NCBI GenBank assembly: GCA_023150555.1
Contig: JAKLKQ010000025.1
Span: 19,069 to 83,068 of the forward strand
Reading direction: 5' to 3'
Length of the DNA stretch: 64,000 bases
From: Planctomycetota bacterium
GTDB taxonomy: Bacteria > Planctomycetota > SZUA-567 > H5-PLA8
The position numbers and the translations under genes are program-made. Positions 1 through 64,000 of this stretch are shown here, in pieces (positions within the stretch are counted from its first letter, which is position 1; each line of letters begins with the position of its first letter). The notes under the pieces were generated by a model. It was given only the letters and a program-made list of their open reading frames with translations. It was not told the DNA's origin and did no database searches.

Positions 1-803
1 GCGTCGTTGCAGCGCGCGGCGTCGGGGTCCACCAGCACCACGTCGCCCAGGCGGCCTTCCAGGCGCTGCGCCAGGCCGATGCCCAGCCGAGTGGCGCCGA
101 AGATCACGACCTTGCGCACCTTCTCGACGCGGCGGTACAGCTGCGCCTGGAACAGCGGAAGAATCTCCTGAGGCATCAGCACGTAGATGCGGTCGTCTTC
201 CTCGATGCGGTCGCCGCCGCGCGGGATGATCACCTCGCTGCCGCGGTGGATCGCCACGATCAGGAACTGGTCGGGCACGATCTCGCTGATCGACTGCAGC
301 GTGCGCCCGGCGATCGGCGCGTCCTTGGGCACCAGGAAGCCCATCAGCAGCACCTTCTGCCCGGCGAAGTCCGCGACCTCCGTGGCCCCCGCCGTGAAGA
401 TCAGCTTCTCCATCGTCTCGATGGCGATCACTTCGGGGTTGATGATGTGGTCGATGGCGAGTTGCTCGCGGCCGAGCTTCGACGACGGGCCGCTGTACTC
501 GGGGTTGCGGATGCGCGCGATGCGCGTCTTCACGCCGTAGTTGCGCCCCAGCAGGCTGACGATCATGTTCAGTTCGTCGCTGTCGGTCACCGCGATGGTC
601 ATCTCGGCCTCGCGGATTCCGGCTTCCTCCAGCACCTGCGGCGAGCCGCCGTTTCCGTGCAGGACCTGGGCATCGAGTTTCCCGCCGAGGGCCTTGGCAA
701 CCTCTTCGCGGCTGTCGACCAGGGAGACGTCGTGCTTTTCGGCAGCCAGCTGCTCGACGAGGTTCGACCCCACCGCCCCACCGCCCACAATCAGTATGCG
801 CAT
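1..803 (-). CDS. trkA: TrkA-family K+ transport NAD-binding protein, N-terminal part; gene continues past the window edge
   Basis: Reverse-complement translation from the ATG at 803..801 reads MRILIVGGGAVGSNLVEQLAAEKHDVSLVDSREEV..., a GxGxxG Rossmann motif typical of the TrkA-N/RCK domain. Absent from the ORF track only because the frame is open at the window boundary. Confidence 0.75.
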   Translation of the reverse strand, partial: MRILIVGGGAVGSNLVEQLAAEKHDVSLVDSREEVAKALGGKLDAQVLHGNGGSPQVLEEAGIREAEMTIAVTDSDELNMIVSLLGRNYGVKTRIARIRNPEYSGPSSKLGREQLAIDHIINPEVIAIETMEKLIFTAGATEVADFAGQKVLLMGFLVPKDAPIAGRTLQSISEIVPDQFLIVAIHRGSEVIIPRGGDRIEEDDRIYVLMPQEILPLFQAQLYRRVEKVRKVVIFGATRLGIGLAQRLEGRLGDVVLVDPDAARCND

Positions 804-964
804 GGAAGCCTTTTCGAGGATTCGCCGGACGGCTTCAAGTGTGGAAAGGCCCACCTCTCCCACTGACGGCGGCGCACATTCCGTGCAGTTTAGGCGTTGC
901 CCGCGCGTCCCATTTCTGATGTAGAATACCTCAAACGCAGGTCCCCCTCTCGGAGGCTAAAGGC

Positions 965-2134
965 ATGGCTCGCAAGACTTTCCTTGCTATTGCGGGAACG
1001 GCGTTCCTGGGCCTGGCGTTGGCCCCGGCCTGGGCCGCCGACGGCGAAGGCAAGGACGGGAAGGAGGCCGTTGCGCCCCCGCGGCCCGACGCCCCGCCGC
1101 CCAAGGCCAACAGGGAAGGCGCCGAACGCCAGATGGGCGGCGAAGGCCGCGGCCAGGGCGGCGTCAACGGCGAAGGCCGCGGTGGGCCGCCGTGGATGCG
1201 CAACGCCGAGTTCCGCGGGAGGCCCGAGCCCGTCGACCCCGTGCGGCAGGGCATCGCGAACCTGAACGTCGCCGACCGCGCGGCGCTGGGCGCGGCATGG
1301 GCGCTCTTCGAAACCAACAAGCGCGAAGAGGCTGTCGCGGCGGCCGCCAAGGTCGCCGAGGCCACGCCCGACATCGAAGCCTCCGGCTACGCGCGGCTGC
1401 TGATGGGCCGCTTCTACCTCGAGATGGAGAAACCCGACCGCGCACGCGAGATGCTGCAGGTCGTGAAGGGCCCCGCCGCTGCGCTGGCGCTGAAGATCCT
1501 GATCGAGCACCTCGCTGCCGACGGCGGGCCCGATGCCGTGAGCGCGGCTTACCAGGCGCTGCTGGCCGCGCAGCCGGACGTGGCGCTCGAGCGCGCGCGC
1601 GTGCTGCAAGCTCTGCTGGACTGGCTCGACGGCCCCGGCCGCGAACGCCTGGAAGCGGAAGGCCGCGCGAAGGTGCTGCAGGCGGTCGCGGGCAGCGTCT
1701 CCCGCGAGCAGGCTCTGGCGGCCAAGGAAGCGCTGGCGAAGGAGCGTGATGCGGCGGAGGCCGCGGAGCGTGCCGGAAACCGCAACTTGCCGCACTTCGA
1801 GGTCTTCATGGGCGGCGAAGGCGGCCCGGGCGGCCCGCCCGGACGCGACATGATGAAGGACCGGCTCAAGGACCTGAAGGACATGCCGCCCGACCGGCGC
1901 GCCGAGGCCCTGGAAGACGTGCGCCAGGACCTGAAACGCCGCCTGGCTGCCTTGGAGGACGACGCCAACCCCGATGAACGCAAGCGCCTGGAAAAAGCGC
2001 TCGAGAAGCTGGAGAAGCAGGGGCGTAAGGGTGGCGATGGGGAGGCCGGTGAGCGCCCCAATAAGGGGGATAAGCTTAATGCTGACAAGGAGATGGAAGG
2101 AGAGGGGAAGAAGCCCGGCGAGGAACAGTTCTGA
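965..2134 (+). CDS. secreted Ala/Glu/Arg/Pro-rich low-complexity protein (hypothetical)
   Basis: N-terminal signal peptide MARKTFLAIAGTAFLGLALAPAWAADG, followed by an acidic/basic coiled-coil-like low-complexity region. Preferred over the overlapping 425-aa minus-strand ORF, which has no recognisable features. Confidence 0.45.
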   Translation: MARKTFLAIAGTAFLGLALAPAWAADGEGKDGKEAVAPPRPDAPPPKANREGAERQMGGEGRGQGGVNGEGRGGPPWMRNAEFRGRPEPVDPVRQGIANLNVADRAALGAAWALFETNKREEAVAAAAKVAEATPDIEASGYARLLMGRFYLEMEKPDRAREMLQVVKGPAAALALKILIEHLAADGGPDAVSAAYQALLAAQPDVALERARVLQALLDWLDGPGRERLEAEGRAKVLQAVAGSVSREQALAAKEALAKERDAAEAAERAGNRNLPHFEVFMGGEGGPGGPPGRDMMKDRLKDLKDMPPDRRAEALEDVRQDLKRRLAALEDDANPDERKRLEKALEKLEKQGRKGGDGEAGERPNKGDKLNADKEMEGEGKKPGEEQF

Positions 2135-2139
2135 AGCGG

Positions 2140-2337
2140 AAGGTCCCTTTAAGGGGAATCTTTGCAAAATAAGCCGTTAAGCTCGCCGGTATATTTATTA
2201 TCGGTTGCGATATTAAATAATTTCAGCCTGTTTCGGGCCTTTACCGTTCTCCTGACCTTGCGTATCCCTCGAACTGCCATACCATTACACCGCCAGGGGC
2301 ATCTGGAGATGCTATTCGGCATGGGAGCAATGCAGGT
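2140..2337 (+). promoter_or_regulatory. AT-rich promoter island upstream of the GH20-like gene
   Basis: About 200 bp of sharply lower GC (e.g. cggtatatttattatcggttgcgatattaaataatttcag) in an otherwise 68 % GC locus, immediately 5' of the ATG at 2338. Confidence 0.35.
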
Positions 2338-4176
2338 ATGGCTCTGAGCCTCCTTCCTCAGCCAAAATCGGTGAAGACCCTGGTCGGATCGTTCGACTTC
2401 AAAGAGGTCGACACGATCATCGTCGCCCGCAAAGCCAGCCCCCGAACCAAGCGCGCGGCCCAGGTCCTGGCCGAGGAGCTGAAGGAACTCTTCCATCTCG
2501 ACTACACGGTGAAGCCCAGCGGTTCGGTCAAGCATCCGCATGGCTGCTTGATCACGCACCATGCGCGCGAAGGCATCTTCGTAGAGACGACACTCAAGCA
2601 CCCGCAGGCGTACGAACTGCTGGCGGCGGGGCATGCGTTGAGCATCAGCGCGACCGACGACCACGGCTTCTGTGCCGCCACCCGCACGCTCAAGCAACTG
2701 CTGCAGGAAGGCACGCGCATCCCGGGCATGAAGATCGAGGACTGGCCGCTGGTGCGCTTCCGCGCCCTGCACCTGGACCTCAAGGGCCTGACGCCCAACC
2801 CACAGGCGCTGGCTGAGTTCGTCGAGCGCGCCGCGCTGTACAAGTACAATACGCTCCTGGTCGAGTACGCCGACCGCTTCCCGTACGAGTGCCTGCCCGA
2901 ACTGCGCGGCCCGCACGCCTTTACGCTCGAGTCCCACGCCCAGTTCCTGGCGCTGGCGGACCGGCACGGCCTGGACGTGGTGCCCATGGTGCCCACGCTG
3001 GGACAGATGGAGTTCGTGCTGCGCCTGAGTAAGTACCGCGAACTCGCCGAGGTCCAGGACGTTCCGACGCAGATCTGTCCGGCCGACCCGAAAGCGCAGA
3101 AGCTGGTGCGCGAGATGGTCCGCGAGATCGTCAAGGCGCATCCCGAGGCGCCCTTCATTCACCTGGGCGGCGGCGCCGCGCCGCAGCTGGGCCAGCATGA
3201 GCTGACCCGCGCGGCCGCGCAGAAGCCCAACGGCGTCCACGACCTGTTCCTGAAGCACATCGCCAAAACGATCCGGCAGGTCAAGACGGCCGGCAAGCAG
3301 GTCCTGCTGTGGGACGACCTGTGCCAGGAGATGCCGCCCGAGTTGCTCAGGAAGCTGGGCAAGGACACCGGCTTGATCGTGCGCAACTACAAGGGTGCCG
3401 GCGGGCAGTACCGCGCCGACCTGGTGCCGCACCTGGATGCCTACCGCCGCGCCGGCCTGCCGGTTTACGGCGCCTTCGCCGTGAAGGGCGCGGAGGCCTA
3501 CAACAGCTCGGTGCCCAACTACCGCGCGCGCATGGACAACGTGGACTGGTGGGTCGAGGCCGCCGAGACGCAGCCGGGCCTGCTGCACGGCGTCGTCGCC
3601 ATGGCCCGCAGCCGCTACAACGCGAACCTGACGCCCTGCGACCCGATGCCCGTCATCTGGCCCAGCGCGCTCTATGCCGCCGAACGGATCTGGTCGGGCT
3701 TGGGGTCCAGCCGCGAGTCTTTTGAACGGCGCATGCTGGCCGCCTTCTACGGCCTGCGCCCGGAGATGACCGAGGTCGCGGCCTCGCACTACATGCTCAC
3801 CAACGGCTCGGCCAAGCAGGCCGCGGAGACCTTCGAGCACGCGCGCCGCAGCGCCCGCCGCAACCGCGACGTGCTGGAGCTGCTGGAACTGCTCGCCGAG
3901 TTCGAACTGCTCGAGCAGGCCCGCAAGAACTACACCGAGCACGTCGCAGGGCTGCTGCCGCAGCTCGAGGCCGGGCGCGCCGACCCCGTCGAGGTCCGCA
4001 AGATCAAGGACGAGGCGCCCAACATGACGAAGGAGATTGAACGCCTTCGCCGCGACCTCACCCGCGCGCTGCTCAAGCGCTTCCACCGCGACGAGGTCGA
4101 CGAGTTCGTCACCGACCGCCTGCTGATCAACGAGCGCCTGGTCGGCTACGTGCAGAACCTGCTGCGCCGCTGCTGA
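2338..4176 (+). CDS. glycoside hydrolase family 20-like protein, probably catalytically degenerate
   Basis: Colinear with the bona fide GH20 at 60774..62267 (RALHLDLKG matches the RGLLLDxSRHF region; IHLGGGAAP matches IHLGGDEAP), but the catalytic D-E pair is replaced by G-A. Confidence 0.6.
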   Translation: MALSLLPQPKSVKTLVGSFDFKEVDTIIVARKASPRTKRAAQVLAEELKELFHLDYTVKPSGSVKHPHGCLITHHAREGIFVETTLKHPQAYELLAAGHALSISATDDHGFCAATRTLKQLLQEGTRIPGMKIEDWPLVRFRALHLDLKGLTPNPQALAEFVERAALYKYNTLLVEYADRFPYECLPELRGPHAFTLESHAQFLALADRHGLDVVPMVPTLGQMEFVLRLSKYRELAEVQDVPTQICPADPKAQKLVREMVREIVKAHPEAPFIHLGGGAAPQLGQHELTRAAAQKPNGVHDLFLKHIAKTIRQVKTAGKQVLLWDDLCQEMPPELLRKLGKDTGLIVRNYKGAGGQYRADLVPHLDAYRRAGLPVYGAFAVKGAEAYNSSVPNYRARMDNVDWWVEAAETQPGLLHGVVAMARSRYNANLTPCDPMPVIWPSALYAAERIWSGLGSSRESFERRMLAAFYGLRPEMTEVAASHYMLTNGSAKQAAETFEHARRSARRNRDVLELLELLAEFELLEQARKNYTEHVAGLLPQLEAGRADPVEVRKIKDEAPNMTKEIERLRRDLTRALLKRFHRDEVDEFVTDRLLINERLVGYVQNLLRRC

Positions 4177-4195
4177 CGATTTCCGCCTAAGACGT

Positions 4196-7024
4196 CTAAC
4201 GGGTGCGCTGGCGCGGGGTGTCCAGCAGCAGGTGGCGCAAACCCTCCTCGTTGCGCGTGGTCCGCCACTGGGTATCGAATCCGGCCGACTGCCAGATCTG
4301 AACGACGGCCGACAGCGCCTTCAGATGGAAATTGCGTTCGTCCGGCGTGCTCGCCAGCACAAAGATGGCGTTGACGAGTTCCGCATCCGGGTCCGAATCA
4401 AACCGCACGCCCGGAAGGCACCGGGCGACCAGCATGGTGAACTTCTTCTGTCCGTCGAGCACGATGTGGGGAATGGCCAGGCCCGATGCCAACACCGTGC
4501 TGCTCATGCTCTCGCGGTCATGCAGCGCTGCATTGATCCGTGCCGCCGGCTGGGAGACCTCGCGCGCTAATGCCTCCGCGGCCTGCGCGAAGAAAGCCTC
4601 CCGGTCCAGTTCCTTCCGGATATCCAGGATCTGGCATTCCTTCACCATAGTGTCGAACCGGTCAAACGTGGGCTGGGCGGCAATCCGTGCGCGCGCGATT
4701 ACCAGAACGTCGCCGGCGGCCAGTTCCACGGAACCGATGCAGGGTACGACCGACCGGGCTTGGGTGCTCCCTCGCTCGATAACCAGGGGCAGGGCGGGGT
4801 TGCCGGTTGCCAGGTCGGCAAGTGCCTGATGCGGGTTTTGCACCGGCGCCTCAATGCGCTGAATTGCCACCGCGCCTTGAGAGAACCAGTGGTCCCAGTC
4901 GTTAAGGCGGACGGGACCGCCGAAGAGTTCCTTGGCGTCGTCGGGCTTGAGGAGGGCGACCTTCTCGCTCGCAGCCTTAGTCTCCACGGCCAGCCCCAAC
5001 ATGGGGACCTGGAAGACCTCGCGCAACTGGCGCACGGCCAGCGCATTGACCTCGGAGTTCGCCGTCATGGCCAAGCCGATGGCCATCGACGGGGCCTGGG
5101 CTTCGGTTAGCGCCTCGATATCCAGGGCGTTGCCAGCCATGGCGGTAAGCCCTTCGCGCCGGGCTTCCTCGATGCGCGTGGCGTTGCTGTCGATCAGGCG
5201 GACCGGCTGCGTTTCGCTGAGCAGCTTAGCCAGCGCCCGTGCCGTCGGCGTGGCGCCGACGATCAGGGTCCCCGCGCGCTGGGCGGAGGGCTTATCCCGG
5301 TCTGGGGCTGGTGCACCGTGGCCCTGGTGTTCCGCCAGGAGGGCCAGGAACTCGGTGTAGTTGTTCAGCGTCACGACCTTATCGCGGAGCGCTTCGTTGC
5401 GGAAGGTTGACGCGGCATCGCGGTACAGCTCCAGCCCCAGGCTCAGGTCCTCCTCGCGCGTAAGGATAAGGCAGACGATGCGGCACGGCTCGCCGTCCGG
5501 GCTGTCGAAATCCAGGCCGTGGCGAGAGATCCCCAGGGCGACCTGGGGCTTGGAGATGTTCGGCAGGCGCACGTGCGAAAGGGCGACGCCGTTCCCGATG
5601 CCGGAGGCCAGCAGGTGTTCGCGCGCGAGAACCTGCTTGATGACCTCGTCCAACTGGGCTCCCTCGACGCCCGATATCCGGCAGAGTTTATCCAGGGCCG
5701 AGAACCGGTTGCCGGCCGCCATCCTAGACTCGAAGCTGCGCGACCCCAGGAAATCGGTGAAGCGCCTGGCCTTCTGGCGGCGAAGGATGCGCTGCATGAT
5801 GGGGCCGGCGATGACGCTGGTTGCCAGGGCCATCACCACCAGGGCTACGAAAAGGCGCTCGGTGATCAGTTGGGCTTCCAACGCAAGCAAGGCCAGGATG
5901 ATCTCCATGGCCCCGCGTGCGTTCATGGCGGCGCCAATCGCCCAGGACTCTCGCCAGGGCAAACCGGTCCATCGGGACGCCATTCCGCAGCCGACGAACT
6001 TGCCGACGCAGGCGATCGCCAGGACAAAGAGGACAAGGGGGGCATCGAAATTGGCAACGAAGTCGATCTTCAACCCCACCGTCGCGAAAAAGAGCGGCGC
6101 GAATATAAAGGTCACAAAACTTTCCAGGGTCTGGCGCGTGCGTTCCTTCAGGTGCGTCGAATCGCCCAGGGCCACGCCAACAAGGAATGACCCGAAGATC
6201 GCATGGATCCCGATCCACTCCGTGAACGATGCGCCGAGAAGCGCGAGCACGATGGCGAACCCCAGCACTCCGCCCGGCCAACTGGCATGTGCCTGGATTA
6301 ACGGGAGGCTGTGGTGGAGGATCCACCGGCCAAGAGTGAGCATCGCGACGGCATAGGCCAGCGTGAGGCCGATGGTCGCGCCGATCGGAAACGGGCCGCT
6401 TCCTCCGCCGCCGGCCGTGCCCATCAGGCCAAGGATGACGGCGAAAATGATCCAGCCCAGCAGGTCGTCGAAGACGGCTGCTGCAATCACGGTCATTCCC
6501 AGCTCGGTGCGGTACAGATTCAAATCCATCAAAGTCTTGGCGATCACCGGCAGGGCGGAAATGGACATGGCCGTCGCCATGAACAGTGCAAACACCAGGG
6601 GGGAACTCGCCTCTGCCTTGCCAAAGGCTTCCGACGACAATACCAAGGGACCCACCCAGCCGCCTGCAAACCCGATCAGGAACGGGATGGCAATCCCGCT
6701 CACGCTTACGCCCAATGCCGATCTGCCTTTGCGGAAGATCGTGGAGAGGTCGACTTCGATACCGGCGACCAGGAGGAAAAGGGTGATCGCCACAGTGGTC
6801 AATCCTTCAAGACCCAGGCGGAATCCTTTGGTCTTTGGGAAAATCGACTCGAACACATCTGGGGCAATAGCGCCCAGCAGAGTAGGTCCCAGGAGGATGC
6901 CGGCCAGGAGTTCGCCCATCACGGCCGGCTGGTTCATTCGGCGCGAAAGCTCGCCCAGGATGCGAGCCGTCCCCAGCACGACGCCGAGCGCGAGGAACAG
7001 CGAAACGAGTTCGGAATGGCTCAT
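4196..7024 (-). CDS. CPA2/Kef-type monovalent cation:proton antiporter fused to two PTS EIIA(Ntr)-like domains and an RCK (TrkA-N/TrkA-C) domain
   Basis: Start taken at the internal Met (MSHSELVSLFLALGVVLGTARILGE...) rather than the upstream junk-like extension. It has 12-13 predicted TM helices. GIGNGVALSHVRLPN and SGLAIPHIVLDG are two PTS_EIIA_2/PtsN-type motifs. GTLIVGATPTARALAKLL is a Rossmann RCK domain. Confidence 0.8.
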   Translation of the reverse strand: MSHSELVSLFLALGVVLGTARILGELSRRMNQPAVMGELLAGILLGPTLLGAIAPDVFESIFPKTKGFRLGLEGLTTVAITLFLLVAGIEVDLSTIFRKGRSALGVSVSGIAIPFLIGFAGGWVGPLVLSSEAFGKAEASSPLVFALFMATAMSISALPVIAKTLMDLNLYRTELGMTVIAAAVFDDLLGWIIFAVILGLMGTAGGGGSGPFPIGATIGLTLAYAVAMLTLGRWILHHSLPLIQAHASWPGGVLGFAIVLALLGASFTEWIGIHAIFGSFLVGVALGDSTHLKERTRQTLESFVTFIFAPLFFATVGLKIDFVANFDAPLVLFVLAIACVGKFVGCGMASRWTGLPWRESWAIGAAMNARGAMEIILALLALEAQLITERLFVALVVMALATSVIAGPIMQRILRRQKARRFTDFLGSRSFESRMAAGNRFSALDKLCRISGVEGAQLDEVIKQVLAREHLLASGIGNGVALSHVRLPNISKPQVALGISRHGLDFDSPDGEPCRIVCLILTREEDLSLGLELYRDAASTFRNEALRDKVVTLNNYTEFLALLAEHQGHGAPAPDRDKPSAQRAGTLIVGATPTARALAKLLSETQPVRLIDSNATRIEEARREGLTAMAGNALDIEALTEAQAPSMAIGLAMTANSEVNALAVRQLREVFQVPMLGLAVETKAASEKVALLKPDDAKELFGGPVRLNDWDHWFSQGAVAIQRIEAPVQNPHQALADLATGNPALPLVIERGSTQARSVVPCIGSVELAAGDVLVIARARIAAQPTFDRFDTMVKECQILDIRKELDREAFFAQAAEALAREVSQPAARINAALHDRESMSSTVLASGLAIPHIVLDGQKKFTMLVARCLPGVRFDSDPDAELVNAIFVLASTPDERNFHLKALSAVVQIWQSAGFDTQWRTTRNEEGLRHLLLDTPRQRTR

Positions 7025-7203
7025 GTGCCTGGGTTTCCGCCGACAAAAAGGGCTTTTGGGGCGAGCGTATTGGAATGGGCGGCTGCTTGCAATTAAACGC
7101 TCGAGAATTGTCCCCAAAGGACGGGATCGTCCAAACGGATCTGGACCCGGGGCCCGGGCATGGGTATGAGAATATTTGAACCGGGGAGCTCACCCGCTGC
7201 GCC

Positions 7204-8043
7204 ATGCCTGCCGCCGACCTCGCCACCCAGAAACTCGCCTCGCGAAAGGGCGCGCGCCGTATGGCCGAGATTCCCGCGCCGGTCCTGCGCGCCATGCAGC
7301 GCGGGGAACTGGAGACGAAGACGCTCGTCGAGTGGCTCGCCGTGGACCTGCGCCTGCTGATGACGCACGTGCTGCCCGAGGCCGGCCTGGCGAAGGAACG
7401 CGCGCGCATCCTGCGTGCTTTTGCGCCGCTGGAATCCGAAGGCATCTCGAAGCGCATGAAGGGCCTGGGTGCGATCCTGCACGAGACGCTTTCGCGCCAC
7501 CCGCAGAAAAAGTCCGTCTTCGAGAGACTCGCCGCGCACCGCAGCGACATCGTGCGCAGCCTGGCGGCGTATTCCGTAGGCGCCGACGGTTCGCTCCAAC
7601 TGCGCGAACGTCTGCGCATTGCGAAGCGCTTCGCCGCCGACGGCCACATGGGCGTGCGGGAGACGGCGTGGGACAGCTTCCGCGCCTACCTGGAGCCGCA
7701 GCTGCCGCAGGCCTTGAAGCTCCTCCAGGCGTGGGTGCGCGACCGCGACTTCCGCGTGCGGCGCTGCGCAGTCGAGGCCACGCGCCCCTGCGGCGTGTGG
7801 ACCGCGCACCTCGAGACGCTGAAGGCCGACCCTTCTCCGGCCGAGGCGCTGCTGGAACCGCTCAAGGCCGATCCCGAACGCTACGTGCAGGCGTCTGTGG
7901 GCAACTGGCTGAACGACGCCAGCAAATCGCGGCCCGACTGGGTGCGCGCGCTCTGCAAGCGCTGGGAGAAACAGTCGCGTTGTAGTGAGACGAAGTGGAT
8001 CGTCAACCGCGCGCTGCGGACGCTGAAAAAGGGGAAGCGTTAG
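7204..8043 (+). CDS. DNA alkylation repair enzyme-like HEAT-repeat protein (AlkC/AlkD family)
   Basis: 279 aa, all-helical. The C-terminal VRRCAVEATRP...VQASVGNWLNDASKSRPDWV resembles the conserved AlkD-family C-terminal repeats. Confidence 0.55.
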   Translation: MPAADLATQKLASRKGARRMAEIPAPVLRAMQRGELETKTLVEWLAVDLRLLMTHVLPEAGLAKERARILRAFAPLESEGISKRMKGLGAILHETLSRHPQKKSVFERLAAHRSDIVRSLAAYSVGADGSLQLRERLRIAKRFAADGHMGVRETAWDSFRAYLEPQLPQALKLLQAWVRDRDFRVRRCAVEATRPCGVWTAHLETLKADPSPAEALLEPLKADPERYVQASVGNWLNDASKSRPDWVRALCKRWEKQSRCSETKWIVNRALRTLKKGKR

Positions 8044-8050
8044 TTCGCGT

Positions 8051-8746
8051 TCACGTGCGCGGCCGGCGCCCGCCGAGGAGGAGCCACGCCAATACAATCA
8101 GTGGGAGCACGAGGTTGGCCCAGAAAACGTAGTCCATCGAGGCGCCGCCGCTGTCTTTCTTCTTTCCACCGGAATCGGATTCCGCCTTGGCTTGGGTTGG
8201 CGGTTTCGCCGGCAGGGCTTCCGCTGCTGGGGATGCGTCGACGGGTGCTGGCGGCAATGCCTTCTCGAGCGCCGCGCGAGCCTCGCCATCCCACTTTTCG
8301 CCGCGCCATAGGATCACGCCGTCGGCGCCGACCAGCACCAGGGTGGGGAAGCGCTCGACGCTGTAATCGAGCACGCACTCGTCGCTGACTTTCGCGAGTA
8401 CAGGGTAGGGGATTGCCAGTTCCTTAACCGCCTCCCGCGCGGTCTCGGGATCGTCGGTCGATGCGCCCACCAGGACCAGGCCGCGCGGCGCGAACTCGGC
8501 GTGGAGTTTCTTTAGATCTGGAATCGCCGCAATGCAGGGCGGGCAGGTGCGGAACCAGAAATCGATCAGGTGGACCTTGCCCGCGAGTTCGACAGGCTTC
8601 TCGCCGGGCGCCAGCCAGGCCCTCCCGGCCAGGGCGGCGGCCTTGGTGCCTACCATGCCGGGATAGGCGTCGGCGGGCATTTCGGCGCGCGCGCAGGGGG
8701 CGAGCAGGGCGGTCGCGGCGGCCAGGATCGCGAAGGTGTGTGTCAT
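8051..8746 (-). CDS. TlpA/ResA-like thiol:disulfide oxidoreductase (thioredoxin fold) with C-terminal membrane anchor
   Basis: Start at MTHTFAILAAATALLAPCARA (signal peptide). FWFRTCPPC is a CxxC redoxin motif. C-terminus is SMDYVFWANLVLPLIVLAWLLLGGRRPRT, a TM helix plus a basic tail. Confidence 0.7.
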   Translation of the reverse strand: MTHTFAILAAATALLAPCARAEMPADAYPGMVGTKAAALAGRAWLAPGEKPVELAGKVHLIDFWFRTCPPCIAAIPDLKKLHAEFAPRGLVLVGASTDDPETAREAVKELAIPYPVLAKVSDECVLDYSVERFPTLVLVGADGVILWRGEKWDGEARAALEKALPPAPVDASPAAEALPAKPPTQAKAESDSGGKKKDSGGASMDYVFWANLVLPLIVLAWLLLGGRRPRT

Positions 8747-8956
8747 GCCTCGAGTTACCCCATCGGGCCGCGTTTCAGGCGCTGCGGGCGTTCTCATGAT
8801 ACGACACGCCACGAGGTGCACAACCCCGGGCCAGTCCTCACGAAAGCCGAACCTCGCGCTGGCAATTCGGCCGGGCCTGGATTAAAAGAGAACGTCTATC
8901 CGACAACGCAGATTCCCGCTGCCTGAGGCTCTGGCGCGGGTTCGTTTCAAGAGGGG

Positions 8957-11900
8957 ATGCATCGGCTCGTGCCCGTAACCGCTGCGGCACCGCGCACCGC
9001 GTATTCCGTCCGGCGCTTCTTCGCCGGCAAGGGGGTACTCGTCACCGGTTCGACCGGCTTCCTGGCGAAGGCCGTCGTCGAGAAGGTGTTGCGCGACCTG
9101 CCCGAGGTCGAGAAAATCTACTTGCTGATCCGGCCTCGCGCGCGCCCGAACGGCTCGCTGATCGACCCCACCGAGCGCCTGCGCGACGAGATCCTGCGCA
9201 ACTCGGTCTTCGGCCCCTTGCGCGAAAAGCATGGCGCGGACTTTGAACGCTGGATCACCGGCCGCATCGTCTGTGTGCCCGGCGACCTGACGCACGAGCG
9301 CCTGGGTCTGGACGAGGCCGCCTTCGCCGAACTGGCGAGCAACGTCCGCGTCGTGATCAACTCCGCCGCGACGGTGGTCTTCGACGAGCGCCTGGACCTG
9401 GCACTGAACATCAACACGCTCAGCCCGCTGCGCCTGCTGGAACTCGCCCAGGCCGCGAATGCGACCTACATCCATATCTCCACCGCCTACGTCAGCGGCA
9501 TGCGCAAGGGCTCGGTCCCCGAGCGCCTGCTGGAGCCGCTCGAGGCCATCGACGCGCAGCTGAAGCCCGGCGAGCCGCGCCCCAAGGAGTTCGACGTCTT
9601 CAATGAGATCGCGCGCCTTCAGGAACAGTGCGAGACGATCAAGGCCGACTGCGAGGTCCAGCGCCTCAAGCGCAACCTGGCGCCGGAAAGCGAAGAAGCC
9701 CGCGTGATGCTTCGCCGCGCACTGGTCTCCGCCGGCATGCGCCGAGCGCGCAGCCTGGGCTGGAACGACACCTACACCTACACCAAGTTCCTGGGCGAGC
9801 AGCTGGTGCGCGCGCGCCACGGCAAGGTGCCCACTGCGATCGTGCGCCCGTCGATCATCGAGTCCAGCCTGCGCGAGCCCGAACCGGGCTGGCTCGACGG
9901 CCTGCGTATGGCCGACCCGCTGATCGTCGGCTTCGGCAAGGGCCGCCTGGCCGACTTCCCCGCCGGGCGCAACGTGGTGCTGGACGTCATCCCCGCGGAC
10001 CTGGTCGTCAACGCGATCCTGGCCGCCGCGGCGGACCTGGCCGAGCGCGAAGGCGAGTTCAACCTGTTGCACGTCGCGTCCAGCAGCGAGAACCCGCTGG
10101 TGTTCGAGAACCTCTTCCAGACCGTCCGCGACTACTTCCTCAAGCATCCCATGCTCGACCGCGCCGGCAAACCCGTGCGCGTGCCGCAGTGGAAGTTCCC
10201 GACCGTCGAGCACTACAAGCGCCGGCTGACGAACACCTACCTGCGCCCCGTGAAGGCCATCAACGCGCTCGTCGACGGGCCTCTGCCCATGCCGGGCATG
10301 CGCAAGCTGCGCAGCCGCCTCCGGACCATGAGCAACGCGATGGAGCAGCTGCTCTATTACGTCGATATCTACGGGCCCTACACGAACCTGGACTGCCGCT
10401 TCGAGACGTCCAATGCGCGGAAGGTATTGGAGCGCATGGACGAGGCCGAGCGCGACGCCTTCGATTTCGACCCGCGCAAGATCCGCTGGCGCCACTACCT
10501 CCAGGACGTCCACATCCCCGGCCTGAAGCGCAATATCCTCCGCATGGACCAGCCCTTGCGCGCCGGCGCAGGCGAAGGCGACCTGCTGGCCGAAGAAGGC
10601 GCGCGCAGCGCCGACCGCATCAGCGCCGCGATCCACGGCGTGCCGCAGACGATCGTCGAACTGGCCGCGCGCAGCGCCGACCGCTTCGGCGGTAGCCCGT
10701 TTCTGGAGATCCAGCGCAAGGAAGGTGGGCGCCTGCGCCTGACGCATGCCGAAAGCTTCGCGCTTGCCGAGCAGTGGGCCCGGAAACTCTACGCCAAGCT
10801 GGATCTGCAACCCGGAGACCGCGTCGTGCTGTGGGGCGAGAACTGCCCCGAATGGGGCGTCGCGTACCTGGCATTCGTGCGCGCCGGCGCCGCCGTCGTT
10901 CCGCTGGACCGCCAGACGCCCAGCGACGAGGCCGCGCGCCTGGCGAAGTTCGTCGAGGCCAAGGCTGCGGTCCTGACGCCTTCGGTGCTGGCGGAAGCGC
11001 CCGATTGGCAAGGCGGCAACAACGGGCTGCCCGTGCGTTTGAACCTGTGCGCCGAACTGGAGCCCTTCGACGGCAGCCGCTGGCCGCTGCCCGATGCGCC
11101 GGTGGATGGCCCCGCGCCCAAGGCGCCCAACCCGCAATCGCTGGCGAGCATCCTCTTCACCAGCGGCACCACCGTCTCGCCCAAAGGCGTGATGCTGAGT
11201 CACTACAACTTCGTCGCCGACGCGTTGTCCGTCGCCGAGGTGCTCGAGCCGCTGCCCAACGACCGCTTCCTCTCCGTGCTGCCGTTGCACCACGCCTTCG
11301 AGTTCACCGGCGGCTTCCTGACGCCGATGTTCGGCGGCTCGGCGGTGCATTACCTGGAGACCCTGCGCGCGCCTGAAGTGCTCGAGACGATGCGCCGCGT
11401 GGGCGTGACCGTCGTGCTGGGCGTGCCGCGTCTGTACAAACTCTTCGCCGACGCGATCCAGGCCAAGGTCACCGAAGGCGGCGCCCCCGCGAAGGTGGCG
11501 ATGGAGATGATGGCCGGCATGGCTGGCGCCGCCGAGATGATGGGCAGCGAGCAGGCCAGAAAGAAGATCTTCTCGAAGGTCCACGAGGCCTTTGGCGGCA
11601 AGCTGCGCCTGTTCGTCAGCGGCGGCGCGGCGCTGGACCCCAGCCTCTTCCTCTTCTTTCAGCGCTTCGGCATCGCCATCGCCGAAGGCTACGGCCTGAC
11701 CGAGACCGCTCCGATCCTGACCGTCAACCCGCTGGGCGCGCCCAAGCCCGGCAGCGTGGGCCTGCCGCTGCCCGGTGCCGAAATCCGCGTACAGCACCCC
11801 GACAGCGCCGGCGTCGGCGAGGTCTGGGTGCGCGGGCCGATGGTAATGCAGGGCTACTGGCGCAACCCCGAGGCCACCGAATGGGCCTTCGAGGACGGCT

Positions 11901-13399
11901 GGTTCAAGACCGGCGACCTGGGCCGCCAGGACCGCGACGGCTACCTGTACATCACCGGCCGCGTGAAGGACACCATCGTCAGCTCGGCGGGCAAGAAGGT
12001 CTTCCCCGACGAGCTGGAAGTCAAGCTGCGTGGGCTGCCGCGCGTGAAGGAGTACTGCGTGATCGGCCTGCCGGCGCGTGGCGGCGGCGAAGCCGTGGCG
12101 TTGGTGGCCGTGCCCGAACTGGACAGCAAGCCCAACCGCAAGCGGATCCGCGAGGCCGTCGAGAAACTCAACAAGGAACTGCCCAGCTACCAGCGAGTCG
12201 CGCGCATCGAGTTCCTGGCCGAGGACCTGCCCAAGACCAGCACGTTGAAGGTCAAGCGCAGCAAGGTCCGCGACCGGTTCCTGGCCGCCGGCGAAGGCGC
12301 CGAGGCACTAGAGACCGGCGCCGCCGAAGCCGCCTCGCCGGCGCAGACCCAGGGCCGTGCGTACCGCGAGGTCGTCGAGGCCATCGCCGAGATCACCGGG
12401 CTGGATCCCGAGGAGATCGGTCCCGAGCGCAAACTCGAGTTGGACCTGGGCCTGGACAGCATCGGCCGCGTGGACCTGATCGGGAAACTGGAGCTGCGCC
12501 TGAACGTCGGCATTCCCGAGGAAGCCGTCGCGAAGCTGTGGACGGTGCAGGACGTCGCGCGCGTCGCCGAAGAAGCCGTCGCGAAGGGCGGCGCGCACGT
12601 CAGCGGCGCCAAGCGCGCGGTCACCACCGTCGGCGACCGTGTGTGGGAGAAGCGGCGCGGCGGCGAGGGCGGCAACGGCGACCACCTGCTGCAGCCGTCG
12701 ATCTCGAAGGCCGTCGTCGGCGGGGCGCTCACGACCACCGCGAAGGTCCTCTTCAACACATGGCTGCGCATCGACGCATACGGCATGGAGCACCTGCCGC
12801 TGACCGGCGCGTACATCCTGGCTTCGAACCATTCGAGCCACCTCGACACTGCCGCCGTACGCGAGGTGCTGGGCGGCCGCGCGGCTTCTCTGCACGTGAT
12901 GGGCGCCAAGGACTACTTCTTCGATACGCGATTCAAGAGCTGGTTCTTCAGCTCCGCCTTCAACGTGCTGCCGTTCGAGCGCGAGGAGAGCAGCCTCGAC
13001 GGCCTGGCGCTGTGCCGACGCGCCCTGGAAGACGGAAAGCCGCTGCTGATCTTCCCCGAAGGCACGCGCTCGGTCACCGGCAAACTGCAGAGCTTCAAGT
13101 CCGGCGTCGGGCTGCTGGCCCTGGAACTCGACTACCCGATCATCCCCGTGTGCCTCTCGGGCACCTACGAGGCCCTGCCGAAGGGCCGCAGCGTGCCGCG
13201 CCCCAGCCACGTGCAGGTGCGCTTCGGCCCGCCCGTCGACTTCAGCCGCCTGCGCGCGCGCCGAAAGGCCGCACAGCAGGAGAAGGATGCAAAGGCCAAG
13301 GGCGGGAAGAAGGAGAAGGCCCGCAGCATCGACCTGTACCGCGAGGCCGCCGAACAGATCCGCCAGGCCGTCGCGCGGATGAAGCCCGGCGGCGCGTAG
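8957..13399 (+). CDS. multidomain lipid-biosynthesis enzyme: fatty acyl-CoA/ACP reductase (FAR) - acyl-AMP/CoA ligase - ACP - 1-acyl-sn-glycerol-3-phosphate acyltransferase (ElbD-like)
   Basis: N-terminus [20 protein letters not shown]...YLLIRPR is the NAD(P)-binding male-sterility/FAR domain. [18 protein letters not shown] and [10 protein letters not shown]...WFKTGDLG are the AMP-binding ligase. [11 protein letters not shown] is the phosphopantetheine attachment Ser of an [13 protein letters not shown] and FPEGTRS are the PlsC HxxxxD and FPEGTR motifs. Confidence 0.8.
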
Positions 13400-13419
13400 T
13401 CCGCAGGCGTAAGCCTCGC

Positions 13420-14124
13420 ATGTCCGAATCCCCCGCGCCGTCCGCACCTTCCGCGCAGGCCACGCGCCGCGCCGCGTACTTCGACGTCGACGGTACGCTG
13501 GCGCGCAGCAACATCGTCGGCCCTCTGCTCTTCTTCCGGAAAAAGCTGATGCCGCCGCTGGTGCGCGAACTCTGGCTGGCCACCATCCCCGCGCGCGGGC
13601 TCTACTGGCTCGCCCTCGACAAGCTGAGCCGCGACGCCAGCAACCGTTCGATCTATGCGCAGTACGCGGGCCTGGACGCCGCCCGCGTGCGCGCGCTCGC
13701 CGCCGAACTGCACGAGGCCTTCTGGCGTCCGCGCCTGTTGCCGCAGGGCCTGAAGCGCGTCGCCGAACTGCGTGCGCAGGACGTGGCGCTGGTCTTCGTG
13801 ACGGGCTCGATCGATTTCCTGGTCGAGCCGCTGGCGAAGGAACTGGGCGCGGAGTTGATCGCGCCGAGCCTGGAAGAGAAGGGCGGCCGGTTCACCGGGC
13901 GCCTGACCGGCCCGCCGCTGGCCGGCACGCACAAGGCCGATGCGTTGCAGCAGCACGCCAGGCGGATGGGTGTCGATCTTTCCGCCAGCCACGCCTTCGG
14001 CGACGCGATCGGCGACCTGCCGATGCTCAAATGCGTCGGCTATCCAGTGGCCGTCAATCCCGGGAGGCGCCTGGGCGCAGTCGCACGCAAGCGCGGCTGG
14101 CCGGTGGAAACATGGACGGTCTGA
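13420..14124 (+). CDS. HAD superfamily subfamily IB hydrolase (phosphoserine-phosphatase-like)
   Basis: Motif I YFDVDGTL, K-containing motif III, and terminal GDAIGDLPML (motif IV). Start chosen at MSESPAPS (13420). The longer 747-aa ORF in the track is an out-of-frame overlap with the preceding gene. Confidence 0.7.
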   Translation: MSESPAPSAPSAQATRRAAYFDVDGTLARSNIVGPLLFFRKKLMPPLVRELWLATIPARGLYWLALDKLSRDASNRSIYAQYAGLDAARVRALAAELHEAFWRPRLLPQGLKRVAELRAQDVALVFVTGSIDFLVEPLAKELGAELIAPSLEEKGGRFTGRLTGPPLAGTHKADALQQHARRMGVDLSASHAFGDAIGDLPMLKCVGYPVAVNPGRRLGAVARKRGWPVETWTV

Positions 14125-14134
14125 AGGCTGCCGG

Positions 14135-15016
14135 CTACCGCTTTGCGTAGGCCTTCCAGGCAGATTCGATCTGCTCGGCATCGCCGGTACCCAGGAAGAC
14201 GAAGAGACGGTAGCGCAGCTTGAGCGCCTCGCCCTTCGCGAGTTCGAAGGGTCCTTTGAGCTGTGGGGCGGGGTTGATCATGCCCTGGTTGTCGACGCGC
14301 CAGCGGTTGGGGTACCGGAAGTTCGAGGGATGCTCCAGAATTGCGACGCCCGCGTAGGCGTAGGTCTTGCTCGTCTCTTTGGAGTACACGCCCAGGCCGT
14401 CGACGGGCTGCGCCACGCTGGTCCAGCGCGCATCCTGCTCCGCGCAAGCGTCGCCTTCCTGGCCTTCGCTGTTCAGGTGCCTGCGCGCGTCCTTGTGGCC
14501 CGTCAGACGCGCACTCAAGCCGCCGTACTTCGACTCGCCGAAAGCCAGCGCTTCCTTTGTCGCACGGATCTCCCAGTCGAGGTCGAACGCGTAACTCGTC
14601 TCGAAGTCCTGCGCCGCGATACTGACGCTCTGGCGCTCTTCTAAGAGTACGCGCCCATCGGGGCGCAGCCATTCGTTTGCCGCGGTGAACGCGATGCGGA
14701 CGGGGGAGGACTCGAGGTTCTCCAAGCCGCGGTGGCGCATCGCGCCTCGAATCTCTTCCGCGTACACGGCGTCGCCGCAGCACCAGAAGTCGAGTCCGTT
14801 GACGGCGTTCAGGCCGGTGAAGATCCCGTATTGCCAAGGATGGTCGGCGGGGCGGAAGCGCGTGAGGGTGTACTCGCTGCCGGGCGCGTTGAGCGGATGG
14901 ATGTGCGTGCGGAAGCGCGCGTCGGTCGAATAGAAGAAGACGCGCCGCGGGCCGTCCGGGGTCTTCGCTGCGACGTCCAGGCCCTTGGGCGATTGCCGGT
15001 AGTCGAGGTCGCTCAT
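14135..15016 (-). CDS. hypothetical protein, possibly PmoA/DUF6807-family
   Basis: Start at MSDLDYRQSPKG after trimming an Arg/Pro-rich spurious extension. Sits 8 bp downstream of, and co-directional with, the large secreted protein. Family assignment is from memory of HPWQYGIF/LDFWCCGD-like motifs and is weak. Confidence 0.4.
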   Translation of the reverse strand: MSDLDYRQSPKGLDVAAKTPDGPRRVFFYSTDARFRTHIHPLNAPGSEYTLTRFRPADHPWQYGIFTGLNAVNGLDFWCCGDAVYAEEIRGAMRHRGLENLESSPVRIAFTAANEWLRPDGRVLLEERQSVSIAAQDFETSYAFDLDWEIRATKEALAFGESKYGGLSARLTGHKDARRHLNSEGQEGDACAEQDARWTSVAQPVDGLGVYSKETSKTYAYAGVAILEHPSNFRYPNRWRVDNQGMINPAPQLKGPFELAKGEALKLRYRLFVFLGTGDAEQIESAWKAYAKR

Positions 15017-15024
15017 TGCGGCAC

Positions 15025-18000
15025 CTATTTCTCGGTGCTCAGCAGCACGCCCAGCGCCGCCGGGGACGGATCGCCCTGCGGCGCGCCGCCGTGCCAGGCG
15101 GTGCGTTCGGGCAAGCCTTTGGCGGTGTGGCGCTGGCGCGCGAAGGCCGCGCGCAGCACGCGCCCGGCGGCCGGCGGGCCCTTCAGGCCCAGGTCGCGCC
15201 AGGGGACGGCGAGTTCCAGGACCCAGCCGGTCTCGGTGCGCGCGGTGCGGGCCAGGGCGTGCCCGTTCCACGCGACGTCGCCGTTGCGCGAGTCGCGAAG
15301 GTTGCCGAGGACGTCGAAGCGCAGGCGCAGCGTCGCGGCCGGCTGTTCGGCGCTGAAGAGCGTGACTTCAAACCAGTCGCCTTCGTCGATCTTCGCGTCG
15401 TCGCGTTTCATCGCGAGTTGCTTGCGCGCGCGCAGCGCGTCGAACTCGGGATCGCCCAGGTACGCGGCGAGCAGCAGGTTCTCGCCGTCGCGACGCACGG
15501 CCACGGCCGTCTGCGTCGAAGCCGCGGGATCGGTGCCGTCGTTGGCGCTGAGGTACGCGGAGACCTGCTGGTTCTTCCAGCCGGGGTCGTCGGTGCGGCC
15601 GTCGACGGTTACGGCGCCGGGGGCCGGGGGCACGGCGGCGACCGGAAGCACGAAGCGGAAGGCCTGCTCGTCGCCGGCGGCCTCGCTGAGCGCCAACTGC
15701 AGGACGCCGGCGGCCGCGGGCAGTTCGGCGCTGCGGGCCTGAAGTTTGACGACGAAGGGGAGGGGCTGCGGGCGCGGGCTGGGGTGGGCGCGCCGGTCGG
15801 GCGGCGCCATCTCGGCGATCTCAGCGCGCCAGCCCTTGCTGCACTTGGCGACGAGCATCGGGGGCGCCTGCAGGCCTTCGCCGGCGGGGCGCAGATGCAT
15901 GGGCCACTCGACGTTCAGTTCGCCGCGCTCGTTCACCTCCACGCGCAGGCCTTCGCCGCGCGGCTCGGGGCGCCACTGCTGCGTGACGCCGGCCATCGGC
16001 AGCAGGCCCGCGTACGGCGCGTTGTCCTTCAGCAGTTGGAACTCGCGGCGCAGCCCGCTGAGCAGGTCGGTGGCGACGCAGCGGTACAGCCCGGCGGGTT
16101 CGTTGAGGCCCAGGCTGAAGGTGCCTTCCCATCGCCCGGCCTCGGCGATGACGGCGCGGCTGTAGTGCGGCAGGTGGCGGCCTTGCGGGTCGAAGAACTC
16201 CAGGCGCAACACGTGGCGACCCAGTTCCTCGCCGTCGTCTCCGGTCTCGGCACCTTCCTTGTCCGCGTCGATCTCGAAGGCGAGCCGGAAGGCGCCCAGC
16301 GGGTCCAGGCGCCGCACTTTCGCCTCGAGGGCGCGCACGCGGTAATCCAGCGCGGCCAGCACCGCCGCGGCGTCGGGCGCCAGGCGCGCGCTGCATTCGG
16401 TGCCCAGGCCCAGGTACGTGCCGGTGCGCACGTCGTACCAGTGGCAGGTGTGGTCGTAGACGGCGCGCACGGCGGTGGATTCGGTTGCAAGCGCGGGGGC
16501 CAGCACCGCGGCCAGCGCCACAGGGCCGTCGCGCCAGAGTTTGCGCGCGGCGCCGCGCAGGGCGTGGCCGGAAGCGTCGCGGACGCTGAGCGCCGGTTCA
16601 CCCACGGCTTCCTCCAGAAGGTTGCCGACAAGAATGCGCAGGGCCTCGCCGCCGGTTGGCTTCCCGAATTTCGCGAGATACTCGCGCCGGCCGATGCCGG
16701 CCATGCGGAAGTCGGTCTCGGCCTTTGCGCTTAGTTCGGGGTAATCCTGCACCGCGAGGTTCAGATAGACGAAGCGCCCCACCCCCGCACTGTGCACGGC
16801 CAGCGCGTCGGCGCCGCCGGCGGTCTTGGCGTGGCTCCACGCGCCGGTGGCGCGCAGGCCGGGTTCGTTGACGCGCAGTTCGTCCGATTCAGGCCCCAGG
16901 TCGACGGGACGCGCGGGGTCGAACAGGCGCACGCGCGCGCTGGCGGCCTCGCCCATCCATGCGCCGGCGATCTCATGCGCCCATTGGTGCTCGCGGCGCA
17001 CGCCGAAGTCGCGGTCCAGGATTCCGATGTAGGGTTGTGTGGCCAGGCCGCGGTAGCGCCGGCCGTATTCGTCGTAGGTCCCGCACTGCGAGTCGGCTAG
17101 GACGACGCCTTTCAGTCGCGCATACGCCTGCAGCGCCTTGGCTTCCTTTGCGCCCAGGCTGAGGACCTTGGGCAAGATCAGCACCTTCACGTCCAGGCCG
17201 GAGCCCTTGGCGAGCAGCTCCTGCTCGTCCACGAAGCGCGCCTCGAGTCCCAGATCGGAAAGCAGCGCGCGCCAGGCTTCGATCGCGCGCAGGCCCGTCC
17301 CGTCCGCGGGGTTGGCCAGGTCGGCCCAGGTGCTGCCGCGCAGCGCGGCGTCGCGCAGCCAGTGCAGCGCGAGGCTGCGCGGCGAGTAGTAGATGCCGAT
17401 GCGCGGCTTCGGGGCCGGCGCCCCGTTGCGCAGCAGCGTCAGACCGTTGGCCAGCGCGTCGAGGTCCTCGATCAACGGGGCGGCGTGGCTCGGTCGCAGG
17501 CCGTCGGCGTCGGCGAAGAGCCCGTCGGCGTTGACCACCACCGTGCCGGCGTCGCCGCGCATCCAGCCGTCCCACAACTGGCGGCGCGCCTGGCTGCCCG
17601 AGACGTTTGTCAGGTTCACCGCGCGGATGCCGGAATGGAAGCTGGCGAAGAGTTCGCGGACAGGCCCGCGGTCCACGGGCACGTACCAGTCCAGCAGCGG
17701 CGCGACGCGCGCGGCGTCCCAGCCGCCCCAGGGCGAGGGCTCGCACGCGCCGGTCAGCCCGCACAGCGCGCCGGGATCGGCCGCGCGCACGGTATGTGTA
17801 AACTCGTTGAGCAGCCGCGCGAAGGCGAAGTCGAGGAAGGCGTGCCATTCCAGCCACGCCGCGCAGTTCTCGCGCCCGGGCGCGGCCAGCTCGCTGGGCT
17901 TGAGCGTGAACGACGCGTGGCCGTCGACCTCGGGGAGTTCCTCGTCTTCGTTGCCGCCGCGCAGGATCTCCATGCGCTCGGCGAAGCGCGGCTGCAGCGC

Positions 18001-19023
18001 GCCGAGCATCTCGTCGGTGGACGGTGGCCGGACCTCGCTCCAGTCCTTGAAGCCCGTGCGCCAGACCGCGTTCAGTGCCTGCAGGTCCAGGTAGCGCCGC
18101 TTCAGCCAGGCCTGGAAGAGTTCCAGCGTCTCGGCGGAGGGCAGCAGGTCCAGCGCGCGCGTAGTGCGGGTGAGCGAGAGTTCGTGGCCGACCGAGTACC
18201 CCAGCGGGCGATCGGCCGCCAGCGACCAGGTGCGGTCGTGCAGGTCTTTCAGCGCGCGGTCGAGCGCCGCCTGTTCAAACAGAGGCGGCACGCGCGTGAG
18301 GCCCTCGATCGCGCGCGCGGCGAACTGCGCGTGGAGCGTGTTCCATCGCCCGTCGTCGAAGGCGTGCAGCGGATGGCCTTGCTCGCCCAGCGCGGTCTGC
18401 AGCCGGTAGGTCCAGGCGTCGGCGGAATCGTTGACCGCGGGCGCCGTGGGGTCCAAGAAGTCGTCGATGCGCCCGTTGACCGGCAGGCGCGCGATCTGTG
18501 CCCTGGCCTCGTCGGACTCGAAGCGCTGGCTGCGCGGCAGCAGCACGGCGAAGCCGTCCCAGTTCCTGCGCTGGGGCACGACCGTGAAGCGGGCCTCGGC
18601 GGCGAAGCGCCAGGCCGGATCGTTCTTCTTCGTACGCGGCGCGGTGACCAGCACCAGGCGGTGCTCGATGCCGAAGCCCCCGCGCAGCGGGACTTCGAAA
18701 GAGACGGGCTCGTTCGAGGCCTCCTTCGAGGCCGGGTCGATCTCGACGTGGCTGATTACGCGTCCCAGGCCGTCGATGAAAAGGATGCGCAGCAGGTTTT
18801 CGGCCGGATGCCAGTCGCCGCGGAAACTCGCCTTCAGCACCGCGTTCTCGTCGAAGCGCGTGCCCGGAAGTTCCAGCGTTAGCGCGTTCGGCAGCGCGAC
18901 GGGTTGTGCGGGAGCATTCTCGGCCGCGCGCGCGCCCGCGCAGGCCGCGGCCAGACACAGCAGCAGGGCCGCCACGCGCGCCGCGGCGGCACGCAAGACG
19001 CTACCGTACCGGAGGACCCCCAT
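15025..19023 (-). CDS. large secreted glycoside-hydrolase-like protein (GH42M-like trimerisation/amidotransferase-like region and a C-terminal CBM9-like region)
   Basis: Start at MGVLRYGSVLRAAAARVAALLLCLAAACAGARA (signal peptide). About 1330 aa. The internal VKVLILPKV...YARLKGVVLADSQCGTYDEYGR segment resembles the beta-galactosidase middle domain. Specific activity is unknown. Confidence 0.5.
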   Translation of the reverse strand: MGVLRYGSVLRAAAARVAALLLCLAAACAGARAAENAPAQPVALPNALTLELPGTRFDENAVLKASFRGDWHPAENLLRILFIDGLGRVISHVEIDPASKEASNEPVSFEVPLRGGFGIEHRLVLVTAPRTKKNDPAWRFAAEARFTVVPQRRNWDGFAVLLPRSQRFESDEARAQIARLPVNGRIDDFLDPTAPAVNDSADAWTYRLQTALGEQGHPLHAFDDGRWNTLHAQFAARAIEGLTRVPPLFEQAALDRALKDLHDRTWSLAADRPLGYSVGHELSLTRTTRALDLLPSAETLELFQAWLKRRYLDLQALNAVWRTGFKDWSEVRPPSTDEMLGALQPRFAERMEILRGGNEDEELPEVDGHASFTLKPSELAAPGRENCAAWLEWHAFLDFAFARLLNEFTHTVRAADPGALCGLTGACEPSPWGGWDAARVAPLLDWYVPVDRGPVRELFASFHSGIRAVNLTNVSGSQARRQLWDGWMRGDAGTVVVNADGLFADADGLRPSHAAPLIEDLDALANGLTLLRNGAPAPKPRIGIYYSPRSLALHWLRDAALRGSTWADLANPADGTGLRAIEAWRALLSDLGLEARFVDEQELLAKGSGLDVKVLILPKVLSLGAKEAKALQAYARLKGVVLADSQCGTYDEYGRRYRGLATQPYIGILDRDFGVRREHQWAHEIAGAWMGEAASARVRLFDPARPVDLGPESDELRVNEPGLRATGAWSHAKTAGGADALAVHSAGVGRFVYLNLAVQDYPELSAKAETDFRMAGIGRREYLAKFGKPTGGEALRILVGNLLEEAVGEPALSVRDASGHALRGAARKLWRDGPVALAAVLAPALATESTAVRAVYDHTCHWYDVRTGTYLGLGTECSARLAPDAAAVLAALDYRVRALEAKVRRLDPLGAFRLAFEIDADKEGAETGDDGEELGRHVLRLEFFDPQGRHLPHYSRAVIAEAGRWEGTFSLGLNEPAGLYRCVATDLLSGLRREFQLLKDNAPYAGLLPMAGVTQQWRPEPRGEGLRVEVNERGELNVEWPMHLRPAGEGLQAPPMLVAKCSKGWRAEIAEMAPPDRRAHPSPRPQPLPFVVKLQARSAELPAAAGVLQLALSEAAGDEQAFRFVLPVAAVPPAPGAVTVDGRTDDPGWKNQQVSAYLSANDGTDPAASTQTAVAVRRDGENLLLAAYLGDPEFDALRARKQLAMKRDDAKIDEGDWFEVTLFSAEQPAATLRLRFDVLGNLRDSRNGDVAWNGHALARTARTETGWVLELAVPWRDLGLKGPPAAGRVLRAAFARQRHTAKGLPERTAWHGGAPQGDPSPAALGVLLSTEK

Positions 19024-19397
19024 CCCCCGGACGTATGGATGCCTCGAGACGTCCGCCGTCACGGAGCCTCCCTGGCAAATGCAAGATGGCACGTATCCGG
19101 AGTCTACGGGTTGGCCGTGCAATTTCCATGAAGGGTGAAGGGGCGCGGATAGAAAAATACCATTCCCCATCTTTGGATTTTGTTTGGTTCCGCATCGTGC
19201 GGTGTTGCCGAAGGGCTCCGTAGGGTCAACGACGGCACGGTCCATCCCCACACCCCCAGAGAATCGGCACGATGCGCCACGCGGCATCCTCCGATGCGGG
19301 ACCATCCCCGTATCCTTGTGCAACGGCCAGAGTTACATTACAATCGAGGCGCATATCGGGTCACCAAAGCTTCCCAAACGCAGGAGTCCAAGCCGCG

Positions 19398-20570
19398 ATG
19401 TCCGAAGCCCTTTCCCTGGCCCGGGCGCTCGAACCGGAGCTGATCGAGTTGCGCCGCGACTTGCACCGCCACCCGGAAGTGGCTTGGGAAGAGGTCCGCA
19501 CCGGCTGCCTGGCCGGCGATTTCTGCGAGAAGCTGGGCCTGCGGGTGACGCGCCAAGCGGCCAAGACCGGCGTGGTCGCGACGCTGAATCCCGAGCAGAA
19601 GGGCCCGGCGCTGGCCCTGCGCGCGGACATGGACGCGCTGCCGATCCACGAAGAGAACGACGTGGCGTACCGTTCGACGCGCGACGGCAAGGGGCATCTG
19701 TGCGGGCACGACGCCCACACCGCGATGCTGCTGGGCGCGGTGAAGGTGCTGAGCGGCCTGCGGTCGCGCATTCCGTTTCCCGTGCGCTTTTTCTTCCAGC
19801 CGGCGGAGGAGGTCCCCAACGGCGGCGCCGAGGCGCTGATCCGCGAGGGCCATCTGGACGGCGTGGAAGAAGTCTTCGGGATCCACGTCAATCCGCAGAT
19901 TCCGACGGGCATGCTGGGCCTGCACAGCGGCGCGACGATGGCGAGCATGGACCGCATCGCGATCGAACTCTCCGGCGTCGGCGGGCACGCGGCGATGCCG
20001 CACCTGGCGCGCGACCCCATCGTCGCGGCGGCCGAGACGGTGATGGCGCTGCAGACGGTCGTCGCGCGGCGGCTGGATCCGCTGGAGCCGGCGGTGGTCT
20101 CCATCTGCCAGATCGAGGCCGGCAGCGCGTTCAACGTGATTCCTTCCACCTGCAGGATGGTCGGCACCGCGCGGTGCCTGTCGGCGCGCGTGCACGAGCA
20201 GTTGCCGGAATGGGTCGAGGAGATCGCGGTGGGCCTGGCAAAGGCGCACGGCCTGCACGCGAAGCTGGACTACATGCGCGGTACGCCCGTGCTGGTGAAC
20301 GCGGCGTCGTCCATCGGGCGCATGGGCGGGGCCTTCCGCAAACTGGGCGGCCGCGAGACCGAGATCAGCCCGACGATGGGCAGCGAGGACTTCGCCTGCT
20401 ACCTGGAGCGCCTGCCGGGCTGCTTCGCGTTCCTGGGGGCCGGCGACGGATCGCCGGACACCGCGCAGTGTTTCCACCACCCGCGCTACAACATCGACGA
20501 GAAGGCCCTGGCCTGGGGCACGGCGCTGTTCGTGCAGCTGGTCCTGGACCGGGCCGCGGGCCGCTCGTGA
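19398..20570 (+). CDS. M20D-family amidohydrolase (hippurate hydrolase / N-acyl-amino acid amidohydrolase-like)
   Basis: MSEALSLARALEPELIELRRDLHRHPE, GHDAHTAMLLG, FQPAEE are typical M20D metal-binding motifs. Confidence 0.8.
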   Translation: MSEALSLARALEPELIELRRDLHRHPEVAWEEVRTGCLAGDFCEKLGLRVTRQAAKTGVVATLNPEQKGPALALRADMDALPIHEENDVAYRSTRDGKGHLCGHDAHTAMLLGAVKVLSGLRSRIPFPVRFFFQPAEEVPNGGAEALIREGHLDGVEEVFGIHVNPQIPTGMLGLHSGATMASMDRIAIELSGVGGHAAMPHLARDPIVAAAETVMALQTVVARRLDPLEPAVVSICQIEAGSAFNVIPSTCRMVGTARCLSARVHEQLPEWVEEIAVGLAKAHGLHAKLDYMRGTPVLVNAASSIGRMGGAFRKLGGRETEISPTMGSEDFACYLERLPGCFAFLGAGDGSPDTAQCFHHPRYNIDEKALAWGTALFVQLVLDRAAGRS

Positions 20571-21730
20571 CCGCATCGTCTTCCGCGCTTGCCTTCGACG
20601 TCACCGCCCGCGACGGCGCTGCGCGCGCCGCAGTCGTGGGCACCGCCCACGGTTCGATCGAGACCCCCGCCTTCATGACCGTCGGCACGCTGGGCGCGGC
20701 CAAGGGCCTGACCGTCGAGCAGTTGCAGGCCGCCGGCGCGCAGGTCCTTCTGATGAACGCCTTTCACCTTGCCTGGCGCCCCGGCGAGAAGCTGGTGCAG
20801 GAGTTGGGCGGACTGCACCGCTTTACCGGCTGGGACCGCCCGATCCTGACCGACAGCGGCGGCTACCAGATCTTCTCGCTGCCGGGGCTGCGCAAGATCG
20901 AGGAATCCGGCGCGACGTTCGCTTCGCCGGTCGACGGCGCGGTGCGCGCGTTCACGCCCGAAGCCGTCGTCGAGATCGAGACGGCGCTGGGTGCGGACAT
21001 GGTCATGCCGCTGGACCAGTGCCCGGCGTATCCGTGCAAGCCTGGGGAACTCGAGGAAGCCGTGGAGCGCTCGATCCGCTGGCTGCAGCGCAGCGTGAAG
21101 CGCCACCGCGAACTCGATCCCACCGGCGTGCATCTGTTCGGCATCGTGCAGGGCGGCTGCGACGAAAAACAGCGCCGGCGTTCGGTGGAGGGCACCTGCG
21201 AACAGGCCTGCGCGGGCTTCGCGCTGGGCGGGTTCTGCGTGGGCGAGCCCATCGAAGCGACCACCGCCTGCGTCGCTTTTACCGCGCCGCTGCTGCCGCA
21301 GGACCGCCCTCGCTACCTGATGGGCATGGGCACGCCGCAGGATATCCTGCACGCCATCGGCGCCGGCGTGGACCTCCTCGACTGCACGCTGCCGACGCGC
21401 AACGGGCGCAACGCGATGGCCTTCACGCGCGAAGGCCCCCTGCGCCTGCGCAATGCGCGCTTCGCGAAGGACGAGCGCCCGCTCGACCCGCAATGCCAGT
21501 GCCCGACGTGCAGGCGCTACTCGCGGGCCTTCCTGCGCCATTTGTTCCTTGCCCGGGAGATGAACGCGGCTATTTTGACCAGTCTCCACAACGTGGCTTT
21601 CTACCTGGACCTTGTACAGGGCGCGCGCAAGGCCATCGCGGCGGGTTCGTACGAGGCTTACCGGCGGACGTTCCTGGAAGGTTTCGGGGCGGGCGCCGTC
21701 CTGGATGAAACGGACGAGGAAGGAGCGTAA
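20567..21730 (+). CDS. tgt: queuine tRNA-ribosyltransferase
   Basis: GTG start overlapping the M20 stop (GTGA). ETPAFMTVGTLGAAKG, DSGGYQIFSL, LMGMGTPQD, and a zinc site CxCxxC...H (CQCPTCRRY). Confidence 0.85.
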   Translation: MTASSSALAFDVTARDGAARAAVVGTAHGSIETPAFMTVGTLGAAKGLTVEQLQAAGAQVLLMNAFHLAWRPGEKLVQELGGLHRFTGWDRPILTDSGGYQIFSLPGLRKIEESGATFASPVDGAVRAFTPEAVVEIETALGADMVMPLDQCPAYPCKPGELEEAVERSIRWLQRSVKRHRELDPTGVHLFGIVQGGCDEKQRRRSVEGTCEQACAGFALGGFCVGEPIEATTACVAFTAPLLPQDRPRYLMGMGTPQDILHAIGAGVDLLDCTLPTRNGRNAMAFTREGPLRLRNARFAKDERPLDPQCQCPTCRRYSRAFLRHLFLAREMNAAILTSLHNVAFYLDLVQGARKAIAAGSYEAYRRTFLEGFGAGAVLDETDEEGA

Positions 21731-21733
21731 GGC

Positions 21734-22090
21734 GTGGATTTTTCGGCACCCATTCTCAAAGCGTGGCTGGCGCTGCCTCTGGCGCAGGGCGGCCCGCCCG
21801 GCGGCGGCGGCTTCTCCGAAATGCTGGTCATGCTGCTGCCTATGGCGATGATCTTCTACTTCCTGCTCTGGCGGCCGGAGTCCAAGCGCCGCAAGGAAAA
21901 GGAGCAGCTGATGAACAGCTTGAAAGCCAAGGACAAGATTGTAACAATAGGAGGGATCCACGGCATCGTAGTGAAGGTCGAAAAGGACGAGGTCGTGGTG
22001 CGGGTCGATACGGCGAAGGACGTCAAGATGACCTTCCGCCGCACGGCCATCGACACGATCGAGTCTCCGGGACCGGACAAATCGGAGTAA
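21734..22090 (+). CDS. yajC: preprotein translocase subunit YajC
   Basis: MLVMLLPMAMIFYFLLWRPESKRRKE...KDKIVTIGGIHG is the canonical YajC. Conserved position between tgt and secDF. Confidence 0.85.
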   Translation: MDFSAPILKAWLALPLAQGGPPGGGGFSEMLVMLLPMAMIFYFLLWRPESKRRKEKEQLMNSLKAKDKIVTIGGIHGIVVKVEKDEVVVRVDTAKDVKMTFRRTAIDTIESPGPDKSE

Positions 22091-22104
22091 TGAAGGCAGA
22101 ACCC

Positions 22105-22590
22105 ATGGCCCGCCGCAGCGATTCGATGCTACGCAGCCCCGCCCGCGCAGGCGCGCTGGCGCTGGGTGTGCTGCTGGCCGGGCTGTGGAGCCCGGTGGCG
22201 CAGTTGTGCTGCGTCGTCGAGACCGCCGCGTCCCAGGACCGTTCCGCCGCCGAGCGCACCGAACTGCGGCTGATGGTCCACGTGCCGGTGACCCGCAAGA
22301 GCGCGGCGCCCGAAGCACCCGCCGCCCAATCCAAATCCAAGCCCGCGCAGACGCACTTCCAGCGCCCCTTCAGCGGAGAGACCGAACCGTCCGTCATCGG
22401 CCGTGGCGGCCTGGACCCGCTCGCGCTGCCGGGCAGCGGCTTCGCGCAAGCCTTTGCGGCGGTCGTGCCGGTCCGGACCTCGGGCCCGGCGCCGCCCGAT
22501 CCGGAATCTGCATCCACGCGTCATCCGTCCTCGGCGTTCGCGGCGGCCTTCGAGTCCTCGCGCGCGGCACGCGGACCGCCCGCCGTCTAG
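22105..22590 (+). CDS. hypothetical Ala/Pro-rich secreted protein (doubtful)
   Basis: ORF beginning at the yajC stop, with signal-like ARAGALALGVLLAGLWSPVA. No recognisable domain. Could be a GC-driven artefact. Confidence 0.25.
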   Translation: MARRSDSMLRSPARAGALALGVLLAGLWSPVAQLCCVVETAASQDRSAAERTELRLMVHVPVTRKSAAPEAPAAQSKSKPAQTHFQRPFSGETEPSVIGRGGLDPLALPGSGFAQAFAAVVPVRTSGPAPPDPESASTRHPSSAFAAAFESSRAARGPPAV

Positions 22591-22687
22591 CTGTACCTTC
22601 CCCCGGGCGAACCGAGTCCCGCCCGTTTACCTTTTCGATCGTGAAACGTTCCGGGCCCCGAAGGGTTGGGCCCGGATTTGAGAAAGG

Positions 22688-25600
22688 ATGTTTGCGATGG
22701 CCAACAAGAAATACCTTGCGTTGCTGCCAGCCGCAGTGTTCGCCTACGCGGTGGGCATCGCGGCCTTCGGCGGCTTGACGTACACGATGTTCGACCAGTG
22801 GCGGCGGTCCGCGCTGCTGGACGACTACTACCAGAAGGCGTTGAAGTCCGGCGAAGAGGCCGTGGACCAATTGGTGCTGGCGCCGGGCGAGCCCAAGCTG
22901 TCGGGCCTGTACCAGCCCATCGCGCCCAACGGCCCGCTGGCGTCGGAGTACGCCACCGCGAAGAAGGACAGCATCAACGCGGTGACGGCCTTCTGGGACG
23001 CGAACATCCAGCCGCCCAACTGGGTACCGTGGGTCTGCCTGCTGGGCCTGGTTCTGCTGTGGCCGGTGCTCTCGCGGCTCTTCAGGCCGCTCTTCGAGGA
23101 TTACACCAAGCGCATGGTCTTCGTCATGCTGCTGGGCGGCCTGCTGGGCGGGTACTTCGGCTACCTGGGCGTGAACAACATCTACCCGATGGGCATCGAC
23201 CTGGCCGGCGGCACGGAGTTGGTCTACCGGCTGGATTACAAGGAACTCGAGCGCCGCATGGAGTCCACCCAGGAGCGCCTGGGCGACCTGACCGAGGCGC
23301 GCGACAGCGGGCAGAAGAAGACCAAGGACGGGACGACTGTCAAGCAGGACGGTATCGACGAGCTGACGCGCAGCCTCGAGACCCTGCGGCTGAGCAAAGA
23401 ACAGGCGCCCGAGCGCGCCGTCGAGATCGTGCGCAAGCGCATCGACCCGACGGGCACCAAGGGCATCCCGGTCACGAAGTACGGCGAGCAGCGCCTGCGC
23501 ATCCAGTTGCCCAAGGCCAGCCCGGAGGAAGTGGAGCGCATCAAGCGCGCCATTCGCACCCAGGGCCGTCTGACCTTCCATATCTGCTCCGACGACCGGG
23601 AGCTGAACGAGAAGGTGATGAAGGACAAGGAAACCAAGACGCACCGCCTGCTGTACATCAAGAAATTCAACAAGTTCACGGGCAAGGAGGAGACGCCCGA
23701 TCCCGTCGTCATCGAACGTGACCCGATGATGGAAGGAAGCGGCGTCCAGTATGCCGGCACGCAGCGCGGCGACCGCGGCGGATACGAGATCAATCTGCAG
23801 TTCGATCCTCCCAACCGCGCGAGATTCGCCGATATCACAGGCAAGAACATCGGCAAGCGCATGGCCATCGTGCTTGACAACATCTGCTACTCGGCGCCGA
23901 CCATTCAGGAGCGCATCGACGGCACCTGCCGCATCACCGGCAACTTCTCCCAGAAGGAAGCCAAGGACCTGGCCAGCGTGCTGACCGCCGGGTCGCTGCC
24001 GGCGGAAGTGCTGATGGAGAGCGAGTTCACCGTCGGCCCGACGCTGGGGCAGGAGCAGATCGAAACGGGCATTCGCGCCACTTTGGTGGGTGCTGCGCTC
24101 GTGGCGCTGTTCATGTGGATCTACTACCGCATCGGCGGATTTGTCACGGTCTTCTGCCTGGGATTGAACTTGGTGATTTTGATGGGTTCGCTGGGCTTCT
24201 TCAAGGCGACCATGACCCTGCCGGGCATCGCCGGCATCCTGCTGACGATGGGCATGGCGGTGGACGCCAACGTGCTGATCTTCGAGCGCATACGCGAGGA
24301 ATTGGCGCGCGGGCGCATCCTAAGGCTGGCCGTGCAGCACGGCTTTGACCGAGCGGTAGTAACCATTATGGACTCGCAGCTTACGACCCTCCTTACCGCA
24401 ATTATTCTGTATTACCTGGGGTCGGGCCCGGTGCGCGGCTTCGCCGTTACGCTGTCGCTGGGCATTTTGATCACCATCTTCACCAATGTGTGGGTCTGCC
24501 GCCAATTCCTCGAATGGCTGGTGGCCAAGGACGCAGTTGCTGACATGAAGATGCTGCAAATGTTTGCGGTTCCCAAGATCGATTTCATGGCGCAGCGGAA
24601 GCAATGGATTATTGGGACGGGCGCGATGGTGGTGCTCTCTATCGCGAGTTTCGTCCATATGGGGGTGCTGAATACCGACATCTACGACCTGGATTTCACC
24701 GGCGGCACGCTGATCCAGTTCAACTTCCGCAAGGGCCGCGAGCAGCTTCCGGAGGACGTAAAAAAGACGGTCGACGGGAAACTCAAGTCGGACCTCGAAA
24801 ACCGGCTCAAGAGTGCATCTGCCAAGCTAAAAGAGCTGGCGGCCTCGAACAAGACCGGGCCGGACCTGCGCAAGGCGCTGTACCAGGAACTGCCGGTCAT
24901 CGGGCATGCCCGCTTCGGCACGGCCAGCGAACTGTCCGGAGAAGCGCTGCTGGAGGAAGCCGAGATTCTGGACAAGGTCCTGGCGAGCTTCGAGAAGTCC
25001 CGCTTCGTGGTGCAGTCCTTCGGCGATCCCAAGGAGGCGCAGGGAGGGCGATTCGGTAGCTATACCCTGACGACCCGCATCGACGAAGCCTCCATCGTCG
25101 AGGTGCTGTACGACGAGTTGCTTAAGGTCTGGCCAGAAGATATCGAGCTGCCGGCGGTGGAGTACCTGGAAAACAAGAAGGAACTGCGCTTGCGTCTCAA
25201 GAACGTGGAGGCCCTCCCCGATGCGCCGGCGAAGGAGCGGCTCGTTGCAACCATCCAGAGCGAGATCGCGGCCCTGGCCGCCGAGGACGCGAACAAGGAT
25301 TTGGCCGGGCTGTTGAAGCCCCTGGAGGTCAGCGAGGTCAAGCGCGACGCTGGCGAAGGAGAGGGCGGCCATCCTTACGTTACGCTCTCGCCCATTCCGC
25401 CGGACTTGGCCGACCGCGAACTGCTCATGGAGTTGCTAGACGGTGTGCCCGTCAAGTACGGCAACGAGAAGTATCGCGCCGAGGGGCCCGTCAGCCGCAA
25501 GACGAGCTTCGGGAGCCAGGTCGCAGGCGAGATGCGCCGCACGGCGCTGCTCGCCGGCCTGGCCGCCTTGGCCGGCATCTTCATGTACCTGTGGTTCCGT

Positions 25601-26119
25601 TTCGAGTTCAGCGGGGCGTGGGGCTTCGGCGCGATCCTGGCCCTCTTCCACGACGCCATGATCGCCATCGGCGCCGTCTGTCTCTTCAACTACATGGGTT
25701 GGCTGACGGTTCTGGTCGACCTAAACCTTGTTGCTGCCGTTCTAACCATCATCGGGTTCAGCGTAAACGATACGATCGTTATCTATGACAGAATCAGGGA
25801 GATTCGTGCCGCACATCCCACACGCGACTTGAGCGATATCATCAACGAGGCCACCAACGCGACCCTCTCCCGAACCGTCCTGACCACGGGGACCGTCCTG
25901 CTTGCAACCTTGTCGCTGTTCCTTATGGGCGGCGAGACAATCCAAGGGCTTAGCTTTACGCTTCTGGTCGGGTTCATGGTCGGGACTTACAGCTCTGTCT
26001 TTGTGGCTTCCCCCCTCATGCGGTGGTGGCTGAACAAATACGGCGCCGGCAAGGCGCCGGTACCCGGCTTGGGCCGGCAGCCGGCGCAGGACGCTGGTCC
26101 GTCGGGCGCGCAGATCTAA
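22688..26119 (+). CDS. secDF: fused protein-export membrane protein SecDF (1143 aa, with a long periplasmic insertion)
   Basis: RBS aaagga upstream of the ATG. SecD and SecF TM bundles, e.g. [29 protein letters not shown] and [15 protein letters not shown]. tgt-yajC-secDF synteny. Confidence 0.85.
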   Translation: [1143 protein letters not shown]

Positions 26120-26158
26120 AGTAGAAGCGCGTTCGCGGTTGGAAAACCAAGGTAGCAG

Positions 26159-26197
26159 GGGAGGCGCGCTCGGATTTGGCGCGCCTCCCTTATTTCT
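26159..26197 (+). terminator. rho-independent terminator after secDF
   Basis: ggaggcgcgc-tcggatttg-gcgcgcctcc perfect GC hairpin followed by cttatttctg. Confidence 0.5.
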
Positions 26198-26450
26198 GCG
26201 AAGAGCGCGCGCCTTTTTCCACCAGAAGCGCGATTCGCGAGAAGTACCGCCCACGTAAGTTCTGAAATCTGGGACAAAGGTGCGGCACGACGTGCTTACC
26301 TAACGGACATTTAACCTACTTCGTGCAAAGTAGCATTATGCACGTAGGGCAGGCGTTCTCTGAAAAGGGGTTGTAGAGATAATCGCGATAATGCTCGTCG
26401 ACGAACATTATCGCATAATTGCGATTTCGCGTGGTCTATGTGCAGGGCAC

Positions 26451-27485
26451 TTACGCGACCGCGAGCACGATCTTTCCGAACTGCTCGCCTTGCTCCATGC
26501 GCGCCGCCGCGTCGGGGTATTGGTTCAGCGCGAAGACACGGTCAAGCACCGGCTTCAGGTGCGCGTTGGCCGCCGCGCGCAGAAGGTTGCGGAAGTCCTC
26601 CTGGCTGCCCATCGTTGAACCCATCAGCGTCTGGTGGTTCCAGTACAGCATCTGCAGGTTCACCGTCGCGGTGGGGCCGCCGGTGACGCCGCACGTGACC
26701 ATGCGCCCGCCGCGGCGCATCGCCTTCACCGAGACCGGAAGCGTCGGCGCGCCGACGCTGTCGACACACAGGTCCACGCCGCCGCCGCCCGTCAATTCGC
26801 GCGCCGCCGCGCCGACGTCCTCCGTCGTGCGGTAGTTGATGCCGTGCGCGGCGCCCAGTTCGCGGGCCTTCTCGAGCTTGAAGTCGCTGGAACTGGTCAC
26901 GATCGCGCGGCCGCCGGTGCCGTGCACCAGTTGCAGCGCGGCCAGCGCCACGCCGCCGCCGATGCCGTGGATCAGCACCGTCTCGCCGGGCTTGTAGCGT
27001 GCGCGCGCGAAGAGCATGTGCCACGCGGTCAGGTGCGCCAGCGGCAGCGCCGCCGCCTCGTGCCATTCCAGGTGCTCGGGCTTTGGCTCGACGTTGCACG
27101 CCGGTACGACGACCTTCTCGGCGAAGGTCCCCTGGTTCTGGAAGCCGGTCAGCCGGAAGCCTGGGCACTCGCTGTGGTCCCCGCGCCGGCAGTATTCGCA
27201 GGTCATGCAGCTGACGCCCGGATTGACGACGACCTCGTCGCCCACCGCCACGCCCGTCACGCCTTCGCCCAGCGCGTCGACCACGCCCGCCGCGTCGCTG
27301 CCCAGCACGTGGGGTTCCTTCAGTTCCAGGCCTGGGCGGCCCTTGCGCACCCAGATGTCCAGGTGGTTCAGCGCGGCGGCCTTCACCGCGACGCGCACCT
27401 GGCCCGGGTCGGGCTCGGGCGTCCGGACCTCGCCGAACTCCAGGACCTCGCGGCCGCCGAAGGTCTCGATGAATACCGCGCGCAT
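26451..27485 (-). CDS. zinc-dependent alcohol dehydrogenase / quinone oxidoreductase (MDR superfamily)
   Basis: GSDAAGVVDALGEGV, a structural-Zn Cys cluster (CMTCEYCRRGDHSEC), and Rossmann HGIGGGVALAALQL. Confidence 0.85.
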   Translation of the reverse strand: MRAVFIETFGGREVLEFGEVRTPEPDPGQVRVAVKAAALNHLDIWVRKGRPGLELKEPHVLGSDAAGVVDALGEGVTGVAVGDEVVVNPGVSCMTCEYCRRGDHSECPGFRLTGFQNQGTFAEKVVVPACNVEPKPEHLEWHEAAALPLAHLTAWHMLFARARYKPGETVLIHGIGGGVALAALQLVHGTGGRAIVTSSSDFKLEKARELGAAHGINYRTTEDVGAAARELTGGGGVDLCVDSVGAPTLPVSVKAMRRGGRMVTCGVTGGPTATVNLQMLYWNHQTLMGSTMGSQEDFRNLLRAAANAHLKPVLDRVFALNQYPDAAARMEQGEQFGKIVLAVA

Positions 27486-27553
27486 GGCTGGACTCCTTAT
27501 AAGGGTGTGTGGCCTACCTTCCTTCTATAGCAATGGCCGAACGGCGCAAACGG

Positions 27554-28678
27554 TTACTCGCACAGCGCACGCGCGTCGATGGCTTCCGCGCGAAGAGCGG
27601 CGGCTTCCGCATTAGCCGGGACGAGCGCGAACCAATCGTCAGGTCTTAGCGCTCCCAGATCCAAGTCGCCGCGCAGGCGCCACTCGGCCTCGGGCGACCA
27701 GTCGGACTTCGGCGGTTCGTGGCGCTGCGCGTAGATGCGTTCGGCCGGCGGCAGGCCGTTTAACTCTTGCTTTGAAAGATACGCGACGGCCCGCGCGCCG
27801 AGGCGCTCCATCGCCGCGCGCTTCACCGCGACGCCGTAGGGCCGGAAGGTCCACCGCGCGAGGCCGCGCCGCCAGATCATACGCTCGGAGAGCTCCCACG
27901 GCGGCCTGGCGCTGAGGCTCACCATCGGCGTGCGCGCGGGCATCAGCCGTCCCGAGCCGATGACGCGGTGCATCGCGCAGATGCGGCGCAGCGCGTCGAG
28001 GGCCTCGCGGGTGGCGTCCAACGAGCCGTCGGCGAGCCACGCGAGGTACTCGCTCAAACTTTCGCCGGGCCACGCGGCGTCGCACGCACGCGTGAAGTGT
28101 GTCAGGTAGTCCCACGTACCGGGACGCTGCAGGATCGACGGCGCCTTCACTTTGGAGGACGTCGCGCGCGCAGCCTTTATCGCGAACGATTCATCGACGG
28201 GCGCTCCCCGCGCGCGCAACGCCTCTGCCACGCCGGCCATGTTGCCGCCCTTACGCAATGCGATAGCCGTAGCGCAGGTGGCCAACTCGCCGATATAGCC
28301 GTCGCGGCGAGCCAGGCCGAAACGGCGCGAATCCGGTCCTTGCAGGATTTTCTTGGGCCAAACGAGCAACCGCCGTTTGGGAAGCAGTTCTTCGTACTCC
28401 GGCGGCAGGCCTTCGGGCAGCGGGGCCTCGAGGACGACAATCGCCTTGCCGCCCGCTTGCGTGCACGCGAACAGCGCCAAGTCGTAAGGCGTCCGCCCCA
28501 CACCTGCGACCAGCGTCTCGCCGCTCCCTGCGAGCCTTCGCGCGGCATTGACGGTGGCCCGCACCCAGGGCGTCGCGGGGCGCGGGGCCTTCGGTGTGCG
28601 CGAGCACAACAGCGCGCGGCGCGGGCCATTGAGCAGCGCGCGGTCTCCCTCGAACGCCAGGCCTTCAAGAATCGTCAT
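27554..28678 (-). CDS. hypothetical protein with DprA/SLOG-like Rossmann region
   Basis: Start taken at MTILEGLAFEGD (within about 1 nt). The longer TTG-initiated ORF overlaps the pyrF start. LLCSRTPK...RRLAGSGETLVAGVGRTPYDLALFACTQAGGKAIVVLEAPL resembles the DprA/LOG-like nucleotide-binding fold. Weak. Confidence 0.4.
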   Translation of the reverse strand: MTILEGLAFEGDRALLNGPRRALLCSRTPKAPRPATPWVRATVNAARRLAGSGETLVAGVGRTPYDLALFACTQAGGKAIVVLEAPLPEGLPPEYEELLPKRRLLVWPKKILQGPDSRRFGLARRDGYIGELATCATAIALRKGGNMAGVAEALRARGAPVDESFAIKAARATSSKVKAPSILQRPGTWDYLTHFTRACDAAWPGESLSEYLAWLADGSLDATREALDALRRICAMHRVIGSGRLMPARTPMVSLSARPPWELSERMIWRRGLARWTFRPYGVAVKRAAMERLGARAVAYLSKQELNGLPPAERIYAQRHEPPKSDWSPEAEWRLRGDLDLGALRPDDWFALVPANAEAAALRAEAIDARALCE

Positions 28679-28772
28679 CCGTGCAGAGCTCCCCAGCCGC
28701 TCAAATCCGGAAACGAACTTACCAAGCCCGCGGGACTTTTGTAGATTAGGCGCAGCCGAACGAAGAAGGGGA

Positions 28773-29723
28773 ATGGCCATGTCCAATTTCGCCGATCGAC
28801 TCGTCGAAGCCGTGCGCAAGAAGGGGAACCCCGTCTGCGTGGGGTTGGATCCGCGCTTCGATCTCCTCCCTGCGCAACTGCGCGACGCGGCCGAAAGGGC
28901 CCACGGCAAGACGACGCGCGCGGTTGCGGAGGCTTTCCTCGCCTTCAACAAGGCGCTGCTCGATGCCGTCGCCGATGTCGCGCCCGTCTGCAAGCCGCAG
29001 ATCGCTTTCTACGAGGAGTTCGGTTCGGAGGGCATCCGCGCCTACGAAGAGACGGTGCGCTACGCGAAGGCCAGGGGCATGCTGGTGATCTCCGACGCCA
29101 AGCGCGGCGACATCGGCACCACCGCGGTGGCCTACGCGCGCGCGCACCTGGGTGGCATGGGCATCGAGGGCGGCGACGGTACCATCGGCTTCGACGCCGA
29201 CGCACTGACGGTGAACCCCTACATGGGCGCCGACACCTTGCAGCCGTACCTCGATGTCGGCGCGAAGGCCGGCAAGGGCATCTTCGTGCTGGTGAAGACC
29301 TCGAATCCCGGCTCCGGCGACCTGCAGGATCTTCAAGCCAACGGGAAGCCGATCTACGAACACGTCGCGGAGATTGTCAACAAACTGGGCGCCAAATGCC
29401 GCGGCTCATGTGGATTGCACAGCGTCGGCGCGGTGGTCGGCGCGACGTATCCCGAACAGGCGCGGCGGCTGCGCGAGGCCATGCCTGAGGCCATCTTCCT
29501 GGTGCCCGGCTACGGCGCGCAGGGCGGCACCGCGCAGGACGCGGCGGCGGCCTTCCGGCCCGACGGGCTGGGCGCTGTGGTCAACGCCAGCCGCGGGATC
29601 ATCTTCGCCTTCCGCCAGGAGCCGTACGCGGCCAGCCACGGCGAGGCCAAGTTCGCCGAAGCCGCCCGCGAGGCAACCAAGGCCATGGCCTCGGGCCTGA
29701 ACCAGGCACTAGCTTCCCGCTGA
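28773..29723 (+). CDS. pyrF: orotidine 5'-phosphate decarboxylase, type 2 (long form)
   Basis: VCVGLDPR, QIAFYE, ISDAKRGDIGTT, VNPYMG are hallmark OMPdecase type-2 motifs. Confidence 0.85.
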   Translation: MAMSNFADRLVEAVRKKGNPVCVGLDPRFDLLPAQLRDAAERAHGKTTRAVAEAFLAFNKALLDAVADVAPVCKPQIAFYEEFGSEGIRAYEETVRYAKARGMLVISDAKRGDIGTTAVAYARAHLGGMGIEGGDGTIGFDADALTVNPYMGADTLQPYLDVGAKAGKGIFVLVKTSNPGSGDLQDLQANGKPIYEHVAEIVNKLGAKCRGSCGLHSVGAVVGATYPEQARRLREAMPEAIFLVPGYGAQGGTAQDAAAAFRPDGLGAVVNASRGIIFAFRQEPYAASHGEAKFAEAAREATKAMASGLNQALASR

Positions 29724-30076
29724 AATACCTTCTGGGGTAGCTCGAAAGGTCCTCGCCGCGGGCCCCAATATAAGGAGGCAGCGGTGCTCCAGTGCACCTA
29801 ATCCCGTCCGCGCGCCGAACTTGTAAAGCCTAACCAGAATTTCATTTGCGCCGGAACCCCACCTCGTGCAGTATTTTGTGCTCGGGGTGCGGAATTTTCG
29901 GATTTCGGCCCCGATCCTTAGATACTTTTCCGGCGCTTTGCTGATTATCCATGCCGGAACAGGGGTCCGCGCAACGCGGCTGCAGGGGGGTATCGAAGAC
30001 GTCGACGGTCCGCCCTGCTCCACGCGCATGTGCGCGCGCCGCGGCCTGATCCGCAGCGCGGGGAGGATACGAGACT

Positions 30077-30844
30077 ATGGAACAGTTCCTAGAAGTCGCC
30101 TTCAACCTGCCGACCGTGATCTACACGGTGCTGCTGATCTTCGTGCTGCTCTTCTGGGGCTCGGTGCTGGCCGCGGGCCTCGATCCACACATGTTCGACG
30201 CGCATGTCGAGGTGCCGGCGCATGTGGACGTACCGAGCGACGTGCACGTGGATGCCCATGTCGACGGTCACGTTGACGCGCATGGAGAGGTGCATGCCGA
30301 GAAGGACGTGGCGGTACACGGCGGCGGGCACTGGGTGATGGTCCTGTTGACGACGCTGAACATCGGAACGGTGCCGGTGACGGTGGTGCTGAGCTGTGCG
30401 GTCTTCGCGGCCTGGACCACGAGCATGGCTCTGAACCTTTTCGTCGCCGAAAATGTCGCAATCTACCTGCATCCGATCGTCTGGATCGCGGCGGCGCTGG
30501 CGAGCGCGGGGGTGACGGGGCTCATCGTCGCCGCACTGGCCACCCGTCCGCTGAGACCGCTCTTCAAGAACTACACGCAGACGGCGCAAGAGGACCTGAT
30601 CGACCAGATCTGCACGATCCGCACCAGCCACGTGGACGAGAAGTTCGGACAGGCGGAATACGAAACCGACGGCGCGCCGCTGATCCTCTCGGTCTGCTGC
30701 CGGCGCAAGAACAACGACCTGACCAAGGGCGTTAAAGCGGTGATCGTCGGCTACAACCGGAGAACCGACACGTACGAGGTAGCCAAGCTGGATCCCGAAA
30801 GCTCCAGGAAGAAGTCCGTAAAGAGGACGGCGAAGGCCGACTGA
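30077..30844 (+). CDS. NfeD/YqiJ-like inner-membrane protein with C-terminal OB-fold and a His/Asp-rich insert
   Basis: N-terminal TM helices, a HVDxHVDxHVD repeat, more TM helices, then a C-terminal soluble beta domain (KGVKAVIVGYNRRTDTYEV). RBS gggagga. Directly upstream of the flotillin gene, as in yqiJ-yqiK. Confidence 0.7.
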   Translation: MEQFLEVAFNLPTVIYTVLLIFVLLFWGSVLAAGLDPHMFDAHVEVPAHVDVPSDVHVDAHVDGHVDAHGEVHAEKDVAVHGGGHWVMVLLTTLNIGTVPVTVVLSCAVFAAWTTSMALNLFVAENVAIYLHPIVWIAAALASAGVTGLIVAALATRPLRPLFKNYTQTAQEDLIDQICTIRTSHVDEKFGQAEYETDGAPLILSVCCRRKNNDLTKGVKAVIVGYNRRTDTYEVAKLDPESSRKKSVKRTAKAD

Positions 30845-30913
30845 ACTGCAAACAAGAGAGAGGCGGACGGCGGCCCTAGTCGGGCGGCTGGACGCGAACA
30901 AAGGAGAGCAGCA

Positions 30914-33088
30914 ATGGACCTGATCATGGCGAATTTCCCGTTGGTGCTCGGAGATTGGAGCAATTGGCTCTCCGGCGGTTATTTACTCATACTCGTCTGC
31001 ACCGTTGTGGCTGGAATTTTGGGCTTAGGGTTCCTGAAGTGGCTGCTGGGCTTCTACCGCAAGGTGGAACAGGGCAAGGCTCTGATCATCAACAAGACCC
31101 GCGGCAATATCGACGTCTCTTTCACCGGCGGGCTGGTGCTGCCGGTGCTGCACCTCGCCGAGGTGATGGACCTCTCGGTGAAGAAGATCGAGATCGACCG
31201 GCGCGGCAAGGAAGGCCTGATCTGCAAGGACAACATCCGCGCGGACATCACGGTCGCCTTCTTCGTGCGCGTCAATCCCACCCAGGACGATGTGAAAAAG
31301 GTGGCGCAGAGCATCGGGTGTGCGCGCGCCAGTGCCCAGGAGACCCTGGAGCAACTCTTCAACGCCAAATTCTCCGAAGCCCTGAAGACCGTTGGCAAGC
31401 TGATGAACTTCATCGAGTTGTACGAGAATCGCGAGAACTTCCGCGAACGCATCATTGAGGTCATCGGCAAGGACCTGAACGGCTACTTCCTGGAAGACTG
31501 CGCCATCGACTACCTCGAACAGACGCCCATCGAGAGCCTGGACAAGGAGAACATCCTCGACGCCGAAGGCATCAAGAAGATCACGATGCTGACCGTAGAG
31601 GAGCACATCCAGGCGAACAAGCACCGCCGCCGCGAAGACAAGGAAGTCACCGAGGAGAACGTACGAACCCGCGAGACGATCCTGGAGCTGGAACGCGCGC
31701 AGGCGCAAGCCGAGCTGGAGCAGAAGAAAAATATTGAGGTCATCCGTGCCGAGCAGGAAGCGGAGTCTGCGATCAAGGCCGCCGAACAGCGGCGCCAGTC
31801 CGAGATGGCGCGCATCGAGGCCGAGAAGGAGATCTCCAAGTCCAACGAGGTCCGAGAGCGTGACGTCGCCGTCGCGGCCAAGGACAAGGAGCGCGCCATC
31901 GCCGTCGAGAACGAGAATGTCGAGCGCGCGCGCCAGAAGGCCGCCATCGACCGCGAGCGCGAAGTCACGCTGCTGGCCATCGAGAAGGAGAAGGCCGTCG
32001 AAGTCGAAAAGAAGAACATCCAGGACGTGATCCGCCAGCGCGTCGCGGTAGAAAAGACCGTCGCGGTGGAGGAGGAAAACATCAAGGACGTGCGCGCCAT
32101 CGCTACCGCCGAACGAGGCAAGAAGGTCGCCATCACCGCAGCCGAACAGCACGCGCAGGAAGCCCTGGTGAAGGACATCAAGGCCGCCGAGGCACAGGAG
32201 ATCGCCGCCAAGCACCTGGCTGCGCAAGAGATCACCATGGCGCAGGCCGAACTGGCCAAGAGCGAGAAGCTGGCGCTGGCCAAGATGAAGATGGCCGAAG
32301 GTGTCGCGGCCGAGGCCGCCGCCGAAGGCCTGGCGAAGGTTCGGGTGAAGGAAGCCGACGCGGACGCCACCGAAAAGATGGGCAAGGCCGAGGCCGTCGC
32401 CATTCGCGAAAAGGGCAAGGCCTCCGCTGACGCGAACAAGGAAGGCCGCCTGGCAGAGGCGACTGGCATTGAAGCCGAAGGCTTGGCGAAGGCCAAGGCG
32501 CGAACCGCCGACGCAGCCGCCAGCAAGGAATACTACCTGGCAGAGGCCGAAGGCATCCGCGAGAAGGCTCTCGCCGAGGCCGAAGGCATCGACAAGAAGG
32601 CCGACGCCATGAAGCAGCTCGACGAACGCACCATCTCGCACGAGGAGTTCCGCATCGGACTGGACGTTCAGAAGCAGATCGACAACTGGCGCATTCACGC
32701 CGGCCAGGCCGTTGGCTTGGAACAGGCCAAGGTCCTGGGCGAGGCCCTGAAGAACGCCAAGTTCGAGATCGTCGGCGGCGACGGCGAGTTCTTCGACCGC
32801 TTCGTCAGCGCCGTCGGCGCCGGCAAGAGCCTGGATGCCTTCGTCGACCGCAGCGAAGTCGTCCAGAAGCTCGGCAAGGAGTACCTCAACGGCGACGGGA
32901 ACTTCATGGAGGACCTCAAGGAGATCCTCGTGAATGCCAACCTCGGCACCGAGGATCTGAAGAATATCTCCATCACGGCGCTACTGACCAAGCTGATGGC
33001 CGGTGCCACCGACGACGCAACCAAGTCGAAACTGGCGCGGCTGCTGGCCGTCGCCGAGGACGGCGGCAAGAAGAAGGGCCGCCGCTGA
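30914..33088 (+). CDS. flotillin-like SPFH/band-7 protein (YqiK/FloT-type) with long EA-rich coiled coil
   Basis: ALIINKTRGNIDVSFTGGLVLPVLHLAEVMDLSVKKIEIDRRGKEGLICKDNIRADITVAFFVRVNP... is near-identical in pattern to E. coli YqiK. N-terminal TM helix. About 350 aa of E/A/K/R coiled coil. Confidence 0.85.
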   Translation: MDLIMANFPLVLGDWSNWLSGGYLLILVCTVVAGILGLGFLKWLLGFYRKVEQGKALIINKTRGNIDVSFTGGLVLPVLHLAEVMDLSVKKIEIDRRGKEGLICKDNIRADITVAFFVRVNPTQDDVKKVAQSIGCARASAQETLEQLFNAKFSEALKTVGKLMNFIELYENRENFRERIIEVIGKDLNGYFLEDCAIDYLEQTPIESLDKENILDAEGIKKITMLTVEEHIQANKHRRREDKEVTEENVRTRETILELERAQAQAELEQKKNIEVIRAEQEAESAIKAAEQRRQSEMARIEAEKEISKSNEVRERDVAVAAKDKERAIAVENENVERARQKAAIDREREVTLLAIEKEKAVEVEKKNIQDVIRQRVAVEKTVAVEEENIKDVRAIATAERGKKVAITAAEQHAQEALVKDIKAAEAQEIAAKHLAAQEITMAQAELAKSEKLALAKMKMAEGVAAEAAAEGLAKVRVKEADADATEKMGKAEAVAIREKGKASADANKEGRLAEATGIEAEGLAKAKARTADAAASKEYYLAEAEGIREKALAEAEGIDKKADAMKQLDERTISHEEFRIGLDVQKQIDNWRIHAGQAVGLEQAKVLGEALKNAKFEIVGGDGEFFDRFVSAVGAGKSLDAFVDRSEVVQKLGKEYLNGDGNFMEDLKEILVNANLGTEDLKNISITALLTKLMAGATDDATKSKLARLLAVAEDGGKKKGRR

Positions 33089-33194
33089 GCGAAGTGCCGG
33101 TCATGCTGGGCTGCGCCCGTGTGTCACGAAGGACATGCGGGCGCGGCGCTTAGCGGCCTGCGCACCCCGGTTCCGAAAGCGATGACCGAGTCCC

Positions 33195-36100
33195 ATGGCT
33201 GAAACGTCCGCACCCGCGAAGCCCGAGGCCGCCCAGGAACGCCAGGCGGCGGAGGCCCAGGCCGCCCAGGCCGGCGGCGCCTACGAGGTCCTGCGCGACC
33301 GTCTGGGCGAACAGTGCCTGGAGTTGCGTAACCGCGTCGACAAACTGAACGCGCGGCGCCGCGAGATCTTCGGCGGGCAGGAAACGAAGCTCATTGGCAG
33401 CCCGCGCATCCAGACCGAACACAACTGCAAGCCCCACGACATCATCCACCTCGGCAACAAGTTGATCGTCGGGTTCGACGTCTACCTGGGCATGAAGAAG
33501 GAGACGGAAGTCTCCGATATCCTGGGCGTGTACGAGTTCGACGGCCAGCAGTTCTACCCTCTGGGCATCGACTTCCTGTCCGATCCGAAGTTCCAGTTCG
33601 ATTTCAAGGACCTCTACAAGTACTACAAGGAGGCCCGGCTTCTTCAGCTGCGCAACACCGGCACGCACCTGAAGTTCGTCTTCCAAACCGGCCGCGCGCA
33701 CTCGGACGTGAAGGTCCTGCGCTTCCTGATCAAGCAGGACAAGTCGGTCCAGTACGCCGACAACCGCGGCGAGAACGTCTATCCGGAGCAGTTCGACTTC
33801 AAGTGGACGCGCACCACGCGCGACGACCACGTCGAGGGCCGCTACCCGCACGTCTCGATCGCGGACGAGCTTTTCGTCGAATGCGTCGGCGGCGACCTGA
33901 CCGTGAAGGTCGAGGACAACACCGACTCCGGCGAAGGCATCTATTCCGAACCGGTGGCCGAGATCAACCAGTCGCTGAACGACGCTGAGATCTACTACGT
34001 CCTGCTCGACAACCTGGTCCTGTTGAAGATCAAGCCCTTCGGCGAGGAGCAGTACCGCTACCTTGTGTACAGCAAACTCACGCAGAAGGTCCGGCGGGTC
34101 GACGCCCTGCGCCTGGCCTGCGTGCAACTGCCCGAGGGGCACGGCATTATTTTCCCCGGCGGCTACTTTCTGCAGACCGGCGAGTGCAAGATGTTCTCCG
34201 ACGACGTGGAGAACATGGAGTTCTTCAAGTCCATCAAGTCCGCCAACGGCGAGGACGTGCTGTACCTCTTCCACGACCGCCGAACCGGGCGCTACATCCT
34301 GCTGCAGTACAACCTGATCAACAAGACAGTCGATACGCCCATCGTGTGCCACGGCTATTCGCTGTATTCCGACGGCAAGCTGGTGATTCTGCGCGAGGCC
34401 GGGCAGGAGCCGGCCAAGAGCCACCCTGTGCAGATCTGGCAGACGGCCTTCATAGGCGAGGACTACCAGGCGCCGATGAAGGACGAAAGCTTCATCGGCA
34501 AGATCGGCAACAAGGATCTGGTCACGGGCATCTCCGACGCGCTGACCATCGTGAAACTCGCGCGCGAGACCGCGCCCACGGTCGCCGCCTACGCGGACCT
34601 GGTGAAGCAGACTGACGCCGTGCTGAATCGCTACCACTGGCTGGGCAGCGGCGACTGCTTCAATCTCGAGGAAGTGCTCAAGCAGATCCGCGAGACCGGC
34701 AACACCATCATCGACGAGTTCGAGAAGGTCCTGCAGATCCGCAAGGCCACTGGCGTGCGCATCGACGCCTTCGAGAGGGAAGTCGACGCGCACTTCCGCG
34801 AGTTCTTGCCCGAATCGCTGCAGGACGTCGACCAGCATGCCCAGGCGCTGGCGCGCATCCGCCACCTGCGCGGCACGGCGATCTCGCTGCGCGAGCTGCG
34901 GTACTCGGACCTGGAGCGCCTTCAAGGCGTGGAGAAGCGCCTGGTCGAGGCCTTCGACGTGCTGTCCGAGCGCACCGTCGGCTTCCTGCGCAGCCCCGAC
35001 GCCCTGAAGCCCTACGCCGCACGCCTGGACGAGACGCTTGCTCGCATCGAGGCGCTGAAGAAGGTCACCGACGCCGACGCCCTGCGCGAGGAGCTGGACG
35101 GACTGGGCGAGGGCCTGGACCTGCTCACCGAGATCGTCAACAATCTCAAGATCGACGACGCCACCGCCCGCACCGAGATCATCGAGGCCCTGGGCGAGAT
35201 CTACGCGCACCTCAACCGCGCCAAGGCGCTGCTCGCCAGCCGCCGCAAGGATCTCCTGGGCAGGGAACTGGTCGCCGAGTTCGGCGCGCAGTTCAAGCTG
35301 CTGGGGCAGGGCGTTGCCAACTACCTGGGCCTGGCCGATACGCCCGAGAAGTGCGACGACCACCTGACCAAGCTGCTGGTGCAGGTCGAGGAGTTGGAGG
35401 CGAAGTTCTCCGACTTCCCCGAGTACGTCGAGAAGCTGACGGCCAAGCGCGAGGAGGTCTACGACGCGTTCAGCGGCCGCAAGCAGCAGCTGCTCGACGA
35501 GCGCCAGCGCAAGGCTGCCGCCCTGGCCGAGGCCGCCGACCGCATCCTGAAGGGCGTCGCGCGCCGCGCCGCCGCCTTCAAGAGCGACGACGAGTTGAAC
35601 GGCTACTTCGCCGGTGATGCGATGGTGATGAAGGTCCGCGACATTATCGAGAAGCTGCGCGAGTTGGGCGACAGCGTCAAGGCCGACGATCTTTTCTCGC
35701 GCCTGAAGAGCGCGCGCCAGGATGCGGGCCGAAGCCTCCGCGACAAGCTCGAGATCTTCGACGAAGGCGACATCATCAAGCTCGGAAAGCGCCGCTTCAA
35801 CGTCAACACCCAGCCGCTGGACCTGACCCTGGTGCGCCGCGACGAGGCCATGTGCTTCCACCTGACTGGCACCGACTACTACCAGCCGGTCACGGACGCC
35901 GAGTTCCTGAAGACCAGGCCGTTCTGGACGCAGGACCTGCCCAGCGAGAACGAGCACGTCTACCGCGCCGAGTACCTCGCGTGGAAGATGCTCGACGATG
36001 CGGAGTCCGGCCGCAGCGGGCTGGACATCGCGAAGCTCGAGGCCGCCGCCGCCGGCAAGAAGCTCGACGCGTTGCTGGACCTCGTGCGCGAGTACGCTTC

Positions 36101-38726
36101 GGGCCTGTACGACGAAGGCTACGACCGCGGCGTGCACGACCACGACGCCGCGCTGATCCTGCGCGCGGCGCTTTCGCTGCGCGCCGAGTGCGGCCTGCTG
36201 CGCTTCGATCCGCGCAACCGCGCGCTGGCGTGTCTCTTCTGGAGCCACTTCGCGGACGAAGGCCGGCGCGTGCTGATCGAACGCAAGGCGCGCAGCCTGG
36301 GTTCGATGAAGCTCGTCTTCCTCAACGGCGGCGGCTCGCGGGTCTTCCAGCACCAGCTTGCCATGTGGATGCAGACTTTCTGCGAGACGCACGCGCTTCC
36401 GTGCGAGGGCGCGGACTTCGTCACGGCCGCGCGGTACCTCTTCCTGGAGCTCTCGGACGCTAAGTCCACGGGCTTCGCGACGTCGCAGGAGGCCGCCGCG
36501 CTGCTCGACGCCTTCCTGACGCATCTGGACGGCACGCCCGCGCGCAAGAGCCTGGAGAGCGACCTCAAGGCGCTGGAAGGCGATCTGCACAATGCCCTCG
36601 ACCTGGCCCACACATGGCTCTCGTCGTTCTACGACGCCTCCGAGCGCAAGGCCGCAGGCCGGTACCTCGATGAGGCCATCGCGCTGCTGCTGACCAGGCA
36701 GAAGCTCCCGCGAAGTACGGTCGTCGCGAAGACCGGCGCCGAAGTGAGCGGCTTGCTGGGCCAGCACCCGATACTGGAAAGCGGGAAGCTCAATCTGCAA
36801 CTCGACGAGTTCCTGCAGCGCGTGGGCGCGTTCGCAGCGAACACGGCGCCTGCGTATCGCACCTACCAGGAGCAGCGCAAGCTCCTGCTGGAGCGCGAGC
36901 GCGAACGACTGCGCCTGGACGAGTTCCGCCCGCGGACGCTCAGCAGCTTTGTGCGCAACCGCCTGATCAACGACGTGTACCTGCCGGTGCTGGGCGACAA
37001 CCTGGCCAAACAGATGGGCGAGGCCGGCGAGCAGAAACGCACCGACTTGATGGGCCTGCTGCTGCTGATCTCGCCGCCGGGCTATGGCAAGACGACGCTG
37101 ATGGAGTATCTCGCCAACCGCCTGGGCCTGATCTTCATGAAGATCAACGGCCCGGCGCTGGGCCACGAGGTCCTTTCGCTGGATCCGAACGAGGCGCCCA
37201 ACGCGACGGCGAAGGAGGAGGTCCAGAAGCTGAACCTCGCCTTCGAGATGGGCAACAACGTGATGATCTACATCGACGACATCCAGCACACCCATCCCGA
37301 GTTCCTGCAGAAGTTCATCTCGCTGTGCGACGCGCAGCGCAAGGTGGAAGGCGTCTATAACGGCCGCGCGCGCACCTACGACCTGCGCGGCAAGAAGGTT
37401 TGCGTCGTGATGGCCGGCAACCCGTACACCGAAAGCGGCGCGCGCTTCCAAATCCCGGACATGCTCGCCAACCGCGCAGAAACCTACAACTTGGGCGACA
37501 TCATCGGCGGGCGCCGCGACCTCTTTGAGCTCAGCTACCTCGAGAATTCGATGACATCCAACTCGGTGCTGAACCCCCTGGCCACCCGCGAGCAGAAGGA
37601 CTTCTACAGGCTCGTCGAAATGGCCGACGGCGGCGAGGTCCCCGAAAGCGAACTCTCGCACGACTACTCCGGCGCGGAATTGAAGGAGATCCTCGATACC
37701 ATCAAGCGCCTGCGCGTGGTCCAGCGCGTGGTGCTGCGCGTGAACGAGGAGTACATCCGCTCGGCGTCGCAAAAGGACGAGTTCCGCACCGAGCCGCCGT
37801 TCAAACTCCAGGGCAGCTACCGCGACATGAACAAGATGGCATCCAAGGTTCTGCCCGTGATGAGCGAGCAGGAACTGGAAGGCGTGATTCGCGACCACTA
37901 CCGCGGCGAGTCGCAGACGCTAACCACCGGCGCCGAGCACAACCTGCTGAAGCTCGCCGAGATCCGCGGGCATCTGGCCGGTACGGAACTGGAGCGCTGG
38001 GACGAGATCAAGCGCACCTTCCGCCAGCACCAGTCGATGATGGGCGCTGACAAGGACGACCAGGCCGCGATGGTGGTTTCGCAACTGGCGTCCTTCAACA
38101 CCAACCTCGACCGCATCAAGGACGTAATCGCAAAGGCCGCGCAGAAGAACAACGGCGACCTGGGCCCGCAGTTGGCCGAGGCGCTTGCGCGTTTCGGCGA
38201 GGGCATGCAGGAGGCCGGCGACCAGCGCGCGGCGCAGATGGGCGAGCAGGTCGCACGCGCGTTCGAGAAGGTCGCGCAGGCGCTGGCCAAGCGCGACCGC
38301 GGCGAAGGCGACGAGGCGCAGGTGGCTGCCGCGCTGGACAAGGTCACCCAGGCGCTGGGCGCGCAGAACGCCGCACAGCCGAAGGTCGAGATCGTCAATA
38401 CGCTGCCGAAGTATTACGGCAACCTCTACAAGCACCACATCGACGTCATCGAAGCGGTGCTGATCCCGCTGATCAAATCGATGGACCACCAGATGGCGGA
38501 AGTCGACAACCTGCACGTGACGCTGGAAGGCGTGCTGGGCCGCCTCAACGAACTTGCCTCCCGCCACACGCAGCTCCAGGGCAAGGTCCACCACGAACAC
38601 GGCGAGGAAGAGGACGACGAACACGAGCCCGACGTCCCGCCCGCGCCCAAGCCGGCACCTGCCACCCGCAAGTCCGCCCCCAAGAACGCGCCCAAGCTGC
38701 GCGATCCCTTTAAGCGCGAGAAGTAG
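33195..38726 (+). CDS. giant 1843-aa protein with a single MoxR/AAA_5-like AAA+ ATPase module near the C-terminus (otherwise unassignable)
   Basis: Walker A ISPPGYGKTTLMEYLANRLG, Walker B VMIYIDDIQH, sensor-1 VVMAGNP, Arg finger region ANRAETYNLGD (about aa 1240-1420). N-terminal about 470 aa is beta-rich with no motif I recognise. The middle is about 700 aa helical/coiled-coil. Acidic His/Glu-rich C-terminal tail. Confidence 0.75.
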   Translation: MAETSAPAKPEAAQERQAAEAQAAQAGGAYEVLRDRLGEQCLELRNRVDKLNARRREIFGGQETKLIGSPRIQTEHNCKPHDIIHLGNKLIVGFDVYLGMKKETEVSDILGVYEFDGQQFYPLGIDFLSDPKFQFDFKDLYKYYKEARLLQLRNTGTHLKFVFQTGRAHSDVKVLRFLIKQDKSVQYADNRGENVYPEQFDFKWTRTTRDDHVEGRYPHVSIADELFVECVGGDLTVKVEDNTDSGEGIYSEPVAEINQSLNDAEIYYVLLDNLVLLKIKPFGEEQYRYLVYSKLTQKVRRVDALRLACVQLPEGHGIIFPGGYFLQTGECKMFSDDVENMEFFKSIKSANGEDVLYLFHDRRTGRYILLQYNLINKTVDTPIVCHGYSLYSDGKLVILREAGQEPAKSHPVQIWQTAFIGEDYQAPMKDESFIGKIGNKDLVTGISDALTIVKLARETAPTVAAYADLVKQTDAVLNRYHWLGSGDCFNLEEVLKQIRETGNTIIDEFEKVLQIRKATGVRIDAFEREVDAHFREFLPESLQDVDQHAQALARIRHLRGTAISLRELRYSDLERLQGVEKRLVEAFDVLSERTVGFLRSPDALKPYAARLDETLARIEALKKVTDADALREELDGLGEGLDLLTEIVNNLKIDDATARTEIIEALGEIYAHLNRAKALLASRRKDLLGRELVAEFGAQFKLLGQGVANYLGLADTPEKCDDHLTKLLVQVEELEAKFSDFPEYVEKLTAKREEVYDAFSGRKQQLLDERQRKAAALAEAADRILKGVARRAAAFKSDDELNGYFAGDAMVMKVRDIIEKLRELGDSVKADDLFSRLKSARQDAGRSLRDKLEIFDEGDIIKLGKRRFNVNTQPLDLTLVRRDEAMCFHLTGTDYYQPVTDAEFLKTRPFWTQDLPSENEHVYRAEYLAWKMLDDAESGRSGLDIAKLEAAAAGKKLDALLDLVREYASGLYDEGYDRGVHDHDAALILRAALSLRAECGLLRFDPRNRALACLFWSHFADEGRRVLIERKARSLGSMKLVFLNGGGSRVFQHQLAMWMQTFCETHALPCEGADFVTAARYLFLELSDAKSTGFATSQEAAALLDAFLTHLDGTPARKSLESDLKALEGDLHNALDLAHTWLSSFYDASERKAAGRYLDEAIALLLTRQKLPRSTVVAKTGAEVSGLLGQHPILESGKLNLQLDEFLQRVGAFAANTAPAYRTYQEQRKLLLERERERLRLDEFRPRTLSSFVRNRLINDVYLPVLGDNLAKQMGEAGEQKRTDLMGLLLLISPPGYGKTTLMEYLANRLGLIFMKINGPALGHEVLSLDPNEAPNATAKEEVQKLNLAFEMGNNVMIYIDDIQHTHPEFLQKFISLCDAQRKVEGVYNGRARTYDLRGKKVCVVMAGNPYTESGARFQIPDMLANRAETYNLGDIIGGRRDLFELSYLENSMTSNSVLNPLATREQKDFYRLVEMADGGEVPESELSHDYSGAELKEILDTIKRLRVVQRVVLRVNEEYIRSASQKDEFRTEPPFKLQGSYRDMNKMASKVLPVMSEQELEGVIRDHYRGESQTLTTGAEHNLLKLAEIRGHLAGTELERWDEIKRTFRQHQSMMGADKDDQAAMVVSQLASFNTNLDRIKDVIAKAAQKNNGDLGPQLAEALARFGEGMQEAGDQRAAQMGEQVARAFEKVAQALAKRDRGEGDEAQVAAALDKVTQALGAQNAAQPKVEIVNTLPKYYGNLYKHHIDVIEAVLIPLIKSMDHQMAEVDNLHVTLEGVLGRLNELASRHTQLQGKVHHEHGEEEDDEHEPDVPPAPKPAPATRKSAPKNAPKLRDPFKREK

Positions 38727-38941
38727 CTGCCGCCTGTAGGCGCCTTGTACGCCCGCTGCGCAGGGGGCCGCCAGAAGGCCTTTTGCACGGAAGTTCCCAT
38801 CCTTTCAACTCGTTTTAAATGAATAGGTTACGGATTCGGTCAGGCAGGCCTGGCCGCTCGGCGCCACGGCATCGGGTTTGCATTCCAATTCCTTGCCTGA
38901 GGGGATGGAAGCAGGGACTTATTGGAACGGGAGTGCGCGCC

Positions 38942-39358
38942 ATGTTCTTTCGCAAGGTTCCTCCTCTGCCGCCCGCGGCACCCGGCCCGGTGGTGATGCT
39001 GGTTGAGGACGATCTGGGCGTCTGCCTGGCGCTGACCACGTGGCTTCGGCAGCAGCGGCTGCGGGTGGTGCATGCGGCTTCCCGTGTCGAGGCCCTGGAA
39101 CTGCTGGGCGACATGAACGCCATCCAGGAGCGCTTCGACGGGCTGGTCACCGATTACCGTTTGCCCGATGGCACCGGCTGCGACGTGGTGCGGGCCTTCC
39201 GCAAGGCGCATCCTGAACTGCCTGCCGCCTTGATTACGGCCTACGCCGAGCCCGCGATCTTCGGTTGGACCGAGCGCAACAGCGTGGCCCTGTTCGAGAA
39301 ACCCCTCAACCTGAAGCGAATCCAGGACTGGCTGGGCGCGTTTGCCGTGAGCGCATGA
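38942..39358 (+). CDS. single-domain response regulator (CheY-like receiver)
   Basis: VVMLVEDDLGV...LVTDYRLPDGTG...LITAY: phospho-acceptor Asp in the DYRLPD context, conserved T and K (EKPLNLKR). No output domain. Confidence 0.7.
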   Translation: MFFRKVPPLPPAAPGPVVMLVEDDLGVCLALTTWLRQQRLRVVHAASRVEALELLGDMNAIQERFDGLVTDYRLPDGTGCDVVRAFRKAHPELPAALITAYAEPAIFGWTERNSVALFEKPLNLKRIQDWLGAFAVSA

Positions 39359-39570
39359 CGAGGCAAATAGGCTTCTGCGCACATGTGTAATCTGCCCTAT
39401 CTTTGACTCGACGCACCTAAGTCTTTTTTTATCAATAAGTTGCAGTGCAAGTCCTTAGCCGGATTTTTGCACCCGTCCACCTATTCCATGCGACATAATT
39501 GCAGGAGTCCTGCGGGCAGGGCTCCTTGGGGAATGGTATAAGCTGAGTCCTTTGAATAAGGAGTTTGGGC

Positions 39571-40272
39571 ATGAGCCGCTGGAATGGATTGGTCCTTTCG
39601 GTTGCAGGTCTGGTCCTTCTTCCTAGCCTGGCGAGCCGCGCCGCGGAGGAGCCCAAGGACTGGGAGATTCCCGATCCCACCAAGGTCGAGAAGAAGGACG
39701 GCGACGGCGACAAGCACGAGGTGAAGAAGGACGGCGGCGGCGACAAGCACGAGTGGAAGAAGGACGGCGGCGGTGACAAGCACGAGTGGAAGAAGGACGA
39801 TGGCGATGGGGAGCACAGGGACAAGCCACGCGGCGAGGCCAAAGAACTGAAGTCCGTGCCCGACGAGTTGAAAGGATTCGGTGGACAGGTTTACGGGGAG
39901 GTGATGGCGAAGGATAACAATTTTATTACCTTCAAGGTGTACGAAGTTGCCAAGGTTGGAGAAGATTGGAACAAGGCCAGCAAGCCCTATTCGATCGAGA
40001 ACACCATCATCAAGATTGCCCCGAACCAAGAGCGCAATAAGGTCAACCAGAACCATGTTGCATACCTTCGTGCGGTCGAAGTAGGTACCAAGACTGGCCT
40101 GTTCATCAAGTCGCATGACAGCGGCGGCGGCTTCGTGTTGGTCGAGCTGACCTGGGAGCAGCGCAAGGTGGCCGGTCTGCCGGTTGATGGCGAACACAAG
40201 GACGGCGGCGACCGCCCGAAGGGCAAGGACGGCGGCGACAAGCCCCGAGGCGAGGGCGGCGACCGGCGCTAA
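39571..40272 (+). CDS. small secreted protein with KDGGGDKHEWK tandem repeats
   Basis: Strong RBS taaggag 8 nt upstream. Signal peptide MSRWNGLVLSVAGLVLLPSLASRAAEE. Three and a half 11-aa repeats, a beta-rich core, and a C-terminal KDGGDRPKGKDGGDKPRGEGGDRR tail. Confidence 0.6.
   Translation: MSRWNGLVLSVAGLVLLPSLASRAAEEPKDWEIPDPTKVEKKDGDGDKHEVKKDGGGDKHEWKKDGGGDKHEWKKDDGDGEHRDKPRGEAKELKSVPDELKGFGGQVYGEVMAKDNNFITFKVYEVAKVGEDWNKASKPYSIENTIIKIAPNQERNKVNQNHVAYLRAVEVGTKTGLFIKSHDSGGGFVLVELTWEQRKVAGLPVDGEHKDGGDRPKGKDGGDKPRGEGGDRR
39691..39816 (+). repeat. 33-nt tandem repeat (3 copies plus a partial) encoding KKDGGGDKHEW
   Basis: aagaaggacggcggcggcgacaagcacgagtgg repeated with 1-3 substitutions per copy. 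Confidence 0.8.
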
Positions 40273-40338
40273 AGGCGTTCTGGAACTGGCGTTTCACTTC
40301 ACGGACGGATCATCTACCAGAGGGGGCGCGAACGCAGC

Positions 40339-43300
40339 ATGCCATCCGCCCAAGGGGCCGCGCAGCCCCGGATCGTCGGGGGCTTCGAGATCCTCTCCAA
40401 GATCGGCAGCGGGGCCATGGGCGCCGTCTTCAAGGCGCGCCAAGTCTCGATGGACCGGGTGGTGGCGCTGAAGCTGCTGCCGCCCAAGATCGCGAACAAG
40501 GATCCGGTCTTCGTCGATCGTTTCATCCGCGAAGCGCGCGCTTCGGCGAAGCTCAACCATCCCAACATCGTCCAGGGCATCGAGGTGGGCAAATGCCCGG
40601 AGACCTCGCTCTACTACTTTGCCATGGAGTACGTGGACGGCCCGACGGTCAACGGGCTTCTTAAGAAGGAAGGAGCCTTCGACGAACGGCGCGCGCTGGA
40701 AATTGTGCTTGGCGTGGCCAAGGCGCTGGTCTGCGCCGAGCGCAAGGGCATCGTCCATCGCGACATCAAGCCAGACAACATCCTGATCGACTCGCGCGGC
40801 GACCCGAAACTCGCCGATCTGGGTCTGGCCAAGCGCGTGTCCGACAATGCCGGCGGCGTGAGCATGTCCCTGCCTTCGCTGGGACCCGCCGCCAACGCGA
40901 ACCTGACGCAGGCCGGTTCGACGGTCGGGACGCCGCATTACATGTCGCCGGAACAGGCCGAGGGGAAGGCCGAAGAAGTCGACATCCGCACCGACCTGTA
41001 CGCCCTGGGCGCTACCCTGTACCACATGGTCACCGGCCGCACGCCCTACAGCGGCAACTCCGCCGTTGAAATCCTGGTCCAGCATCTCACCGCGCCCGTG
41101 CCCGATCCTTCGGCCGCGAACCCGGACCTCAGCCGAACGACCTGCGAGATCATCGAACGCCTGATGCAGAAGGCGCCGGCCGACCGTTACCAGAATGCCG
41201 ATATGCTGGTTCGCGAACTGGAGGCGGCGCTGGCTTCGCCCCTGCGGTCCGGCAGCGCCACCACGCGCTCGAGAAAGCCCGTGGGCGTCAAGACCACCGG
41301 GCCGCGCCAGCCTCTGGGCTTCGACACCACGCGCAAGCGCCCCGGCGTCGGCGGCACCACCGGGCGGCTTGCGCCGGTGGGCGAACGCCGCGCGCCGCGT
41401 GCGGGGCGCGCGGGTGCTTCCGGCGGCGGCAACCCGGCGCTGATGTACGGCGCCATCGGCGGCGGCGTGCTCCTGCTGCTTCTGCTGTTGGCGATGGGCG
41501 GCGGGTCGAGCACGCCTGCGCCGTCCAGCGCCCGGCGATCCGACAGCGGGACGCCGCCGGCTGGCTCCGTCGAACAGAAGACCGGCGCCATCCTGCCCGC
41601 GGTAGGCAAGCCGGTGAATTCAGCCAAGACCGCGCCCGTGGCGGCGGTCCAGGATCCCAAGGGCGCCGCGGGTCCCGCAGCGGCGCCGGCCTTCGAGACC
41701 TTGCAGACGGTGGCGCAGGCGCGCTGGCGCGGAGCCGTGAAAGCGCTGGACCTCTCGGAATCCGAACGCGTCCTCGGTTTGGTGTCCGACGAACTGAAAC
41801 TCGATCCGGCCATGCGCTCGCGGCTGGCGGGAGTGCTGGAAGACGAACTGCTCCAGCGGGCCAAAGCCCTGGGGGGCGAGATCGGACAACTCGTGCAGGA
41901 CGGGAAGCTTGACCAGGCCGCAGGCGTGCTGGGTGCCGCCGACGCCAGCGGAACGCTTTCCGGGCCGGGCAGCTGCGAAGCGCGGAAGGTCGTTTCGGCG
42001 CTGACTGCGTTTGTGGACGCGGCCCGGCAGCAGGCGCTGCCCAAGGACCCGGCCGCCTTCCACGCGTTGCTCGACAAGGTCGCCGCGCGGCTGGGCGAGC
42101 AGGACCGTGACGGCGCGGCTCGCGACTTGGCGTCCGGCATGGCGCAGCCCGAACTGAAGCCGTGGGAGGAAGCGCTGAGGCTCCAGAAGACGGCGCTGGG
42201 ATGGCTGGGCGAACTGGACGCGGCCATCCTTGAGGGCGCTAAGAAGCTGGCCGATGGGCGCGACTACGAGCTGGCTTTTGAAGATCCCAAGAAATCCGCG
42301 TATGCATTGGGTAAAGCTCCCGCAGGGAAATTGCCCATGACGCTGCGCGAAGTCACCGCCGACAAGATCGCGTTAGCCAGTGGCGGCGCCGAGTTCAGCG
42401 TTCGCGTCCTGGAACTTTCGCGCACCACGCGCCGCGCTCTGACCGCACTCTCCGCCGACGGCGACGCCAAGGCTCAGGCCGCGCTGGCTGTGAAGGGGGC
42501 GTACGAGGATCTCCTTCGCTGGCCAACGTACGCCGGCGCCGACAAGGCCGAGTTGGCGGACGTGGAGCGCGTCCTGCAGGAAGCCCGCGCCGACGGTGCG
42601 GCGGAGGAACTCTTCCTGCCGCTGGAGCCCTGGCTGGCACGCGTCAAGGCTGCGGCCGCGCCGCCCCCTCCGGCGGTGGTTCAGGCGCCCGCGAAGCCGA
42701 CGACCAAGACACTGGACCTCGGCAACGGCGTGACGATGGAACTGGTGCTGGTACCGGCGGGGTCCTTTCAGATGGGTACCAGGGCCGGACAATTCCTGCC
42801 CGATCCCATGCGCGATGAAGTGGGTTGGGCATTCAACGAGATGCCCCGGCATGAAGTCGTGATCTCCAAGCCGTTCTTTATCGGCAAATACGAGGTCACC
42901 CAGGCGCAGGTGCGCGTATTCTTCCCGAACCTGCCCAGCCGTGCGTTCACGGGCGACGACATGCCCATGCACAGCCTCAACTGGAATATGGCTCGGGGCT
43001 TTTGCGAGGTCCTGTCGCGGAGAACGGGTGTGGCCGCACGGCTGCCCACCGAGGCTGAATGGGAGTACGCCTGCCGCGCCGGGCAGGATGGGCCCTTCGT
43101 CCGTTGGGACGACCCGCGGGTGGACGGCGACCGTGGCACGTGGGAGCGCCTCAACCGGCAGGCCATGGACGCGGTGGCCTGGTACGACGAGAACAGCAAC
43201 CAGGAACTTCACGCGGTGGGCCAGAAGCAGCCTAACGCCTGGGGCCTGTACGACATGCTCGGCAACGTCGCCGAGTTCTGTTCGGACTTCTACGGGTCCT

Positions 43301-43500
43301 ACTCGGGCGAAAAGGCGACCGATCCGCAGGGGCCGGGCCAAGGCGGCGAGCGCATCGTTCGCGGCGGCGGCCCCAAGGCCCCCTTTTGGCGTTGCCGCCC
43401 CGAAAAGCGGCAAAAGGCAACGCAAGCCGAACGCAGCGTGGGCCTGGGCCTGCGCATCGTGATTCCTGCCGACGACGACGGGCAGTTCGCAAGGCCTTGA
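40339..43500 (+). CDS. Ser/Thr protein kinase fused to a C-terminal formylglycine-generating-enzyme (FGE/SUMF1-type) domain
   Basis: Kinase: GSGAMGAVFKA, HRDIKPDNIL, DLGLAK, GTPHYMSPE. A long Pro/Ala-rich linker with a TM segment (GGGVLLLLLLLAMGGG). FGE domain: RHEVVISKPFFIGKYEVTQAQ, RLPTEAEWEYACRAG, GLYDMLGNVAEFCSD, RIVRGGG. Confidence 0.85.
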   Translation: MPSAQGAAQPRIVGGFEILSKIGSGAMGAVFKARQVSMDRVVALKLLPPKIANKDPVFVDRFIREARASAKLNHPNIVQGIEVGKCPETSLYYFAMEYVDGPTVNGLLKKEGAFDERRALEIVLGVAKALVCAERKGIVHRDIKPDNILIDSRGDPKLADLGLAKRVSDNAGGVSMSLPSLGPAANANLTQAGSTVGTPHYMSPEQAEGKAEEVDIRTDLYALGATLYHMVTGRTPYSGNSAVEILVQHLTAPVPDPSAANPDLSRTTCEIIERLMQKAPADRYQNADMLVRELEAALASPLRSGSATTRSRKPVGVKTTGPRQPLGFDTTRKRPGVGGTTGRLAPVGERRAPRAGRAGASGGGNPALMYGAIGGGVLLLLLLLAMGGGSSTPAPSSARRSDSGTPPAGSVEQKTGAILPAVGKPVNSAKTAPVAAVQDPKGAAGPAAAPAFETLQTVAQARWRGAVKALDLSESERVLGLVSDELKLDPAMRSRLAGVLEDELLQRAKALGGEIGQLVQDGKLDQAAGVLGAADASGTLSGPGSCEARKVVSALTAFVDAARQQALPKDPAAFHALLDKVAARLGEQDRDGAARDLASGMAQPELKPWEEALRLQKTALGWLGELDAAILEGAKKLADGRDYELAFEDPKKSAYALGKAPAGKLPMTLREVTADKIALASGGAEFSVRVLELSRTTRRALTALSADGDAKAQAALAVKGAYEDLLRWPTYAGADKAELADVERVLQEARADGAAEELFLPLEPWLARVKAAAAPPPPAVVQAPAKPTTKTLDLGNGVTMELVLVPAGSFQMGTRAGQFLPDPMRDEVGWAFNEMPRHEVVISKPFFIGKYEVTQAQVRVFFPNLPSRAFTGDDMPMHSLNWNMARGFCEVLSRRTGVAARLPTEAEWEYACRAGQDGPFVRWDDPRVDGDRGTWERLNRQAMDAVAWYDENSNQELHAVGQKQPNAWGLYDMLGNVAEFCSDFYGSYSGEKATDPQGPGQGGERIVRGGGPKAPFWRCRPEKRQKATQAERSVGLGLRIVIPADDDGQFARP

Positions 43501-43533
43501 CCCGCCGTACTCTCCCTTTGGTCCCAAAACGTC

Positions 43534-43559
43534 GCGGCCCGCAGGCCGCTCCTCATTTT
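43534..43559 (+). terminator. rho-independent terminator after the kinase-FGE gene
   Basis: gcggcc-cgca-ggccgc hairpin followed by tcctcattttg. Confidence 0.5.
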
Positions 43560-43648
43560 GCGTTCTCGAAGGGGTATATACGGCATCCGGAATACGATGC
43601 GTCTGCCCGGCAACATCCCTTCAGTCCCGGCCCAAGGAGCAACCGCTC

Positions 43649-46474
43649 ATGATCCGTCGAAACGATTTCGCGCGCCTGGTGGCTCTGCCGGCGTTGGTCT
43701 TGGCCGCGGCGGCCCTGGGAAGCGCCCACTCTTCGGCCGAGGACGTGAAATGCCCGGTGACGCGCGATGCCTGGCTTTCGGCGGCCAACCAGGAGGAATC
43801 CAAGACCAACGGCGGTGCCTCGCCGCGGATCAAGCTCAAACAGTGGCAGGAGTTCGGGCTCTTCGATTTCGACGTCTCGGCGCTGAGAGGCAAGCGCATC
43901 GCCAAGGCCGTGCTCTACCTGGCGCCCGATGGCGGTGCCGTCCATGGCCAAGCGCGCGGCACGGACCTGCGCTGGTTCTCCGTCTCCACCATCAGCGCCG
44001 ACTGGGTGGAGGGGCAGGGCACCAACTACAGCGTCGATGAGAGGGGCAAGGGCGCCACGTTCCTGGAGGCCAGCCACGGCGCCCGGCCCTGGACCGTTCC
44101 GGGGTCGCGCGCTTTCGACGTGATCCTGGGCAACGGGAATACCCTGCGCGACGACGTCGACGGCGGCGATCCAAAGAACGGCTGGTTCGCCCTGCCCATC
44201 GACAAGCGCTTGGTCGAGGCCCTGGTGGCCGGCGCCTGCCACGGCCTGATGGTTATGGACGGCTCCACCAGCGTCCGCCAGAACTGCTACGTCTCTTCGA
44301 AGGAAGGCAAGAAGCCGCCCTACCTGCTGGTGACGGTGGACGGACCAGACGCGCAGGCGCCGGCCACGCCCGTCGGCCTGGCCGCCGAGCCGGCGCCCAA
44401 CGACGCAGATGCTGCAAGCGGTGCGGTGTGGGTCCGCTTCAAGCCTCCCGCCGAAGCGCTTTGTGCGCGCGTGCGCGTCGACGGCAAGGAGCTGCCGCGC
44501 TGGCAGGTGCCCTTCCTGGGCCAGGCTGGGCAGGAACAGCGGCTCCTGATCGAGCACCTTCCGCCCGGCAAGGACGTGAAGATCGACGTGGCGGCTGTCG
44601 ACGGAGCGGGCAACGCATCGCCGGACGCGACGGTGACCGTCAAGACCAGCCCCGCCGTCTCGGCGCCGGAACTCCCGGCCTTGGCGTGGGCGCCCAAGGG
44701 CGGAACGCCTCCTCAGATCGATGGCGCTCTGCGCGTGTGGGCCTTCCCCGATGGCTGCAAACTCGACCCGCTGAACGCCAAGATCCTGCTCGAGTCCGGC
44801 ACCGAGCAGGCGGCTTCGAAGAGTGCCGTCTGGGACGCGGGCGCTTCGACCGTGCGCGTGGTTGCGGCGCGCGGCGAGATCGCGGCGTTTCAGCTTGCGC
44901 TGGAAGCCCTGGGCGGACCGCTGGATGACGTAGCGGTCAACGTTGAGGGTCTGGCCGGGGTGAAGGCGCGTTGTTGGCGCACCTGGTTCGTGAACGTGAA
45001 AGGCGCGTGGCAGGCCGAGTACGCGATCCCGCTGGCCGCCGGCGCGGCGCTGTCGATCCCCACGAAGGACAACAACATTCCCGCGCAGAAGGCGGCGGCC
45101 GTGGCGGTGGATCTGATCGTCCCGGAGGACGCCAAGCCCGGCGTGCAGGCCGGCACGGTGACGGTCGCGTCCGGCGGTAAGAAGCTGGCGCTCAAACTGC
45201 AGTTGGATATCCGGCCGCCGGTGATCCCGAAGGAGATTCACTTCAATCCCGAGCTGAACTGCTACGGCGGGCCGGCGCAGGCGGGGAGCGAGGCCTTCTT
45301 CGATGCCTATCGCCTGGCGCACTACCACCGCTGCACCATCAACCGCGTGCCGTACTCGCAGAGCGGCGGGGTGCACGGCGACTGGGCGCCCGCCGTGGAC
45401 GCCGACGGGCATGTCACCGACTGGTCGAACTTCGACAAGAACCTCGGCCCGCTCTTGGACGGCAGTGCGTTCAAGGACAACCCGCGTTCCGGTGTGCCCG
45501 TGCCGACCCTGTACCTGCCTATCTTTGAGAACTGGCCGGTGCGCATGGACGGGCATTACCGGCCCGGCCCCGAAGCGGTAACCTCGGGCAAGGATTGGAA
45601 GGAGATTCACGACATCCACGCACTGCCCATCGAGCGGGCCTTTGACGCGGCGTACCAGGACGGCTTCGTGAACGCCGTCGGCGATTTCGTGAAGCATTTC
45701 GAGGAGAAGGGCTGGACCCGCACCCAGGCCGAGTGCTACCTCAACAACAAGCAGAACGCGAAGGGGGTGACGTCCTCTGCGTGGACGCTGGACGAGCCCT
45801 ACGAACTGCTGGACTGGCGCGCGCTGCGTTTCTACAGCGAACTCTTTCACAAAGGGGCCAAGAACGCACGTAAGGCGCAGTTCGTTTTCCGCGGGGACAT
45901 CAGCCGCCCCGAGTGGCAGGGCAGTTACATGGACGGGTTGATGGAAGTGATGTATTCCAACAGCGGCCAGTTCGGCTACTTTCCGCTGATGAAGGCGCAC
46001 AAGCGGCGAATGCCGACGATCCTGTATTGCTACGGCGCCGCAAACCCGCAGTTCCGGGCCACCCACGAGACGGTGGCGTGGTGCCTGAAGGCCTACGTGT
46101 ACGAATGCGACGGCGTGCTGCCTTGGCAGATCGTCGGTAACGAGGCCTCCTTCGACAAGGGCGACGATGCAGGCAACGGCAACGCCCTGTTCGTGAACGG
46201 GAGCAAACGCTTCGGCGTGAACGCGATCGCTTCCTTCCGCGTGCACGCATTCCGCAGTGGCGCGCAGTTGGTGGAACTGTTGCGGCTCCTGCAGCACAAG
46301 CGTGGATGGGGCCGCCCGCAAATTGGCGCGTTGGTCGAGAAGGCAATCTCGTTGCGCACCGACTTTCGCCAGGCGCGCCAGGACGACGCCTCCGAGGTCA
46401 CCTTCGAGGGCCTCTCCGGCGAGGCCCTCGCCAGGCTGAAAGAAGCGGTTCTGGATCTGCTGGAAGCGAAATGA
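43649..46474 (+). CDS. large secreted protein, putative carbohydrate-active (N-terminal DNRLRE/CBM-like domain, central and C-terminal uncharacterised region)
   Basis: Signal peptide MIRRNDFARLVALPALVLAAAALGSAHS. 941 aa. No catalytic motif that I can assign. Confidence 0.55.
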   Translation: MIRRNDFARLVALPALVLAAAALGSAHSSAEDVKCPVTRDAWLSAANQEESKTNGGASPRIKLKQWQEFGLFDFDVSALRGKRIAKAVLYLAPDGGAVHGQARGTDLRWFSVSTISADWVEGQGTNYSVDERGKGATFLEASHGARPWTVPGSRAFDVILGNGNTLRDDVDGGDPKNGWFALPIDKRLVEALVAGACHGLMVMDGSTSVRQNCYVSSKEGKKPPYLLVTVDGPDAQAPATPVGLAAEPAPNDADAASGAVWVRFKPPAEALCARVRVDGKELPRWQVPFLGQAGQEQRLLIEHLPPGKDVKIDVAAVDGAGNASPDATVTVKTSPAVSAPELPALAWAPKGGTPPQIDGALRVWAFPDGCKLDPLNAKILLESGTEQAASKSAVWDAGASTVRVVAARGEIAAFQLALEALGGPLDDVAVNVEGLAGVKARCWRTWFVNVKGAWQAEYAIPLAAGAALSIPTKDNNIPAQKAAAVAVDLIVPEDAKPGVQAGTVTVASGGKKLALKLQLDIRPPVIPKEIHFNPELNCYGGPAQAGSEAFFDAYRLAHYHRCTINRVPYSQSGGVHGDWAPAVDADGHVTDWSNFDKNLGPLLDGSAFKDNPRSGVPVPTLYLPIFENWPVRMDGHYRPGPEAVTSGKDWKEIHDIHALPIERAFDAAYQDGFVNAVGDFVKHFEEKGWTRTQAECYLNNKQNAKGVTSSAWTLDEPYELLDWRALRFYSELFHKGAKNARKAQFVFRGDISRPEWQGSYMDGLMEVMYSNSGQFGYFPLMKAHKRRMPTILYCYGAANPQFRATHETVAWCLKAYVYECDGVLPWQIVGNEASFDKGDDAGNGNALFVNGSKRFGVNAIASFRVHAFRSGAQLVELLRLLQHKRGWGRPQIGALVEKAISLRTDFRQARQDDASEVTFEGLSGEALARLKEAVLDLLEAK

Positions 46475-46483
46475 CTCGGTTCG

Positions 46484-47299
46484 CTAAGACTTTTTCTTGA
46501 AGATGCCCATGATCTTGCCCATCGCCTTCTTCACGGCGGACTCGCCCTGAATGTCGGGCAGGATGGTGCGGCCGTCCTTCTTTGCCCCCGCCAGTTGCTC
46601 CAGGGTCAGGCCGGTTGTGCGCTCCAGATTGGCGCCGCTCAGGTTGGCGTTCGTCAGGAGCGCGCCTTCCAGATTGACGTTGTCGAACAGAACGCCGCGC
46701 ATGTTCGAGTCGGCTAGGTTGGCGCGCACCATCGACGTGTTCGCGATGACCGCCTGGTACAACGTGGCGCCCTTCAGGCTGGCTTGGTCCAGATTCATGT
46801 CTTCCAGCTTGGCGCTGTCCAATTTCGCGAAATTCAGGTTGGCGCGTGTGAGGTTGGCCTTGGTCAGCACCGCTTTCGTCAGATCGACCTCCTGCATGCG
46901 CGCACCTTCCAGGTTGGCTTCTCGCAGGACGGCTTCGCGGAGGGAGCCCTTGGTGATGATGAGGTTCTTGGCGCTGGCGAAGCCCAGGTCGGCGTGTTCC
47001 AGGTTCGCGTGCTCCATGTTCGCATTGTCGAGGTTGGCCTTGAAGAGCTTGGCGCGGCCGAGGTTCGCGTTGGTGGCCTGGACGTTGCGCAGGTTTGCGC
47101 CCCACATGTCGGCGCTGCGGAAGTTCGCCCCCGAGATGTTCGCGCCCTCCAGGTTGGCGTTCTTCATCAGGGCTTTGCGGGCGACGGCGCCCTCCAGGTT
47201 GGCGCCCTGGAGGTTCACGCCTTCGAGTTTTTTCGTGGAGAGGTCTGCACTCTTAAGGTCGGCGCCGGGTACCAGATGGAGTTGTTTCTCTTCGGACAT
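46484..47299 (-). CDS. pentapeptide-repeat protein
   Basis: Continuous A(N/D)L(x)x pentapeptide repeats: ANLEGANISGANFRSADMWGANLRNVQATNANLGRAKLFKANLDNANM... Confidence 0.85.
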   Translation of the reverse strand: MSEEKQLHLVPGADLKSADLSTKKLEGVNLQGANLEGAVARKALMKNANLEGANISGANFRSADMWGANLRNVQATNANLGRAKLFKANLDNANMEHANLEHADLGFASAKNLIITKGSLREAVLREANLEGARMQEVDLTKAVLTKANLTRANLNFAKLDSAKLEDMNLDQASLKGATLYQAVIANTSMVRANLADSNMRGVLFDNVNLEGALLTNANLSGANLERTTGLTLEQLAGAKKDGRTILPDIQGESAVKKAMGKIMGIFKKKS

Positions 47300-47391
47300 G
47301 GGTCACTCGTTGGGCGGAATTGTCATCACATCCACTTGGAAGTCGCAAGTATAGCACGGCTACGACTTTGCGGAAGGGCCCATTCCGGCCG

Positions 47392-48051
47392 TTAAGTCTC
47401 CCGCGCCATCTTTTTTACATCCTCGTCCCGGCCGATGACAACCAGCACGTCCGAGTCCTTGATGACCGTTTTGGGGTCAGGGACGACGTGCCACTTGTCG
47501 AGCAGGATCTCGCGGATTGCGACCACCTGCACGTTGAACTTCTGGCGGATCTGGCTCTCGCCCAGGGTCTTGCCCACCAGCTGGTCGTTGGGGGCGACCT
47601 CGACGATTGAGAAGCCCGGCGCCAGGCTGAGGAACTCCAGCACCGCTGTGAAGGTCAGGTGCTTGGCCAGGCGGATGGCGCTCTCGCGTTCCGGGTAGAT
47701 CACGCGGCCCACGCCGATCTTGCTCAGCACCTTCTCGTGCTGGGCGTCGATGACCTTCGCGATCACCTGCTTGCAGCCCAGCTCTTTCAGGTGCAGGCAG
47801 CAGAGCACCGAGGCTTCCAGCGAACCGCCCAGCGCCACCACCACCGCGTCCAGCGTGTCCAGGCCCAAGGCGTTCAGCGCGTCCCGGTCGGTCACGTCGG
47901 CTATGGCCGCCCGGGCGACGACGTCCTTGACCTGGTCTACTAGGTGGGGTTCGCGGTCCACGGCCAGGACCTCGGCCCCGTCCGAGGCCAGTTGCCGGGC
48001 GACCTCGGACCCGAACTTGCCCAGCCCCAGCACGGCGAATTGCTTGGCCAT
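47392..48051 (-). CDS. ktrA: K+ uptake system regulatory subunit KtrA/TrkA (RCK N plus C)
   Basis: MAKQFAVLGLGKFGSEVARQLASDGAEVLAVD is the Rossmann TrkA-N. C-terminal TrkA-C. Immediately downstream of the ktrB/trkH gene. Confidence 0.85.
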   Translation of the reverse strand: MAKQFAVLGLGKFGSEVARQLASDGAEVLAVDREPHLVDQVKDVVARAAIADVTDRDALNALGLDTLDAVVVALGGSLEASVLCCLHLKELGCKQVIAKVIDAQHEKVLSKIGVGRVIYPERESAIRLAKHLTFTAVLEFLSLAPGFSIVEVAPNDQLVGKTLGESQIRQKFNVQVVAIREILLDKWHVVPDPKTVIKDSDVLVVIGRDEDVKKMARET

Positions 48052-48089
48052 GGTGTGTTTCCTTTACGTGCGCCCGAACGCGACGGCAG

Positions 48090-49559
48090 TCATCCGACCA
48101 GTACCGGTTCGTCCGGATACCGTACCTTATCCTTTTGCGGCGGTTGGGCCAACGCCACGAAAACGGTCAGCGGGCCCAGCCGTCCGATGTACATCCCGAA
48201 CACCGTCAGCAGTTTGCTGGCGGGCGTCAGGCCCACGGTGGCGCCCGTCGAGAGCCCCACGGTGCCGAAGGCCGAGACGGCTTCGAACATAAGGTCCATG
48301 AATGTTCCGCCGGCGCTCAGCTTGGGCGTGCGATCCGACTCCAGCACCAGGTAGCCGGTGCCCAGTACCGCCAGGCAGCCGAAGGCGATCAGCACCAGCG
48401 TGGCTGCGCGCGTGACCGTCTCGGCGGAGATCTCGCGTCCGAAGGCGACCGGGTGGCGCCGATCCGAAAGCCGCGCCAGCACCAGCCGGTACAGTACGTA
48501 CGCGGTGGTGGTCTTCACGCCGCCGGCGCAGGAGCCCGGGCTGCCGCCGATGAACATCAGCGCCATCAGCACCAGCAGCGCGGTCGGCGCCAGTTGCTGG
48601 ATGTCCACGGTGTTGAAGCCGGCCGTGCGCGCCGTGACAGACTGAAAGAGACTCGGGAGCACGTCGTCGGTCCAGGGGCCTTTATGATGCGGTGTGTGGC
48701 GTATGGCCAGGAACAGCAGCACCGCGCCGATGACGGTCAGGACGAAAGACGTCGAGAGTACGATCTTGCTGTGCAGGCTCAGGCGGTGCTTCCCACGCCG
48801 GCGGACCCACTCGTAGAGGTCGTGCAGGACGAGGAAACCCAGGCCGCCCAAAATGATCAGCGTGATGACGGTCACGTTCACCCCTCCGTCGTGGGTGAAG
48901 GTGCTCAGGTTGCCAGTATCGTGGGCGCCGGGTGAGAAGACCGAGAAGCCTGCATTGCAGAAGGCCGAGACGGAATGGAAGAAGCCGTACCAGACGGCTT
49001 TGCCGAGGGGGAACCCGGTGGGCTGCGCTGCAAAGCAGAAGGTCAGCGCGACGCCGCCGAGGAACTCGACGAGGACAGTCGTGATCAGGATGCTGCGCAG
49101 CAGGCTGCGCGCCTTGTGGTGCCCGCCGCCGGACCACATGCCCGCCAAGGCCTCGCGGTCCAGCAGCGACGAGCGCAGCCCCAGGCTGAGCAGGACGCCC
49201 GTCGAGAGCGTCAGGAAGCCCAGCCCGCCGAGCTGGATCAACACCAGCAGGATGGCCTGCCCGAAGCCGCTCAACTGTGTGCCGACGTCGATGGGCGACA
49301 GCCCCGTCACGCAGACCGCCGAAGTCGAGACATACAGCGCGTCCACCCAGTCCAGGGGCGGCTTCTCCGCCGGTGTGCTCCAAGGCAGTTTCAGCGCCAG
49401 GGCGCCGAGAAGAATGACGGCCAGGAAGCTGAGCAGAATCCGCGCCGTCGGCGAGAGCCGCGAGAAGCGGCGCCCGGGATTCAGGAAGGCCTTGGCGACA
49501 TCGATGGGGGAGGGCGCCCGGTCCGGGAATTTAAAGCGCGCTTTGGAGGCGTTCGTCAT
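48090..49559 (-). CDS. ktrB: K+ transporter membrane subunit (TrkH/KtrB family)
   Basis: 489 aa, four MPM repeats with glycine selectivity signatures: VTGLSP, QLGGLGF, NAGFSV, IGGSPGSCAGG. Confidence 0.85.
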   Translation of the reverse strand: MTNASKARFKFPDRAPSPIDVAKAFLNPGRRFSRLSPTARILLSFLAVILLGALALKLPWSTPAEKPPLDWVDALYVSTSAVCVTGLSPIDVGTQLSGFGQAILLVLIQLGGLGFLTLSTGVLLSLGLRSSLLDREALAGMWSGGGHHKARSLLRSILITTVLVEFLGGVALTFCFAAQPTGFPLGKAVWYGFFHSVSAFCNAGFSVFSPGAHDTGNLSTFTHDGGVNVTVITLIILGGLGFLVLHDLYEWVRRRGKHRLSLHSKIVLSTSFVLTVIGAVLLFLAIRHTPHHKGPWTDDVLPSLFQSVTARTAGFNTVDIQQLAPTALLVLMALMFIGGSPGSCAGGVKTTTAYVLYRLVLARLSDRRHPVAFGREISAETVTRAATLVLIAFGCLAVLGTGYLVLESDRTPKLSAGGTFMDLMFEAVSAFGTVGLSTGATVGLTPASKLLTVFGMYIGRLGPLTVFVALAQPPQKDKVRYPDEPVLVG

Positions 49560-49679
49560 GGCATCGTCTGTGCGCTCTGCCGCCAGCTTCGGCGGGCGTC
49601 ATGTCCGGGTTGCTCGGGGGCTGAAAGAAATATGATACCGCAAGGTCGTGGTCGGCCTGGAATGAAAAAAGCCGAGCGG

Positions 49680-50489
49680 CTAGACGATCGTGGCGTTGCC
49701 TTCGGGCGTGCCGCGGTCGACCAGGCCGCCGAAGGTGCGCCGGCGCTGCGCGTAGTCCTCCAGCGCGAGTCCGAAGTGATCGGCGGTGAAATCCGGCCAG
49801 AGCACGTCCAGGAAAAGCAGTTCGGCGTAGGCCGACTGCCAGAGCAGGAAGTTGCTGAGCCGGCGTTCGCCGGCCGTGCGGATCAGCAGATCAACCGGCG
49901 GCAGTTCGCGCGTGTAGAGCTGCCCTTCCAGCCGAGGGGCGTCGATGGTCTCAGGCGCCAGTTCGCCCGCCGCCGCGGCGCGGGCCAGGCCCTGCATGGC
50001 CTGGATCAGGTCCTCGCGGCCGCCGTAGTTCACCGCCAGATTCAGCGCCAGGCGCGTCTTGCCCGCCGAACGGCGCTCGGCCTCGTCCAGGTTTGCGCGC
50101 ACGTCCTCCGGAAGCCGCGCGCGGTCGCCCAAGAGACGCAGGCGCACGCCCTCTTCTGACAGGCGCGGCGCTTCCACCGCCAGGTAATGGCGGAAGATGC
50201 GCATCAGGCCCTTGATCTCTTCTTCCGGGCGGCGCCAGTTCAGGACGCTGAAGGCGTACAGGCTCAAAACCTCGACGCCGTGGCTCAGCGCCGCGACGAC
50301 CACCTCGCGCACGGCCTCCACGCCCTTCACATGCCCGGCGGGGCGGGGCAAGCCTTTGTTGGTGGCCCAGCGGCCGTTGCCGTCCAGGATGATGGCGACA
50401 TGGCGCGGCAAGCGGCGTTTCTCGGTCTTGGTCCGCGGCTGGGCCGCAGACAGGGTAGGTACCTTGGCGGTGGAACCGGTGGGCGGCAT
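49680..50489 (-). CDS. uppS: undecaprenyl-diphosphate synthase (cis-isoprenyl transferase)
   Basis: HVAIILDGNGRWA, SLYAFSVLNWRRP, RTAGERRLSNFLLWQSAYAEL. Confidence 0.9.
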   Translation of the reverse strand: MPPTGSTAKVPTLSAAQPRTKTEKRRLPRHVAIILDGNGRWATNKGLPRPAGHVKGVEAVREVVVAALSHGVEVLSLYAFSVLNWRRPEEEIKGLMRIFRHYLAVEAPRLSEEGVRLRLLGDRARLPEDVRANLDEAERRSAGKTRLALNLAVNYGGREDLIQAMQGLARAAAAGELAPETIDAPRLEGQLYTRELPPVDLLIRTAGERRLSNFLLWQSAYAELLFLDVLWPDFTADHFGLALEDYAQRRRTFGGLVDRGTPEGNATIV

Positions 50490-50598
50490 GAGCGCGTCGT
50501 TCCTCCAGGTCCTTCGTCGTGTCGAACCCCGAGCCGGCCTGCTGAAAGCGGCCTATCTTGGCGCAGGGTAAACTTTTTTTCACAGCCTGTTCGGGCCG

Positions 50599-51012
50599 CT
50601 ACGGAGCTTCCTGTCCCCGGGCCTTGCGCACCAGCGACTCGAGCTGCTCGAGGTACGCCTGAAACGCCCGGCGTCCGGCAATCGTCAGCTGGACCGTCGT
50701 GGAACTGCCGCGCCCGGCACCGGTTTTGTGGCGTTCCAGAAGGCCCGCATCTTCCAGCGTCCGCAGGTGCGTCAGTAGGTTGCCGTCGGTCAGGCGCAGG
50801 GCGTCGCGCAGATCCAGGAACGAACAGGCGCTCTCGGCGGCCGTCGACAGCGCGGTCAGGATCGTCAGCCGGGTGCGTTCGTGGATTAGCGGATCCAGCG
50901 CGACCAGGCCGTCGGGCTCCGGCGATTCCGTTCGCCGGCGCGTGCGCCGTTCGATCGACGCGTTCGCCTCGGCGGGGGCTGAACTCTCGTTCGTGCGGCT
51001 GCGCGTCTTCAT
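50599..51012 (-). CDS. winged-helix transcriptional regulator (ArsR/SmtB-like)
   Basis: Start at MKTRSRT. IHERTRLTILTAL...LTDGNLLTHLRTLEDAGLLERHKTG matches the ArsR-type recognition helix and wing. Its start overlaps the upstream membrane-protein stop by 4 bp. Confidence 0.55.
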   Translation of the reverse strand: MKTRSRTNESSAPAEANASIERRTRRRTESPEPDGLVALDPLIHERTRLTILTALSTAAESACSFLDLRDALRLTDGNLLTHLRTLEDAGLLERHKTGAGRGSSTTVQLTIAGRRAFQAYLEQLESLVRKARGQEAP

Positions 51013-51716
51013 CGCACGATCCTTTCGGTTCGGGGTTCGGGAAGCAGCTCGTCGTACGCCAAGGGGCTGCGCGCGGCGCGCCTGGGGGCCGTAGCCGGCT
51101 GCGTGCGCAGGACGATCGCGCCGAAGACCAGATGCAGGCCGCCGAAGCCCAGACCCAGCCAGAGCGCCGCATGGCCGGAAGGCGTTAACCATGCCGCCCA
51201 GCCCAGGGCCATGAAGGCCAAGCCCATCACGCGCAGGAAGTGCGGCGCGAAGAAGCTGACCGCGTACAAGCCGCAGCCGTACAGCATCAGCCACAGGCCG
51301 GGCAAGAGGTCGAAGCGTCCAGTCTTCACCAGCACGATGCTCGCACCCAAGCTCGCGAGGGCCGGGCCCAGCAGCGCGCCGAAGGCCGTCCGCGCGATGG
51401 GCGTCCACGGCGGCTCGCCGCGCTGCCGCGCTTTCATCGCCGTGAGCACGAAGAGCCCGCAGGCCGCGACCGTGAAGACCGCCGTCCAGACCTGCAGAAA
51501 GGCGGAGCCGCGCAACGGGTCGGCGCCCGCCCAGCCGGGAAGCTGGCCGCACAAACCGCTGCCCAGCAGAGCCGCCGCGCCGGCCAGGAAACCGGAGCAG
51601 GCGGAGAAAGTGGAGTACCGCGTGGTGCGGTCAATGGCGCTGCGGATGTCATGAAGCGCGCGCAGTGCCTCGTCTTGTGCCAGCGAGGTCGGCAGCAGCA
51701 TGCGGCGGTCGTCCAT
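51009..51716 (-). CDS. integral membrane protein (4-5 TM), co-transcribed with the downstream winged-helix regulator
   Basis: Hydrophobic segments FLAGAAALLGSGL, VFTVAACGLFVLTA, ALLGPALASLGASIVLV, LWLMLYGCGLYAVSFF, GLAFMALGWAAWL. RBS gagga upstream of the ATG at 51716. Confidence 0.55.
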   Translation of the reverse strand: MDDRRMLLPTSLAQDEALRALHDIRSAIDRTTRYSTFSACSGFLAGAAALLGSGLCGQLPGWAGADPLRGSAFLQVWTAVFTVAACGLFVLTAMKARQRGEPPWTPIARTAFGALLGPALASLGASIVLVKTGRFDLLPGLWLMLYGCGLYAVSFFAPHFLRVMGLAFMALGWAAWLTPSGHAALWLGLGFGGLHLVFGAIVLRTQPATAPRRAARSPLAYDELLPEPRTERIVR

Positions 51717-51743
51717 GGGGCCTCGGTCTCCTCGATTTTCTTC

Positions 51744-51760
51744 ACTTTGTATGACAAAGT
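51744..51760. promoter_or_regulatory. perfect 7-3-7 inverted repeat ACTTTGT-atg-ACAAAGT overlapping a TATACT -10-like box upstream of the membrane-protein/regulator operon
   Basis: Read directly from the sequence at 51744..51760. Lies about 30 nt upstream of the operon ATG (51716, minus strand). Confidence 0.45.
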
Positions 51761-51839
51761 ATATCCTCCGGCCGCTTCGCCGGCAACACCTTTTCGGTAA
51801 ATGGCGTGTAAAAGTTGACCGGGAGAGTGCTGCTAGCTG

Positions 51840-52085
51840 TCAGGGCGCCGGTTGGGTTTCCTGGTCCGGTACCTCGGCCAGGGGAATCCGCTCGCTGGTC
51901 TCGTACCCCAGCTTGATGCTCAGGATCCGGGCATTGCCTGCGTCGGTCACGAAGAGGCGGCGGTCGGACTGCGAGGCCAGGGTGGTTGGGCGCAGCAGAG
52001 CCACCTCGAAACCGCCAATGGCGTGCGTCGCGACGCCTCCGTCCTCTCGAACACTGCGAACTAAACGACGGGAGTCTAATAACGC
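51840..52085 (-). pseudogene. C-terminal fragment of an NHL-repeat protein paralog (gene remnant)
   Basis: The minus-strand translation ...HAIGGFEVALLRPTTLASQSDRRLFVTDAGNARILSIKLGYETSERIPLAEVP* aligns with the C-terminus of the 55648..58527 protein (HAIGGDELALMHACYVGLQSDKRAFISDAGNRRIVSVKLGYLSEARVAL). An in-frame stop lies a few codons upstream. No start codon. Confidence 0.55.
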
Positions 52086-52494
52086 CTAACAGAATGAACC
52101 GTGGCTGCGAGGGCCGGAATTCGACATCCAGCCAAGGAGCGAAGCCAAAGCCGTATCGGGGAGATACGGCGTGGCATAGCAACGCAGGCTGGGTGCCGAA
52201 GACCGGCCCTCCCGCAGGGCGGCGAACGGTAGGAGGCTAAGATCGCCGTACCTACCTTGGTAGATTGATTGGATATGGCCATGTATCTCGCTCGCCGTTC
52301 TTTTACCCAGGCCCTTCGCCGCGCATGCCGCGGGGCATTCTGTTAGGTGTTCTAACTTAAGACCCGGACCAAAGACTGGGGGCAGCTCACCGAAGCATCG
52401 CGCGCGGAGTCAAAGAGCGGGTCCTGACTCAGGTAGTTCACCGACCCAGAACCGTACTGTATGCAGCGCACAGTCAAACGTTCAAAGGCATTTA

Positions 52495-53421
52495 TCAATG
52501 CATCATGGTTTTTCCATGGCACTTGGCAGAACAGTGGGACCTCATTGAGCCGAACTGTAATTCCCGTCTGCGGAACTCCCGCGGTGAGAGGCCGAAGACC
52601 TGCTTGAACCTTTTGGAAAAGTGAAACTGATCGTGGAACTCGTAGCGTTTTGCGATCTCCCGAATGGAGCCTTGGGATGCCAGCAGGCTTGCGCCGGCGC
52701 GGCGCAGGATCTCTTCGCTTCGGAACTGGCCGGGCGTCTTTCCCGTCAATTTTAGAAACCTCTTTCGGAAGAGCGAATAGGATACGTTCATCGCCGCGGC
52801 GATTTCGGGCAGCGCCGGATGCAGAAGAGTCCCTTCGGCAATCCTGCGGCAGGCTTCGTCGCGCCAGGCGGCGCTTCCGGCGGTCTGACGGCTTGTGAGC
52901 TGGGACTGCAGCGCCGCGGCGAGAATCTGTTGGAATCGGCAGAGGCGCATGAGCGGCGACTCGGCCGGTGCACTCGAGGCAGGCTGAATGACCTCACGGA
53001 ACCTTTCCACCCAATGGTCCAAGGGTTCCAGCGTCATCAGCCGGCTGCTCGATCCCGGAAATCCGCTGGCCTGCCAGGCGTCGAACACGGGTCCGCCAAA
53101 TCGAACGAACAACTCGCTCCACCGGCTTCCGGGCCGGGGCCCGTAGCTTTGGCCCACGCCCTTGCGAGCCCAAAGCAGCGAGCCTTTGGTCAGACAGGCC
53201 TTCAGCCCGGTGTCGTCGGTGTAATCGGCTTCGCCTTCCAGCGTAAAGACCACTACGTCGTAGGGAGTGCGAAGCAGCGCCGACGGCGGCGAAGCATAGG
53301 CGTAGGTGGCCTGGCTGTCCCACTTGGTCCCGGCGAGTACGATTTCGCCAAGCGGGCAATGGACCGGTTGAACGGCCCAGAGGCTAAAGGGCCTGGAGGA
53401 AGACAGTTTCGCAGTAGCCAT
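52495..53421 (-). CDS. AraC-family transcriptional regulator (N-terminal cupin-like sensor plus C-terminal AraC HTH)
   Basis: C-terminus AAAMNVSYSLFRKRFLKLTGKTPGQFRSEEILRRAGASLL...IAKRYEFHDQFHFSKRFKQVFGLSPREFRR carries the two AraC helix-turn-helix motifs. Start at MATAKL, because the further-upstream Met codons lie in AT-rich promoter-like DNA. Confidence 0.7.
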   Translation of the reverse strand: MATAKLSSSRPFSLWAVQPVHCPLGEIVLAGTKWDSQATYAYASPPSALLRTPYDVVVFTLEGEADYTDDTGLKACLTKGSLLWARKGVGQSYGPRPGSRWSELFVRFGGPVFDAWQASGFPGSSSRLMTLEPLDHWVERFREVIQPASSAPAESPLMRLCRFQQILAAALQSQLTSRQTAGSAAWRDEACRRIAEGTLLHPALPEIAAAMNVSYSLFRKRFLKLTGKTPGQFRSEEILRRAGASLLASQGSIREIAKRYEFHDQFHFSKRFKQVFGLSPREFRRRELQFGSMRSHCSAKCHGKTMMH

Positions 53422-53560
53422 GACATAATATACATAAAAGTGCCAATCTGTCCACAAAGTTACATGGCAGGATGGTCAGAACTTGTTCCATATCAAAAGA
53501 TACATTGTATAGAAGGAACAACGGCATGAGCGGTTCTGTCGGGCCGCTTCAGCCCGGTGC

Positions 53561-55624
53561 ATGAAACGTCTTCAGTTGAGGCTCTTTATGGACCAGGTCC
53601 AGGCGGGAATGAGCAAGGCCGCGCTCGCAGCGCCACGTCCACAGGCTGCGGTTCTTGAGAGCTTGCCGCAGTCCAGCGACTACGCCGTCCATCTTAAGGC
53701 CAATCCGGCTCTCCGGCTGATTCCCAAAGCGAGATTTCATCTCAAGGGCCATATCAAGCAGCGGATCGGGGGCGTGATCGAACAGTGGGTGCTTCCTGCG
53801 CCCTTCTCGAATCCTGCGATGCTCGAGATGCTGAGGCATCCCGACCGTCTTCCGTTGCGGAATCTGGTGCCATGGGCGGGCGAATATGCCGGTAAATACC
53901 TGACCCATGCAACGCTCTTGTACAGGTTGCAGCGGTCGGCTCGGCTCCAGAAGCACTTGTTGTGGTTTGTGGGTGAGTGGACCGGGCTTCAGTCCGCAGA
54001 CGGGTACCTTGGTCCGTGGCCCAAAGCCCAGCGACTGGCCAACTGGGCGTACAATGATCCTGCATCCGAAGGCGGAAAGCGAACCTGGGACACCTGGGGT
54101 CACTACCATGCGATGCTGGGTCTTCTGACTTGGTACCGCGAGACTCGGGATCGAAACGCGTTGCGCGCTGCGCAGCGGATAGGTGACCTGTTCTGCAGAA
54201 TGTTCTTGGATACGGGTGCGCCGCTGGCAGAGACGGGAGCCTCGTTCGCGAACTTGGCGCCCATTCACGCCCTCGTGTTGCTGTACGAGGTGACGGGGGT
54301 CGAGCGCTATTTCAGGATGGCGCTGCAGGTCGAACGCGAATTCGAATTGCCGGGTCGCGGCGATTACATCCGGCAGGCCCTGGATGGCAAGGAATTCTTC
54401 CAGACGCCGGAGCCGCGCTGGGAGAGTCTGCATACGATCATGGCTCTGGCCGAACTTTACTACCTTACGGCGGACACCCGGTACAAGACGGCCTTCGAGC
54501 GGCTCTGGTGGTCGAACGCCCGAACGGACCGCCACAACAACGGCGGATTCTCTTCGGCCGAGAAGGCGCAGGGGGATCCCTACCACGGCGGCGCCATCGA
54601 AACCTGCTGTACGGTGGCCTGGGTGGCCCTGTCCATCGAGATGCTGCGGCTGACCGGAAATCCGGTGGTGGCCGACGAGATCGAACTCAGCACCTTGAAC
54701 GCCGGCATCGGCATGATGAGTCCGACGGGCAGGTGGGTCACCTACAATACGCCGATGGATGGCTGCAAGATCGCCAGTCCCAACGATACGACTTCTTTCC
54801 AAGCAATGCCCGGCCAAGCCGAACTCAACTGCTGCTCGGTTAACGGTCCGCGCATTATGGGGATGATCGGCGAATGGGCGTTGATGGCGCACAATGGAGG
54901 CTTGGCCCTGAACTACTACGGCCCCGGACGCCAGATTGCTCCGCTGCCGTCGGGGAATACCGTGGTCTTTGACCAAAAGACCGACTACCCCAGGCGGGGC
55001 CGCGTCGAGATCGCCATTCGCCCGGACCGGCCCGAACGCTTCGTTCTCTCTCTGCGCATCCCGCATTGGTCGAAGGCCACGCGCGTCCGCGTCAATGGCA
55101 AACTCCTCGATTCGGTGCCATGCGGTGCGTACCTGCGCCTAGACCGGCAATGGAAGAGAGGCGACGCGATCTCGATCATGTTCGATTTCCGGCTGCATTA
55201 TTGGGTGAGAGAGGACTGCCGCGGCAATTGCGGCACACCGGCCTGTGGCGATGTAGCGGCGGCGCAAAAAGACCCCAGCGCGCGCGAACACCTGGCATCC
55301 ATCTTCCGAGGGCCGATTCTGCTGGCTTTCGATCCGCGGTACAACGGAAGCGCGGACCTGCCTAAGCTGGATGCCGAGCGATTGGAAGCACGGGTGTCCA
55401 AATCCGGTACATGGCTGGAACCCTGGCTGCTGTTAGAATGCCGAGCCGCCTCCGGTCATACGGTCTGCCTGTGCGACTTCGGCAGCGCGGGCGCCGCAGG
55501 CGATGGCTACCGCTCCTGGCTCCCGGTGCGGTTCCCGCGAAGCCCGAGCGCCGCGTTCTCCTGTGAGAATCCACTGCGCAGTGAGCGGTTCGAGGAAACC
55601 GAGGTAGGCTGGTGGGACGAGTAA
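53561..55624 (+). CDS. glycoside hydrolase family 127-like (DUF1680, beta-L-arabinofuranosidase HypBA1 family)
   Basis: 687 aa. GHYHAMLGLL, an alpha/alpha-barrel region, and IETCCTVAW containing the conserved E-T-C of GH127 (Cys nucleophile). Divergently transcribed from the AraC regulator. Confidence 0.65.
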   Translation: MKRLQLRLFMDQVQAGMSKAALAAPRPQAAVLESLPQSSDYAVHLKANPALRLIPKARFHLKGHIKQRIGGVIEQWVLPAPFSNPAMLEMLRHPDRLPLRNLVPWAGEYAGKYLTHATLLYRLQRSARLQKHLLWFVGEWTGLQSADGYLGPWPKAQRLANWAYNDPASEGGKRTWDTWGHYHAMLGLLTWYRETRDRNALRAAQRIGDLFCRMFLDTGAPLAETGASFANLAPIHALVLLYEVTGVERYFRMALQVEREFELPGRGDYIRQALDGKEFFQTPEPRWESLHTIMALAELYYLTADTRYKTAFERLWWSNARTDRHNNGGFSSAEKAQGDPYHGGAIETCCTVAWVALSIEMLRLTGNPVVADEIELSTLNAGIGMMSPTGRWVTYNTPMDGCKIASPNDTTSFQAMPGQAELNCCSVNGPRIMGMIGEWALMAHNGGLALNYYGPGRQIAPLPSGNTVVFDQKTDYPRRGRVEIAIRPDRPERFVLSLRIPHWSKATRVRVNGKLLDSVPCGAYLRLDRQWKRGDAISIMFDFRLHYWVREDCRGNCGTPACGDVAAAQKDPSAREHLASIFRGPILLAFDPRYNGSADLPKLDAERLEARVSKSGTWLEPWLLLECRAASGHTVCLCDFGSAGAAGDGYRSWLPVRFPRSPSAAFSCENPLRSERFEETEVGWWDE

Positions 55625-55647
55625 CCCATCACGCGAAGGAGATCGCC

Positions 55648-58527
55648 ATGTTCTTCGACCATCTGCCGCGCTTGACAATTGGCCTGCTGCTGTCGGCCGG
55701 ATGCCTAGCCTGGTGCGTGTTGGCGGGAGGCGCGGACCAAGGGCAAGGCGGTGTTGCGGAATTTGCGCAGAAGCCGGTCGTGACGCGAAACGGCGACAAG
55801 GTCAGCGTCACCTTCGAGACGGTCGGTTTCTGTGACGTGGCGGTTGCCGTCGAGGATGCGAGCGGCAGGGTCCTTTGCCACGTGGCCGGCGGTCTCCTGG
55901 GGCCTAACGCGCCGGAACCGCTCCAGAAGAACACGACGAAACAGACCGTGGTTTGGGAAGGGAAAACCGACGCCGGGGTGTACGTGGACGACAAGGAAGC
56001 CTGCAGCCTGCGTGTGTCGCTGGGCCTTGCGCCGCGCTTCGAGCGGTCGCTGTACTGGTCACCGCACAAACGCTGGGGCCGCAACGCGCCGGTTGTGGCT
56101 GCGGCGCCGGAGGGGGTTTACGTCTACGAAGGCGACAACGTAGACAGCGTCAAATTGTACGACCACGACGGCAACTATCTGCGCACGGTGTACCCGTTCC
56201 CGGCTGCAAAAGTCGCAGAGGTCAAGGGCCTTCGCTGGATGCCGGCTGGGCCGGGCGGCACGCGCGTTCCCTTTAAGGAAGGCTTCTACCAGTCGACATT
56301 CCTCGACGCCGGGTTCAACTCCGGATTCGATCCCCAATCCGGCTTTGGCGTCACGCACTATCCGTCGCTTTCCTATAGCTGGGCGGAAGACGCGCCCGAT
56401 TTTGCCGCGGCGGGCGCGATGGCCGTCGTTGGAGAGCGCATGGCGTTGGTCGGTCCGCTCGGCCTGGATCGCCTGGCAACCGATGGAAGTAGCGGCGGTG
56501 CGGACCTTGGCGGGCCACGATTCAAGGTCGAGCCCAACAGCCGGCAGATCGTGCATGCCGATACTGCTCCGGTACCCAGCCCGCGCTCGGCGGCCTTGAG
56601 CCCCGACGGGAAGTGGGTGTATGTCACCGGCTATTCCTGGTCCGACGACAGCAAATTCAGTTCGGCTTTCGGTGGCGGACGCCGCTGGCTGAACGGGGTG
56701 CTGCGCGTAGGGTACGACGGCCGGGAGCCGCCGACGGCCTTCGCCGGCAGCATGAAAGCCGAAGACGCGACCGGCGACGCGCCGGACAAGTTGAATTCGC
56801 CCACGGCCGTCGCCTGCGATGCCCAAGGCAACGTGTACGTGGCCGATTGCGGGAACAATCGCATCCAGGTCTTTTCGCCGGAGGGCAAACTGCTGGAGAG
56901 CATCCCGGCCGAAAGGCCTACCGCTCTGGCCGTGCACCGGAAGAGCTGCGAGATCTACGTTTGCACCTGGCCGATCCGGGTCTGGGCGACGGAGTCCAAG
57001 GCGCCGCCGGCTCTGACGCGCATCGGCCCGCCTGGAAAGCGCGAGAAGATCGCCACGTACCCCTTGCCCCTGGAAATCGGCAGAACCATGGGCGACGTGT
57101 GGGCTTCGGGCCAGCAGTTCCGCGTGGAACTGGATTCGTGGGCCGAACCGCCCGTGGTCTGGGTCGTTACGGGCGCGCCGGTGTTGGCGCATGCGGGGAA
57201 CGAGCCCGAAAACATCCGCTGGACGCGCGGCGCGTTGAAGCTCCTGGCAGTGGAGAAAGACAAGTTGGTGCCGAAGAAGGACTTTTCGGAGGAAGCACAG
57301 AAGAGAATCGCGCGCCAGAACCTGCTGACCAACGCGCGCCAGCTGATGGCGGTCAACCCGAAGAGCGGGAAACTCTACGTCTTGGACGGAAAGTCGATGT
57401 TCAACCAGTTGCTCGAGATCGATCCCGAGACGGGCAAAGAGCGGCTGGTGGACTTGCCGCACGCCACCGACGACTTCTGCTTCGACATGGACGGCTACCT
57501 TTACCTGACAACCGGCTCCCTGGTGACCCGCTTCGATCCCAACAACATGCGGGAGGTACCGTGGGACTACGGCGAGGAGCGCGAGCACGTAGGCGCGGGA
57601 AGCCATGGCGAAAAGAGCGCAAATTCGCTGGCTGCGCTGGTCCTGCCCGGCCGGCGGCCTTCGGTCGACGACAAGTGCCACACCTGCGGTATGGCCATCT
57701 CGCCGAACGGTTTCCTGGCGGCCTACTGCTACAACGCCGAGGTGCCGGGCAGCAAGGCGCCCGATCGCACGGAGAAGACCGTGGTTGAGACCGGGCGCAG
57801 CTATGCGCCCCAGATCTATCCGGGGCGCCAGCGCTGGGGCGAACTTCACGTCTGGAACCGCCATGGGAACGTGCGCTACACCGACGCGATCCCGGGCCTT
57901 GGTTTCACGGACGGCGTGGCGATCGACAAGTTCGACAACCTGTATGTGCTGGCTGGAGCCGCAAGCGTGGCGGACGGAAAGGCGGCGGTGAATTCCAGGA
58001 ACTGCACGCTGATGAAGTTCAAACCCGGTAAGGGGCGGATCGTAACGGGTGGCGACAAGAAGGTGCCCCTGCCGCTTCAGGACAAGGACCGGCCCAAGGC
58101 GGCGCCGCAACTGGCCGGGCCCTTGTGGGTCGAAGGTGCGGAGTGGATGTGCGGCGGGGTGGGGTACAGTGGATGGGAATGGAGTTCGCGCTTTGCGCTC
58201 GACCTGTACGCGCGCTCGTTCGTCCCGGTGCCGGACCGGTTCAGCGTGGCGGTGCTCGACGCCAACGGTAACCGGATCCTGGATTTCGGCCGGTGCGGGA
58301 ATGTGGACGACGGCAAGCCGTTGGTGGCCGATCCTCAGGCCCCCGCGCCGCACGCAATCGGCGGCGACGAACTCGCCCTGATGCACGCCTGTTACGTCGG
58401 CCTGCAAAGCGACAAGCGCGCATTCATCTCCGATGCCGGCAACCGCCGCATTGTGAGCGTGAAGCTGGGGTACCTAAGCGAGGCTCGGGTAGCTCTTTCC
58501 AAGGCTGCAAACGTTGGGGGAAAGTGA
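55648..58527 (+). CDS. secreted NHL-repeat beta-propeller protein
   Basis: RBS aaggag. Signal/TM MFFDHLPRLTIGLLLSAGCLAWCVLAGGA. NHL repeat NSPTAVACDAQGNVYVADCGNNRIQVFSPEGK. C-terminus ISDAGNRRIVSVKL. Confidence 0.65.
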   Translation: MFFDHLPRLTIGLLLSAGCLAWCVLAGGADQGQGGVAEFAQKPVVTRNGDKVSVTFETVGFCDVAVAVEDASGRVLCHVAGGLLGPNAPEPLQKNTTKQTVVWEGKTDAGVYVDDKEACSLRVSLGLAPRFERSLYWSPHKRWGRNAPVVAAAPEGVYVYEGDNVDSVKLYDHDGNYLRTVYPFPAAKVAEVKGLRWMPAGPGGTRVPFKEGFYQSTFLDAGFNSGFDPQSGFGVTHYPSLSYSWAEDAPDFAAAGAMAVVGERMALVGPLGLDRLATDGSSGGADLGGPRFKVEPNSRQIVHADTAPVPSPRSAALSPDGKWVYVTGYSWSDDSKFSSAFGGGRRWLNGVLRVGYDGREPPTAFAGSMKAEDATGDAPDKLNSPTAVACDAQGNVYVADCGNNRIQVFSPEGKLLESIPAERPTALAVHRKSCEIYVCTWPIRVWATESKAPPALTRIGPPGKREKIATYPLPLEIGRTMGDVWASGQQFRVELDSWAEPPVVWVVTGAPVLAHAGNEPENIRWTRGALKLLAVEKDKLVPKKDFSEEAQKRIARQNLLTNARQLMAVNPKSGKLYVLDGKSMFNQLLEIDPETGKERLVDLPHATDDFCFDMDGYLYLTTGSLVTRFDPNNMREVPWDYGEEREHVGAGSHGEKSANSLAALVLPGRRPSVDDKCHTCGMAISPNGFLAAYCYNAEVPGSKAPDRTEKTVVETGRSYAPQIYPGRQRWGELHVWNRHGNVRYTDAIPGLGFTDGVAIDKFDNLYVLAGAASVADGKAAVNSRNCTLMKFKPGKGRIVTGGDKKVPLPLQDKDRPKAAPQLAGPLWVEGAEWMCGGVGYSGWEWSSRFALDLYARSFVPVPDRFSVAVLDANGNRILDFGRCGNVDDGKPLVADPQAPAPHAIGGDELALMHACYVGLQSDKRAFISDAGNRRIVSVKLGYLSEARVALSKAANVGGK

Positions 58528-58604
58528 AATTGACCGGCCTCCCGAACTTTGGTCCAGACATATGGCTAGATTTGGCCCTATGTTGAACCTGGAAAAGGGG
58601 AGCC

Positions 58605-58730
58605 ATGAAGCGAAATCGATTCGGGCCGGATGAGATCAACGCGGCATTGAAGACCTATCTGATGCTTCGTGGCAATCCAGGGGTCGAGGAGCCCTTGTTT
58701 GCGTCCTATCGCGCTTCGATTGTGCAATAA
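58605..58730 (+). pseudogene. possible stub of an IS3-family transposase OrfA (HTH_Tnp_1-like N-terminus); very tentative
   Basis: MKRNRFGPDEINAALKTY... resembles the MKRxRFSxEFKxxVV start of IS3 OrfA proteins. Similarity is lost after about 20 aa. Lies in a 0.9-kb non-coding stretch of lower GC. Confidence 0.2.
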
Positions 58731-59444
58731 GCTTCCGGTACAAGCGCAGCAGCGTGTCAGATTTGACTATGCAGGCAATATCATTAATGTCTTTCGCCCG
58801 AAGGCATCGCCTTCGTCGCGGAGCAGAAGAAGGCTGGCCTGGCGAATTCCGTCTGCCATGTCAGCAGGGAGACAGATGCAGACCGTTTCTACCACGGCTA
58901 TCGATCGGAAATTCCTGGACTGATCGCTGCCGACGACCTCTTCCTACCCGACGTCTTGGCGAAGAAGGAAGCCTCGCCCGCCCTCCCCAAGTACGGGCAC
59001 AGCTGGTTGTGCCGTGCTACTTGGTCACGCGACATTTCACTGTGTGGATCGCCGATCCGGCGGCGAAGGGCATCAAGACTCTTAGGGACGCACGGAAGGG
59101 CCCTGTCGTAGGTCATGGAATCGTCGAGTACGACCTCAGCGGCGCGCAGCCTGAATTGCGCATCGCCGAATATCCCGCGGGATACCAGGGCTTCTTCGGC
59201 TCCTCGCCGCATGTTGACTTACCCTAGCGGCTCGGGCTGTCCCATGCCGCCTCCAATACGCGGCCCAGTTCAGCCTCTGCCGCTCCACGCCTTTAAGTGC
59301 TTGCGCCCAATTGCTTCCCGCGCTCGACGTCGCGCCGATCCCTTCAGCTAGCAGTGTTAGGAAGTGCCTGCCACGGCACAGGTTCCCGGGGTTTTTAAAC
59401 CGTTATGTTGATCGGCGAACTGAAGTACTTCTGGACGAACCTCG

Positions 59445-60563
59445 TTAACCCCGCGCGGCCGTCGAGCGCAATTCGTGGAAATCAACCGGCACCACCTGGC
59501 GCACCGCGGGCATCGCGGGGCAAGCCAGTCGCGAGGCCAGCAAGCGCACGGCACAGCGTCCCGCCAGTTCGTAGTCGACCTTCGCCGAAGAGAGCTCCGG
59601 ATAGCGGGGCTCGCGCACGCCCGGATCGGCACTGGCGATCGATACGTCGCGGGGGCATTGCATGCCCAGGTCATTGAGCGCCCGCCGCGTTGGCTCGAAG
59701 GCTCCGCCGCTGGCTACGACGTAAGCGGTGGGCTTGTGCGCTCGGTGGAAGGCTGGCAGGAGCTTCGGAATATCGGCCACGTTTCGGCGGATGTCGAGCA
59801 GCCATTGCGTGTGTGCTTCGCCGGCATGCATCGAAAGGGCCTGCCGGTATCCCTGCAGTCGGGCTTGCCAGGCGGGATCCGCGTTGGAGCGCTGCGGGCC
59901 TTCTCCGAGAAAAGCGATGCGGCGATGCCCCTGCCGCAGCAGGTGCTCCGTAGCCAGGAATCCTGCTTCCTGGTGGTCGATCCACAGCACGTCGAAGGTG
60001 TGGTTGCGCGGCGCGAAATCGACGACGGTCAAAGGAAGCCCCGCGCGTACTAGGCCGTTCAGGGTGTCGGCGTGGTGCGCTTCCAGCGCAATCAGGCCCT
60101 GCACGTTGCGTTTCAGGCGCTCGGGCTCGAGGTGCGGAATGTCCGCGGGAGTCGAGGAATAGCCAGGCGGGTTGAGCAGTAGGTTCACTTCCGTTGGCGC
60201 ATGCAGTGCCGCGCGCAGCCCGGTCATGAACCATGCGGCATAGTCCGATTGCAGGAAGGTGTCCTGCGCATAGGTGCATAACAGGCCCACGGAGCGCACA
60301 CGCGGCAAGACAGTCATCACCGCGCCGGGCAACTCGTCTGCGACGAATGTGCCCACGCGGCGCTTGCGAAAGACAAGGCCCTCGCGGGACAGGTCCTTCA
60401 ATGCGGCGCGGACGACGTGGGTCGTGGCGGAGAACTCGCGCCGCAGTTCGTTGTCGACCAATCGCGCGCCTTCGCGCAACTCGCCGCGGAAAATGCGCGC
60501 GCGAAGCGCGTCCTTCAGGCGGCGAACGTCTTGAGGAAAGTCGCGCATTGGTAAATCCGTCAA
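59445..60563 (-). CDS. AraR-like transcriptional regulator (GntR-type HTH fused to a LacI/PBP1-type sugar-binding domain)
   Basis: N-terminus LRARIFRGELREGARLVDNELRREFSATTHVVRAALKDLSREGLVFRKRRVGTFV is a GntR HTH. The C-terminal 280 aa has periplasmic-binding-protein type I topology (VGLLCTY...TAYVVASGGAF). Confidence 0.65.
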   Translation of the reverse strand: MTDLPMRDFPQDVRRLKDALRARIFRGELREGARLVDNELRREFSATTHVVRAALKDLSREGLVFRKRRVGTFVADELPGAVMTVLPRVRSVGLLCTYAQDTFLQSDYAAWFMTGLRAALHAPTEVNLLLNPPGYSSTPADIPHLEPERLKRNVQGLIALEAHHADTLNGLVRAGLPLTVVDFAPRNHTFDVLWIDHQEAGFLATEHLLRQGHRRIAFLGEGPQRSNADPAWQARLQGYRQALSMHAGEAHTQWLLDIRRNVADIPKLLPAFHRAHKPTAYVVASGGAFEPTRRALNDLGMQCPRDVSIASADPGVREPRYPELSSAKVDYELAGRCAVRLLASRLACPAMPAVRQVVPVDFHELRSTAARG

Positions 60564-60773
60564 AACTCGTCAATCTCGATGAGCACTTGCCGTTCAGTAC
60601 TGTAGTGTAAATATATATATTGCAATAGGATATATGTACAATATTTCTGAGTTCAGATATGGATTGCTTTTTAAATATATATACGTCAGTGTATTGAGAA
60701 TAGGCGAAGGGCAGGGTAACGGGGTCCTCTCTGGGAGTTAAGCTCGATCTCACGGTCAGAAAGGCGGCTGGGC
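60564..60773. promoter_or_regulatory. strongly AT-rich divergent promoter/operator region between the AraR-like regulator and the GH20 gene, with two (AT)5 tracts
   Basis: taaatatatatattgcaataggatatatgtacaatattt and tttaaatatatatacgtcag in a roughly 68 % GC genome. Confidence 0.5.
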
Positions 60774-62267
60774 ATGAAGCCTTCAGAACTGATTCCCAAG
60801 CCGAAAGCGTGGCGCAGCGCTGGGGGACTGTTGCCGCTCACGGGTCGGTTTGAGATCTTGGGGTCGTCCGCTAACGGCGCCGCGTGCGACTACCTGCGCA
60901 GGAGCCTCAAGGACAAGTCCTCCGCTTCGAGCGAACCTGTTCCGCTGGAAATACGGCCGCTGCCCAACGGCGCGCCCGAGGAGTATCGCCTGGGCATTCG
61001 GCCGGACGGCATTGACCTGCAGGGGACGCCGGCTGGCGTCCTTTACGGCGCCGTTACGCTATGCCAGTTGCTGAGGTGCGAGGACGGATCCATCAAGGCC
61101 GAGATCGAGACGGGCGAGATCCACGACGCGCCGTCGCTTCCTTATCGCGGGCTTTTGCTCGACTGCAGCCGCCACTTCCTTCCGGTGGAATACCTCAAGC
61201 ACATCATCGACACCCTTCTTGAACTGAAACTCAACACGCTGCATCTGCACCTGACCGACGACCAGGGCTGGAGGGTGGAGATCGAATCCTATCCGGAGCT
61301 GACGCGGCGCGGGTCCCGGATCGAGGCGGGGCCCGATTGCGAAGGCTTTTACACCAAGCGCGAATTGCGAGACCTGGTGGCTTACGCAAAGGCCCGGGCC
61401 GTGGAGATTCTTCCGGAGATCGAGCTGCCGGGGCACTCATTCGCGGCGGTCACCTGCTATCCCAATCTCTGCTGCACCCGGTGGCCAGTGCGGAACGAAG
61501 GCCGCTTGAAGGACATCTTCTGCGCCGGGCGGGAAGAGACGTACACATTCCTCGAGGCGGTGCTCGAGGAGTTGATTGGCATCTTTCCTTCTTCCTACAT
61601 CCACCTGGGCGGTGACGAAGCTCCCAAGGACCGCTGGAGGGAATGCCCGGACTGCCAGGCGCGGATTCAGGCCGAAGGTCTGGCTGGCGAAGAGGCATTG
61701 CAGAGTTACCTGTTCAAGCGCATGGCCGACTTCCTCAAGGCCCGTGGCCGCCGTGTGATCGGATGGGACGAGGTTCTGGACGGCGTGCCCTCGCATGAGA
61801 TCGTGGTCCAATGGTGGCGGTACGGCAAGATGGGCGACGTGCTCCTAAAGAAGGCTCTTGAGGCCAACCGGACCGTCATCGCCTCGCCCAACATCTTCAG
61901 CTACCTCAGTTTTCCCGTAGACCCCAACGAATCTTTCTCCCTATTGCGCACCAGCGATCTCGAGCAGGTGTACTCGGCGCCTTGGTTGCCCACGGAATGG
62001 CCGGCGGCAAAACGCCGCCTGCTGTTCGGTGCCGAATGCTGCGTCTGGACCGAGGCCCTTACGAGCCGCGAGATCGACCGGATGCTGTTTCCGCGAATCC
62101 TTGCGTGCTCGGAACTGATGTGGGCGCTGCCGACGCATCGGAATTTCGGCGAATTCCACCGCCGCGTTGAGCGGAACCGTCCGCAGTGGAAGGTCCGTGG
62201 CATCGAGTACGGCCCGGCATTTCGAACCGGAGCGGCTAAGGCCGACGTAGGCGCAGCTGGCGCATAG
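60774..62267 (+). CDS. beta-N-acetylhexosaminidase, glycoside hydrolase family 20
   Basis: YRGLLLDCSRHF, HLHLTDDQGWRVE, IHLGGDEAP (catalytic D-E), WWRYG are canonical GH20 motifs. Confidence 0.9.
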   Translation: MKPSELIPKPKAWRSAGGLLPLTGRFEILGSSANGAACDYLRRSLKDKSSASSEPVPLEIRPLPNGAPEEYRLGIRPDGIDLQGTPAGVLYGAVTLCQLLRCEDGSIKAEIETGEIHDAPSLPYRGLLLDCSRHFLPVEYLKHIIDTLLELKLNTLHLHLTDDQGWRVEIESYPELTRRGSRIEAGPDCEGFYTKRELRDLVAYAKARAVEILPEIELPGHSFAAVTCYPNLCCTRWPVRNEGRLKDIFCAGREETYTFLEAVLEELIGIFPSSYIHLGGDEAPKDRWRECPDCQARIQAEGLAGEEALQSYLFKRMADFLKARGRRVIGWDEVLDGVPSHEIVVQWWRYGKMGDVLLKKALEANRTVIASPNIFSYLSFPVDPNESFSLLRTSDLEQVYSAPWLPTEWPAAKRRLLFGAECCVWTEALTSREIDRMLFPRILACSELMWALPTHRNFGEFHRRVERNRPQWKVRGIEYGPAFRTGAAKADVGAAGA

Positions 62268-62318
62268 TGCGCCGGTGCGCGTTCGAAACGGCGCGAACAA
62301 CAAATAGGAGGCGAATTG

Positions 62319-63584
62319 ATGCGTGTTCGACTTCTTGGATTGCTGGCCGTCGTTGCGGTTCTGTTGGCGAGCGGTGCGCTGGCCGGCGAATCGGAGGCCA
62401 AGCCCCCGCTGGCCGGTCTGCCCAGCAAGCCAGGGCCGAAGATCGAGAGTATCACGGCGCTGGGCGACAACCAGTGGCTAGACCTGGGCGTGCCGGCGGC
62501 CGATCCCACGTGGGGCACGGCCTGCGGGCGTTCCTGGGGCTCCAAGGCCCTGGTGTTCGCTCCCGACTTGCGCGGAGCATTCCTGTTCGGCGAGGGGAGG
62601 CACAGCTTCGTCAAGGCGGACGGCCATGCCATGGACGACCTCTGGTTCTACGACATCAACGCCCACCGCTGGATCTGCCTATACCCCGGAACCAACCCCA
62701 AGACCTTCACCCAGCAGATCAAGGACAAGGAGCTAAAGGTCGACGGTCTCGGCCGGCTGGTCGACAAGGACGGCCAGCCCCTGCCGGTGCACAAGCTGAT
62801 CCATGCCTGGGGCAGCGTGGCCTATGACACCGACCAAAAGAAGTTCGCCTTCATCGGGGCCGCCGGGCCTTACATCAGCAAGTACTACCTGCCAGGCGGA
62901 ACGGACATGCTGCCCGGGCTCGACCTGCTCAAGGAGCAGGGCTTGGCCCTGGAGTGGGCGGACGCTGCCAAGAAGAACTGGTCGCCTTGGTACTACGACA
63001 CCACCACCGCTAAGTGGGACCTGCAGCCCGCTACGGGCGGCATTGACCTCCAGGGCGGGCCCGCCTTCATCTACGCCCCGAGCATCAAGAAGTTTCTGCT
63101 GCTGAGCCGCCAGGGCACAGCTACCTACGACCCTGCCAAGCGCGCTTGGAACGTGAAGCCGCCTACGAAGCTGGCGATCGCGTGGGCGCCGTTCTGCCTC
63201 GATTCCAAGCGCAACCGCGTCCATCTCGGGCAAGCCATCTACGACATCGCCTCCGAAACGTGGATAGATCCCAAACCCGCCGGCGAAATACCTTCCATCG
63301 GCGACACCAACAACTCGGCCATGGAATACGACGCGGCCAACGACAAGGTCGTGGTCATCCAGTGGGCGCAACCGGGCAACGCCAAGAAGCAGAACGGGAT
63401 CTATGCCTACGATCCCGAAACCAATGCGTGGACGGGCCCCGCGCCCATCCCGCCCAAAACGGTGGTGGTTCCCACGAACGTCTGCTACGACCCCGAACTG
63501 AACGTGTACCTGTGCTACGTGGCCGGGGACAGCGAGCCCAACGGCCACATGTGGGCCTACCGCTACAAGAAGGGGGCGAAGTAG
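62319..63584 (+). CDS. secreted Kelch/beta-propeller-like protein (hypothetical)
   Basis: RBS taggagg. Signal peptide MRVRLLGLLAVVAVLLASGALAGE. Repeated W/Y-containing blade-like segments. Confidence 0.5.
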   Translation: MRVRLLGLLAVVAVLLASGALAGESEAKPPLAGLPSKPGPKIESITALGDNQWLDLGVPAADPTWGTACGRSWGSKALVFAPDLRGAFLFGEGRHSFVKADGHAMDDLWFYDINAHRWICLYPGTNPKTFTQQIKDKELKVDGLGRLVDKDGQPLPVHKLIHAWGSVAYDTDQKKFAFIGAAGPYISKYYLPGGTDMLPGLDLLKEQGLALEWADAAKKNWSPWYYDTTTAKWDLQPATGGIDLQGGPAFIYAPSIKKFLLLSRQGTATYDPAKRAWNVKPPTKLAIAWAPFCLDSKRNRVHLGQAIYDIASETWIDPKPAGEIPSIGDTNNSAMEYDAANDKVVVIQWAQPGNAKKQNGIYAYDPETNAWTGPAPIPPKTVVVPTNVCYDPELNVYLCYVAGDSEPNGHMWAYRYKKGAK

Positions 63585-63840
63585 GCACGCACGGCATTCG
63601 TAATAAGACTCTGTTGCATAATGCCCGTTGTACTGGCAAGGCGACTTGTGCGCCCTTGAACTCGGCGGAGCGCTCGATGAATGGGCGGCAGGTGCTCCGC
63701 CGCATCTCTCGGGAGGCGCCTCCTGTCTGGTTGGTGGAACTGTATCTCAGGTAGTTGAAGACGATCGGTGTCCGCATCTGCGTAGACTCTCCGGCCCTGC
63801 CAACCATGGATTGTAGTGTCCGCCATTCTGGAGCCCGATC

Positions 63841-64000
63841 ATGAAACGCATTGCTCATTGCCTCGCAATCAGTCTCTCGCCCGTGCTTCTCGCCGGATTC
63901 GCGTTCGCCGCCGGCGCGCCGATATCCGAGCCCTGGCCCAGCCCCATCACCTGGAAGCCCGATCCGCGCGCCGTCGACAGCGGCCTCTACATAAAGCCGC
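63841..64000 (+). CDS. N-terminus of a secreted protein (truncated by the window end)
   Basis: MKRIAHCLAISLSPVLLAGFAFAAGAP signal peptide. ORF continues past position 64000. Confidence 0.4.
   Translation, partial: MKRIAHCLAISLSPVLLAGFAFAAGAPISEPWPSPITWKPDPRAVDSGLYIKP

Follow-up and report, generated by a model that had tools for sequence, protein, structure and literature searches.

A candidate ElbD/ElbB-type ether-lipid module in the genome of a Planctomycetota bacterium

A two-gene unit encoding an ElbD-like enzyme and an ElbB-like phosphatase

The 64-kb stretch of planctomycete DNA analyzed here (the window) carries at 8957..14124 a genuine two-gene unit, in which a gene for an ElbD-like multidomain enzyme is followed by one for an ElbB-like phosphatase (Table 1). 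We propose, with a probability of roughly 0.6, that these two genes constitute an ElbD/ElbB-type module that uses free fatty acids to make alkyl (ether) glycerolipids, with its large enzyme in a clade sister to the characterized Myxococcota/Acidobacteriota ElbD. Such an ether- or alkyl-lipid role had been put forward in an earlier note on this DNA, and homology, together with the genetics of elbD in Myxococcus xanthus, supports it as the best available hypothesis. The locus is a new member of an already catalogued kind and represents neither a new architecture nor a new mechanism.

ORF calls, Pfam, and TIGR01490 bear out the four-domain ORF and the downstream HAD-IB gene that had been claimed for this region. 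Both genes lie on the same strand, the second beginning 20 nt past the first stop codon of the elbD-like ORF, which has a third-position GC of 0.91. Fatty acyl reductase (FAR), ligase, and acyltransferase domains are shared by 117 of the 120 best database clusters, with lengths of about 1,344 to 1,552 aa, and the ORF is therefore far beyond what would be expected by chance; full-length homologues number more than 100 among the matches listed.

Table 1. Features of the elbD-like locus (positions in the window; residues of the 1,480-aa protein)
Feature	Coordinates	Strand	Details and basis
Redoxin gene	8051..8821	minus	Divergent from elbD-like gene
Presumed promoter region	8822..8956		Intergenic, between divergent redoxin gene and elbD-like gene; sequence read
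elbD-like gene	8957..13399	+	1,480 aa; ORF and translation, Pfam
FAR catalytic (Rossmann) domain	9041..10018	+	Residues 29-354; Pfam NAD_binding_4, E=1e-62
FAR C-terminal Sterile domain	10307..10543	+	Residues 451-529; PF03015, E=1.4e-12
Adenylate-forming fatty-acid ligase	10670..12244	+	Residues 572-1096; Pfam, PDB acyl-CoA ligase matches
Integral acyl carrier domain (ACP)	12368..12562	+	Residues 1138-1202; Pfam PP-binding, E=1e-11
PlsC/AGPAT-type acyltransferase domain	12767..13159	+	Residues 1271-1401; Pfam Acyltransferase, E=2e-22
elbB-like HAD-IB phosphatase gene	13420..14124	+	234 aa; TIGR01490, Pfam HAD, E=2e-34

Domain architecture and catalytic motifs

The large protein shows the Pfam order NAD_binding_4, Sterile, AMP-binding, AMP-binding_C, PP-binding, and Acyltransferase, and the catalytic motifs of all four modules are intact and conserved across both ElbD clades in the alignment and motif table. 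Its residues 17-530 match a solved fatty acyl-CoA reductase (PDB 7eoz) end to end (E=3e-95), with a TGSTGF motif at 30-35. The YxxxK and Ser residues, on which the earlier note had made a reductive role depend, are present on the alignment as Y273xxxK277 and the active-site Ser175/Thr176, with no catalytic loss. None of these residues varies among 21 diverse homologues, which argues that the reductase is under selection. The ligase comprises an AMP-binding domain at residues 572-968 (E=6e-75) and an AMP-binding_C domain at 1019-1096, with the motifs A3, A5 (GYGLTE), A7 (TGD), A8 (GRVKD), and A10 (PKTSTLK). In the carrier domain, Ser1168 of LGLDSIG is the phosphopantetheine attachment site, with D1167 and S1168 invariant in 21 homologues. 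The C-terminal domain displays acyltransferase blocks I (NHSSHLD, with His1292/Asp1297), II (DYFF), III (FPEGTR, 1366-1371), and IV (PIIPV), and its closest solved relative is the PlsC of Thermotoga (PDB 5kym, E=2.5e-16). Thus, the motifs LGLDSIG, NHSSHLD (HxxxxD), and FPEGTR quoted previously are both present and conserved.

The HAD-IB protein reaches 118.5 bits on TIGR01490, whose cutoff is 98.3 bits, and carries HAD motif I, DVDGT, at residues 23-27 of its translation; its nearest solved relatives are phosphoserine-phosphatase-type HADs. It is 33 to 38% identical to the HADs of eight elb-type operons and 41% identical to those encoded downstream of sister-clade ElbD-like genes. Judged by its sequence, the gene is an ElbB homologue. 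Hence, the HAD-IB gene that had been described as a frequent partner of PlsC-type acyltransferases is indeed adjacent but is not merely a generic partner, being homologous to the elbB of elb-type operons.

Comparison with ElbD and other known systems

As the sequence reference for ElbD we used a Myxococcales orthologue (L006:7986-12356), whose locus has the composition HAD/Lar_N/ElbD/SDR, an elbB-C-D-E-type operon; M. xanthus ElbD itself (MXAN_1528) was likened by its published description. The Pfam order of the window protein is identical to that of the orthologue, with 32% identity over 1,469 aa (623 bits). M. xanthus ElbD has been described as having a FAR1-like domain at its N terminus and, after it, ACS, ACP, and AGPAT-like acyltransferase domains (PMC9131029), and the published description matches the window protein in both domain set and order (PMC9131029; PMC13012113). 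The order seen here is therefore canonical, and the earlier suggestion of a permuted variant, with the reductase displaced to the N terminus, does not hold. The earlier reading of an ElbD-like enzyme that unites four activities and has a HAD-IB gene beside it gains support from the domains, their order, the full-length homology, and the motifs. Accordingly, the closest parallel is with ElbD/ElbB of the M. xanthus elbABCDE operon, which share with the present pair the four modules, their order, the catalytic motifs, and a homologous HAD encoded alongside.

Against this backdrop, several differences stand out. Identity to the ElbD of Myxococcota and Acidobacteriota SD4, to which the protein forms a sister clade, is only about 31%, and the A3 motif of the window protein reads TSGTTVxPKGV, as opposed to TSGTTGxPKGV in ElbD. 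The HAD gene lies directly downstream here, whereas it lies two genes upstream in the M. xanthus operon. ElbC, in which we found a Lar_N domain, and ElbE, an SDR of the NAD-dependent epimerase/dehydratase type, are partners in the elb operon but absent from the window: tblastn searches of its 64 kb with the ElbC and ElbE of L006 and the Lar_N proteins of L084 and L086 recovered no ElbC or ElbE homologue, and Pfam scans of the window ORFs yielded neither Lar_N nor an adjacent SDR. Counterparts of elbC and elbE may be present in another part of the genome. The genetic requirement for ether lipid formation has been shown in M. xanthus only, where both the alkyl and the vinyl ether lipids are lost in elbD mutants (PMC13012113; PMC9131029) and inactivation of elbE lowered ether lipids; the activities demonstrated in vitro for ElbD do not include those of its FAR and acyltransferase domains (PMC9131029).

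Two other systems resemble the window protein in part. FARAT, a fusion of FAR with a GNPAT-like domain, supplies both the alcohol and acyl-backbone substrates in the AGPS route (PMC13012113; PMC9131029), and its versions (MXAN_1675 and those of the eukaryotes Tetrahymena and Dictyostelium) likewise have a FAR at the N terminus and a glycerolipid acyltransferase at the C terminus of a single polypeptide. As described, FARAT has these two parts only, whereas about 630 residues of ligase and ACP (572-1202) separate them here. Further, MXAN_1675 adjoins AGPS (MXAN_1676) in M. xanthus, and no FAD-linked AGPS-type gene was found among the window ORFs scanned with Pfam; on these grounds, an assignment to the FARAT type was rejected. 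Aas (2-acyl-GPE acyltransferase/acyl-ACP synthetase) similarly combines an adenylate-forming ligase with a PlsC-type acyltransferase. The Aas family (NF006386) was also rejected: the protein scores 233 bits against an equivalog cutoff of 1,221 bits and has an extra FAR module with no counterpart in Aas-type models, in which, going by the matched model positions (about 419-614 for the acyltransferase and 891-1137 for the C-terminal part of the ligase), the acyltransferase comes first, the opposite of the order here.

A sister clade with a recurrent elbD-elbB pair

A neighbor-joining tree places the window protein outside the Myxococcota/Acidobacteriota ElbD clade (clade A), in a clade sister to it; identity to the 10 clade A sequences compared is about 30 to 33%. 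This sister clade is dominated by MAGs of Planctomycetota and Verrucomicrobiota, along with Armatimonadota and others. A HAD gene lies directly downstream of the elbD-like gene in 8 of the 12 sister-clade loci examined, and the pair recurs while the flanking genes otherwise differ. Some of these loci carry Zn-ADH, Lar_N (ElbC-like), and DAG-kinase-like genes, none of which are found in this window; their presence elsewhere in the clade is a pointer to glycerolipid chemistry.

ElbD homologues have been mined from Acidobacteriota SD4 genomes (PMC13159169; bioRxiv 10.64898/2026.06.23.733905) and reported from Poribacteria, Acidobacteriota, and Latescibacterota, where some clusters comprise only elbD and elbB (bioRxiv 10.64898/2026.06.23.733905). 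In Black Sea MAGs, 33 of 267 Planctomycetota and 43 of 270 Verrucomicrobia have such homologues, and cultured Pontiella possesses them with no ether lipids detected (PMC11868695). Hence, the statement that this chemistry is essentially undescribed outside myxobacteria stands for the biochemistry only, as genome mining has published homologues in several phyla. Sponge symbionts have clusters (GCFs 5-10; bioRxiv 10.64898/2026.06.23.733905) that resemble the present locus in being a minimal pair lacking the rest of the operon, and the MAG homologues (PMC11868695) put Planctomycetota and Verrucomicrobia on record as carriers. Both reports are purely genome-mining studies, concern different habitats and for the most part different phyla, and are likened here by description.

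Proposed pathway and alternatives

By homology, the ligase domain would adenylate a long-chain fatty acid and attach it, through a thioester bond, to the phosphopantetheine at Ser1168 of the protein's own ACP; in vitro work on M. xanthus ElbD has demonstrated both adenylation and own-ACP loading. The N-terminal FAR might then reduce the tethered acyl group with NAD(P)H to a fatty aldehyde or alcohol, while the C-terminal PlsC-type domain would move a tethered acyl group to a glycerol-phosphate-type or DHAP-type acceptor. The alcohol or aldehyde would be linked to the backbone through a 1-O-alkyl ether bond, a step that is AGPS-independent in Myxococcus, and the HAD-IB protein would strip the phosphate from an intermediate such as 1-alkyl(-2-acyl)-glycerol-3-phosphate. 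Counting against such an ether-lipid module are the identity of about 31% to the characterized-type clade, from which the protein groups apart, the lack of an elbC or elbE homologue in the 64-kb window, and the case of Pontiella, with homologues but undetected ether lipids (PMC11868695).

It is rather improbable that the pathway forms no ether bond and yields fatty alcohols, wax esters, or neutral lipids of another sort, with the ligase and ACP capturing the fatty acid, the FAR making the alcohol, and the acyltransferase esterifying either an alcohol or a glycerol acceptor. In favor of this, the FAR module is of the complete alcohol-forming type (NAD_binding_4 plus Sterile, with the end-to-end 7eoz match), neither AGPS nor Lar_N/ElbC was found in the window by Pfam scans and tblastn, and the Pontiella case fits as well. 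However, PlsC-type HxxxxD acyltransferases use glycerol-phosphate-type acceptors, and the closest solved relative of the domain is the 5kym PlsC. Moreover, wax synthesis has no need of the phosphorylated intermediate that is implied by the adjacent phosphatase, conserved in 8 of 12 loci, and the homologous M. xanthus enzyme is genetically tied to ether lipids (PMC9131029). We see little likelihood that the reductase halts at the aldehyde and that this feeds a different product, be it through a vinyl-ether route, the original proposal for ElbD, or as a metabolite other than a glycerolipid. Wild-type M. xanthus does contain i15:0 aldehyde, which elbD mutants lack, with fatty alcohols undetected (PMC9131029), and a weak thioester-reductase domain match occurs among the NCBIfam results; but the vinyl ether bond in M. 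xanthus is made from an alkyl ether precursor by CarF, not ElbD (PMC9131029), and the FAR is of the full-length type with a C-terminal Sterile domain. There is an equally slim chance of an Aas-like salvage function, wherein the ligase loads exogenous fatty acids on the ACP, the acyltransferase re-acylates lysolipids, and the FAR is accessory. Models for acyl-[ACP]--phospholipid O-acyltransferase are among the NCBIfam matches, and many relatives from other phyla among the matches listed (e.g., L010-L012) match only the ligase-to-acyltransferase part and not the FAR; the low NF006386 score, the reversed order of the models, and the selection on the reductase all speak against it.

Beyond these, we regard it as unlikely, though the least so of the alternatives, that the sister clade operates a functionally distinct pathway, in which the ElbD-like enzyme and HAD would be a core sufficient without AGPS, ElbC, or ElbE for making alkylglycerols or another fatty-alcohol-derived glycerolipid; the Zn-ADH, Lar_N, and DAG-kinase-like genes may then be optional partners. 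If so, sister-clade bacteria would be unrecognized sources of non-isoprenoid alkyl glycerol ethers in the environment. Under the preferred ElbD/ElbB-type reading too, the locus bears on how the alkyl ether bond arises along the ElbD route in bacteria, including Myxococcus, and it adds one candidate planctomycete producer of the non-isoprenoid ether lipids that serve as environmental biomarkers. The compact elbD-elbB arrangement would be convenient for heterologous expression.

Upstream region

A consensus scan of the intergenic region upstream of the elbD-like gene found no sigma-70-type site. In the sequence as read, a purine-rich AGAGGGG (8950-8956) directly abuts the ATG at 8957; hence, the GTG at 8969 could be the true start instead.

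Architecture and active sites of the ElbD-like protein

The open reading frame that starts at position 8957 has a third-position GC content of 0.91, as in the real genes of the window, whose overall GC content is about 0.59 to 0.72 in 2-kb windows. Residues 17 to 530 of its product match a solved fatty acyl-CoA reductase (FAR; PDB code 7eoz; E=3e-95) from end to end, the ligase part recovers many acyl-CoA and acyl-AMP ligases in a sequence search of the PDB, and the nearest solved relative of the acyltransferase is the Thermotoga PlsC (5kym). Taken with the Pfam matches, these sequence relationships make the predicted identities of the modules unambiguous. When 21 diverse homologues of full length are aligned, the FAR active site is seen to be invariant (TGxTGF, Ser175/Thr176, and Tyr273/Lys277), so that the reductase triad, which the earlier note had left to an alignment, is present. 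Also invariant are the defining residues of the ligase motifs A3, A5, A7, and A8, Asp1167-Ser1168 of the ACP, and His1292/Asp1297 and the P-E-G-x-R motif of the acyltransferase.

Features of the window around the elbD-like gene and at other loci, with Pfam domains given in residues of the ElbD-like protein
Feature	Position	Strand	Remarks
Na+/H+ exchanger	4196-7117	-	upstream; 973 aa, fused to TrkA_N and two PTS EIIA-2 domains
Redoxin gene	8051..8821	-	upstream of elbD-like gene, divergent
DNA-alkylation-repair-like gene			upstream of elbD-like gene
elbD-like gene	8957..13399	+	1,480 codons
NAD_binding_4	residues 29-354		Pfam; first of six domains in order
Sterile	residues 451-529		Pfam
AMP-binding	residues 572-968		Pfam
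AMP-binding_C	residues 1019-1096		Pfam
PP-binding	residues 1138-1202		Pfam
Acyltransferase	residues 1271-1401		Pfam; last of six domains
HAD-IB gene	13420..14124	+	234 aa; 20-nt gap after elbD-like gene
DUF6807 gene	14135..15271	-	downstream of HAD gene, convergent
Large ORF without significant Pfam domain	15025-19323	-
Zn-dependent dehydrogenase	26451-27524	-	357 aa; 12 kb from the gene pair
Apparent three-gene operon	30050-38726	+
Ser/Thr kinase fusion and overlapping ORF	40273-46474	+

Comparison with ElbD and the elb operons

The N-terminal position of the reductase had been taken as the mark of a permuted variant of Myxococcus xanthus ElbD (MXAN_1528), and this is wrong: the published order of that enzyme begins with the FAR1-like domain at the N-terminus, followed by the ACS, the ACP, and an AGPAT-like acyltransferase (PMC9131029). 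In our sequence comparisons, Myxococcota orthologues with elbB-C-D-E synteny stood in for M. xanthus ElbD. A genome scan recovered full-length homologues, among the matches listed, from Polyangiaceae, Myxococcales, Bradymonadaceae, and Acidobacteriota, including a Pyrinomonadaceae MAG. For a profile built from eight ElbD proteins of Myxococcota/Acidobacteriota, the 120 clusters listed do not include Myxococcus; their named members all belong to Pyrinomonadaceae, to Acidobacteriota, or to unclassified MAGs. In one Myxococcales MAG (locus L006), genes for a HAD phosphatase (220 aa), a Lar_N protein (541 aa), a FAR-ligase-ACP-acyltransferase protein (1,456 aa), and an SDR epimerase (332 aa) follow one another, which is the elbB-C-D-E arrangement. 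Because the ElbD of this locus has exactly the same domain order as the window protein (32% identity across 1,469 residues), the order in the latter is canonical. The same four-gene arrangement is found in L003, L008, L009, L013, and L014, with partial versions, several of them cut by a contig end, in L004, L005, L007, and L029. The claims that the open reading frame is ElbD-like and that a HAD-IB gene directly follows it are both borne out; the product of the latter scores above the TIGR01490 cutoff and is 33 to 38% identical to the HADs in the ElbB position.

MXAN_1675, the FAR-GNPAT fusion (FARAT) of M. xanthus, was also considered as a counterpart and was rejected, as the window protein possesses a ligase-ACP insert and, unlike MXAN_1675, has no AGPS neighbor, none being found in the window. 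Conceptually, the window protein can be viewed as a FARAT with a self-loading ligase-ACP insert.

A two-gene unit in a sister clade

None of the ORFs scanned in the rest of the 64-kb window encodes an AGPS-type flavoenzyme, a Lar_N protein, or a DAG kinase, or counts otherwise as a glycerolipid gene, and hence we consider the functional unit in the window to be the two-gene pair; the sole lipid-related gene among these ORFs encodes an undecaprenyl-diphosphate synthase. A scan of positions 8700..14400 found no promoter-like site and a single terminator-like site, which is uninformative since it lies inside the ORF on the opposite strand.

A midpoint-rooted neighbor-joining tree of 47 full-length sequences (1,395 columns) separates two groups, a split that is indicative only, this being a distance tree without support values. 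Clade 1 comprises the Myxococcota/Acidobacteriota proteins with the classical operon. Clade 2 unites the window protein with proteins from Planctomycetota, Verrucomicrobiota, Armatimonadota, and Latescibacteria, and with those of an Acidobacteriota locus (L001) and a Phycisphaerae locus (L002). Identity to the window protein is 38% or higher for the clade-2 sequences that were compared and about 31% for clade 1. In 8 of 12 clade-2 loci (the window, L001, L002, L086, L088, L089, L090, and L091), the next gene downstream is a HAD gene, which is missing in the other four examined (L083, L084, L085, and L087). As the flanking genes otherwise vary among loci, the elbD-like gene and the HAD gene form a conserved unit.

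Other genes accompany some members of this clade: L001, L002, L084, and L086 carry one for a Zn-dependent ADH of about 400 aa, L084 and L086 one for a Lar_N protein that is 40 to 51% identical to the ElbC-position proteins, and L001, L002, and L084 one for a DAGK_cat lipid kinase. Homologues of all three are lacking within the window, and an ElbE-type SDR is absent from every clade-2 locus examined. It may be speculated that the Zn-ADH stands in for this SDR in such loci. The arrangements of these genes vary by locus (e.g., L002, 13658-15856; L084, 4970-9840). The Zn-dependent dehydrogenase of the window (26451..27524) was rejected as an ADH of this type, since tblastn with the ElbD-associated ADHs, at cutoffs of 1e-6 and 1e-5, matched nothing in the window. 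The A3 motif of the window protein (residues 734-744; ligase at 10670-12244) reads TSGTTVxPKGV; the variant position holds Val, Leu, or Met in six clade-2 sequences inspected and the canonical Gly (TSGTTGxPKGV) in four Myxococcota/Acidobacteriota ElbD sequences.

The exact window protein is encoded, beside the same neighbors, on contigs of the metagenomes SRR17665590 and SRR17665588. Among the matches listed, the nearest other relatives are Planctomycetota MAG proteins (57 to 65% identity), followed by those of Verrucomicrobiota, Armatimonadota, and Latescibacteria (39 to 57%). Flanking genes of the window recur in one Planctomycetota MAG locus (L088), where they encode a Na+/H+ exchanger, a protein of about 1,340 aa without a recognized domain, and an M20 peptidase; the HAD of L088 is 69% identical to that of the window. 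In view of these relationships, a planctomycete is the most likely source of the window. Exchangers related to that of the window also flank the ElbD-like gene in both L083 and L088, which are Planctomycetota MAGs. The large domain-less ORFs of the window and L088 (17158-21183), of about 1,340 to 1,430 aa, match in their position beside the M20 peptidase gene.

Proposed function and published record

Alkyl and vinyl ether lipids disappear in elbD mutants of M. xanthus, and the enzyme has functional ACS and ACP activities in vitro; neither an acyltransferase activity nor fatty alcohols were detected for it (PMC9131029). We propose that the ligase module of the window protein would load its own ACP, and that the FAR module would reduce the acyl-ACP, which would also serve as the donor for the PlsC-type domain, with a glycerol-phosphate or DHAP-type acceptor. 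The ether bond would be formed by a catalyst to which this proposal assigns no gene, and the HAD would dephosphorylate an intermediate. One rival is that the pair serves in the synthesis of fatty alcohols or wax esters. Another is that reduction ends at the aldehyde; i15:0 aldehyde in M. xanthus is elbD-dependent (PMC9131029). Re-acylation of lysolipids in the manner of Aas has also to be weighed, but the window protein falls far below the cutoff of that family.

The gene pair is genuine; it is neither a permuted form nor, as the earlier note had supposed, novel outside myxobacteria. ElbD homologues have been recorded in Black Sea MAGs (33 of 267 Planctomycetota and 43 of 270 Verrucomicrobia), with the authors' caution that cultured Pontiella possess one although no ether lipids were detected in them (PMC11868695). 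Sponge symbionts have clusters in which elbD and elbB homologues stand alone, and clusters that include DAG kinases are described in the same preprint (bioRxiv 10.64898/2026.06.23.733905), while an elbB-elbE cluster has been noted in SD4 Acidobacteria (PMC13159169). In light of these surveys, the architecture, the HAD pairing, and the presence in Planctomycetota are already on record, through genome mining only. The residual interest lies partly in clade 2, a group without prior biochemistry, and the compactness of the two-gene unit makes it a convenient test case for the ether-forming step.

Other loci in the window

The proteins encoded by the apparent three-gene operon are one of 264 aa that lacks Pfam domains, an SPFH/Band-7 protein of 747 aa, and one of 1,843 aa that carries AAA, DUF7902, and DUF3686 (described as "ATPase involved in DNA repair") domains. 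For this operon, PADLOC listed mad8 at E=9e-4 alone, which is not a convincing match. Further downstream, a Ser/Thr protein kinase is fused to an FGE-sulfatase (formylglycine-generating-enzyme-like) domain, and its gene is followed by an overlapping 1,003-aa ORF without a Pfam domain.

What the first reader, a model, noticed from the sequence alone, without database searches (positions are those of the whole stretch)
30077..39358. NfeD/YqiJ - flotillin/YqiK - 1843-aa AAA+ giant - orphan receiver: candidate undescribed membrane-microdomain ATPase module
Four co-directional genes with short gaps (70, 106 and 215 nt). The first two are an unmistakable yqiJ-yqiK pair (NfeD-family membrane protein plus flotillin/SPFH scaffold). 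The third is a very large protein whose only recognisable part is one MoxR/AAA_5-type ATPase module near the C-terminus. The fourth is a receiver-only response regulator. In characterised systems the SPFH/NfeD pair stands alone, and I know of no described partnership between bacterial flotillins and a giant single-AAA+ protein. If the linkage is conserved, this would be a new flotillin-organised ATP-driven machine, with the receiver protein giving phospho-relay input. Operon membership is inferred from spacing and orientation only.
Basis: partly seen in the sequence, partly recalled or inferred. Interest (0 to 1): 0.8.

Follow-up and report, generated by a model that had tools for sequence, protein, structure and literature searches.

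The report
Flotillin-linked giant AAA+ ATPase operon
This is a real, widely conserved three-gene set (small membrane protein, flotillin scaffold, 1,843-residue ATPase) that a 2024 comparative-genomics paper already noted but nobody has studied experimentally; the neighbouring response-regulator gene does not belong to it.

Summary
The four ORFs and the gaps between them are as described. Genes 1 to 3 form a strongly conserved cassette. A flotillin gene lies directly upstream of the giant gene in 63 of 76 evaluable loci found from the giant. The giant lies directly downstream in 60 of 68 independent loci found from the flotillin. The loci span Planctomycetota, Myxococcota, Acidobacteriota, Gammaproteobacteria, Bacteroidota, Actinomycetota and Deinococcota. 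The receiver gene is found next to none of the 170 related loci and is not part of the module.

Ravi et al. (mSystems 2024, PMC11237479) already describe this gene order: YqiJ/YuaF, Band-7/flotillin, "beta-propeller + coiled-coil + AAA-ATPase". It occurs with CesT/Tir-PspA or as an "abbreviated operon". The window holds the abbreviated form.

I found no experimental study. The most likely function is ATP-driven remodelling of a flotillin/NfeD membrane scaffold, and this is inferred. Verdict: a new member of a known, uncharacterised kind, of moderate interest.

The parts
30077..30844 (+). Gene 1: YqiJ/YuaF-like short NfeD-type membrane protein (255 aa). It has 3 TM segments, a His/Asp-rich loop between TM1 and TM2, and a C-terminal beta-rich (NfeD-like) domain.
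   Evidence: ORF and GC3. TM segments. Aligns end to end with the 'DUF1449 family protein' of Hymenobacter and 23 other neighbours of giant homologs. The profile matches E. coli YqiJ, hhalign probability 91%, E=1e-6. Found upstream of the flotillin gene in 55/64 and 64/69 loci.
30914..33088 (+). Gene 2: flotillin-like SPFH scaffold (724 aa). It has an N-terminal TM segment, a Band_7 domain, a long Ala/Glu-rich coiled coil and a subfamily-specific C-terminal region of about 160 aa.
   Evidence: Band_7 E=1.2e-6. 30% identity to YqiK, E=4e-44. hhalign with YqiK covers residues 1-481 only. No Pfam Flot domain, unlike YqiK. The C-terminal region is conserved across phyla.
33110..33147 (+). Intercistronic stem-loop (16-bp stem) between the flotillin and giant genes, with no U-tract after it.
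   Evidence: Fold z=-3.05, 0 of 200 shuffles fold as well. A different-sequence 18-bp hairpin sits at the same place in the closest genome relative L001 (z=-5.16). L090 and L089 have none. The pattern scan called no terminator in this gap.
33195..38726 (+). Gene 3: 1843-aa cytosolic DUF3686/DUF7902/AAA+ protein, labelled 'DNA repair ATPase' in NCBI.
   Evidence: Pfam. 100% identical to an NCBI Planctomycetes MAG protein; at least 3631 homologous 90%-identity clusters. 909 representatives at 50% identity. No TM segment. No solved relative found by sequence.
33321..34637 (+). Giant residues 43-481: DUF3686, modelled as a beta-propeller preceded by a long N-terminal helix.
   Evidence: PF12458 E=4e-178. 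The AlphaFold model is beta-rich over residues 65-416, with 10-residue block mean pLDDT mostly 80-92. Foldseek hits to WD40/EED, prolyl-oligopeptidase and Vps18 propellers.
34491..36695 (+). Giant residues 433-1167: long helical/coiled-coil region (includes DUF7902 at residues 602-685), a small beta unit (877-898) and a helical domain (902-1167).
   Evidence: Secondary structure of model m0831180e2427. PF25472 E=1.7e-27.
37032..37694 (+). Giant residues about 1280-1500: single MoxR-like AAA+ module. Walker A is SPPGYGKT, Walker B is IYIDDIQ, sensor-1 is MAGNPYT, with a conserved Arg in PDMLANRA and a beta-hairpin before the sensor-1 strand.

Best explanation
Genes 1 to 3 are the 'abbreviated' form of a conserved bacterial membrane-associated module: YqiJ/YuaF-type NfeD protein, flotillin-type SPFH scaffold and a giant beta-propeller/coiled-coil/MoxR-like AAA+ ATPase. 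The receiver gene is an unrelated neighbour.

Proposed mechanism (inferred):
1. The flotillin, anchored by its N-terminal TM segment, oligomerises into an SPFH cage or cup on the cytoplasmic face of the inner membrane.
2. The 3-TM partner binds it through its C-terminal NfeD-like domain.
3. The soluble giant is recruited to this scaffold. The likely contacts are its N-terminal propeller or helical arms and the flotillin's subfamily-specific C-terminal domain.
4. The giant uses its single MoxR-like AAA+ module, probably as a ring oligomer, to assemble, remodel or dismantle the scaffold or the proteins held in it. In operons that also encode CesT/Tir-PspA, these would include PspA (ESCRT-III-like) polymers. 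The likely setting is membrane stress.

The lack of an aromatic pore-loop motif and the invariant Asp-Asp Walker B suggest a remodeller or switch rather than a threading unfoldase.

Shown: gene identities, domain architecture, two-way conserved linkage, absence of the receiver elsewhere, and prior description. Inferred: physical interaction, oligomeric state, substrate and physiological trigger.
For: Linkage:
- From the giant: flotillin adjacent and upstream on the same strand in 63/76 evaluable loci, and 3 more within 6.5 kb.
- From the flotillin, in an independent metagenome sample: giant within 1.5 kb downstream in 60/68, and 2 more about 2.1 kb downstream.
- All-against-all clustering of flanking ORFs finds only these three genes conserved across the 80 genome loci.
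- Annotated examples come from Bacteroidota, Pseudomonas pQBR103, Streptomyces and Deinococcus. Proteus, Vibrio and Nonomuraea examples were confirmed by tblastn. Acidobacteriota and a second Planctomycetota example also fit.
- Intergenic gaps are often 3-60 nt in relatives.

Prior description: same order and architectures.

Topology: the giant has no TM segment. The flotillin has one N-terminal TM segment and gene 1 has three.

Propeller and helical arms.

Flotillin-specific C-terminal region conserved across phyla and absent from YqiK.

PspA directly upstream in 7 gammaproteobacterial loci, pQBR103 and Hymenobacter.
Against: There is no direct evidence of interaction, co-transcription or ATPase activity.

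13 of 76 giant loci (mostly Sorangium paralogs) and 6 of 68 flotillin loci lack the adjacent partner, so the proteins can exist apart.

In this window a strong hairpin separates the flotillin and giant genes and could attenuate read-through.

No PspA or CesT gene was found in any called gene of the 64-kb window.

MoxR ATPases usually work with a VWA-domain partner, and none is present in the neighbourhood.

The full-length arrangement of domains is uncertain (pTM 0.47 and 0.55).
Confidence: 0.55

Rival explanations
1. One reading: the receiver-only response regulator is part of the module and feeds phosphorylation signals into a flotillin-organised ATPase machine.
For: Same strand, 215 nt downstream. 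A real receiver domain with what look, by my own reading of the translation, like the acidic pocket, phospho-acceptor Asp, Thr and Lys positions.
Against: No tblastn hit (E<=1e-5) to the receiver gene in any of the 80 genome loci, the plasmid or chromid loci, the contigs, or the 80 metagenome loci. This includes the closest Planctomycetota relatives (L001, L090), whose downstream genes differ. The longest gap of the four, with a GC hairpin plus U4 and an AT-rich stretch, lies upstream of the receiver. No histidine kinase domain was found in any called gene of the window.
Confidence: 0.04
2. The database label is right: the giant is a DNA repair ATPase and its position next to flotillin genes is incidental.
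For: The Pfam DUF3686 description and the NCBI product name. Weak RuvB-type hits at the P-loop.
Confidence: 0.03
3. The cassette is an anti-phage or other conflict system that uses a large NTPase and membrane effectors.
For: Large AAA+/NTPase proteins with repeat domains are common in defence systems. Copies occur on plasmids such as pQBR103 and the Hymenobacter, Streptomyces and Deinococcus plasmids. PspA carries the name 'phage shock'.
Against: PADLOC gives only marginal P-loop-level hits (E about 1e-3). There is no homolog in 50,697 phage records. The window context is housekeeping: SecDF, YajC, pyrF, uppS, Trk. Flanks are syntenic within Myxococcaceae and Sorangium, which argues for stable chromosomal inheritance. 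No nuclease or toxin domain is present.
Confidence: 0.05
4. The genes are functionally related and co-regulated, for example all induced by envelope stress, but the giant acts on a different target and never touches the flotillin/NfeD complex.
For: Linkage alone does not prove contact. 13-17% of loci are unlinked. An intercistronic hairpin may uncouple expression levels.
Against: Very tight, same-order, same-strand adjacency across at least seven phyla with gaps down to 3 nt. The linked flotillins form a distinct subfamily with their own conserved C-terminal domain. This is what co-evolving physical partners typically show.
Confidence: 0.15

Closest known systems
PspA-associated operon of Ravi et al. 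[quoted passage not shown]
   Same: Same three genes in the same order with the same domain architectures. A 45%-identical homolog of the giant sits in the full Tir-PspA-DUF1449-flotillin-ATPase arrangement on a Hymenobacter plasmid.
   Different: The window has no CesT/Tir or PspA gene, so it is the abbreviated form. The paper gives only a comparative-genomics description. It does not name DUF3686, assign a MoxR class or report experiments.
E. coli YqiJ-YqiK and B. subtilis YuaF-FloT (YuaG) NfeD/flotillin pairs
   Same: Gene order NfeD-like then flotillin. Homology of both proteins to the E. coli pair.
   Different: E. coli has no giant ATPase downstream; sibD/ibsD follow yqiK. The window flotillin lacks the Pfam Flot C-terminal domain and carries a different conserved C-terminal region. 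It scores 17 bits against the 700-bit FloT equivalog cut-off.
HflK/C-FtsH and prohibitin with m-AAA protease (SPFH cage plus AAA+ machine)
   Same: An SPFH scaffold functionally coupled to an AAA+ ATPase at the membrane. This is the best-established precedent for the proposed logic (literature cited).
   Different: FtsH is a membrane-anchored classical-clade AAA protease. The giant is soluble, has no protease domain, and is MoxR-like with a propeller and long helical arms.
MoxR-class AAA+ chaperones (NorQ, CbbQ, RavA)
   Different: MoxR proteins are about 250-500 aa and work with VWA-domain partners (NorD, CbbO, ViaA). Here the module sits in an 1843-aa protein, no VWA gene is nearby, and Walker B is DD. 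The AAA_5 Pfam score is only just above its cut-off (23.7 against 22 bits).
Vps4 with ESCRT-III (and PspA/Vipp1 as bacterial ESCRT-III)
   Same: An AAA+ ATPase genetically linked, in some operons, to an ESCRT-III-family polymer (PspA) at the membrane. Ravi et al. draw this analogy.
   Different: Vps4 is a classical-clade AAA with a MIT domain. The giant is MoxR-like with no MIT domain. PspA is absent from most giant loci, including the window.

Membership tests
YqiJ/YuaF - flotillin - beta-propeller/coiled-coil/AAA+ operon (Ravi et al. 2024) | [quoted passage not shown] | tested here: met
   published order.
YqiJ/YuaF - flotillin - beta-propeller/coiled-coil/AAA+ operon (Ravi et al. 2024) | ATPase has beta-propeller repeats, coiled coil and an AAA+ domain | tested here: met
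   Models. Propeller hits. AAA+ hits.
YqiJ/YuaF - flotillin - beta-propeller/coiled-coil/AAA+ operon (Ravi et al. 2024) | The ATPase is homologous to the one found in operons with CesT/Tir-PspA | tested here: met
   Hymenobacter plasmid: Tir chaperone, PspA/IM30, DUF1449, 722-aa flotillin-like protein, 'DNA repair ATPase' 45% identical to the giant over 88% of its length. The Dokdonia protein itself could not be fetched.
YqiJ/YuaF - flotillin - beta-propeller/coiled-coil/AAA+ operon (Ravi et al. 2024) | CesT/Tir-PspA dyad adjacent (full form) | tested here: not met
   No PspA or CesT hit in any called gene of the window or by tblastn. The window therefore matches the 'abbreviated operon' form.
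Pfam DUF3686 (PF12458) / DUF7902 (PF25472) family, NCBI 'DNA repair ATPase' | Score above Pfam gathering thresholds over the full-length models | tested here: met
   592.8 bits against 25, and 95.9 bits against 26. Identical to an NCBI protein of that name.
Short NfeD / YqiJ (DUF1449) family | Significant match to YqiJ_N, YqiJ or NfeD Pfam models | tested here: not met
   Window protein: YqiJ_N E=0.31, below cut-off. Only 1 of 25 homologs hits YqiJ_N (E=0.0015) and 1 of 25 hits NfeD (E=0.0024).
Short NfeD / YqiJ (DUF1449) family | Profile-level homology to a bona fide YqiJ, and a multi-TM N-terminal part followed by a C-terminal beta domain | tested here: met
   hhalign of A1 against E. coli YqiJ: probability 91%, E=1e-6, 132 columns spanning TM and C-terminal regions. 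3 TM segments. The homolog in Hymenobacter is annotated DUF1449.
Short NfeD / YqiJ (DUF1449) family | OB-fold structure of the C-terminal domain | not tested
A profile search of PDB sequences found no NfeD structure.
Flotillin (YqiK/FloT, SPFH2) family | N-terminal membrane anchor, SPFH/Band_7 domain and coiled coil | tested here: met
Flotillin (YqiK/FloT, SPFH2) family | C-terminal Flot domain (PF15975); FloT equivalog score | tested here: not met
   No Flot hit even at E<=1, while YqiK scores 6e-41. NF058507 scores 17.3 bits against a 700-bit cut-off. This is a distinct flotillin-like subfamily.
MoxR-class AAA+ ATPases | AAA+ core most similar to MoxR members, with a pre-sensor-1 beta-hairpin | tested here: met
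MoxR-class AAA+ ATPases | Helix-2 insert; VWA-domain partner gene nearby | tested here: inconclusive
   The segment between strand 2 and helix 2 is longer but modelled as loop. No VWA gene appears among the conserved neighbours. AAA_5 scores 23.7 bits against a 22-bit cut-off.
Two-component signalling as part of the module | Receiver gene conserved next to the cassette | tested here: not met
   No hit in any of the 170 related loci.
Known anti-phage defence systems (PADLOC) | Significant match of any component to a defence-system model | tested here: not met
   Only P-loop-level hits, E=9e-4 to 4e-3, 15-17 bits. No phage-encoded homolog.

The most novel reading that the evidence does not exclude
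The giant forms a large ATP-driven assembly on flotillin/NfeD domes. This would be a soluble MoxR-type ring with propeller-tipped helical arms, acting as a bacterial membrane-repair or membrane-remodelling machine. It would be functionally analogous to Vps4 with ESCRT-III or HflK/C with FtsH, but built from unrelated parts. It would give bacterial flotillins their first defined enzymatic partner.
Probability: 0.3. Interest if true: 0.65.

Novelty: new member of a known kind. Interest (0 to 1): 0.4.

Why it matters
What bacterial flotillins actually do is still unclear. This cassette ties one flotillin subfamily to a dedicated ATPase in hundreds of species: 569 hits among species-representative genomes and 909 clusters at 50% identity. 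Public databases label the ATPase 'DNA repair ATPase', and I found nothing to support that name. I found no experiments on it in the searchable literature. Culturable hosts that carry it include Myxococcus, Sorangium, Streptomyces, Proteus mirabilis, Vibrio campbellii and Pseudomonas fluorescens pQBR103. The link between flotillin, NfeD and an ATPase can therefore be tested directly. The window itself adds a Planctomycetota example of the PspA-less form, and shows that the adjacent receiver gene should not be counted as part of the system.

Tried and rejected
- Literature searches for DUF3686, PF12458 and 'DNA repair ATPase' with flotillin found nothing. Searches combining flotillin, NfeD, YqiK or SPFH with AAA+/ATPase found only Ravi et al. 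as relevant. Hinderhofer et al. 2009 describe the YqiJ/YqiK operon without any ATPase.
- A PDB sequence search with the giant gave only weak p97/Cdc48 P-loop hits.
- PADLOC gave no meaningful hit. The phage collection gave no match.
- Direct Pfam and NCBIfam assignment of gene 1 failed, as did a profile search against PDB. Profile-profile comparison with E. coli YqiJ was needed.
- PspA/CesT were sought in the window by tblastn with two PspA queries and one CesT/Tir query, and by Pfam on all called genes. None was found.
- The promoter/terminator pattern scan was at background level and called nothing in the three gaps.
- The AlphaFold-database fold library was not available.
- The unlinked Sorangium and L009 giants have unrelated upstream genes: a DUF4215 repeat protein on the other strand, and a hybrid histidine kinase.
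- A 512-526-aa ORF inserted between flotillin and giant in L122 and L126 has no Pfam match. It is not the HKD phospholipase mentioned by Ravi et al..
- The Dokdonia ATPase cited by Ravi et al. could not be retrieved. Equivalence rests on the identical operon in Hymenobacter.


Full report
**1. Observation**

The window is 59-72% G+C over 2-kb windows.
- 30077-30844 (255 aa)
- 30914-33088 (724 aa)
- 33195-38726 (1843 aa)
- 38819-39358 (179 aa), or 138 aa from the ATG at 38942

All four show the high third-position G+C expected of real genes here (0.76-0.91). The gaps are 69, 106 and 215 nt.

**2. Identity of the four products**

Gene 2 is an SPFH/flotillin-type protein.
- Band_7 scores E=1.2e-6. 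It has one N-terminal TM segment.
- It is 30% identical to E. coli YqiK over 459 residues, E=4e-44.
- A 24-sequence profile aligns with YqiK only over residues 1-481.
- The protein has no Pfam Flot domain, whereas YqiK scores 6e-41. Instead it carries a C-terminal region of about 160 residues that is conserved in relatives from several phyla. It is therefore a distinct flotillin-like subfamily, not a YqiK ortholog.

Gene 1 is less 'unmistakable' than claimed.
- Pfam and NCBIfam give nothing significant. Only 2 of 25 homologs touch YqiJ_N or NfeD weakly.
- It has three TM segments.
- It aligns end to end with the 'DUF1449 family protein' of a Hymenobacter plasmid.
- Its family profile matches E. 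coli YqiJ at 91% hhalign probability, E=1e-6.

Gene 3 is not an orphan with a lone AAA module.
- It matches DUF3686 (E=4e-178, residues 43-481), DUF7902 (E=1.7e-27) and AAA/AAA_5.
- It is 100% identical to an NCBI protein called 'DNA repair ATPase' from a Planctomycetes MAG.

Gene 4 is a genuine receiver domain.

**3. Architecture of the giant**

An AlphaFold model of residues 1-1200 (mean pLDDT 82) shows, in order:
- a long N-terminal helix
- a beta-rich domain at residues 65-416
- very long helices at 433-856
- a small beta unit
- a helical domain up to about residue 1167

Foldseek matches the beta domain to WD40/EED, prolyl-oligopeptidase and Vps18 propellers. Whole-length TM-scores are low, so only the domain types are informative.

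The model of residues 1150-1843 (mean pLDDT 75, core above 90) contains one AAA+ module followed by long helices and a disordered acidic/proline-rich tail.
- Foldseek gives RuvB, NorQ and CbbQ.
- Conserved motifs are SPPGYGKT, IYIDDIQ (Asp-Asp invariant), MAGNPYT and PDMLANRA.
- The giant has no TM segment. No relative has a solved structure detectable by sequence.

**4. Is the linkage conserved?**

Yes, in both directions.

Starting from the giant:
- 569 stretches in species-representative genomes encode relatives.
- Among the 80 best, plus 10 loci from annotated plasmids, chromids and contigs, 76 have enough upstream DNA to judge.
- Of these, 63 have the flotillin gene within 1.2 kb upstream on the same strand, 3 have it 5-6.5 kb upstream, and 10 lack it. 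Nine of those ten are Sorangium loci, apparently second paralogs. Their upstream genes are unrelated.
- The gene-1 homolog precedes the flotillin in 55 of 64 loci.

All-against-all clustering of flanking ORFs finds only these three genes conserved across the 80 loci. Everything else is shadow ORFs or clade-specific synteny.

Starting independently from the flotillin subfamily in metagenome contigs:
- 60 of 68 evaluable loci have the giant starting within 1.5 kb downstream, and 2 more have it about 2.1 kb downstream.
- The gene-1 homolog is upstream in 64 of 69.

The taxa include Planctomycetota, Myxococcota, Acidobacteriota, Gammaproteobacteria (Arenicella, Zooshikella, Cellvibrionaceae, Proteus, Vibrio, Pseudomonas pQBR103), Bacteroidota (Hymenobacter), Actinomycetota (Streptomyces, Nonomuraea) and Deinococcota.

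Gaps between flotillin and giant are often 3-60 nt.

The family has 909 representatives at 50% identity (262 at E<=1e-30). Full-length members are consistently about 1600-1950 aa.

**5. The receiver gene**

The receiver gene has no counterpart in any of the 170 related loci. This includes the closest Planctomycetota relatives, where different genes follow the giant. It follows the longest gap, which contains a short GC hairpin plus U4 and an AT-rich stretch. No histidine kinase was found in the window. It is an unrelated neighbour.

**6. Prior knowledge**

Ravi et al. (mSystems 2024, PMC11237479; bioRxiv 2020) describe an operon class that combines:
- CesT/Tir-PspA
[quoted passage not shown] - a 3TM YqiJ/YuaF protein

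[quoted passage not shown] The Hymenobacter plasmid locus reproduces the full arrangement: Tir chaperone, PspA/IM30, DUF1449, a 722-aa flotillin-like protein, then a 'DNA repair ATPase' 45% identical to the window's giant. So the published ATPase and the DUF3686 family are the same.

PspA also lies upstream in pQBR103 and in seven gammaproteobacterial loci, but not in the window.

No other paper in the library mentions this ATPase, and none reports experiments. The claim of an 'undescribed' module is therefore not upheld. The module is described but uncharacterised.

**7. Mechanism**

Shown:
- three co-directional, tightly and reciprocally linked genes
- two membrane-anchored products whose soluble parts are predicted to be cytoplasmic, and one large soluble MoxR-like ATPase with a propeller and long helical arms
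- a flotillin subfamily with its own conserved C-terminal domain

Inferred:
- The flotillin/NfeD pair forms an SPFH cage on the inner face of the membrane, as solved for HflK/C, QmcA-YbbJ and eukaryotic flotillins (literature cited).
- The giant docks on it and uses ATP to assemble, remodel or dismantle the scaffold or its clients, including PspA polymers where these are encoded.
- I saw no aromatic-hydrophobic pore-loop motif in the stretch after strand 2 (my own reading of the sequence). With the invariant DD Walker B, this argues for a remodeller or switch rather than a threading unfoldase.
- I put about 0.9 on the identification and about 0.35 on this specific mechanism.

**8. Co-transcription in this window**

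The pattern scan finds no terminator in the gaps. The flotillin-to-giant gap, however, holds a 16-bp stem-loop at 33110-33147 without a U-tract (z=-3.05).

The closest genome relative has a different-sequence 18-bp hairpin at the same position (z=-5.16). Two other relatives have none.

This could be a partial terminator or an RNA-stabilising element. Either would set a high ratio of flotillin to ATPase, which would fit a many-subunit cage served by few ATPase rings. That reading is speculative.

**9. Rivals**

- 'DNA repair ATPase': no support beyond the name.
- Defence system: no PADLOC or phage signal, and a housekeeping context.
- Functional but non-physical coupling: cannot be excluded without experiments.

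**10. Verdict**

The module has already been noted in the literature, and the receiver is not part of it. The window adds a Planctomycetota member of the PspA-less form. Interest is moderate. The system is widespread, carries an apparently unfounded database name and is experimentally untouched. It offers a concrete handle on bacterial flotillin function.

Noticed in passing
window 38942-39358 (+): Stand-alone receiver-domain protein. By my reading of the translation, the acidic pocket, phospho-acceptor Asp, Thr and Lys positions are all present. No histidine kinase was found in the window, and the gene is absent from all 170 related loci, so it is an orphan response regulator unrelated to the cassette.
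   Followed up: yes
window 33110-33147; L001 about 9930-9971: Strong intercistronic hairpins between the flotillin and giant genes in two Planctomycetota (16 bp, z=-3.05; 18 bp, z=-5.16). The sequences differ but the position is the same, and neither has a U-tract. L090 and L089 lack one. They could be attenuator or mRNA-stabiliser elements.
   Followed up: partly
window 32591-33085 (flotillin residues about 560-724): Flotillins linked to the giant lack the Pfam Flot domain of YqiK. They share a different conserved C-terminal region (HEEFR..., IVGGDG.FFDRF motifs) across phyla. This is a candidate docking site for the giant.
   Followed up: partly
window 30182-30331 (gene 1 residues about 36-85): The loop between TM1 and TM2 is a His/Asp-rich repeat (HVD/AHVD units). 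Relatives carry (EGAA)n or Asp-rich low-complexity sequence there. It could bind metal or protons.
   Followed up: no
L026, L031, L032, L034, L035, L040, L041, L051, L058 (Sorangium) and L009: Giant homologs with no flotillin or NfeD gene within 10 kb upstream. Other Sorangium loci (L027, L030, L039) have them, so Sorangium probably carries a second, unlinked paralog.
   Followed up: partly
L122 9734-11272; L126 3803-5383: In two metagenome loci a 512-526-aa ORF with no Pfam match is inserted between the flotillin and the giant.
   Followed up: partly
L061, L066, L067, L068, L074, L075, L077; L082 643-1341; L081 3962-4666: A PspA/IM30 gene lies upstream of the cassette in gammaproteobacterial and Bacteroidota loci, directly upstream of the NfeD-like gene in most. 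It is absent from the Myxococcota and Planctomycetota loci. In pQBR103 the cassette ends a longer YjfI-PspA-rhomboid-DUF2491-DUF350-DUF1190-glutathionylspermidine synthase operon.
   Followed up: partly
window 8957-13399 (+): A 1480-aa fusion of fatty-acyl reductase (NAD_binding_4 and Sterile), AMP-binding, PP-binding and acyltransferase domains. From memory it resembles myxobacterial ElbD-type ether-lipid synthases; this was not tested.
   Followed up: no
window 4196-7117 (-): A Na+/H+ exchanger fused to TrkA_N and two PTS EIIA-2 domains, which is an unusual regulatory fusion.
   Followed up: no
window 39565-40272 (+) and 40339-43500 (+): A 235-aa protein with a signal-peptide-like N-terminus and KKDGGGDKHEW repeats has no Pfam match. 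It is followed by a Ser/Thr kinase fused to an FGE-sulfatase domain.
   Followed up: no
L018; L086; L088: Apparent record labelling oddities. The locus of 'Comamonas sp. KCTC 72670' looks like those of Myxococcus. The plasmid collection lists a 4.09-Mb Proteus mirabilis record and an 11.85-Mb Nonomuraea record as plasmids.
   Followed up: no

Follow-up and report, generated by a model that had tools for sequence, protein, structure and literature searches.

The 1843-residue protein encoded, from an ATG start, at positions 33195-38726 on the forward strand of the analysed window, a 64,000-nucleotide stretch of planctomycetotal DNA, is the product of the third gene of a three-gene operon, in which it follows a YqiJ/NfeD-like and a flotillin-like SPFH gene. 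Judged from its sequence, it is a typical representative of the DUF3686/DUF7902/AAA+ family, which is widespread among bacteria and strictly linked to flotillin and YqiJ-like genes. Given the near-constant gene adjacency, the giant ATPase probably works on the flotillin scaffold, and we assign a probability of roughly 50% to its being an ATP-driven remodeller of flotillin assemblies or of their clients. The family is already catalogued in databases, and its architecture and operon have already been described in silico.

Family membership and database status

The ORF and its Walker A, Walker B and sensor motifs, as proposed in the original prediction, were re-derived by coordinates. Pfam DUF3686 (PF12458) was matched at residues 43-481 with an E-value of 4e-178 and 592.8 bits against a cut-off of 25, covering profile positions 1-448 of 448. 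DUF7902 (E 1.7e-27, 95.9 bits) and a single C-terminal AAA+ module, matched by Pfam AAA at residues 1289-1409 (E 1.5e-7), were likewise found, as were collinear full-length similarity and the family motifs. More than 3600 homologues were scored in the protein homologue search, and the 120 among the matches listed were 47-64% identical across 86-100% of the query length. A deposited protein of the same length from a MAG, named "DNA repair ATPase [Planctomycetota]", is 100% identical.

The DUF3686 head domain forms 699 clusters at 50% identity, complete family members span ~1550-2040 aa, and the family occurs in at least 583 species of Myxococcota, Planctomycetota, Bacteroidota, Actinomycetota, Gammaproteobacteria, Verrucomicrobiota and Acidobacteriota. 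On these counts, the architecture, first regarded as an oddity, is standard in the family. Profile searching, which it had been thought might place the protein in a known family with a defined function, returned a known family but no function.

PDB sequences were searched with both the single protein and a family profile of 31 sequences, and no relative with a solved structure emerged; the matches were confined to the Walker A stretch of p97 and RuvB, apart from one low-complexity hit on a designed coiled coil. An NCBIfam profile scan returned P-loop noise only. The literature searches found no experimental work on any DUF3686-AAA+ family member and no paper on DUF3686, nor on "DNA repair ATPase" together with flotillin. 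When that name or the plasmid pQBR103 was combined with PspA, SPFH or flotillin, neither "DNA repair ATPase" nor "pQBR103" occurred in any of the papers listed.

Domain architecture

An AF2 model was built with 42 diverse homologous sequences. In the predicted structures, a propeller-like head is followed by a spectrin-like rod of ~425 residues, a 380-residue all-α domain, the AAA+ module and a variable tail (Table 1). The originally proposed layout, with a β-rich head, an extended helical stretch, a single AAA+ core and a tail of low complexity, matches both Pfam and these models.

Table 1. Features of the operon and of the DUF3686-AAA+ protein, with positions in the window.
Feature	Residues	Position	Strand	Basis
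YqiJ/YuaF-type (short NfeD-like) multi-pass membrane protein, operon gene 1	255 aa	30077-30844	+	homology, gene position
Flotillin-like protein, operon gene 2	724 aa	30914-33088	+	Pfam Band_7, E 1.2e-6, 29.1 bits (cut-off 23.6)
DUF3686-AAA+ protein, operon gene 3	1843 aa	33195-38726	+	ORF, Pfam, homologue search
N-terminal long helix	10-59	33222-33371	+	AF2 helices 10-26 and 29-59; pLDDT ~90 from residue 30
β-propeller-like head	65-416	33387-34442	+	inside Pfam DUF3686; ~27 modelled strands
Helical rod, tandem spectrin-like three-helix bundles	433-855	34491-35759	+	structure comparison
DUF7902 within the rod	602-685	34998-35249	+	Pfam
Unannotated middle domain	860-1240	35772-36914	+	model; pLDDT mostly >90
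Invariant motif E974-G-Y-x-R-G-x-H-D-x-D984 in the middle domain	974-984	36114-36146	+	family alignment
AAA+ α/β core	~1255-1450	36957-37544	+	model
Walker A SPPGYGKTT (lysine K1299)	1293-1301	37071-37097	+	translation
Walker B VMIYIDD, then IQH	1356-1362 (VMIYIDD)	37260-37289	+	translation
Pre-sensor-1 β-hairpin in the AAA+ core		37341-37382	+	
Sensor-1 CVVMAGNP	1403-1410	37401-37424	+	translation
Likely Arg finger LANRA		37452-37478	+	
AAA+ lid and conserved C-terminal helical region	1451-1640	37545-38114	+	helices, pLDDT 85-95
Candidate sensor-2 motif LQGSYR		37806-37832	+	Q1539, G1540, S1541, Y1542 and R1543 invariant
Variable helical linker	1641-1739	38115-38411	+	pLDDT 47-70; identity ~0.2 to homologues; indels
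C-terminal helix	1740-1798	38412-38588	+	one long modelled helix, pLDDT 55-70
Lineage-specific tail, then stop codon	1799-1843	38589-38726	+	sequence; pLDDT <40

The strands of the head were modelled at pLDDT ~90, and many invariant polar residues in the family alignment lie on the propeller face. A Foldseek search with the head returned propellers only, namely DCAF1 WDR (E 7.5e-6), PON1, prolyl oligopeptidase and LRRK2 WD40, with TM-scores of at most 0.42, and the head is modelled as a divergent, β-propeller-like domain. The first ~470 residues had been described as β-rich and of unknown family; the former holds, with a propeller-like fold, whereas the latter does not, as DUF3686 is matched there over its whole profile.

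Residues 41-1640 are free of indels among 31 homologues from several phyla. Being spectrin-like and indel-free across homologues, the rod would be a defined-length structural element rather than a floppy spacer. It resembles spectrin and plakin repeats in fold and probably in rod-like behaviour, which is not evidence of homology, the rod being only ~10% identical to them, with no sequence similarity and no Pfam spectrin match. The "700-aa helical spacer" of the original prediction is indeed helical but consists of two separate parts, this rod and the folded, mostly α middle domain.

The latter comprises a small β unit followed by an all-α domain in the model, and it had no Pfam match even at E<=5, which leaves ~380 well-conserved residues (860-1240) outside every domain model. 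Two assignments in this region were considered and dropped: an HD-phosphohydrolase reading of H981-D982, as there was no HD Pfam match and a single invariant His there, and a second, degenerate AAA+ module, as residues 924-1167 are all-α in the model.

Downstream of the AAA+ module, the C-terminal helix keeps the hydrophobic pattern ...LxPLV...L..L across the family. The tail is rich in His, Glu and Asp (HHEHGEEEDDEHEPD) and continues into a Pro/Lys-rich stretch, as had been noticed; it is lineage-specific, and the His/Glu tail was absent as a conserved feature in the 40 homologues inspected.

The AAA+ module

A single AAA+ core had been placed at residues ~1240-1420, in good agreement with the Pfam AAA match and the modelled core. 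In the homologue alignment, SPPGYGKTT, DDIQH, AGNP and LANR are invariant across the family, and conservation within the protein peaks in the core, with identities of 0.7-0.9. An SMC/SbcC/RecN-type split ABC head was ruled out, as Walker A and Walker B belong to the same AAA+ module, at a distance of 60 residues, and Pfam and NCBIfam scans of the protein returned no SMC or ABC domain.

Walker B motifs of AAA+ ATPases usually read Asp-Glu; that of this family is an invariant Asp-Asp. In addition, an aromatic pore-loop residue is missing from the loop between strand 2 and helix 2 (GPALGHEVLSLDPNEAPN). Because of these two features, both fast hydrolysis and substrate threading are doubtful.

The closest solved folds to the predicted structure of the module are those of the MoxR ATPases CbbQ and NorQ, and the pre-sensor-1 β-hairpin is present. 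At the sequence level, the MoxR profile AAA_3 scored below threshold (11.8 bits against a cut-off of 27) and AAA_5 barely above it (23.7-26.9 bits against 22), with the generic AAA model scoring higher. Alignment of the family profile with E. coli RavA in hhalign gave a probability of 5.7, and hhalign against single E. coli RavA, FtsH and RuvB sequences covered only 23-45 columns near the P-loop, which cannot settle the AAA+ clade. In its nearest folds the core is MoxR/AAA_5-like, as originally classified; by sequence, MoxR membership is not supported by AAA_3.

Members of the MoxR class (CbbQ, NorQ and RavA, with the relatives midasin and dynein) further differ in size, with ~270-500 aa against 1843 here, and in the VWA/MIDAS partner with which MoxR ATPases normally work; none was seen near the operon among the neighbour clusters scanned for VWA domains. 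Compared with the MoxR class, the Walker A motif also looks nearer that of RuvB or classical AAA proteins, and Walker B is Asp-Asp. As to classical AAA proteins, Pfam AAA was matched, the aromatic pore loop is missing and the closest solved folds are CbbQ and NorQ.

The likeness to CbbQ and NorQ, the maturation ATPases of Rubisco and nitric oxide reductase, respectively, raises the alternative of a MoxR-style maturation chaperone, whose head would replace the VWA adaptor and which would remodel or load a specific membrane complex, with flotillin as a platform only. The missing aromatic pore loop fits such an activity, and the invariant polar propeller face, together with the EGYxRGxHDxD motif, suggests a specific ligand or client. 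We nevertheless consider this unlikely, as no candidate client gene is conserved beside the operon, where the flotillin and YqiJ-like genes are the sole universal partners.

The strictly conserved length of the spectrin-like rod would also suit a structural membrane skeleton or tether that performs little work, in which the AAA+ module would mainly be a nucleotide-controlled oligomerization hub and the arms and heads would cross-link flotillin or tie it elsewhere. The invariant Asp-Asp, suggestive of slow, switch-like hydrolysis, points the same way. A working ATPase, however, fits better with invariant Walker A, sensor-1, Arg finger and candidate sensor-2 motifs within a protein whose AAA+ core is best conserved, which makes a mere skeleton improbable.

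The flotillin operon

The first protein of the operon has a loop of His/Asp-rich repeats and, at its C-terminal end, a soluble domain. It had no Pfam match; it is 30% identical (E 4e-27) to the product of the same-position Nannocystis gene and shows weak, collinear similarity to E. coli YqiJ (E 0.029). Its YqiJ/YuaF assignment rests on published work (PMC11237479). The flotillin-like protein comprises an N-terminal membrane anchor, an SPFH/Band-7 domain, a long Glu/Ala-rich coiled coil and a conserved C-terminal region, and is 48% identical to its Nannocystis neighbour over 706 residues. Lys/Arg residues come after its membrane segment, so the flotillin scaffold should face the cytoplasm, where the ATPase, which has no predicted membrane segment, is also placed.

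Linkage was counted by tblastn; ORF calls were confounded by long GC-driven antisense ORFs. One long antisense ORF, at 33150-37898, overlaps the giant ATPase gene itself and probably merely reflects high GC content. Of 70 related loci, 69 have a flotillin-like SPFH gene upstream, which in 66 is adjacent and on the same strand, and a YqiJ-like homologue precedes the flotillin gene in 56 of 65; other neighbours are each common to at most seven of 81 loci. The flotillin link, hinted at beforehand, thus emerges as a very strong one.

Some gammaproteobacterial loci add membrane-related genes, namely PspA/IM30, DUF2170 (YjfI), rhomboid and PLD-like genes. By annotation, the operon of plasmid pQBR103 comes directly after genes of the PspA/IM30, rhomboid, DUF2491, DUF350, DUF1190 and glutathionylspermidine synthase families. 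The neighbourhood in the window is of housekeeping type (SecDF, TrkH, pyrF-like and ADH).

A gene for a "beta-propeller + coiled-coil + AAA-ATPase" protein in a flotillin/YqiJ operon was reported from comparative genomics by Ravi et al. (mSystems 2024; PMC11237479), who read the operon in silico as one of membrane dynamics. Family, collinear architecture and partners are the same, and nothing essential differs; the present copy stands in a shortened operon of three genes, which lacks the CesT/Tir-PspA pair, and its His/Glu and Pro/Lys tail is its own.

The first two genes are of the same type as the YqiJ-YqiK operon of E. coli and the YuaF-FloT operon of B. subtilis, which lack the third, ATPase gene. 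The two-gene flotillin operon of the Shewanella SO1376/SO1377 study is likewise without an ATPase. Its absence from many flotillin/YqiJ operons, E. coli yqiJK among them, means that flotillin function does not generally require the ATPase. Compared with YqiK, to which it is 30% identical over residues 1-445 only, the flotillin described here is ~170 residues longer, and its last ~280 residues are unmatched; the last ~150 of these are kept in the Nannocystis partner.

A precedent is HflK/HflC-FtsH, an SPFH-family scaffold and an inner-membrane AAA+ ATPase that go together both genetically and functionally, with the AAA protease FtsH lying inside the HflK/C cage (PMC11348225); the pairing here is one of genes. 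FtsH, however, is a membrane-anchored classical AAA protease with its cage on the periplasmic side, whereas the present ATPase has neither a membrane segment nor a protease domain and probably belongs to another AAA+ clade, and its flotillin is predicted to face the cytoplasm.

The presence of the operon on some megaplasmids, its occasional linkage to a PLD-family gene, and a patchy phyletic spread with 45-50% identity between distant phyla, suggestive of horizontal transfer, would be consistent with an anti-phage or conflict system in which the giant ATPase senses infection and acts through its membrane partners, for example by abortive infection. We regard this as very unlikely: PADLOC-DB 2.0 gave only P-loop/AAA-core matches at E ~1e-3 (mad8, IetA and TRIP13) and none for the flotillin partner, the best match reaching a meaningless 16.8 bits in the P-loop region; the window neighbours are housekeeping genes and the accessory genes membrane-stress genes; and the very high, indel-free conservation is unlike that of fast-evolving defence proteins.

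Finally, the function in the Pfam description and NCBI product name, that of a true DNA repair ATPase, is hardly credible, as the P-loop resemblance to RuvB is weak (hhalign probability 94.6 over 45 columns) and limited to the Walker A stretch, neither a DNA-binding nor a nuclease domain came up in Pfam and NCBIfam scans, repair genes are not linked, the conserved neighbours all encode membrane proteins, and no paper was found to back the label. "ATPase involved in DNA repair" is the old COG label for SbcC, often drawn by coiled-coil-rich proteins, and may be where the name comes from. Nothing in the evidence examined supports the name "DNA repair ATPase", which Pfam and the majority of the NCBI-named entries seen attach to this family.

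Proposed mechanism and implications

In the remodelling mechanism that we infer, which concerns the oligomeric state of the ATPase, its contact with flotillin, the direction of its action and its physiological role, the flotillin would be anchored through its N-terminal segment, with the SPFH domain and coiled coil assembling on the cytoplasmic face of the membrane. The ATPase would oligomerize via its MoxR-type AAA+ module, each subunit holding a propeller-like head at the tip of a spectrin-like rod of fixed length. ATP binding and hydrolysis would then lead to assembly, remodelling or dismantling of the flotillin scaffold or of the proteins held there, and such remodelling may form part of membrane maintenance or of a membrane stress response. 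More specifically, and only tentatively, the family may constitute the dedicated motor of the bacterial flotillin cycle, a MoxR-type ring whose propeller-tipped arms would grip flotillin, perhaps at its extended C-terminus, with ATP being spent to build, reshape or strip the scaffold under membrane stress.

The function of bacterial flotillins and the control of their assembly are not yet settled. This giant ATPase, which in hundreds of species almost always shares an operon with one flotillin subtype, offers a testable handle on both, and apparently tractable carriers include Pseudomonas fluorescens SBW25 with pQBR103, Proteus mirabilis, Corallococcus and Labilithrix. If the proposal is true, no energy-dependent regulator of flotillin-type (non-HflK/C) SPFH scaffolds would have been known before this family.

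Family assignment and distribution

The ATPase reading frame has an ATG start and a product of 1843 residues. When its translation was re-read, the frame and every motif quoted in the original prediction were found in place (see table). The product is identical to P0001, deposited from a metagenome-assembled Planctomycetota genome under the name 'DNA repair ATPase'. An antisense frame of 1582 codons overlaps the gene and, since the GC content of the window is ~65%, is most plausibly a consequence of base composition. Comparably long antisense frames occurred in related GC-rich loci, where they misled a simple ORF caller.

Pfam searches matched the entire DUF3686 profile ('ATPase involved in DNA repair') to residues 43–481 (E 4.4e-178), DUF7902 to residues 602–685 (E 1.7e-27) and the generic AAA model to residues 1289–1409 (E 1.5e-7), with AAA_5 scoring more weakly. 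These matches place the protein in a known family. NCBIfam and PADLOC scans of the ATPase returned nothing further than P-loop noise. A search of 5.8 billion proteins yielded 3631 scored homologues, the best 120 of which comprised 1633–2044 residues and were 47–64% identical over 86–100% of the query. HMMER, run exhaustively with residues 1–490 as query, returned 699 clusters at 50% identity, 506 of them at E≤1e-10. Complete members carrying the DUF3686 head span about 1550–2040 residues, and the head is therefore essentially always part of this giant architecture.

When one genome was scanned for each species, relatives of the ATPase were present in at least 583 species. Carriers include Myxococcota, Planctomycetota, Bacteroidota, Actinomycetota, Verrucomicrobiota, Lentisphaerota and Acidobacteriota, as well as the gammaproteobacterial genera Pseudomonas, Xenorhabdus and Stenotrophomonas. 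Thirteen plasmid or secondary-replicon records also hold a relative, among them pQBR103 of Pseudomonas fluorescens SBW25.

Predicted architecture

Two AlphaFold2 models based on 42 diverse homologues together span the whole chain, with mean pLDDT values of 85.5 for residues 1–860 and 81.5 for residues 850–1843, where conserved parts exceed 90. The anticipated layout of a beta head, a helical region, one AAA+ module and a tail was borne out in these models. Foldseek searches of the PDB with the beta domain gave beta-propellers only (DCAF1 WD-repeat domain, E 7.5e-6; paraoxonase-1; prolyl oligopeptidase; LRRK2 WD40), in keeping with one of the two folds originally proposed, at low TM-scores (≤0.42) and high rmsd. 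We call it a divergent propeller-like head, in agreement with the published 'beta-propeller repeats' of this operon's ATPase.

The previously described 700-residue spacer is indeed helical but is not a single spacer, as it was modelled as a spectrin-like rod of 425 residues followed by a mostly alpha, globular middle domain of ~380 residues. The latter, predicted mostly at pLDDT >90, was matched by no Pfam model even at E≤5. The tail is unconserved, and in homologues the C-terminus consists of quite dissimilar low-complexity sequence. A comparison of 31 homologues from several phyla revealed zero indels across residues 41–1640, with a gap fraction of 0.02–0.05 in three 40-residue blocks only, which speaks for a rigid, length-constrained machine.

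Coordinates of features in the ATPase, its operon partners and the window
Feature	Residues	Window position (strand)	Description
ATPase ORF	1–1843	33195–38726 (+)	
Long N-terminal helix	10–59		AlphaFold2 model
Beta domain	65–416		~27 strands, AlphaFold2 model
Middle domain	860–1240	35772–36914	Small beta unit, then ~240 residues of helices
E974-G-Y-x-R-G-x-H-D-x-D984	974–984	36114–36146	Invariant motif inside middle domain
AAA+ module, single	core ~1255–1450		Lid and helical extension to ~1640
Walker A	1293–1301		SPPGYGKTT
Walker B	1356–1362		VMIYIDD
Beta-hairpin	1383–1396		Ahead of sensor-1, AlphaFold2 model
Sensor-1	1403–1410		CVVMAGNP
Linker	1641–1739		Variable, low confidence
C-terminal helix	1740–1798		Conserved hydrophobic pattern
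ATPase tail			HHEHGEEEDDEHEPD, then Pro/Lys stretch
YqiJ-like loop	41–85	30197–30331	His/Asp-rich repeat HVEVPAHVDVPSDVHVDAHVDGHVDAHGEVH... after first membrane segment
Flotillin C-terminal region	570–724 (approx.)	32621–33088	Kept in Nannocystis partner, e.g. FEIVGGDGEFFDRFVSAVG
Antisense ORF		33150–37898 (-)	
Response-regulator ORF		38819–39358 (+)	
Lipid-synthesis fusion		8957–13399 (+)	
Kinase fusion		40339–43500 (+)	
Exchanger fusion		4196–7117 (-)	
1432-codon ORF		15025–19323 (-)	

Class of the AAA+ module

The modelled hairpin precedes sensor-1, and NPYTESGARFQIPDMLANRA appears similar to the MoxR pattern. At 11.8 bits, the MoxR profile AAA_3 fell short of its cut-off of 27, whereas AAA_5 lay just above its own, and the generic AAA model scored best. 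Alignments with single E. coli sequences in hhalign were limited to the P-loop stretch, with probabilities of 94.6 for RuvB, 80.7 for FtsH and 5.7 for RavA. We regard the module as MoxR-like by fold, as first suggested, yet outside the MoxR family by sequence. Walker B carries an invariant Asp-Asp followed by IQH, Asp-Glu being the usual ending. Likewise invariant is the lack of such a residue in GPALGHEVLSLDPNEAPN, at the loop position of the aromatic pore residue of threading AAA+ proteins. Both features argue against a fast, substrate-threading unfoldase.

Operon partners and genomic linkage

Directly upstream of the ATPase, the 724-residue protein has a membrane segment at its N-terminus along with an SPFH/Band-7 domain (29.1 bits; cut-off 23.6) and a long coiled coil rich in Glu and Ala. 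It is preceded by the 255-residue YqiJ-like protein, with a multi-pass membrane part and a soluble C-terminal part. The intergenic gaps are 69 and 106 nt, and promoter and terminator scans gave nothing beyond shuffled expectation. In Nannocystis the three genes recur in unchanged order, with partners 48% (flotillin) and 30% (membrane protein) identical. Since the Nannocystis YqiJ-like homologue carries a different repeat (GKVDGAVDAMA...) in the same loop, this loop is variable and repetitive; the His/Asp-rich version in the window may bind metal. The flotillin exceeds E. coli YqiK by ~170 residues in length, and BLASTP aligned its residues 1–445 only to YqiK, leaving the last ~280 unmatched. 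Of these, the last ~150 are conserved in the Nannocystis partner; this C-terminal region is a candidate docking site for the ATPase head and is only a lead.

The link to flotillin hinted at in the original prediction was upheld by tblastn across 81 related loci, which revealed a near-obligate association of the ATPase with both partners. A flotillin homologue lies upstream in 69 of the 70 loci with enough upstream DNA (adjacent and on the same strand in 66), and the YqiJ-like protein was detectable in 56 of 65. Each other neighbour was common to at most seven of the 81 loci. Mainly in gammaproteobacterial loci, the operon is extended by Pfam-confirmed DUF2170 (YjfI) and PspA/IM30 genes, often with a rhomboid protease or PLD-like gene, upstream (L035, L038, L039, L051, L058, L068, L071 and L075) or downstream (L034, L038, L039, L050, L057 and L069). 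On pQBR103 (L082), the genes directly before the operon are annotated as PspA/IM30, rhomboid, DUF2491, DUF350, DUF1190 and glutathionylspermidine synthase family.

The 64-kb window has the operon in its short three-gene form and yielded no homologue of PspA, YjfI, PLD or rhomboid. The operon is flanked by housekeeping genes (OMP-decarboxylase-like, SecDF, TrkH, Na/H exchanger and alcohol dehydrogenase), and a defence island or mobile element was rejected as its setting. The ORF 3' of the ATPase codes for a receiver domain of response-regulator type that stands alone (Pfam E 1.9e-11). As this domain starts only at residue 59, the true start may be downstream, e.g. at Met 42. The ORF is probably unrelated to the operon because it has a counterpart beside the ATPase in none of the 81 loci.

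Elsewhere, the window encodes a 1480-residue fusion of fatty-acyl reductase domains (NAD_binding_4, Sterile), an AMP-binding enzyme, a carrier-protein domain and an acyltransferase, an unusual lipid-synthesis architecture in one chain. In a 1053-residue protein, a Ser/Thr protein kinase and a C-terminal FGE-sulfatase-type domain are linked by a long low-complexity, membrane-spanning segment, and a 973-residue protein combines a Na+/H+ exchanger with TrkA-N and PTS EIIA-2 domains. The 1432-codon ORF has no Pfam match at E≤1e-5 and is overlapped by several long plus-strand ORFs; either strand may be the coding one.

Proposed function and relation to known systems

Exactly this operon was described by comparative genomics (Ravi et al., mSystems 2024; PMC11237479), sometimes with a PLD hydrolase or joined to CesT/Tir-PspA, and with widespread abbreviated forms. 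That study proposed a role in sub-membrane dynamics and lists a 'Betapropeller+Coiled-coil+AAA-ATPase' architecture in Dokdonia in its supplement. The ATPase is thus a standard member of a catalogued family already described in silico, rather than an unclassified oddity, and the window adds no new kind of system. Literature searches for 'DUF3686', or for 'DNA repair ATPase' together with flotillin, found no paper in the library searched, and none reporting experimental work on the ATPase was retrieved. The studied flotillin operons, E. coli yqiJK and Shewanella SO1376/SO1377, differ in having no ATPase gene. A solved precedent for an SPFH cage paired with an AAA machine is HflK/C-FtsH (PMC11348225).

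The analysis establishes the family, the domain layout with its structural neighbours and the linkage to both partners, whereas the mechanism that follows is inferred. As Lys/Arg residues come after the membrane segment of the flotillin, its scaffold is expected to face the cytoplasm, the same compartment as the ATPase, which has no membrane segment. The ATPase probably forms oligomers by way of the AAA+ module, as is usual for AAA+ proteins, and rigid spectrin-like arms of the oligomer would display several propeller heads. These heads would use ATP to work on the flotillin assembly or its enclosed proteins, a reading to which we assign a probability of roughly one half.

Two other accounts are each unlikely: a MoxR-style maturation chaperone for some client, with flotillin as a platform, and a tether or membrane skeleton that is chiefly structural and switched by nucleotide. 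A role in conflict or defence is rather improbable. Least probable is the genuine DNA repair function of the database label, for which we found no support: the likeness to RuvB ends at the P-loop, and neither DNA-related domains nor DNA-related neighbours are present.

Three parts of the anatomy appear to be undescribed in the sources searched: the rod of spectrin-like fold, the middle domain that lacks annotation, and the Walker B ending in Asp-Asp. The family as a whole represents an attractive lead into flotillin biology.
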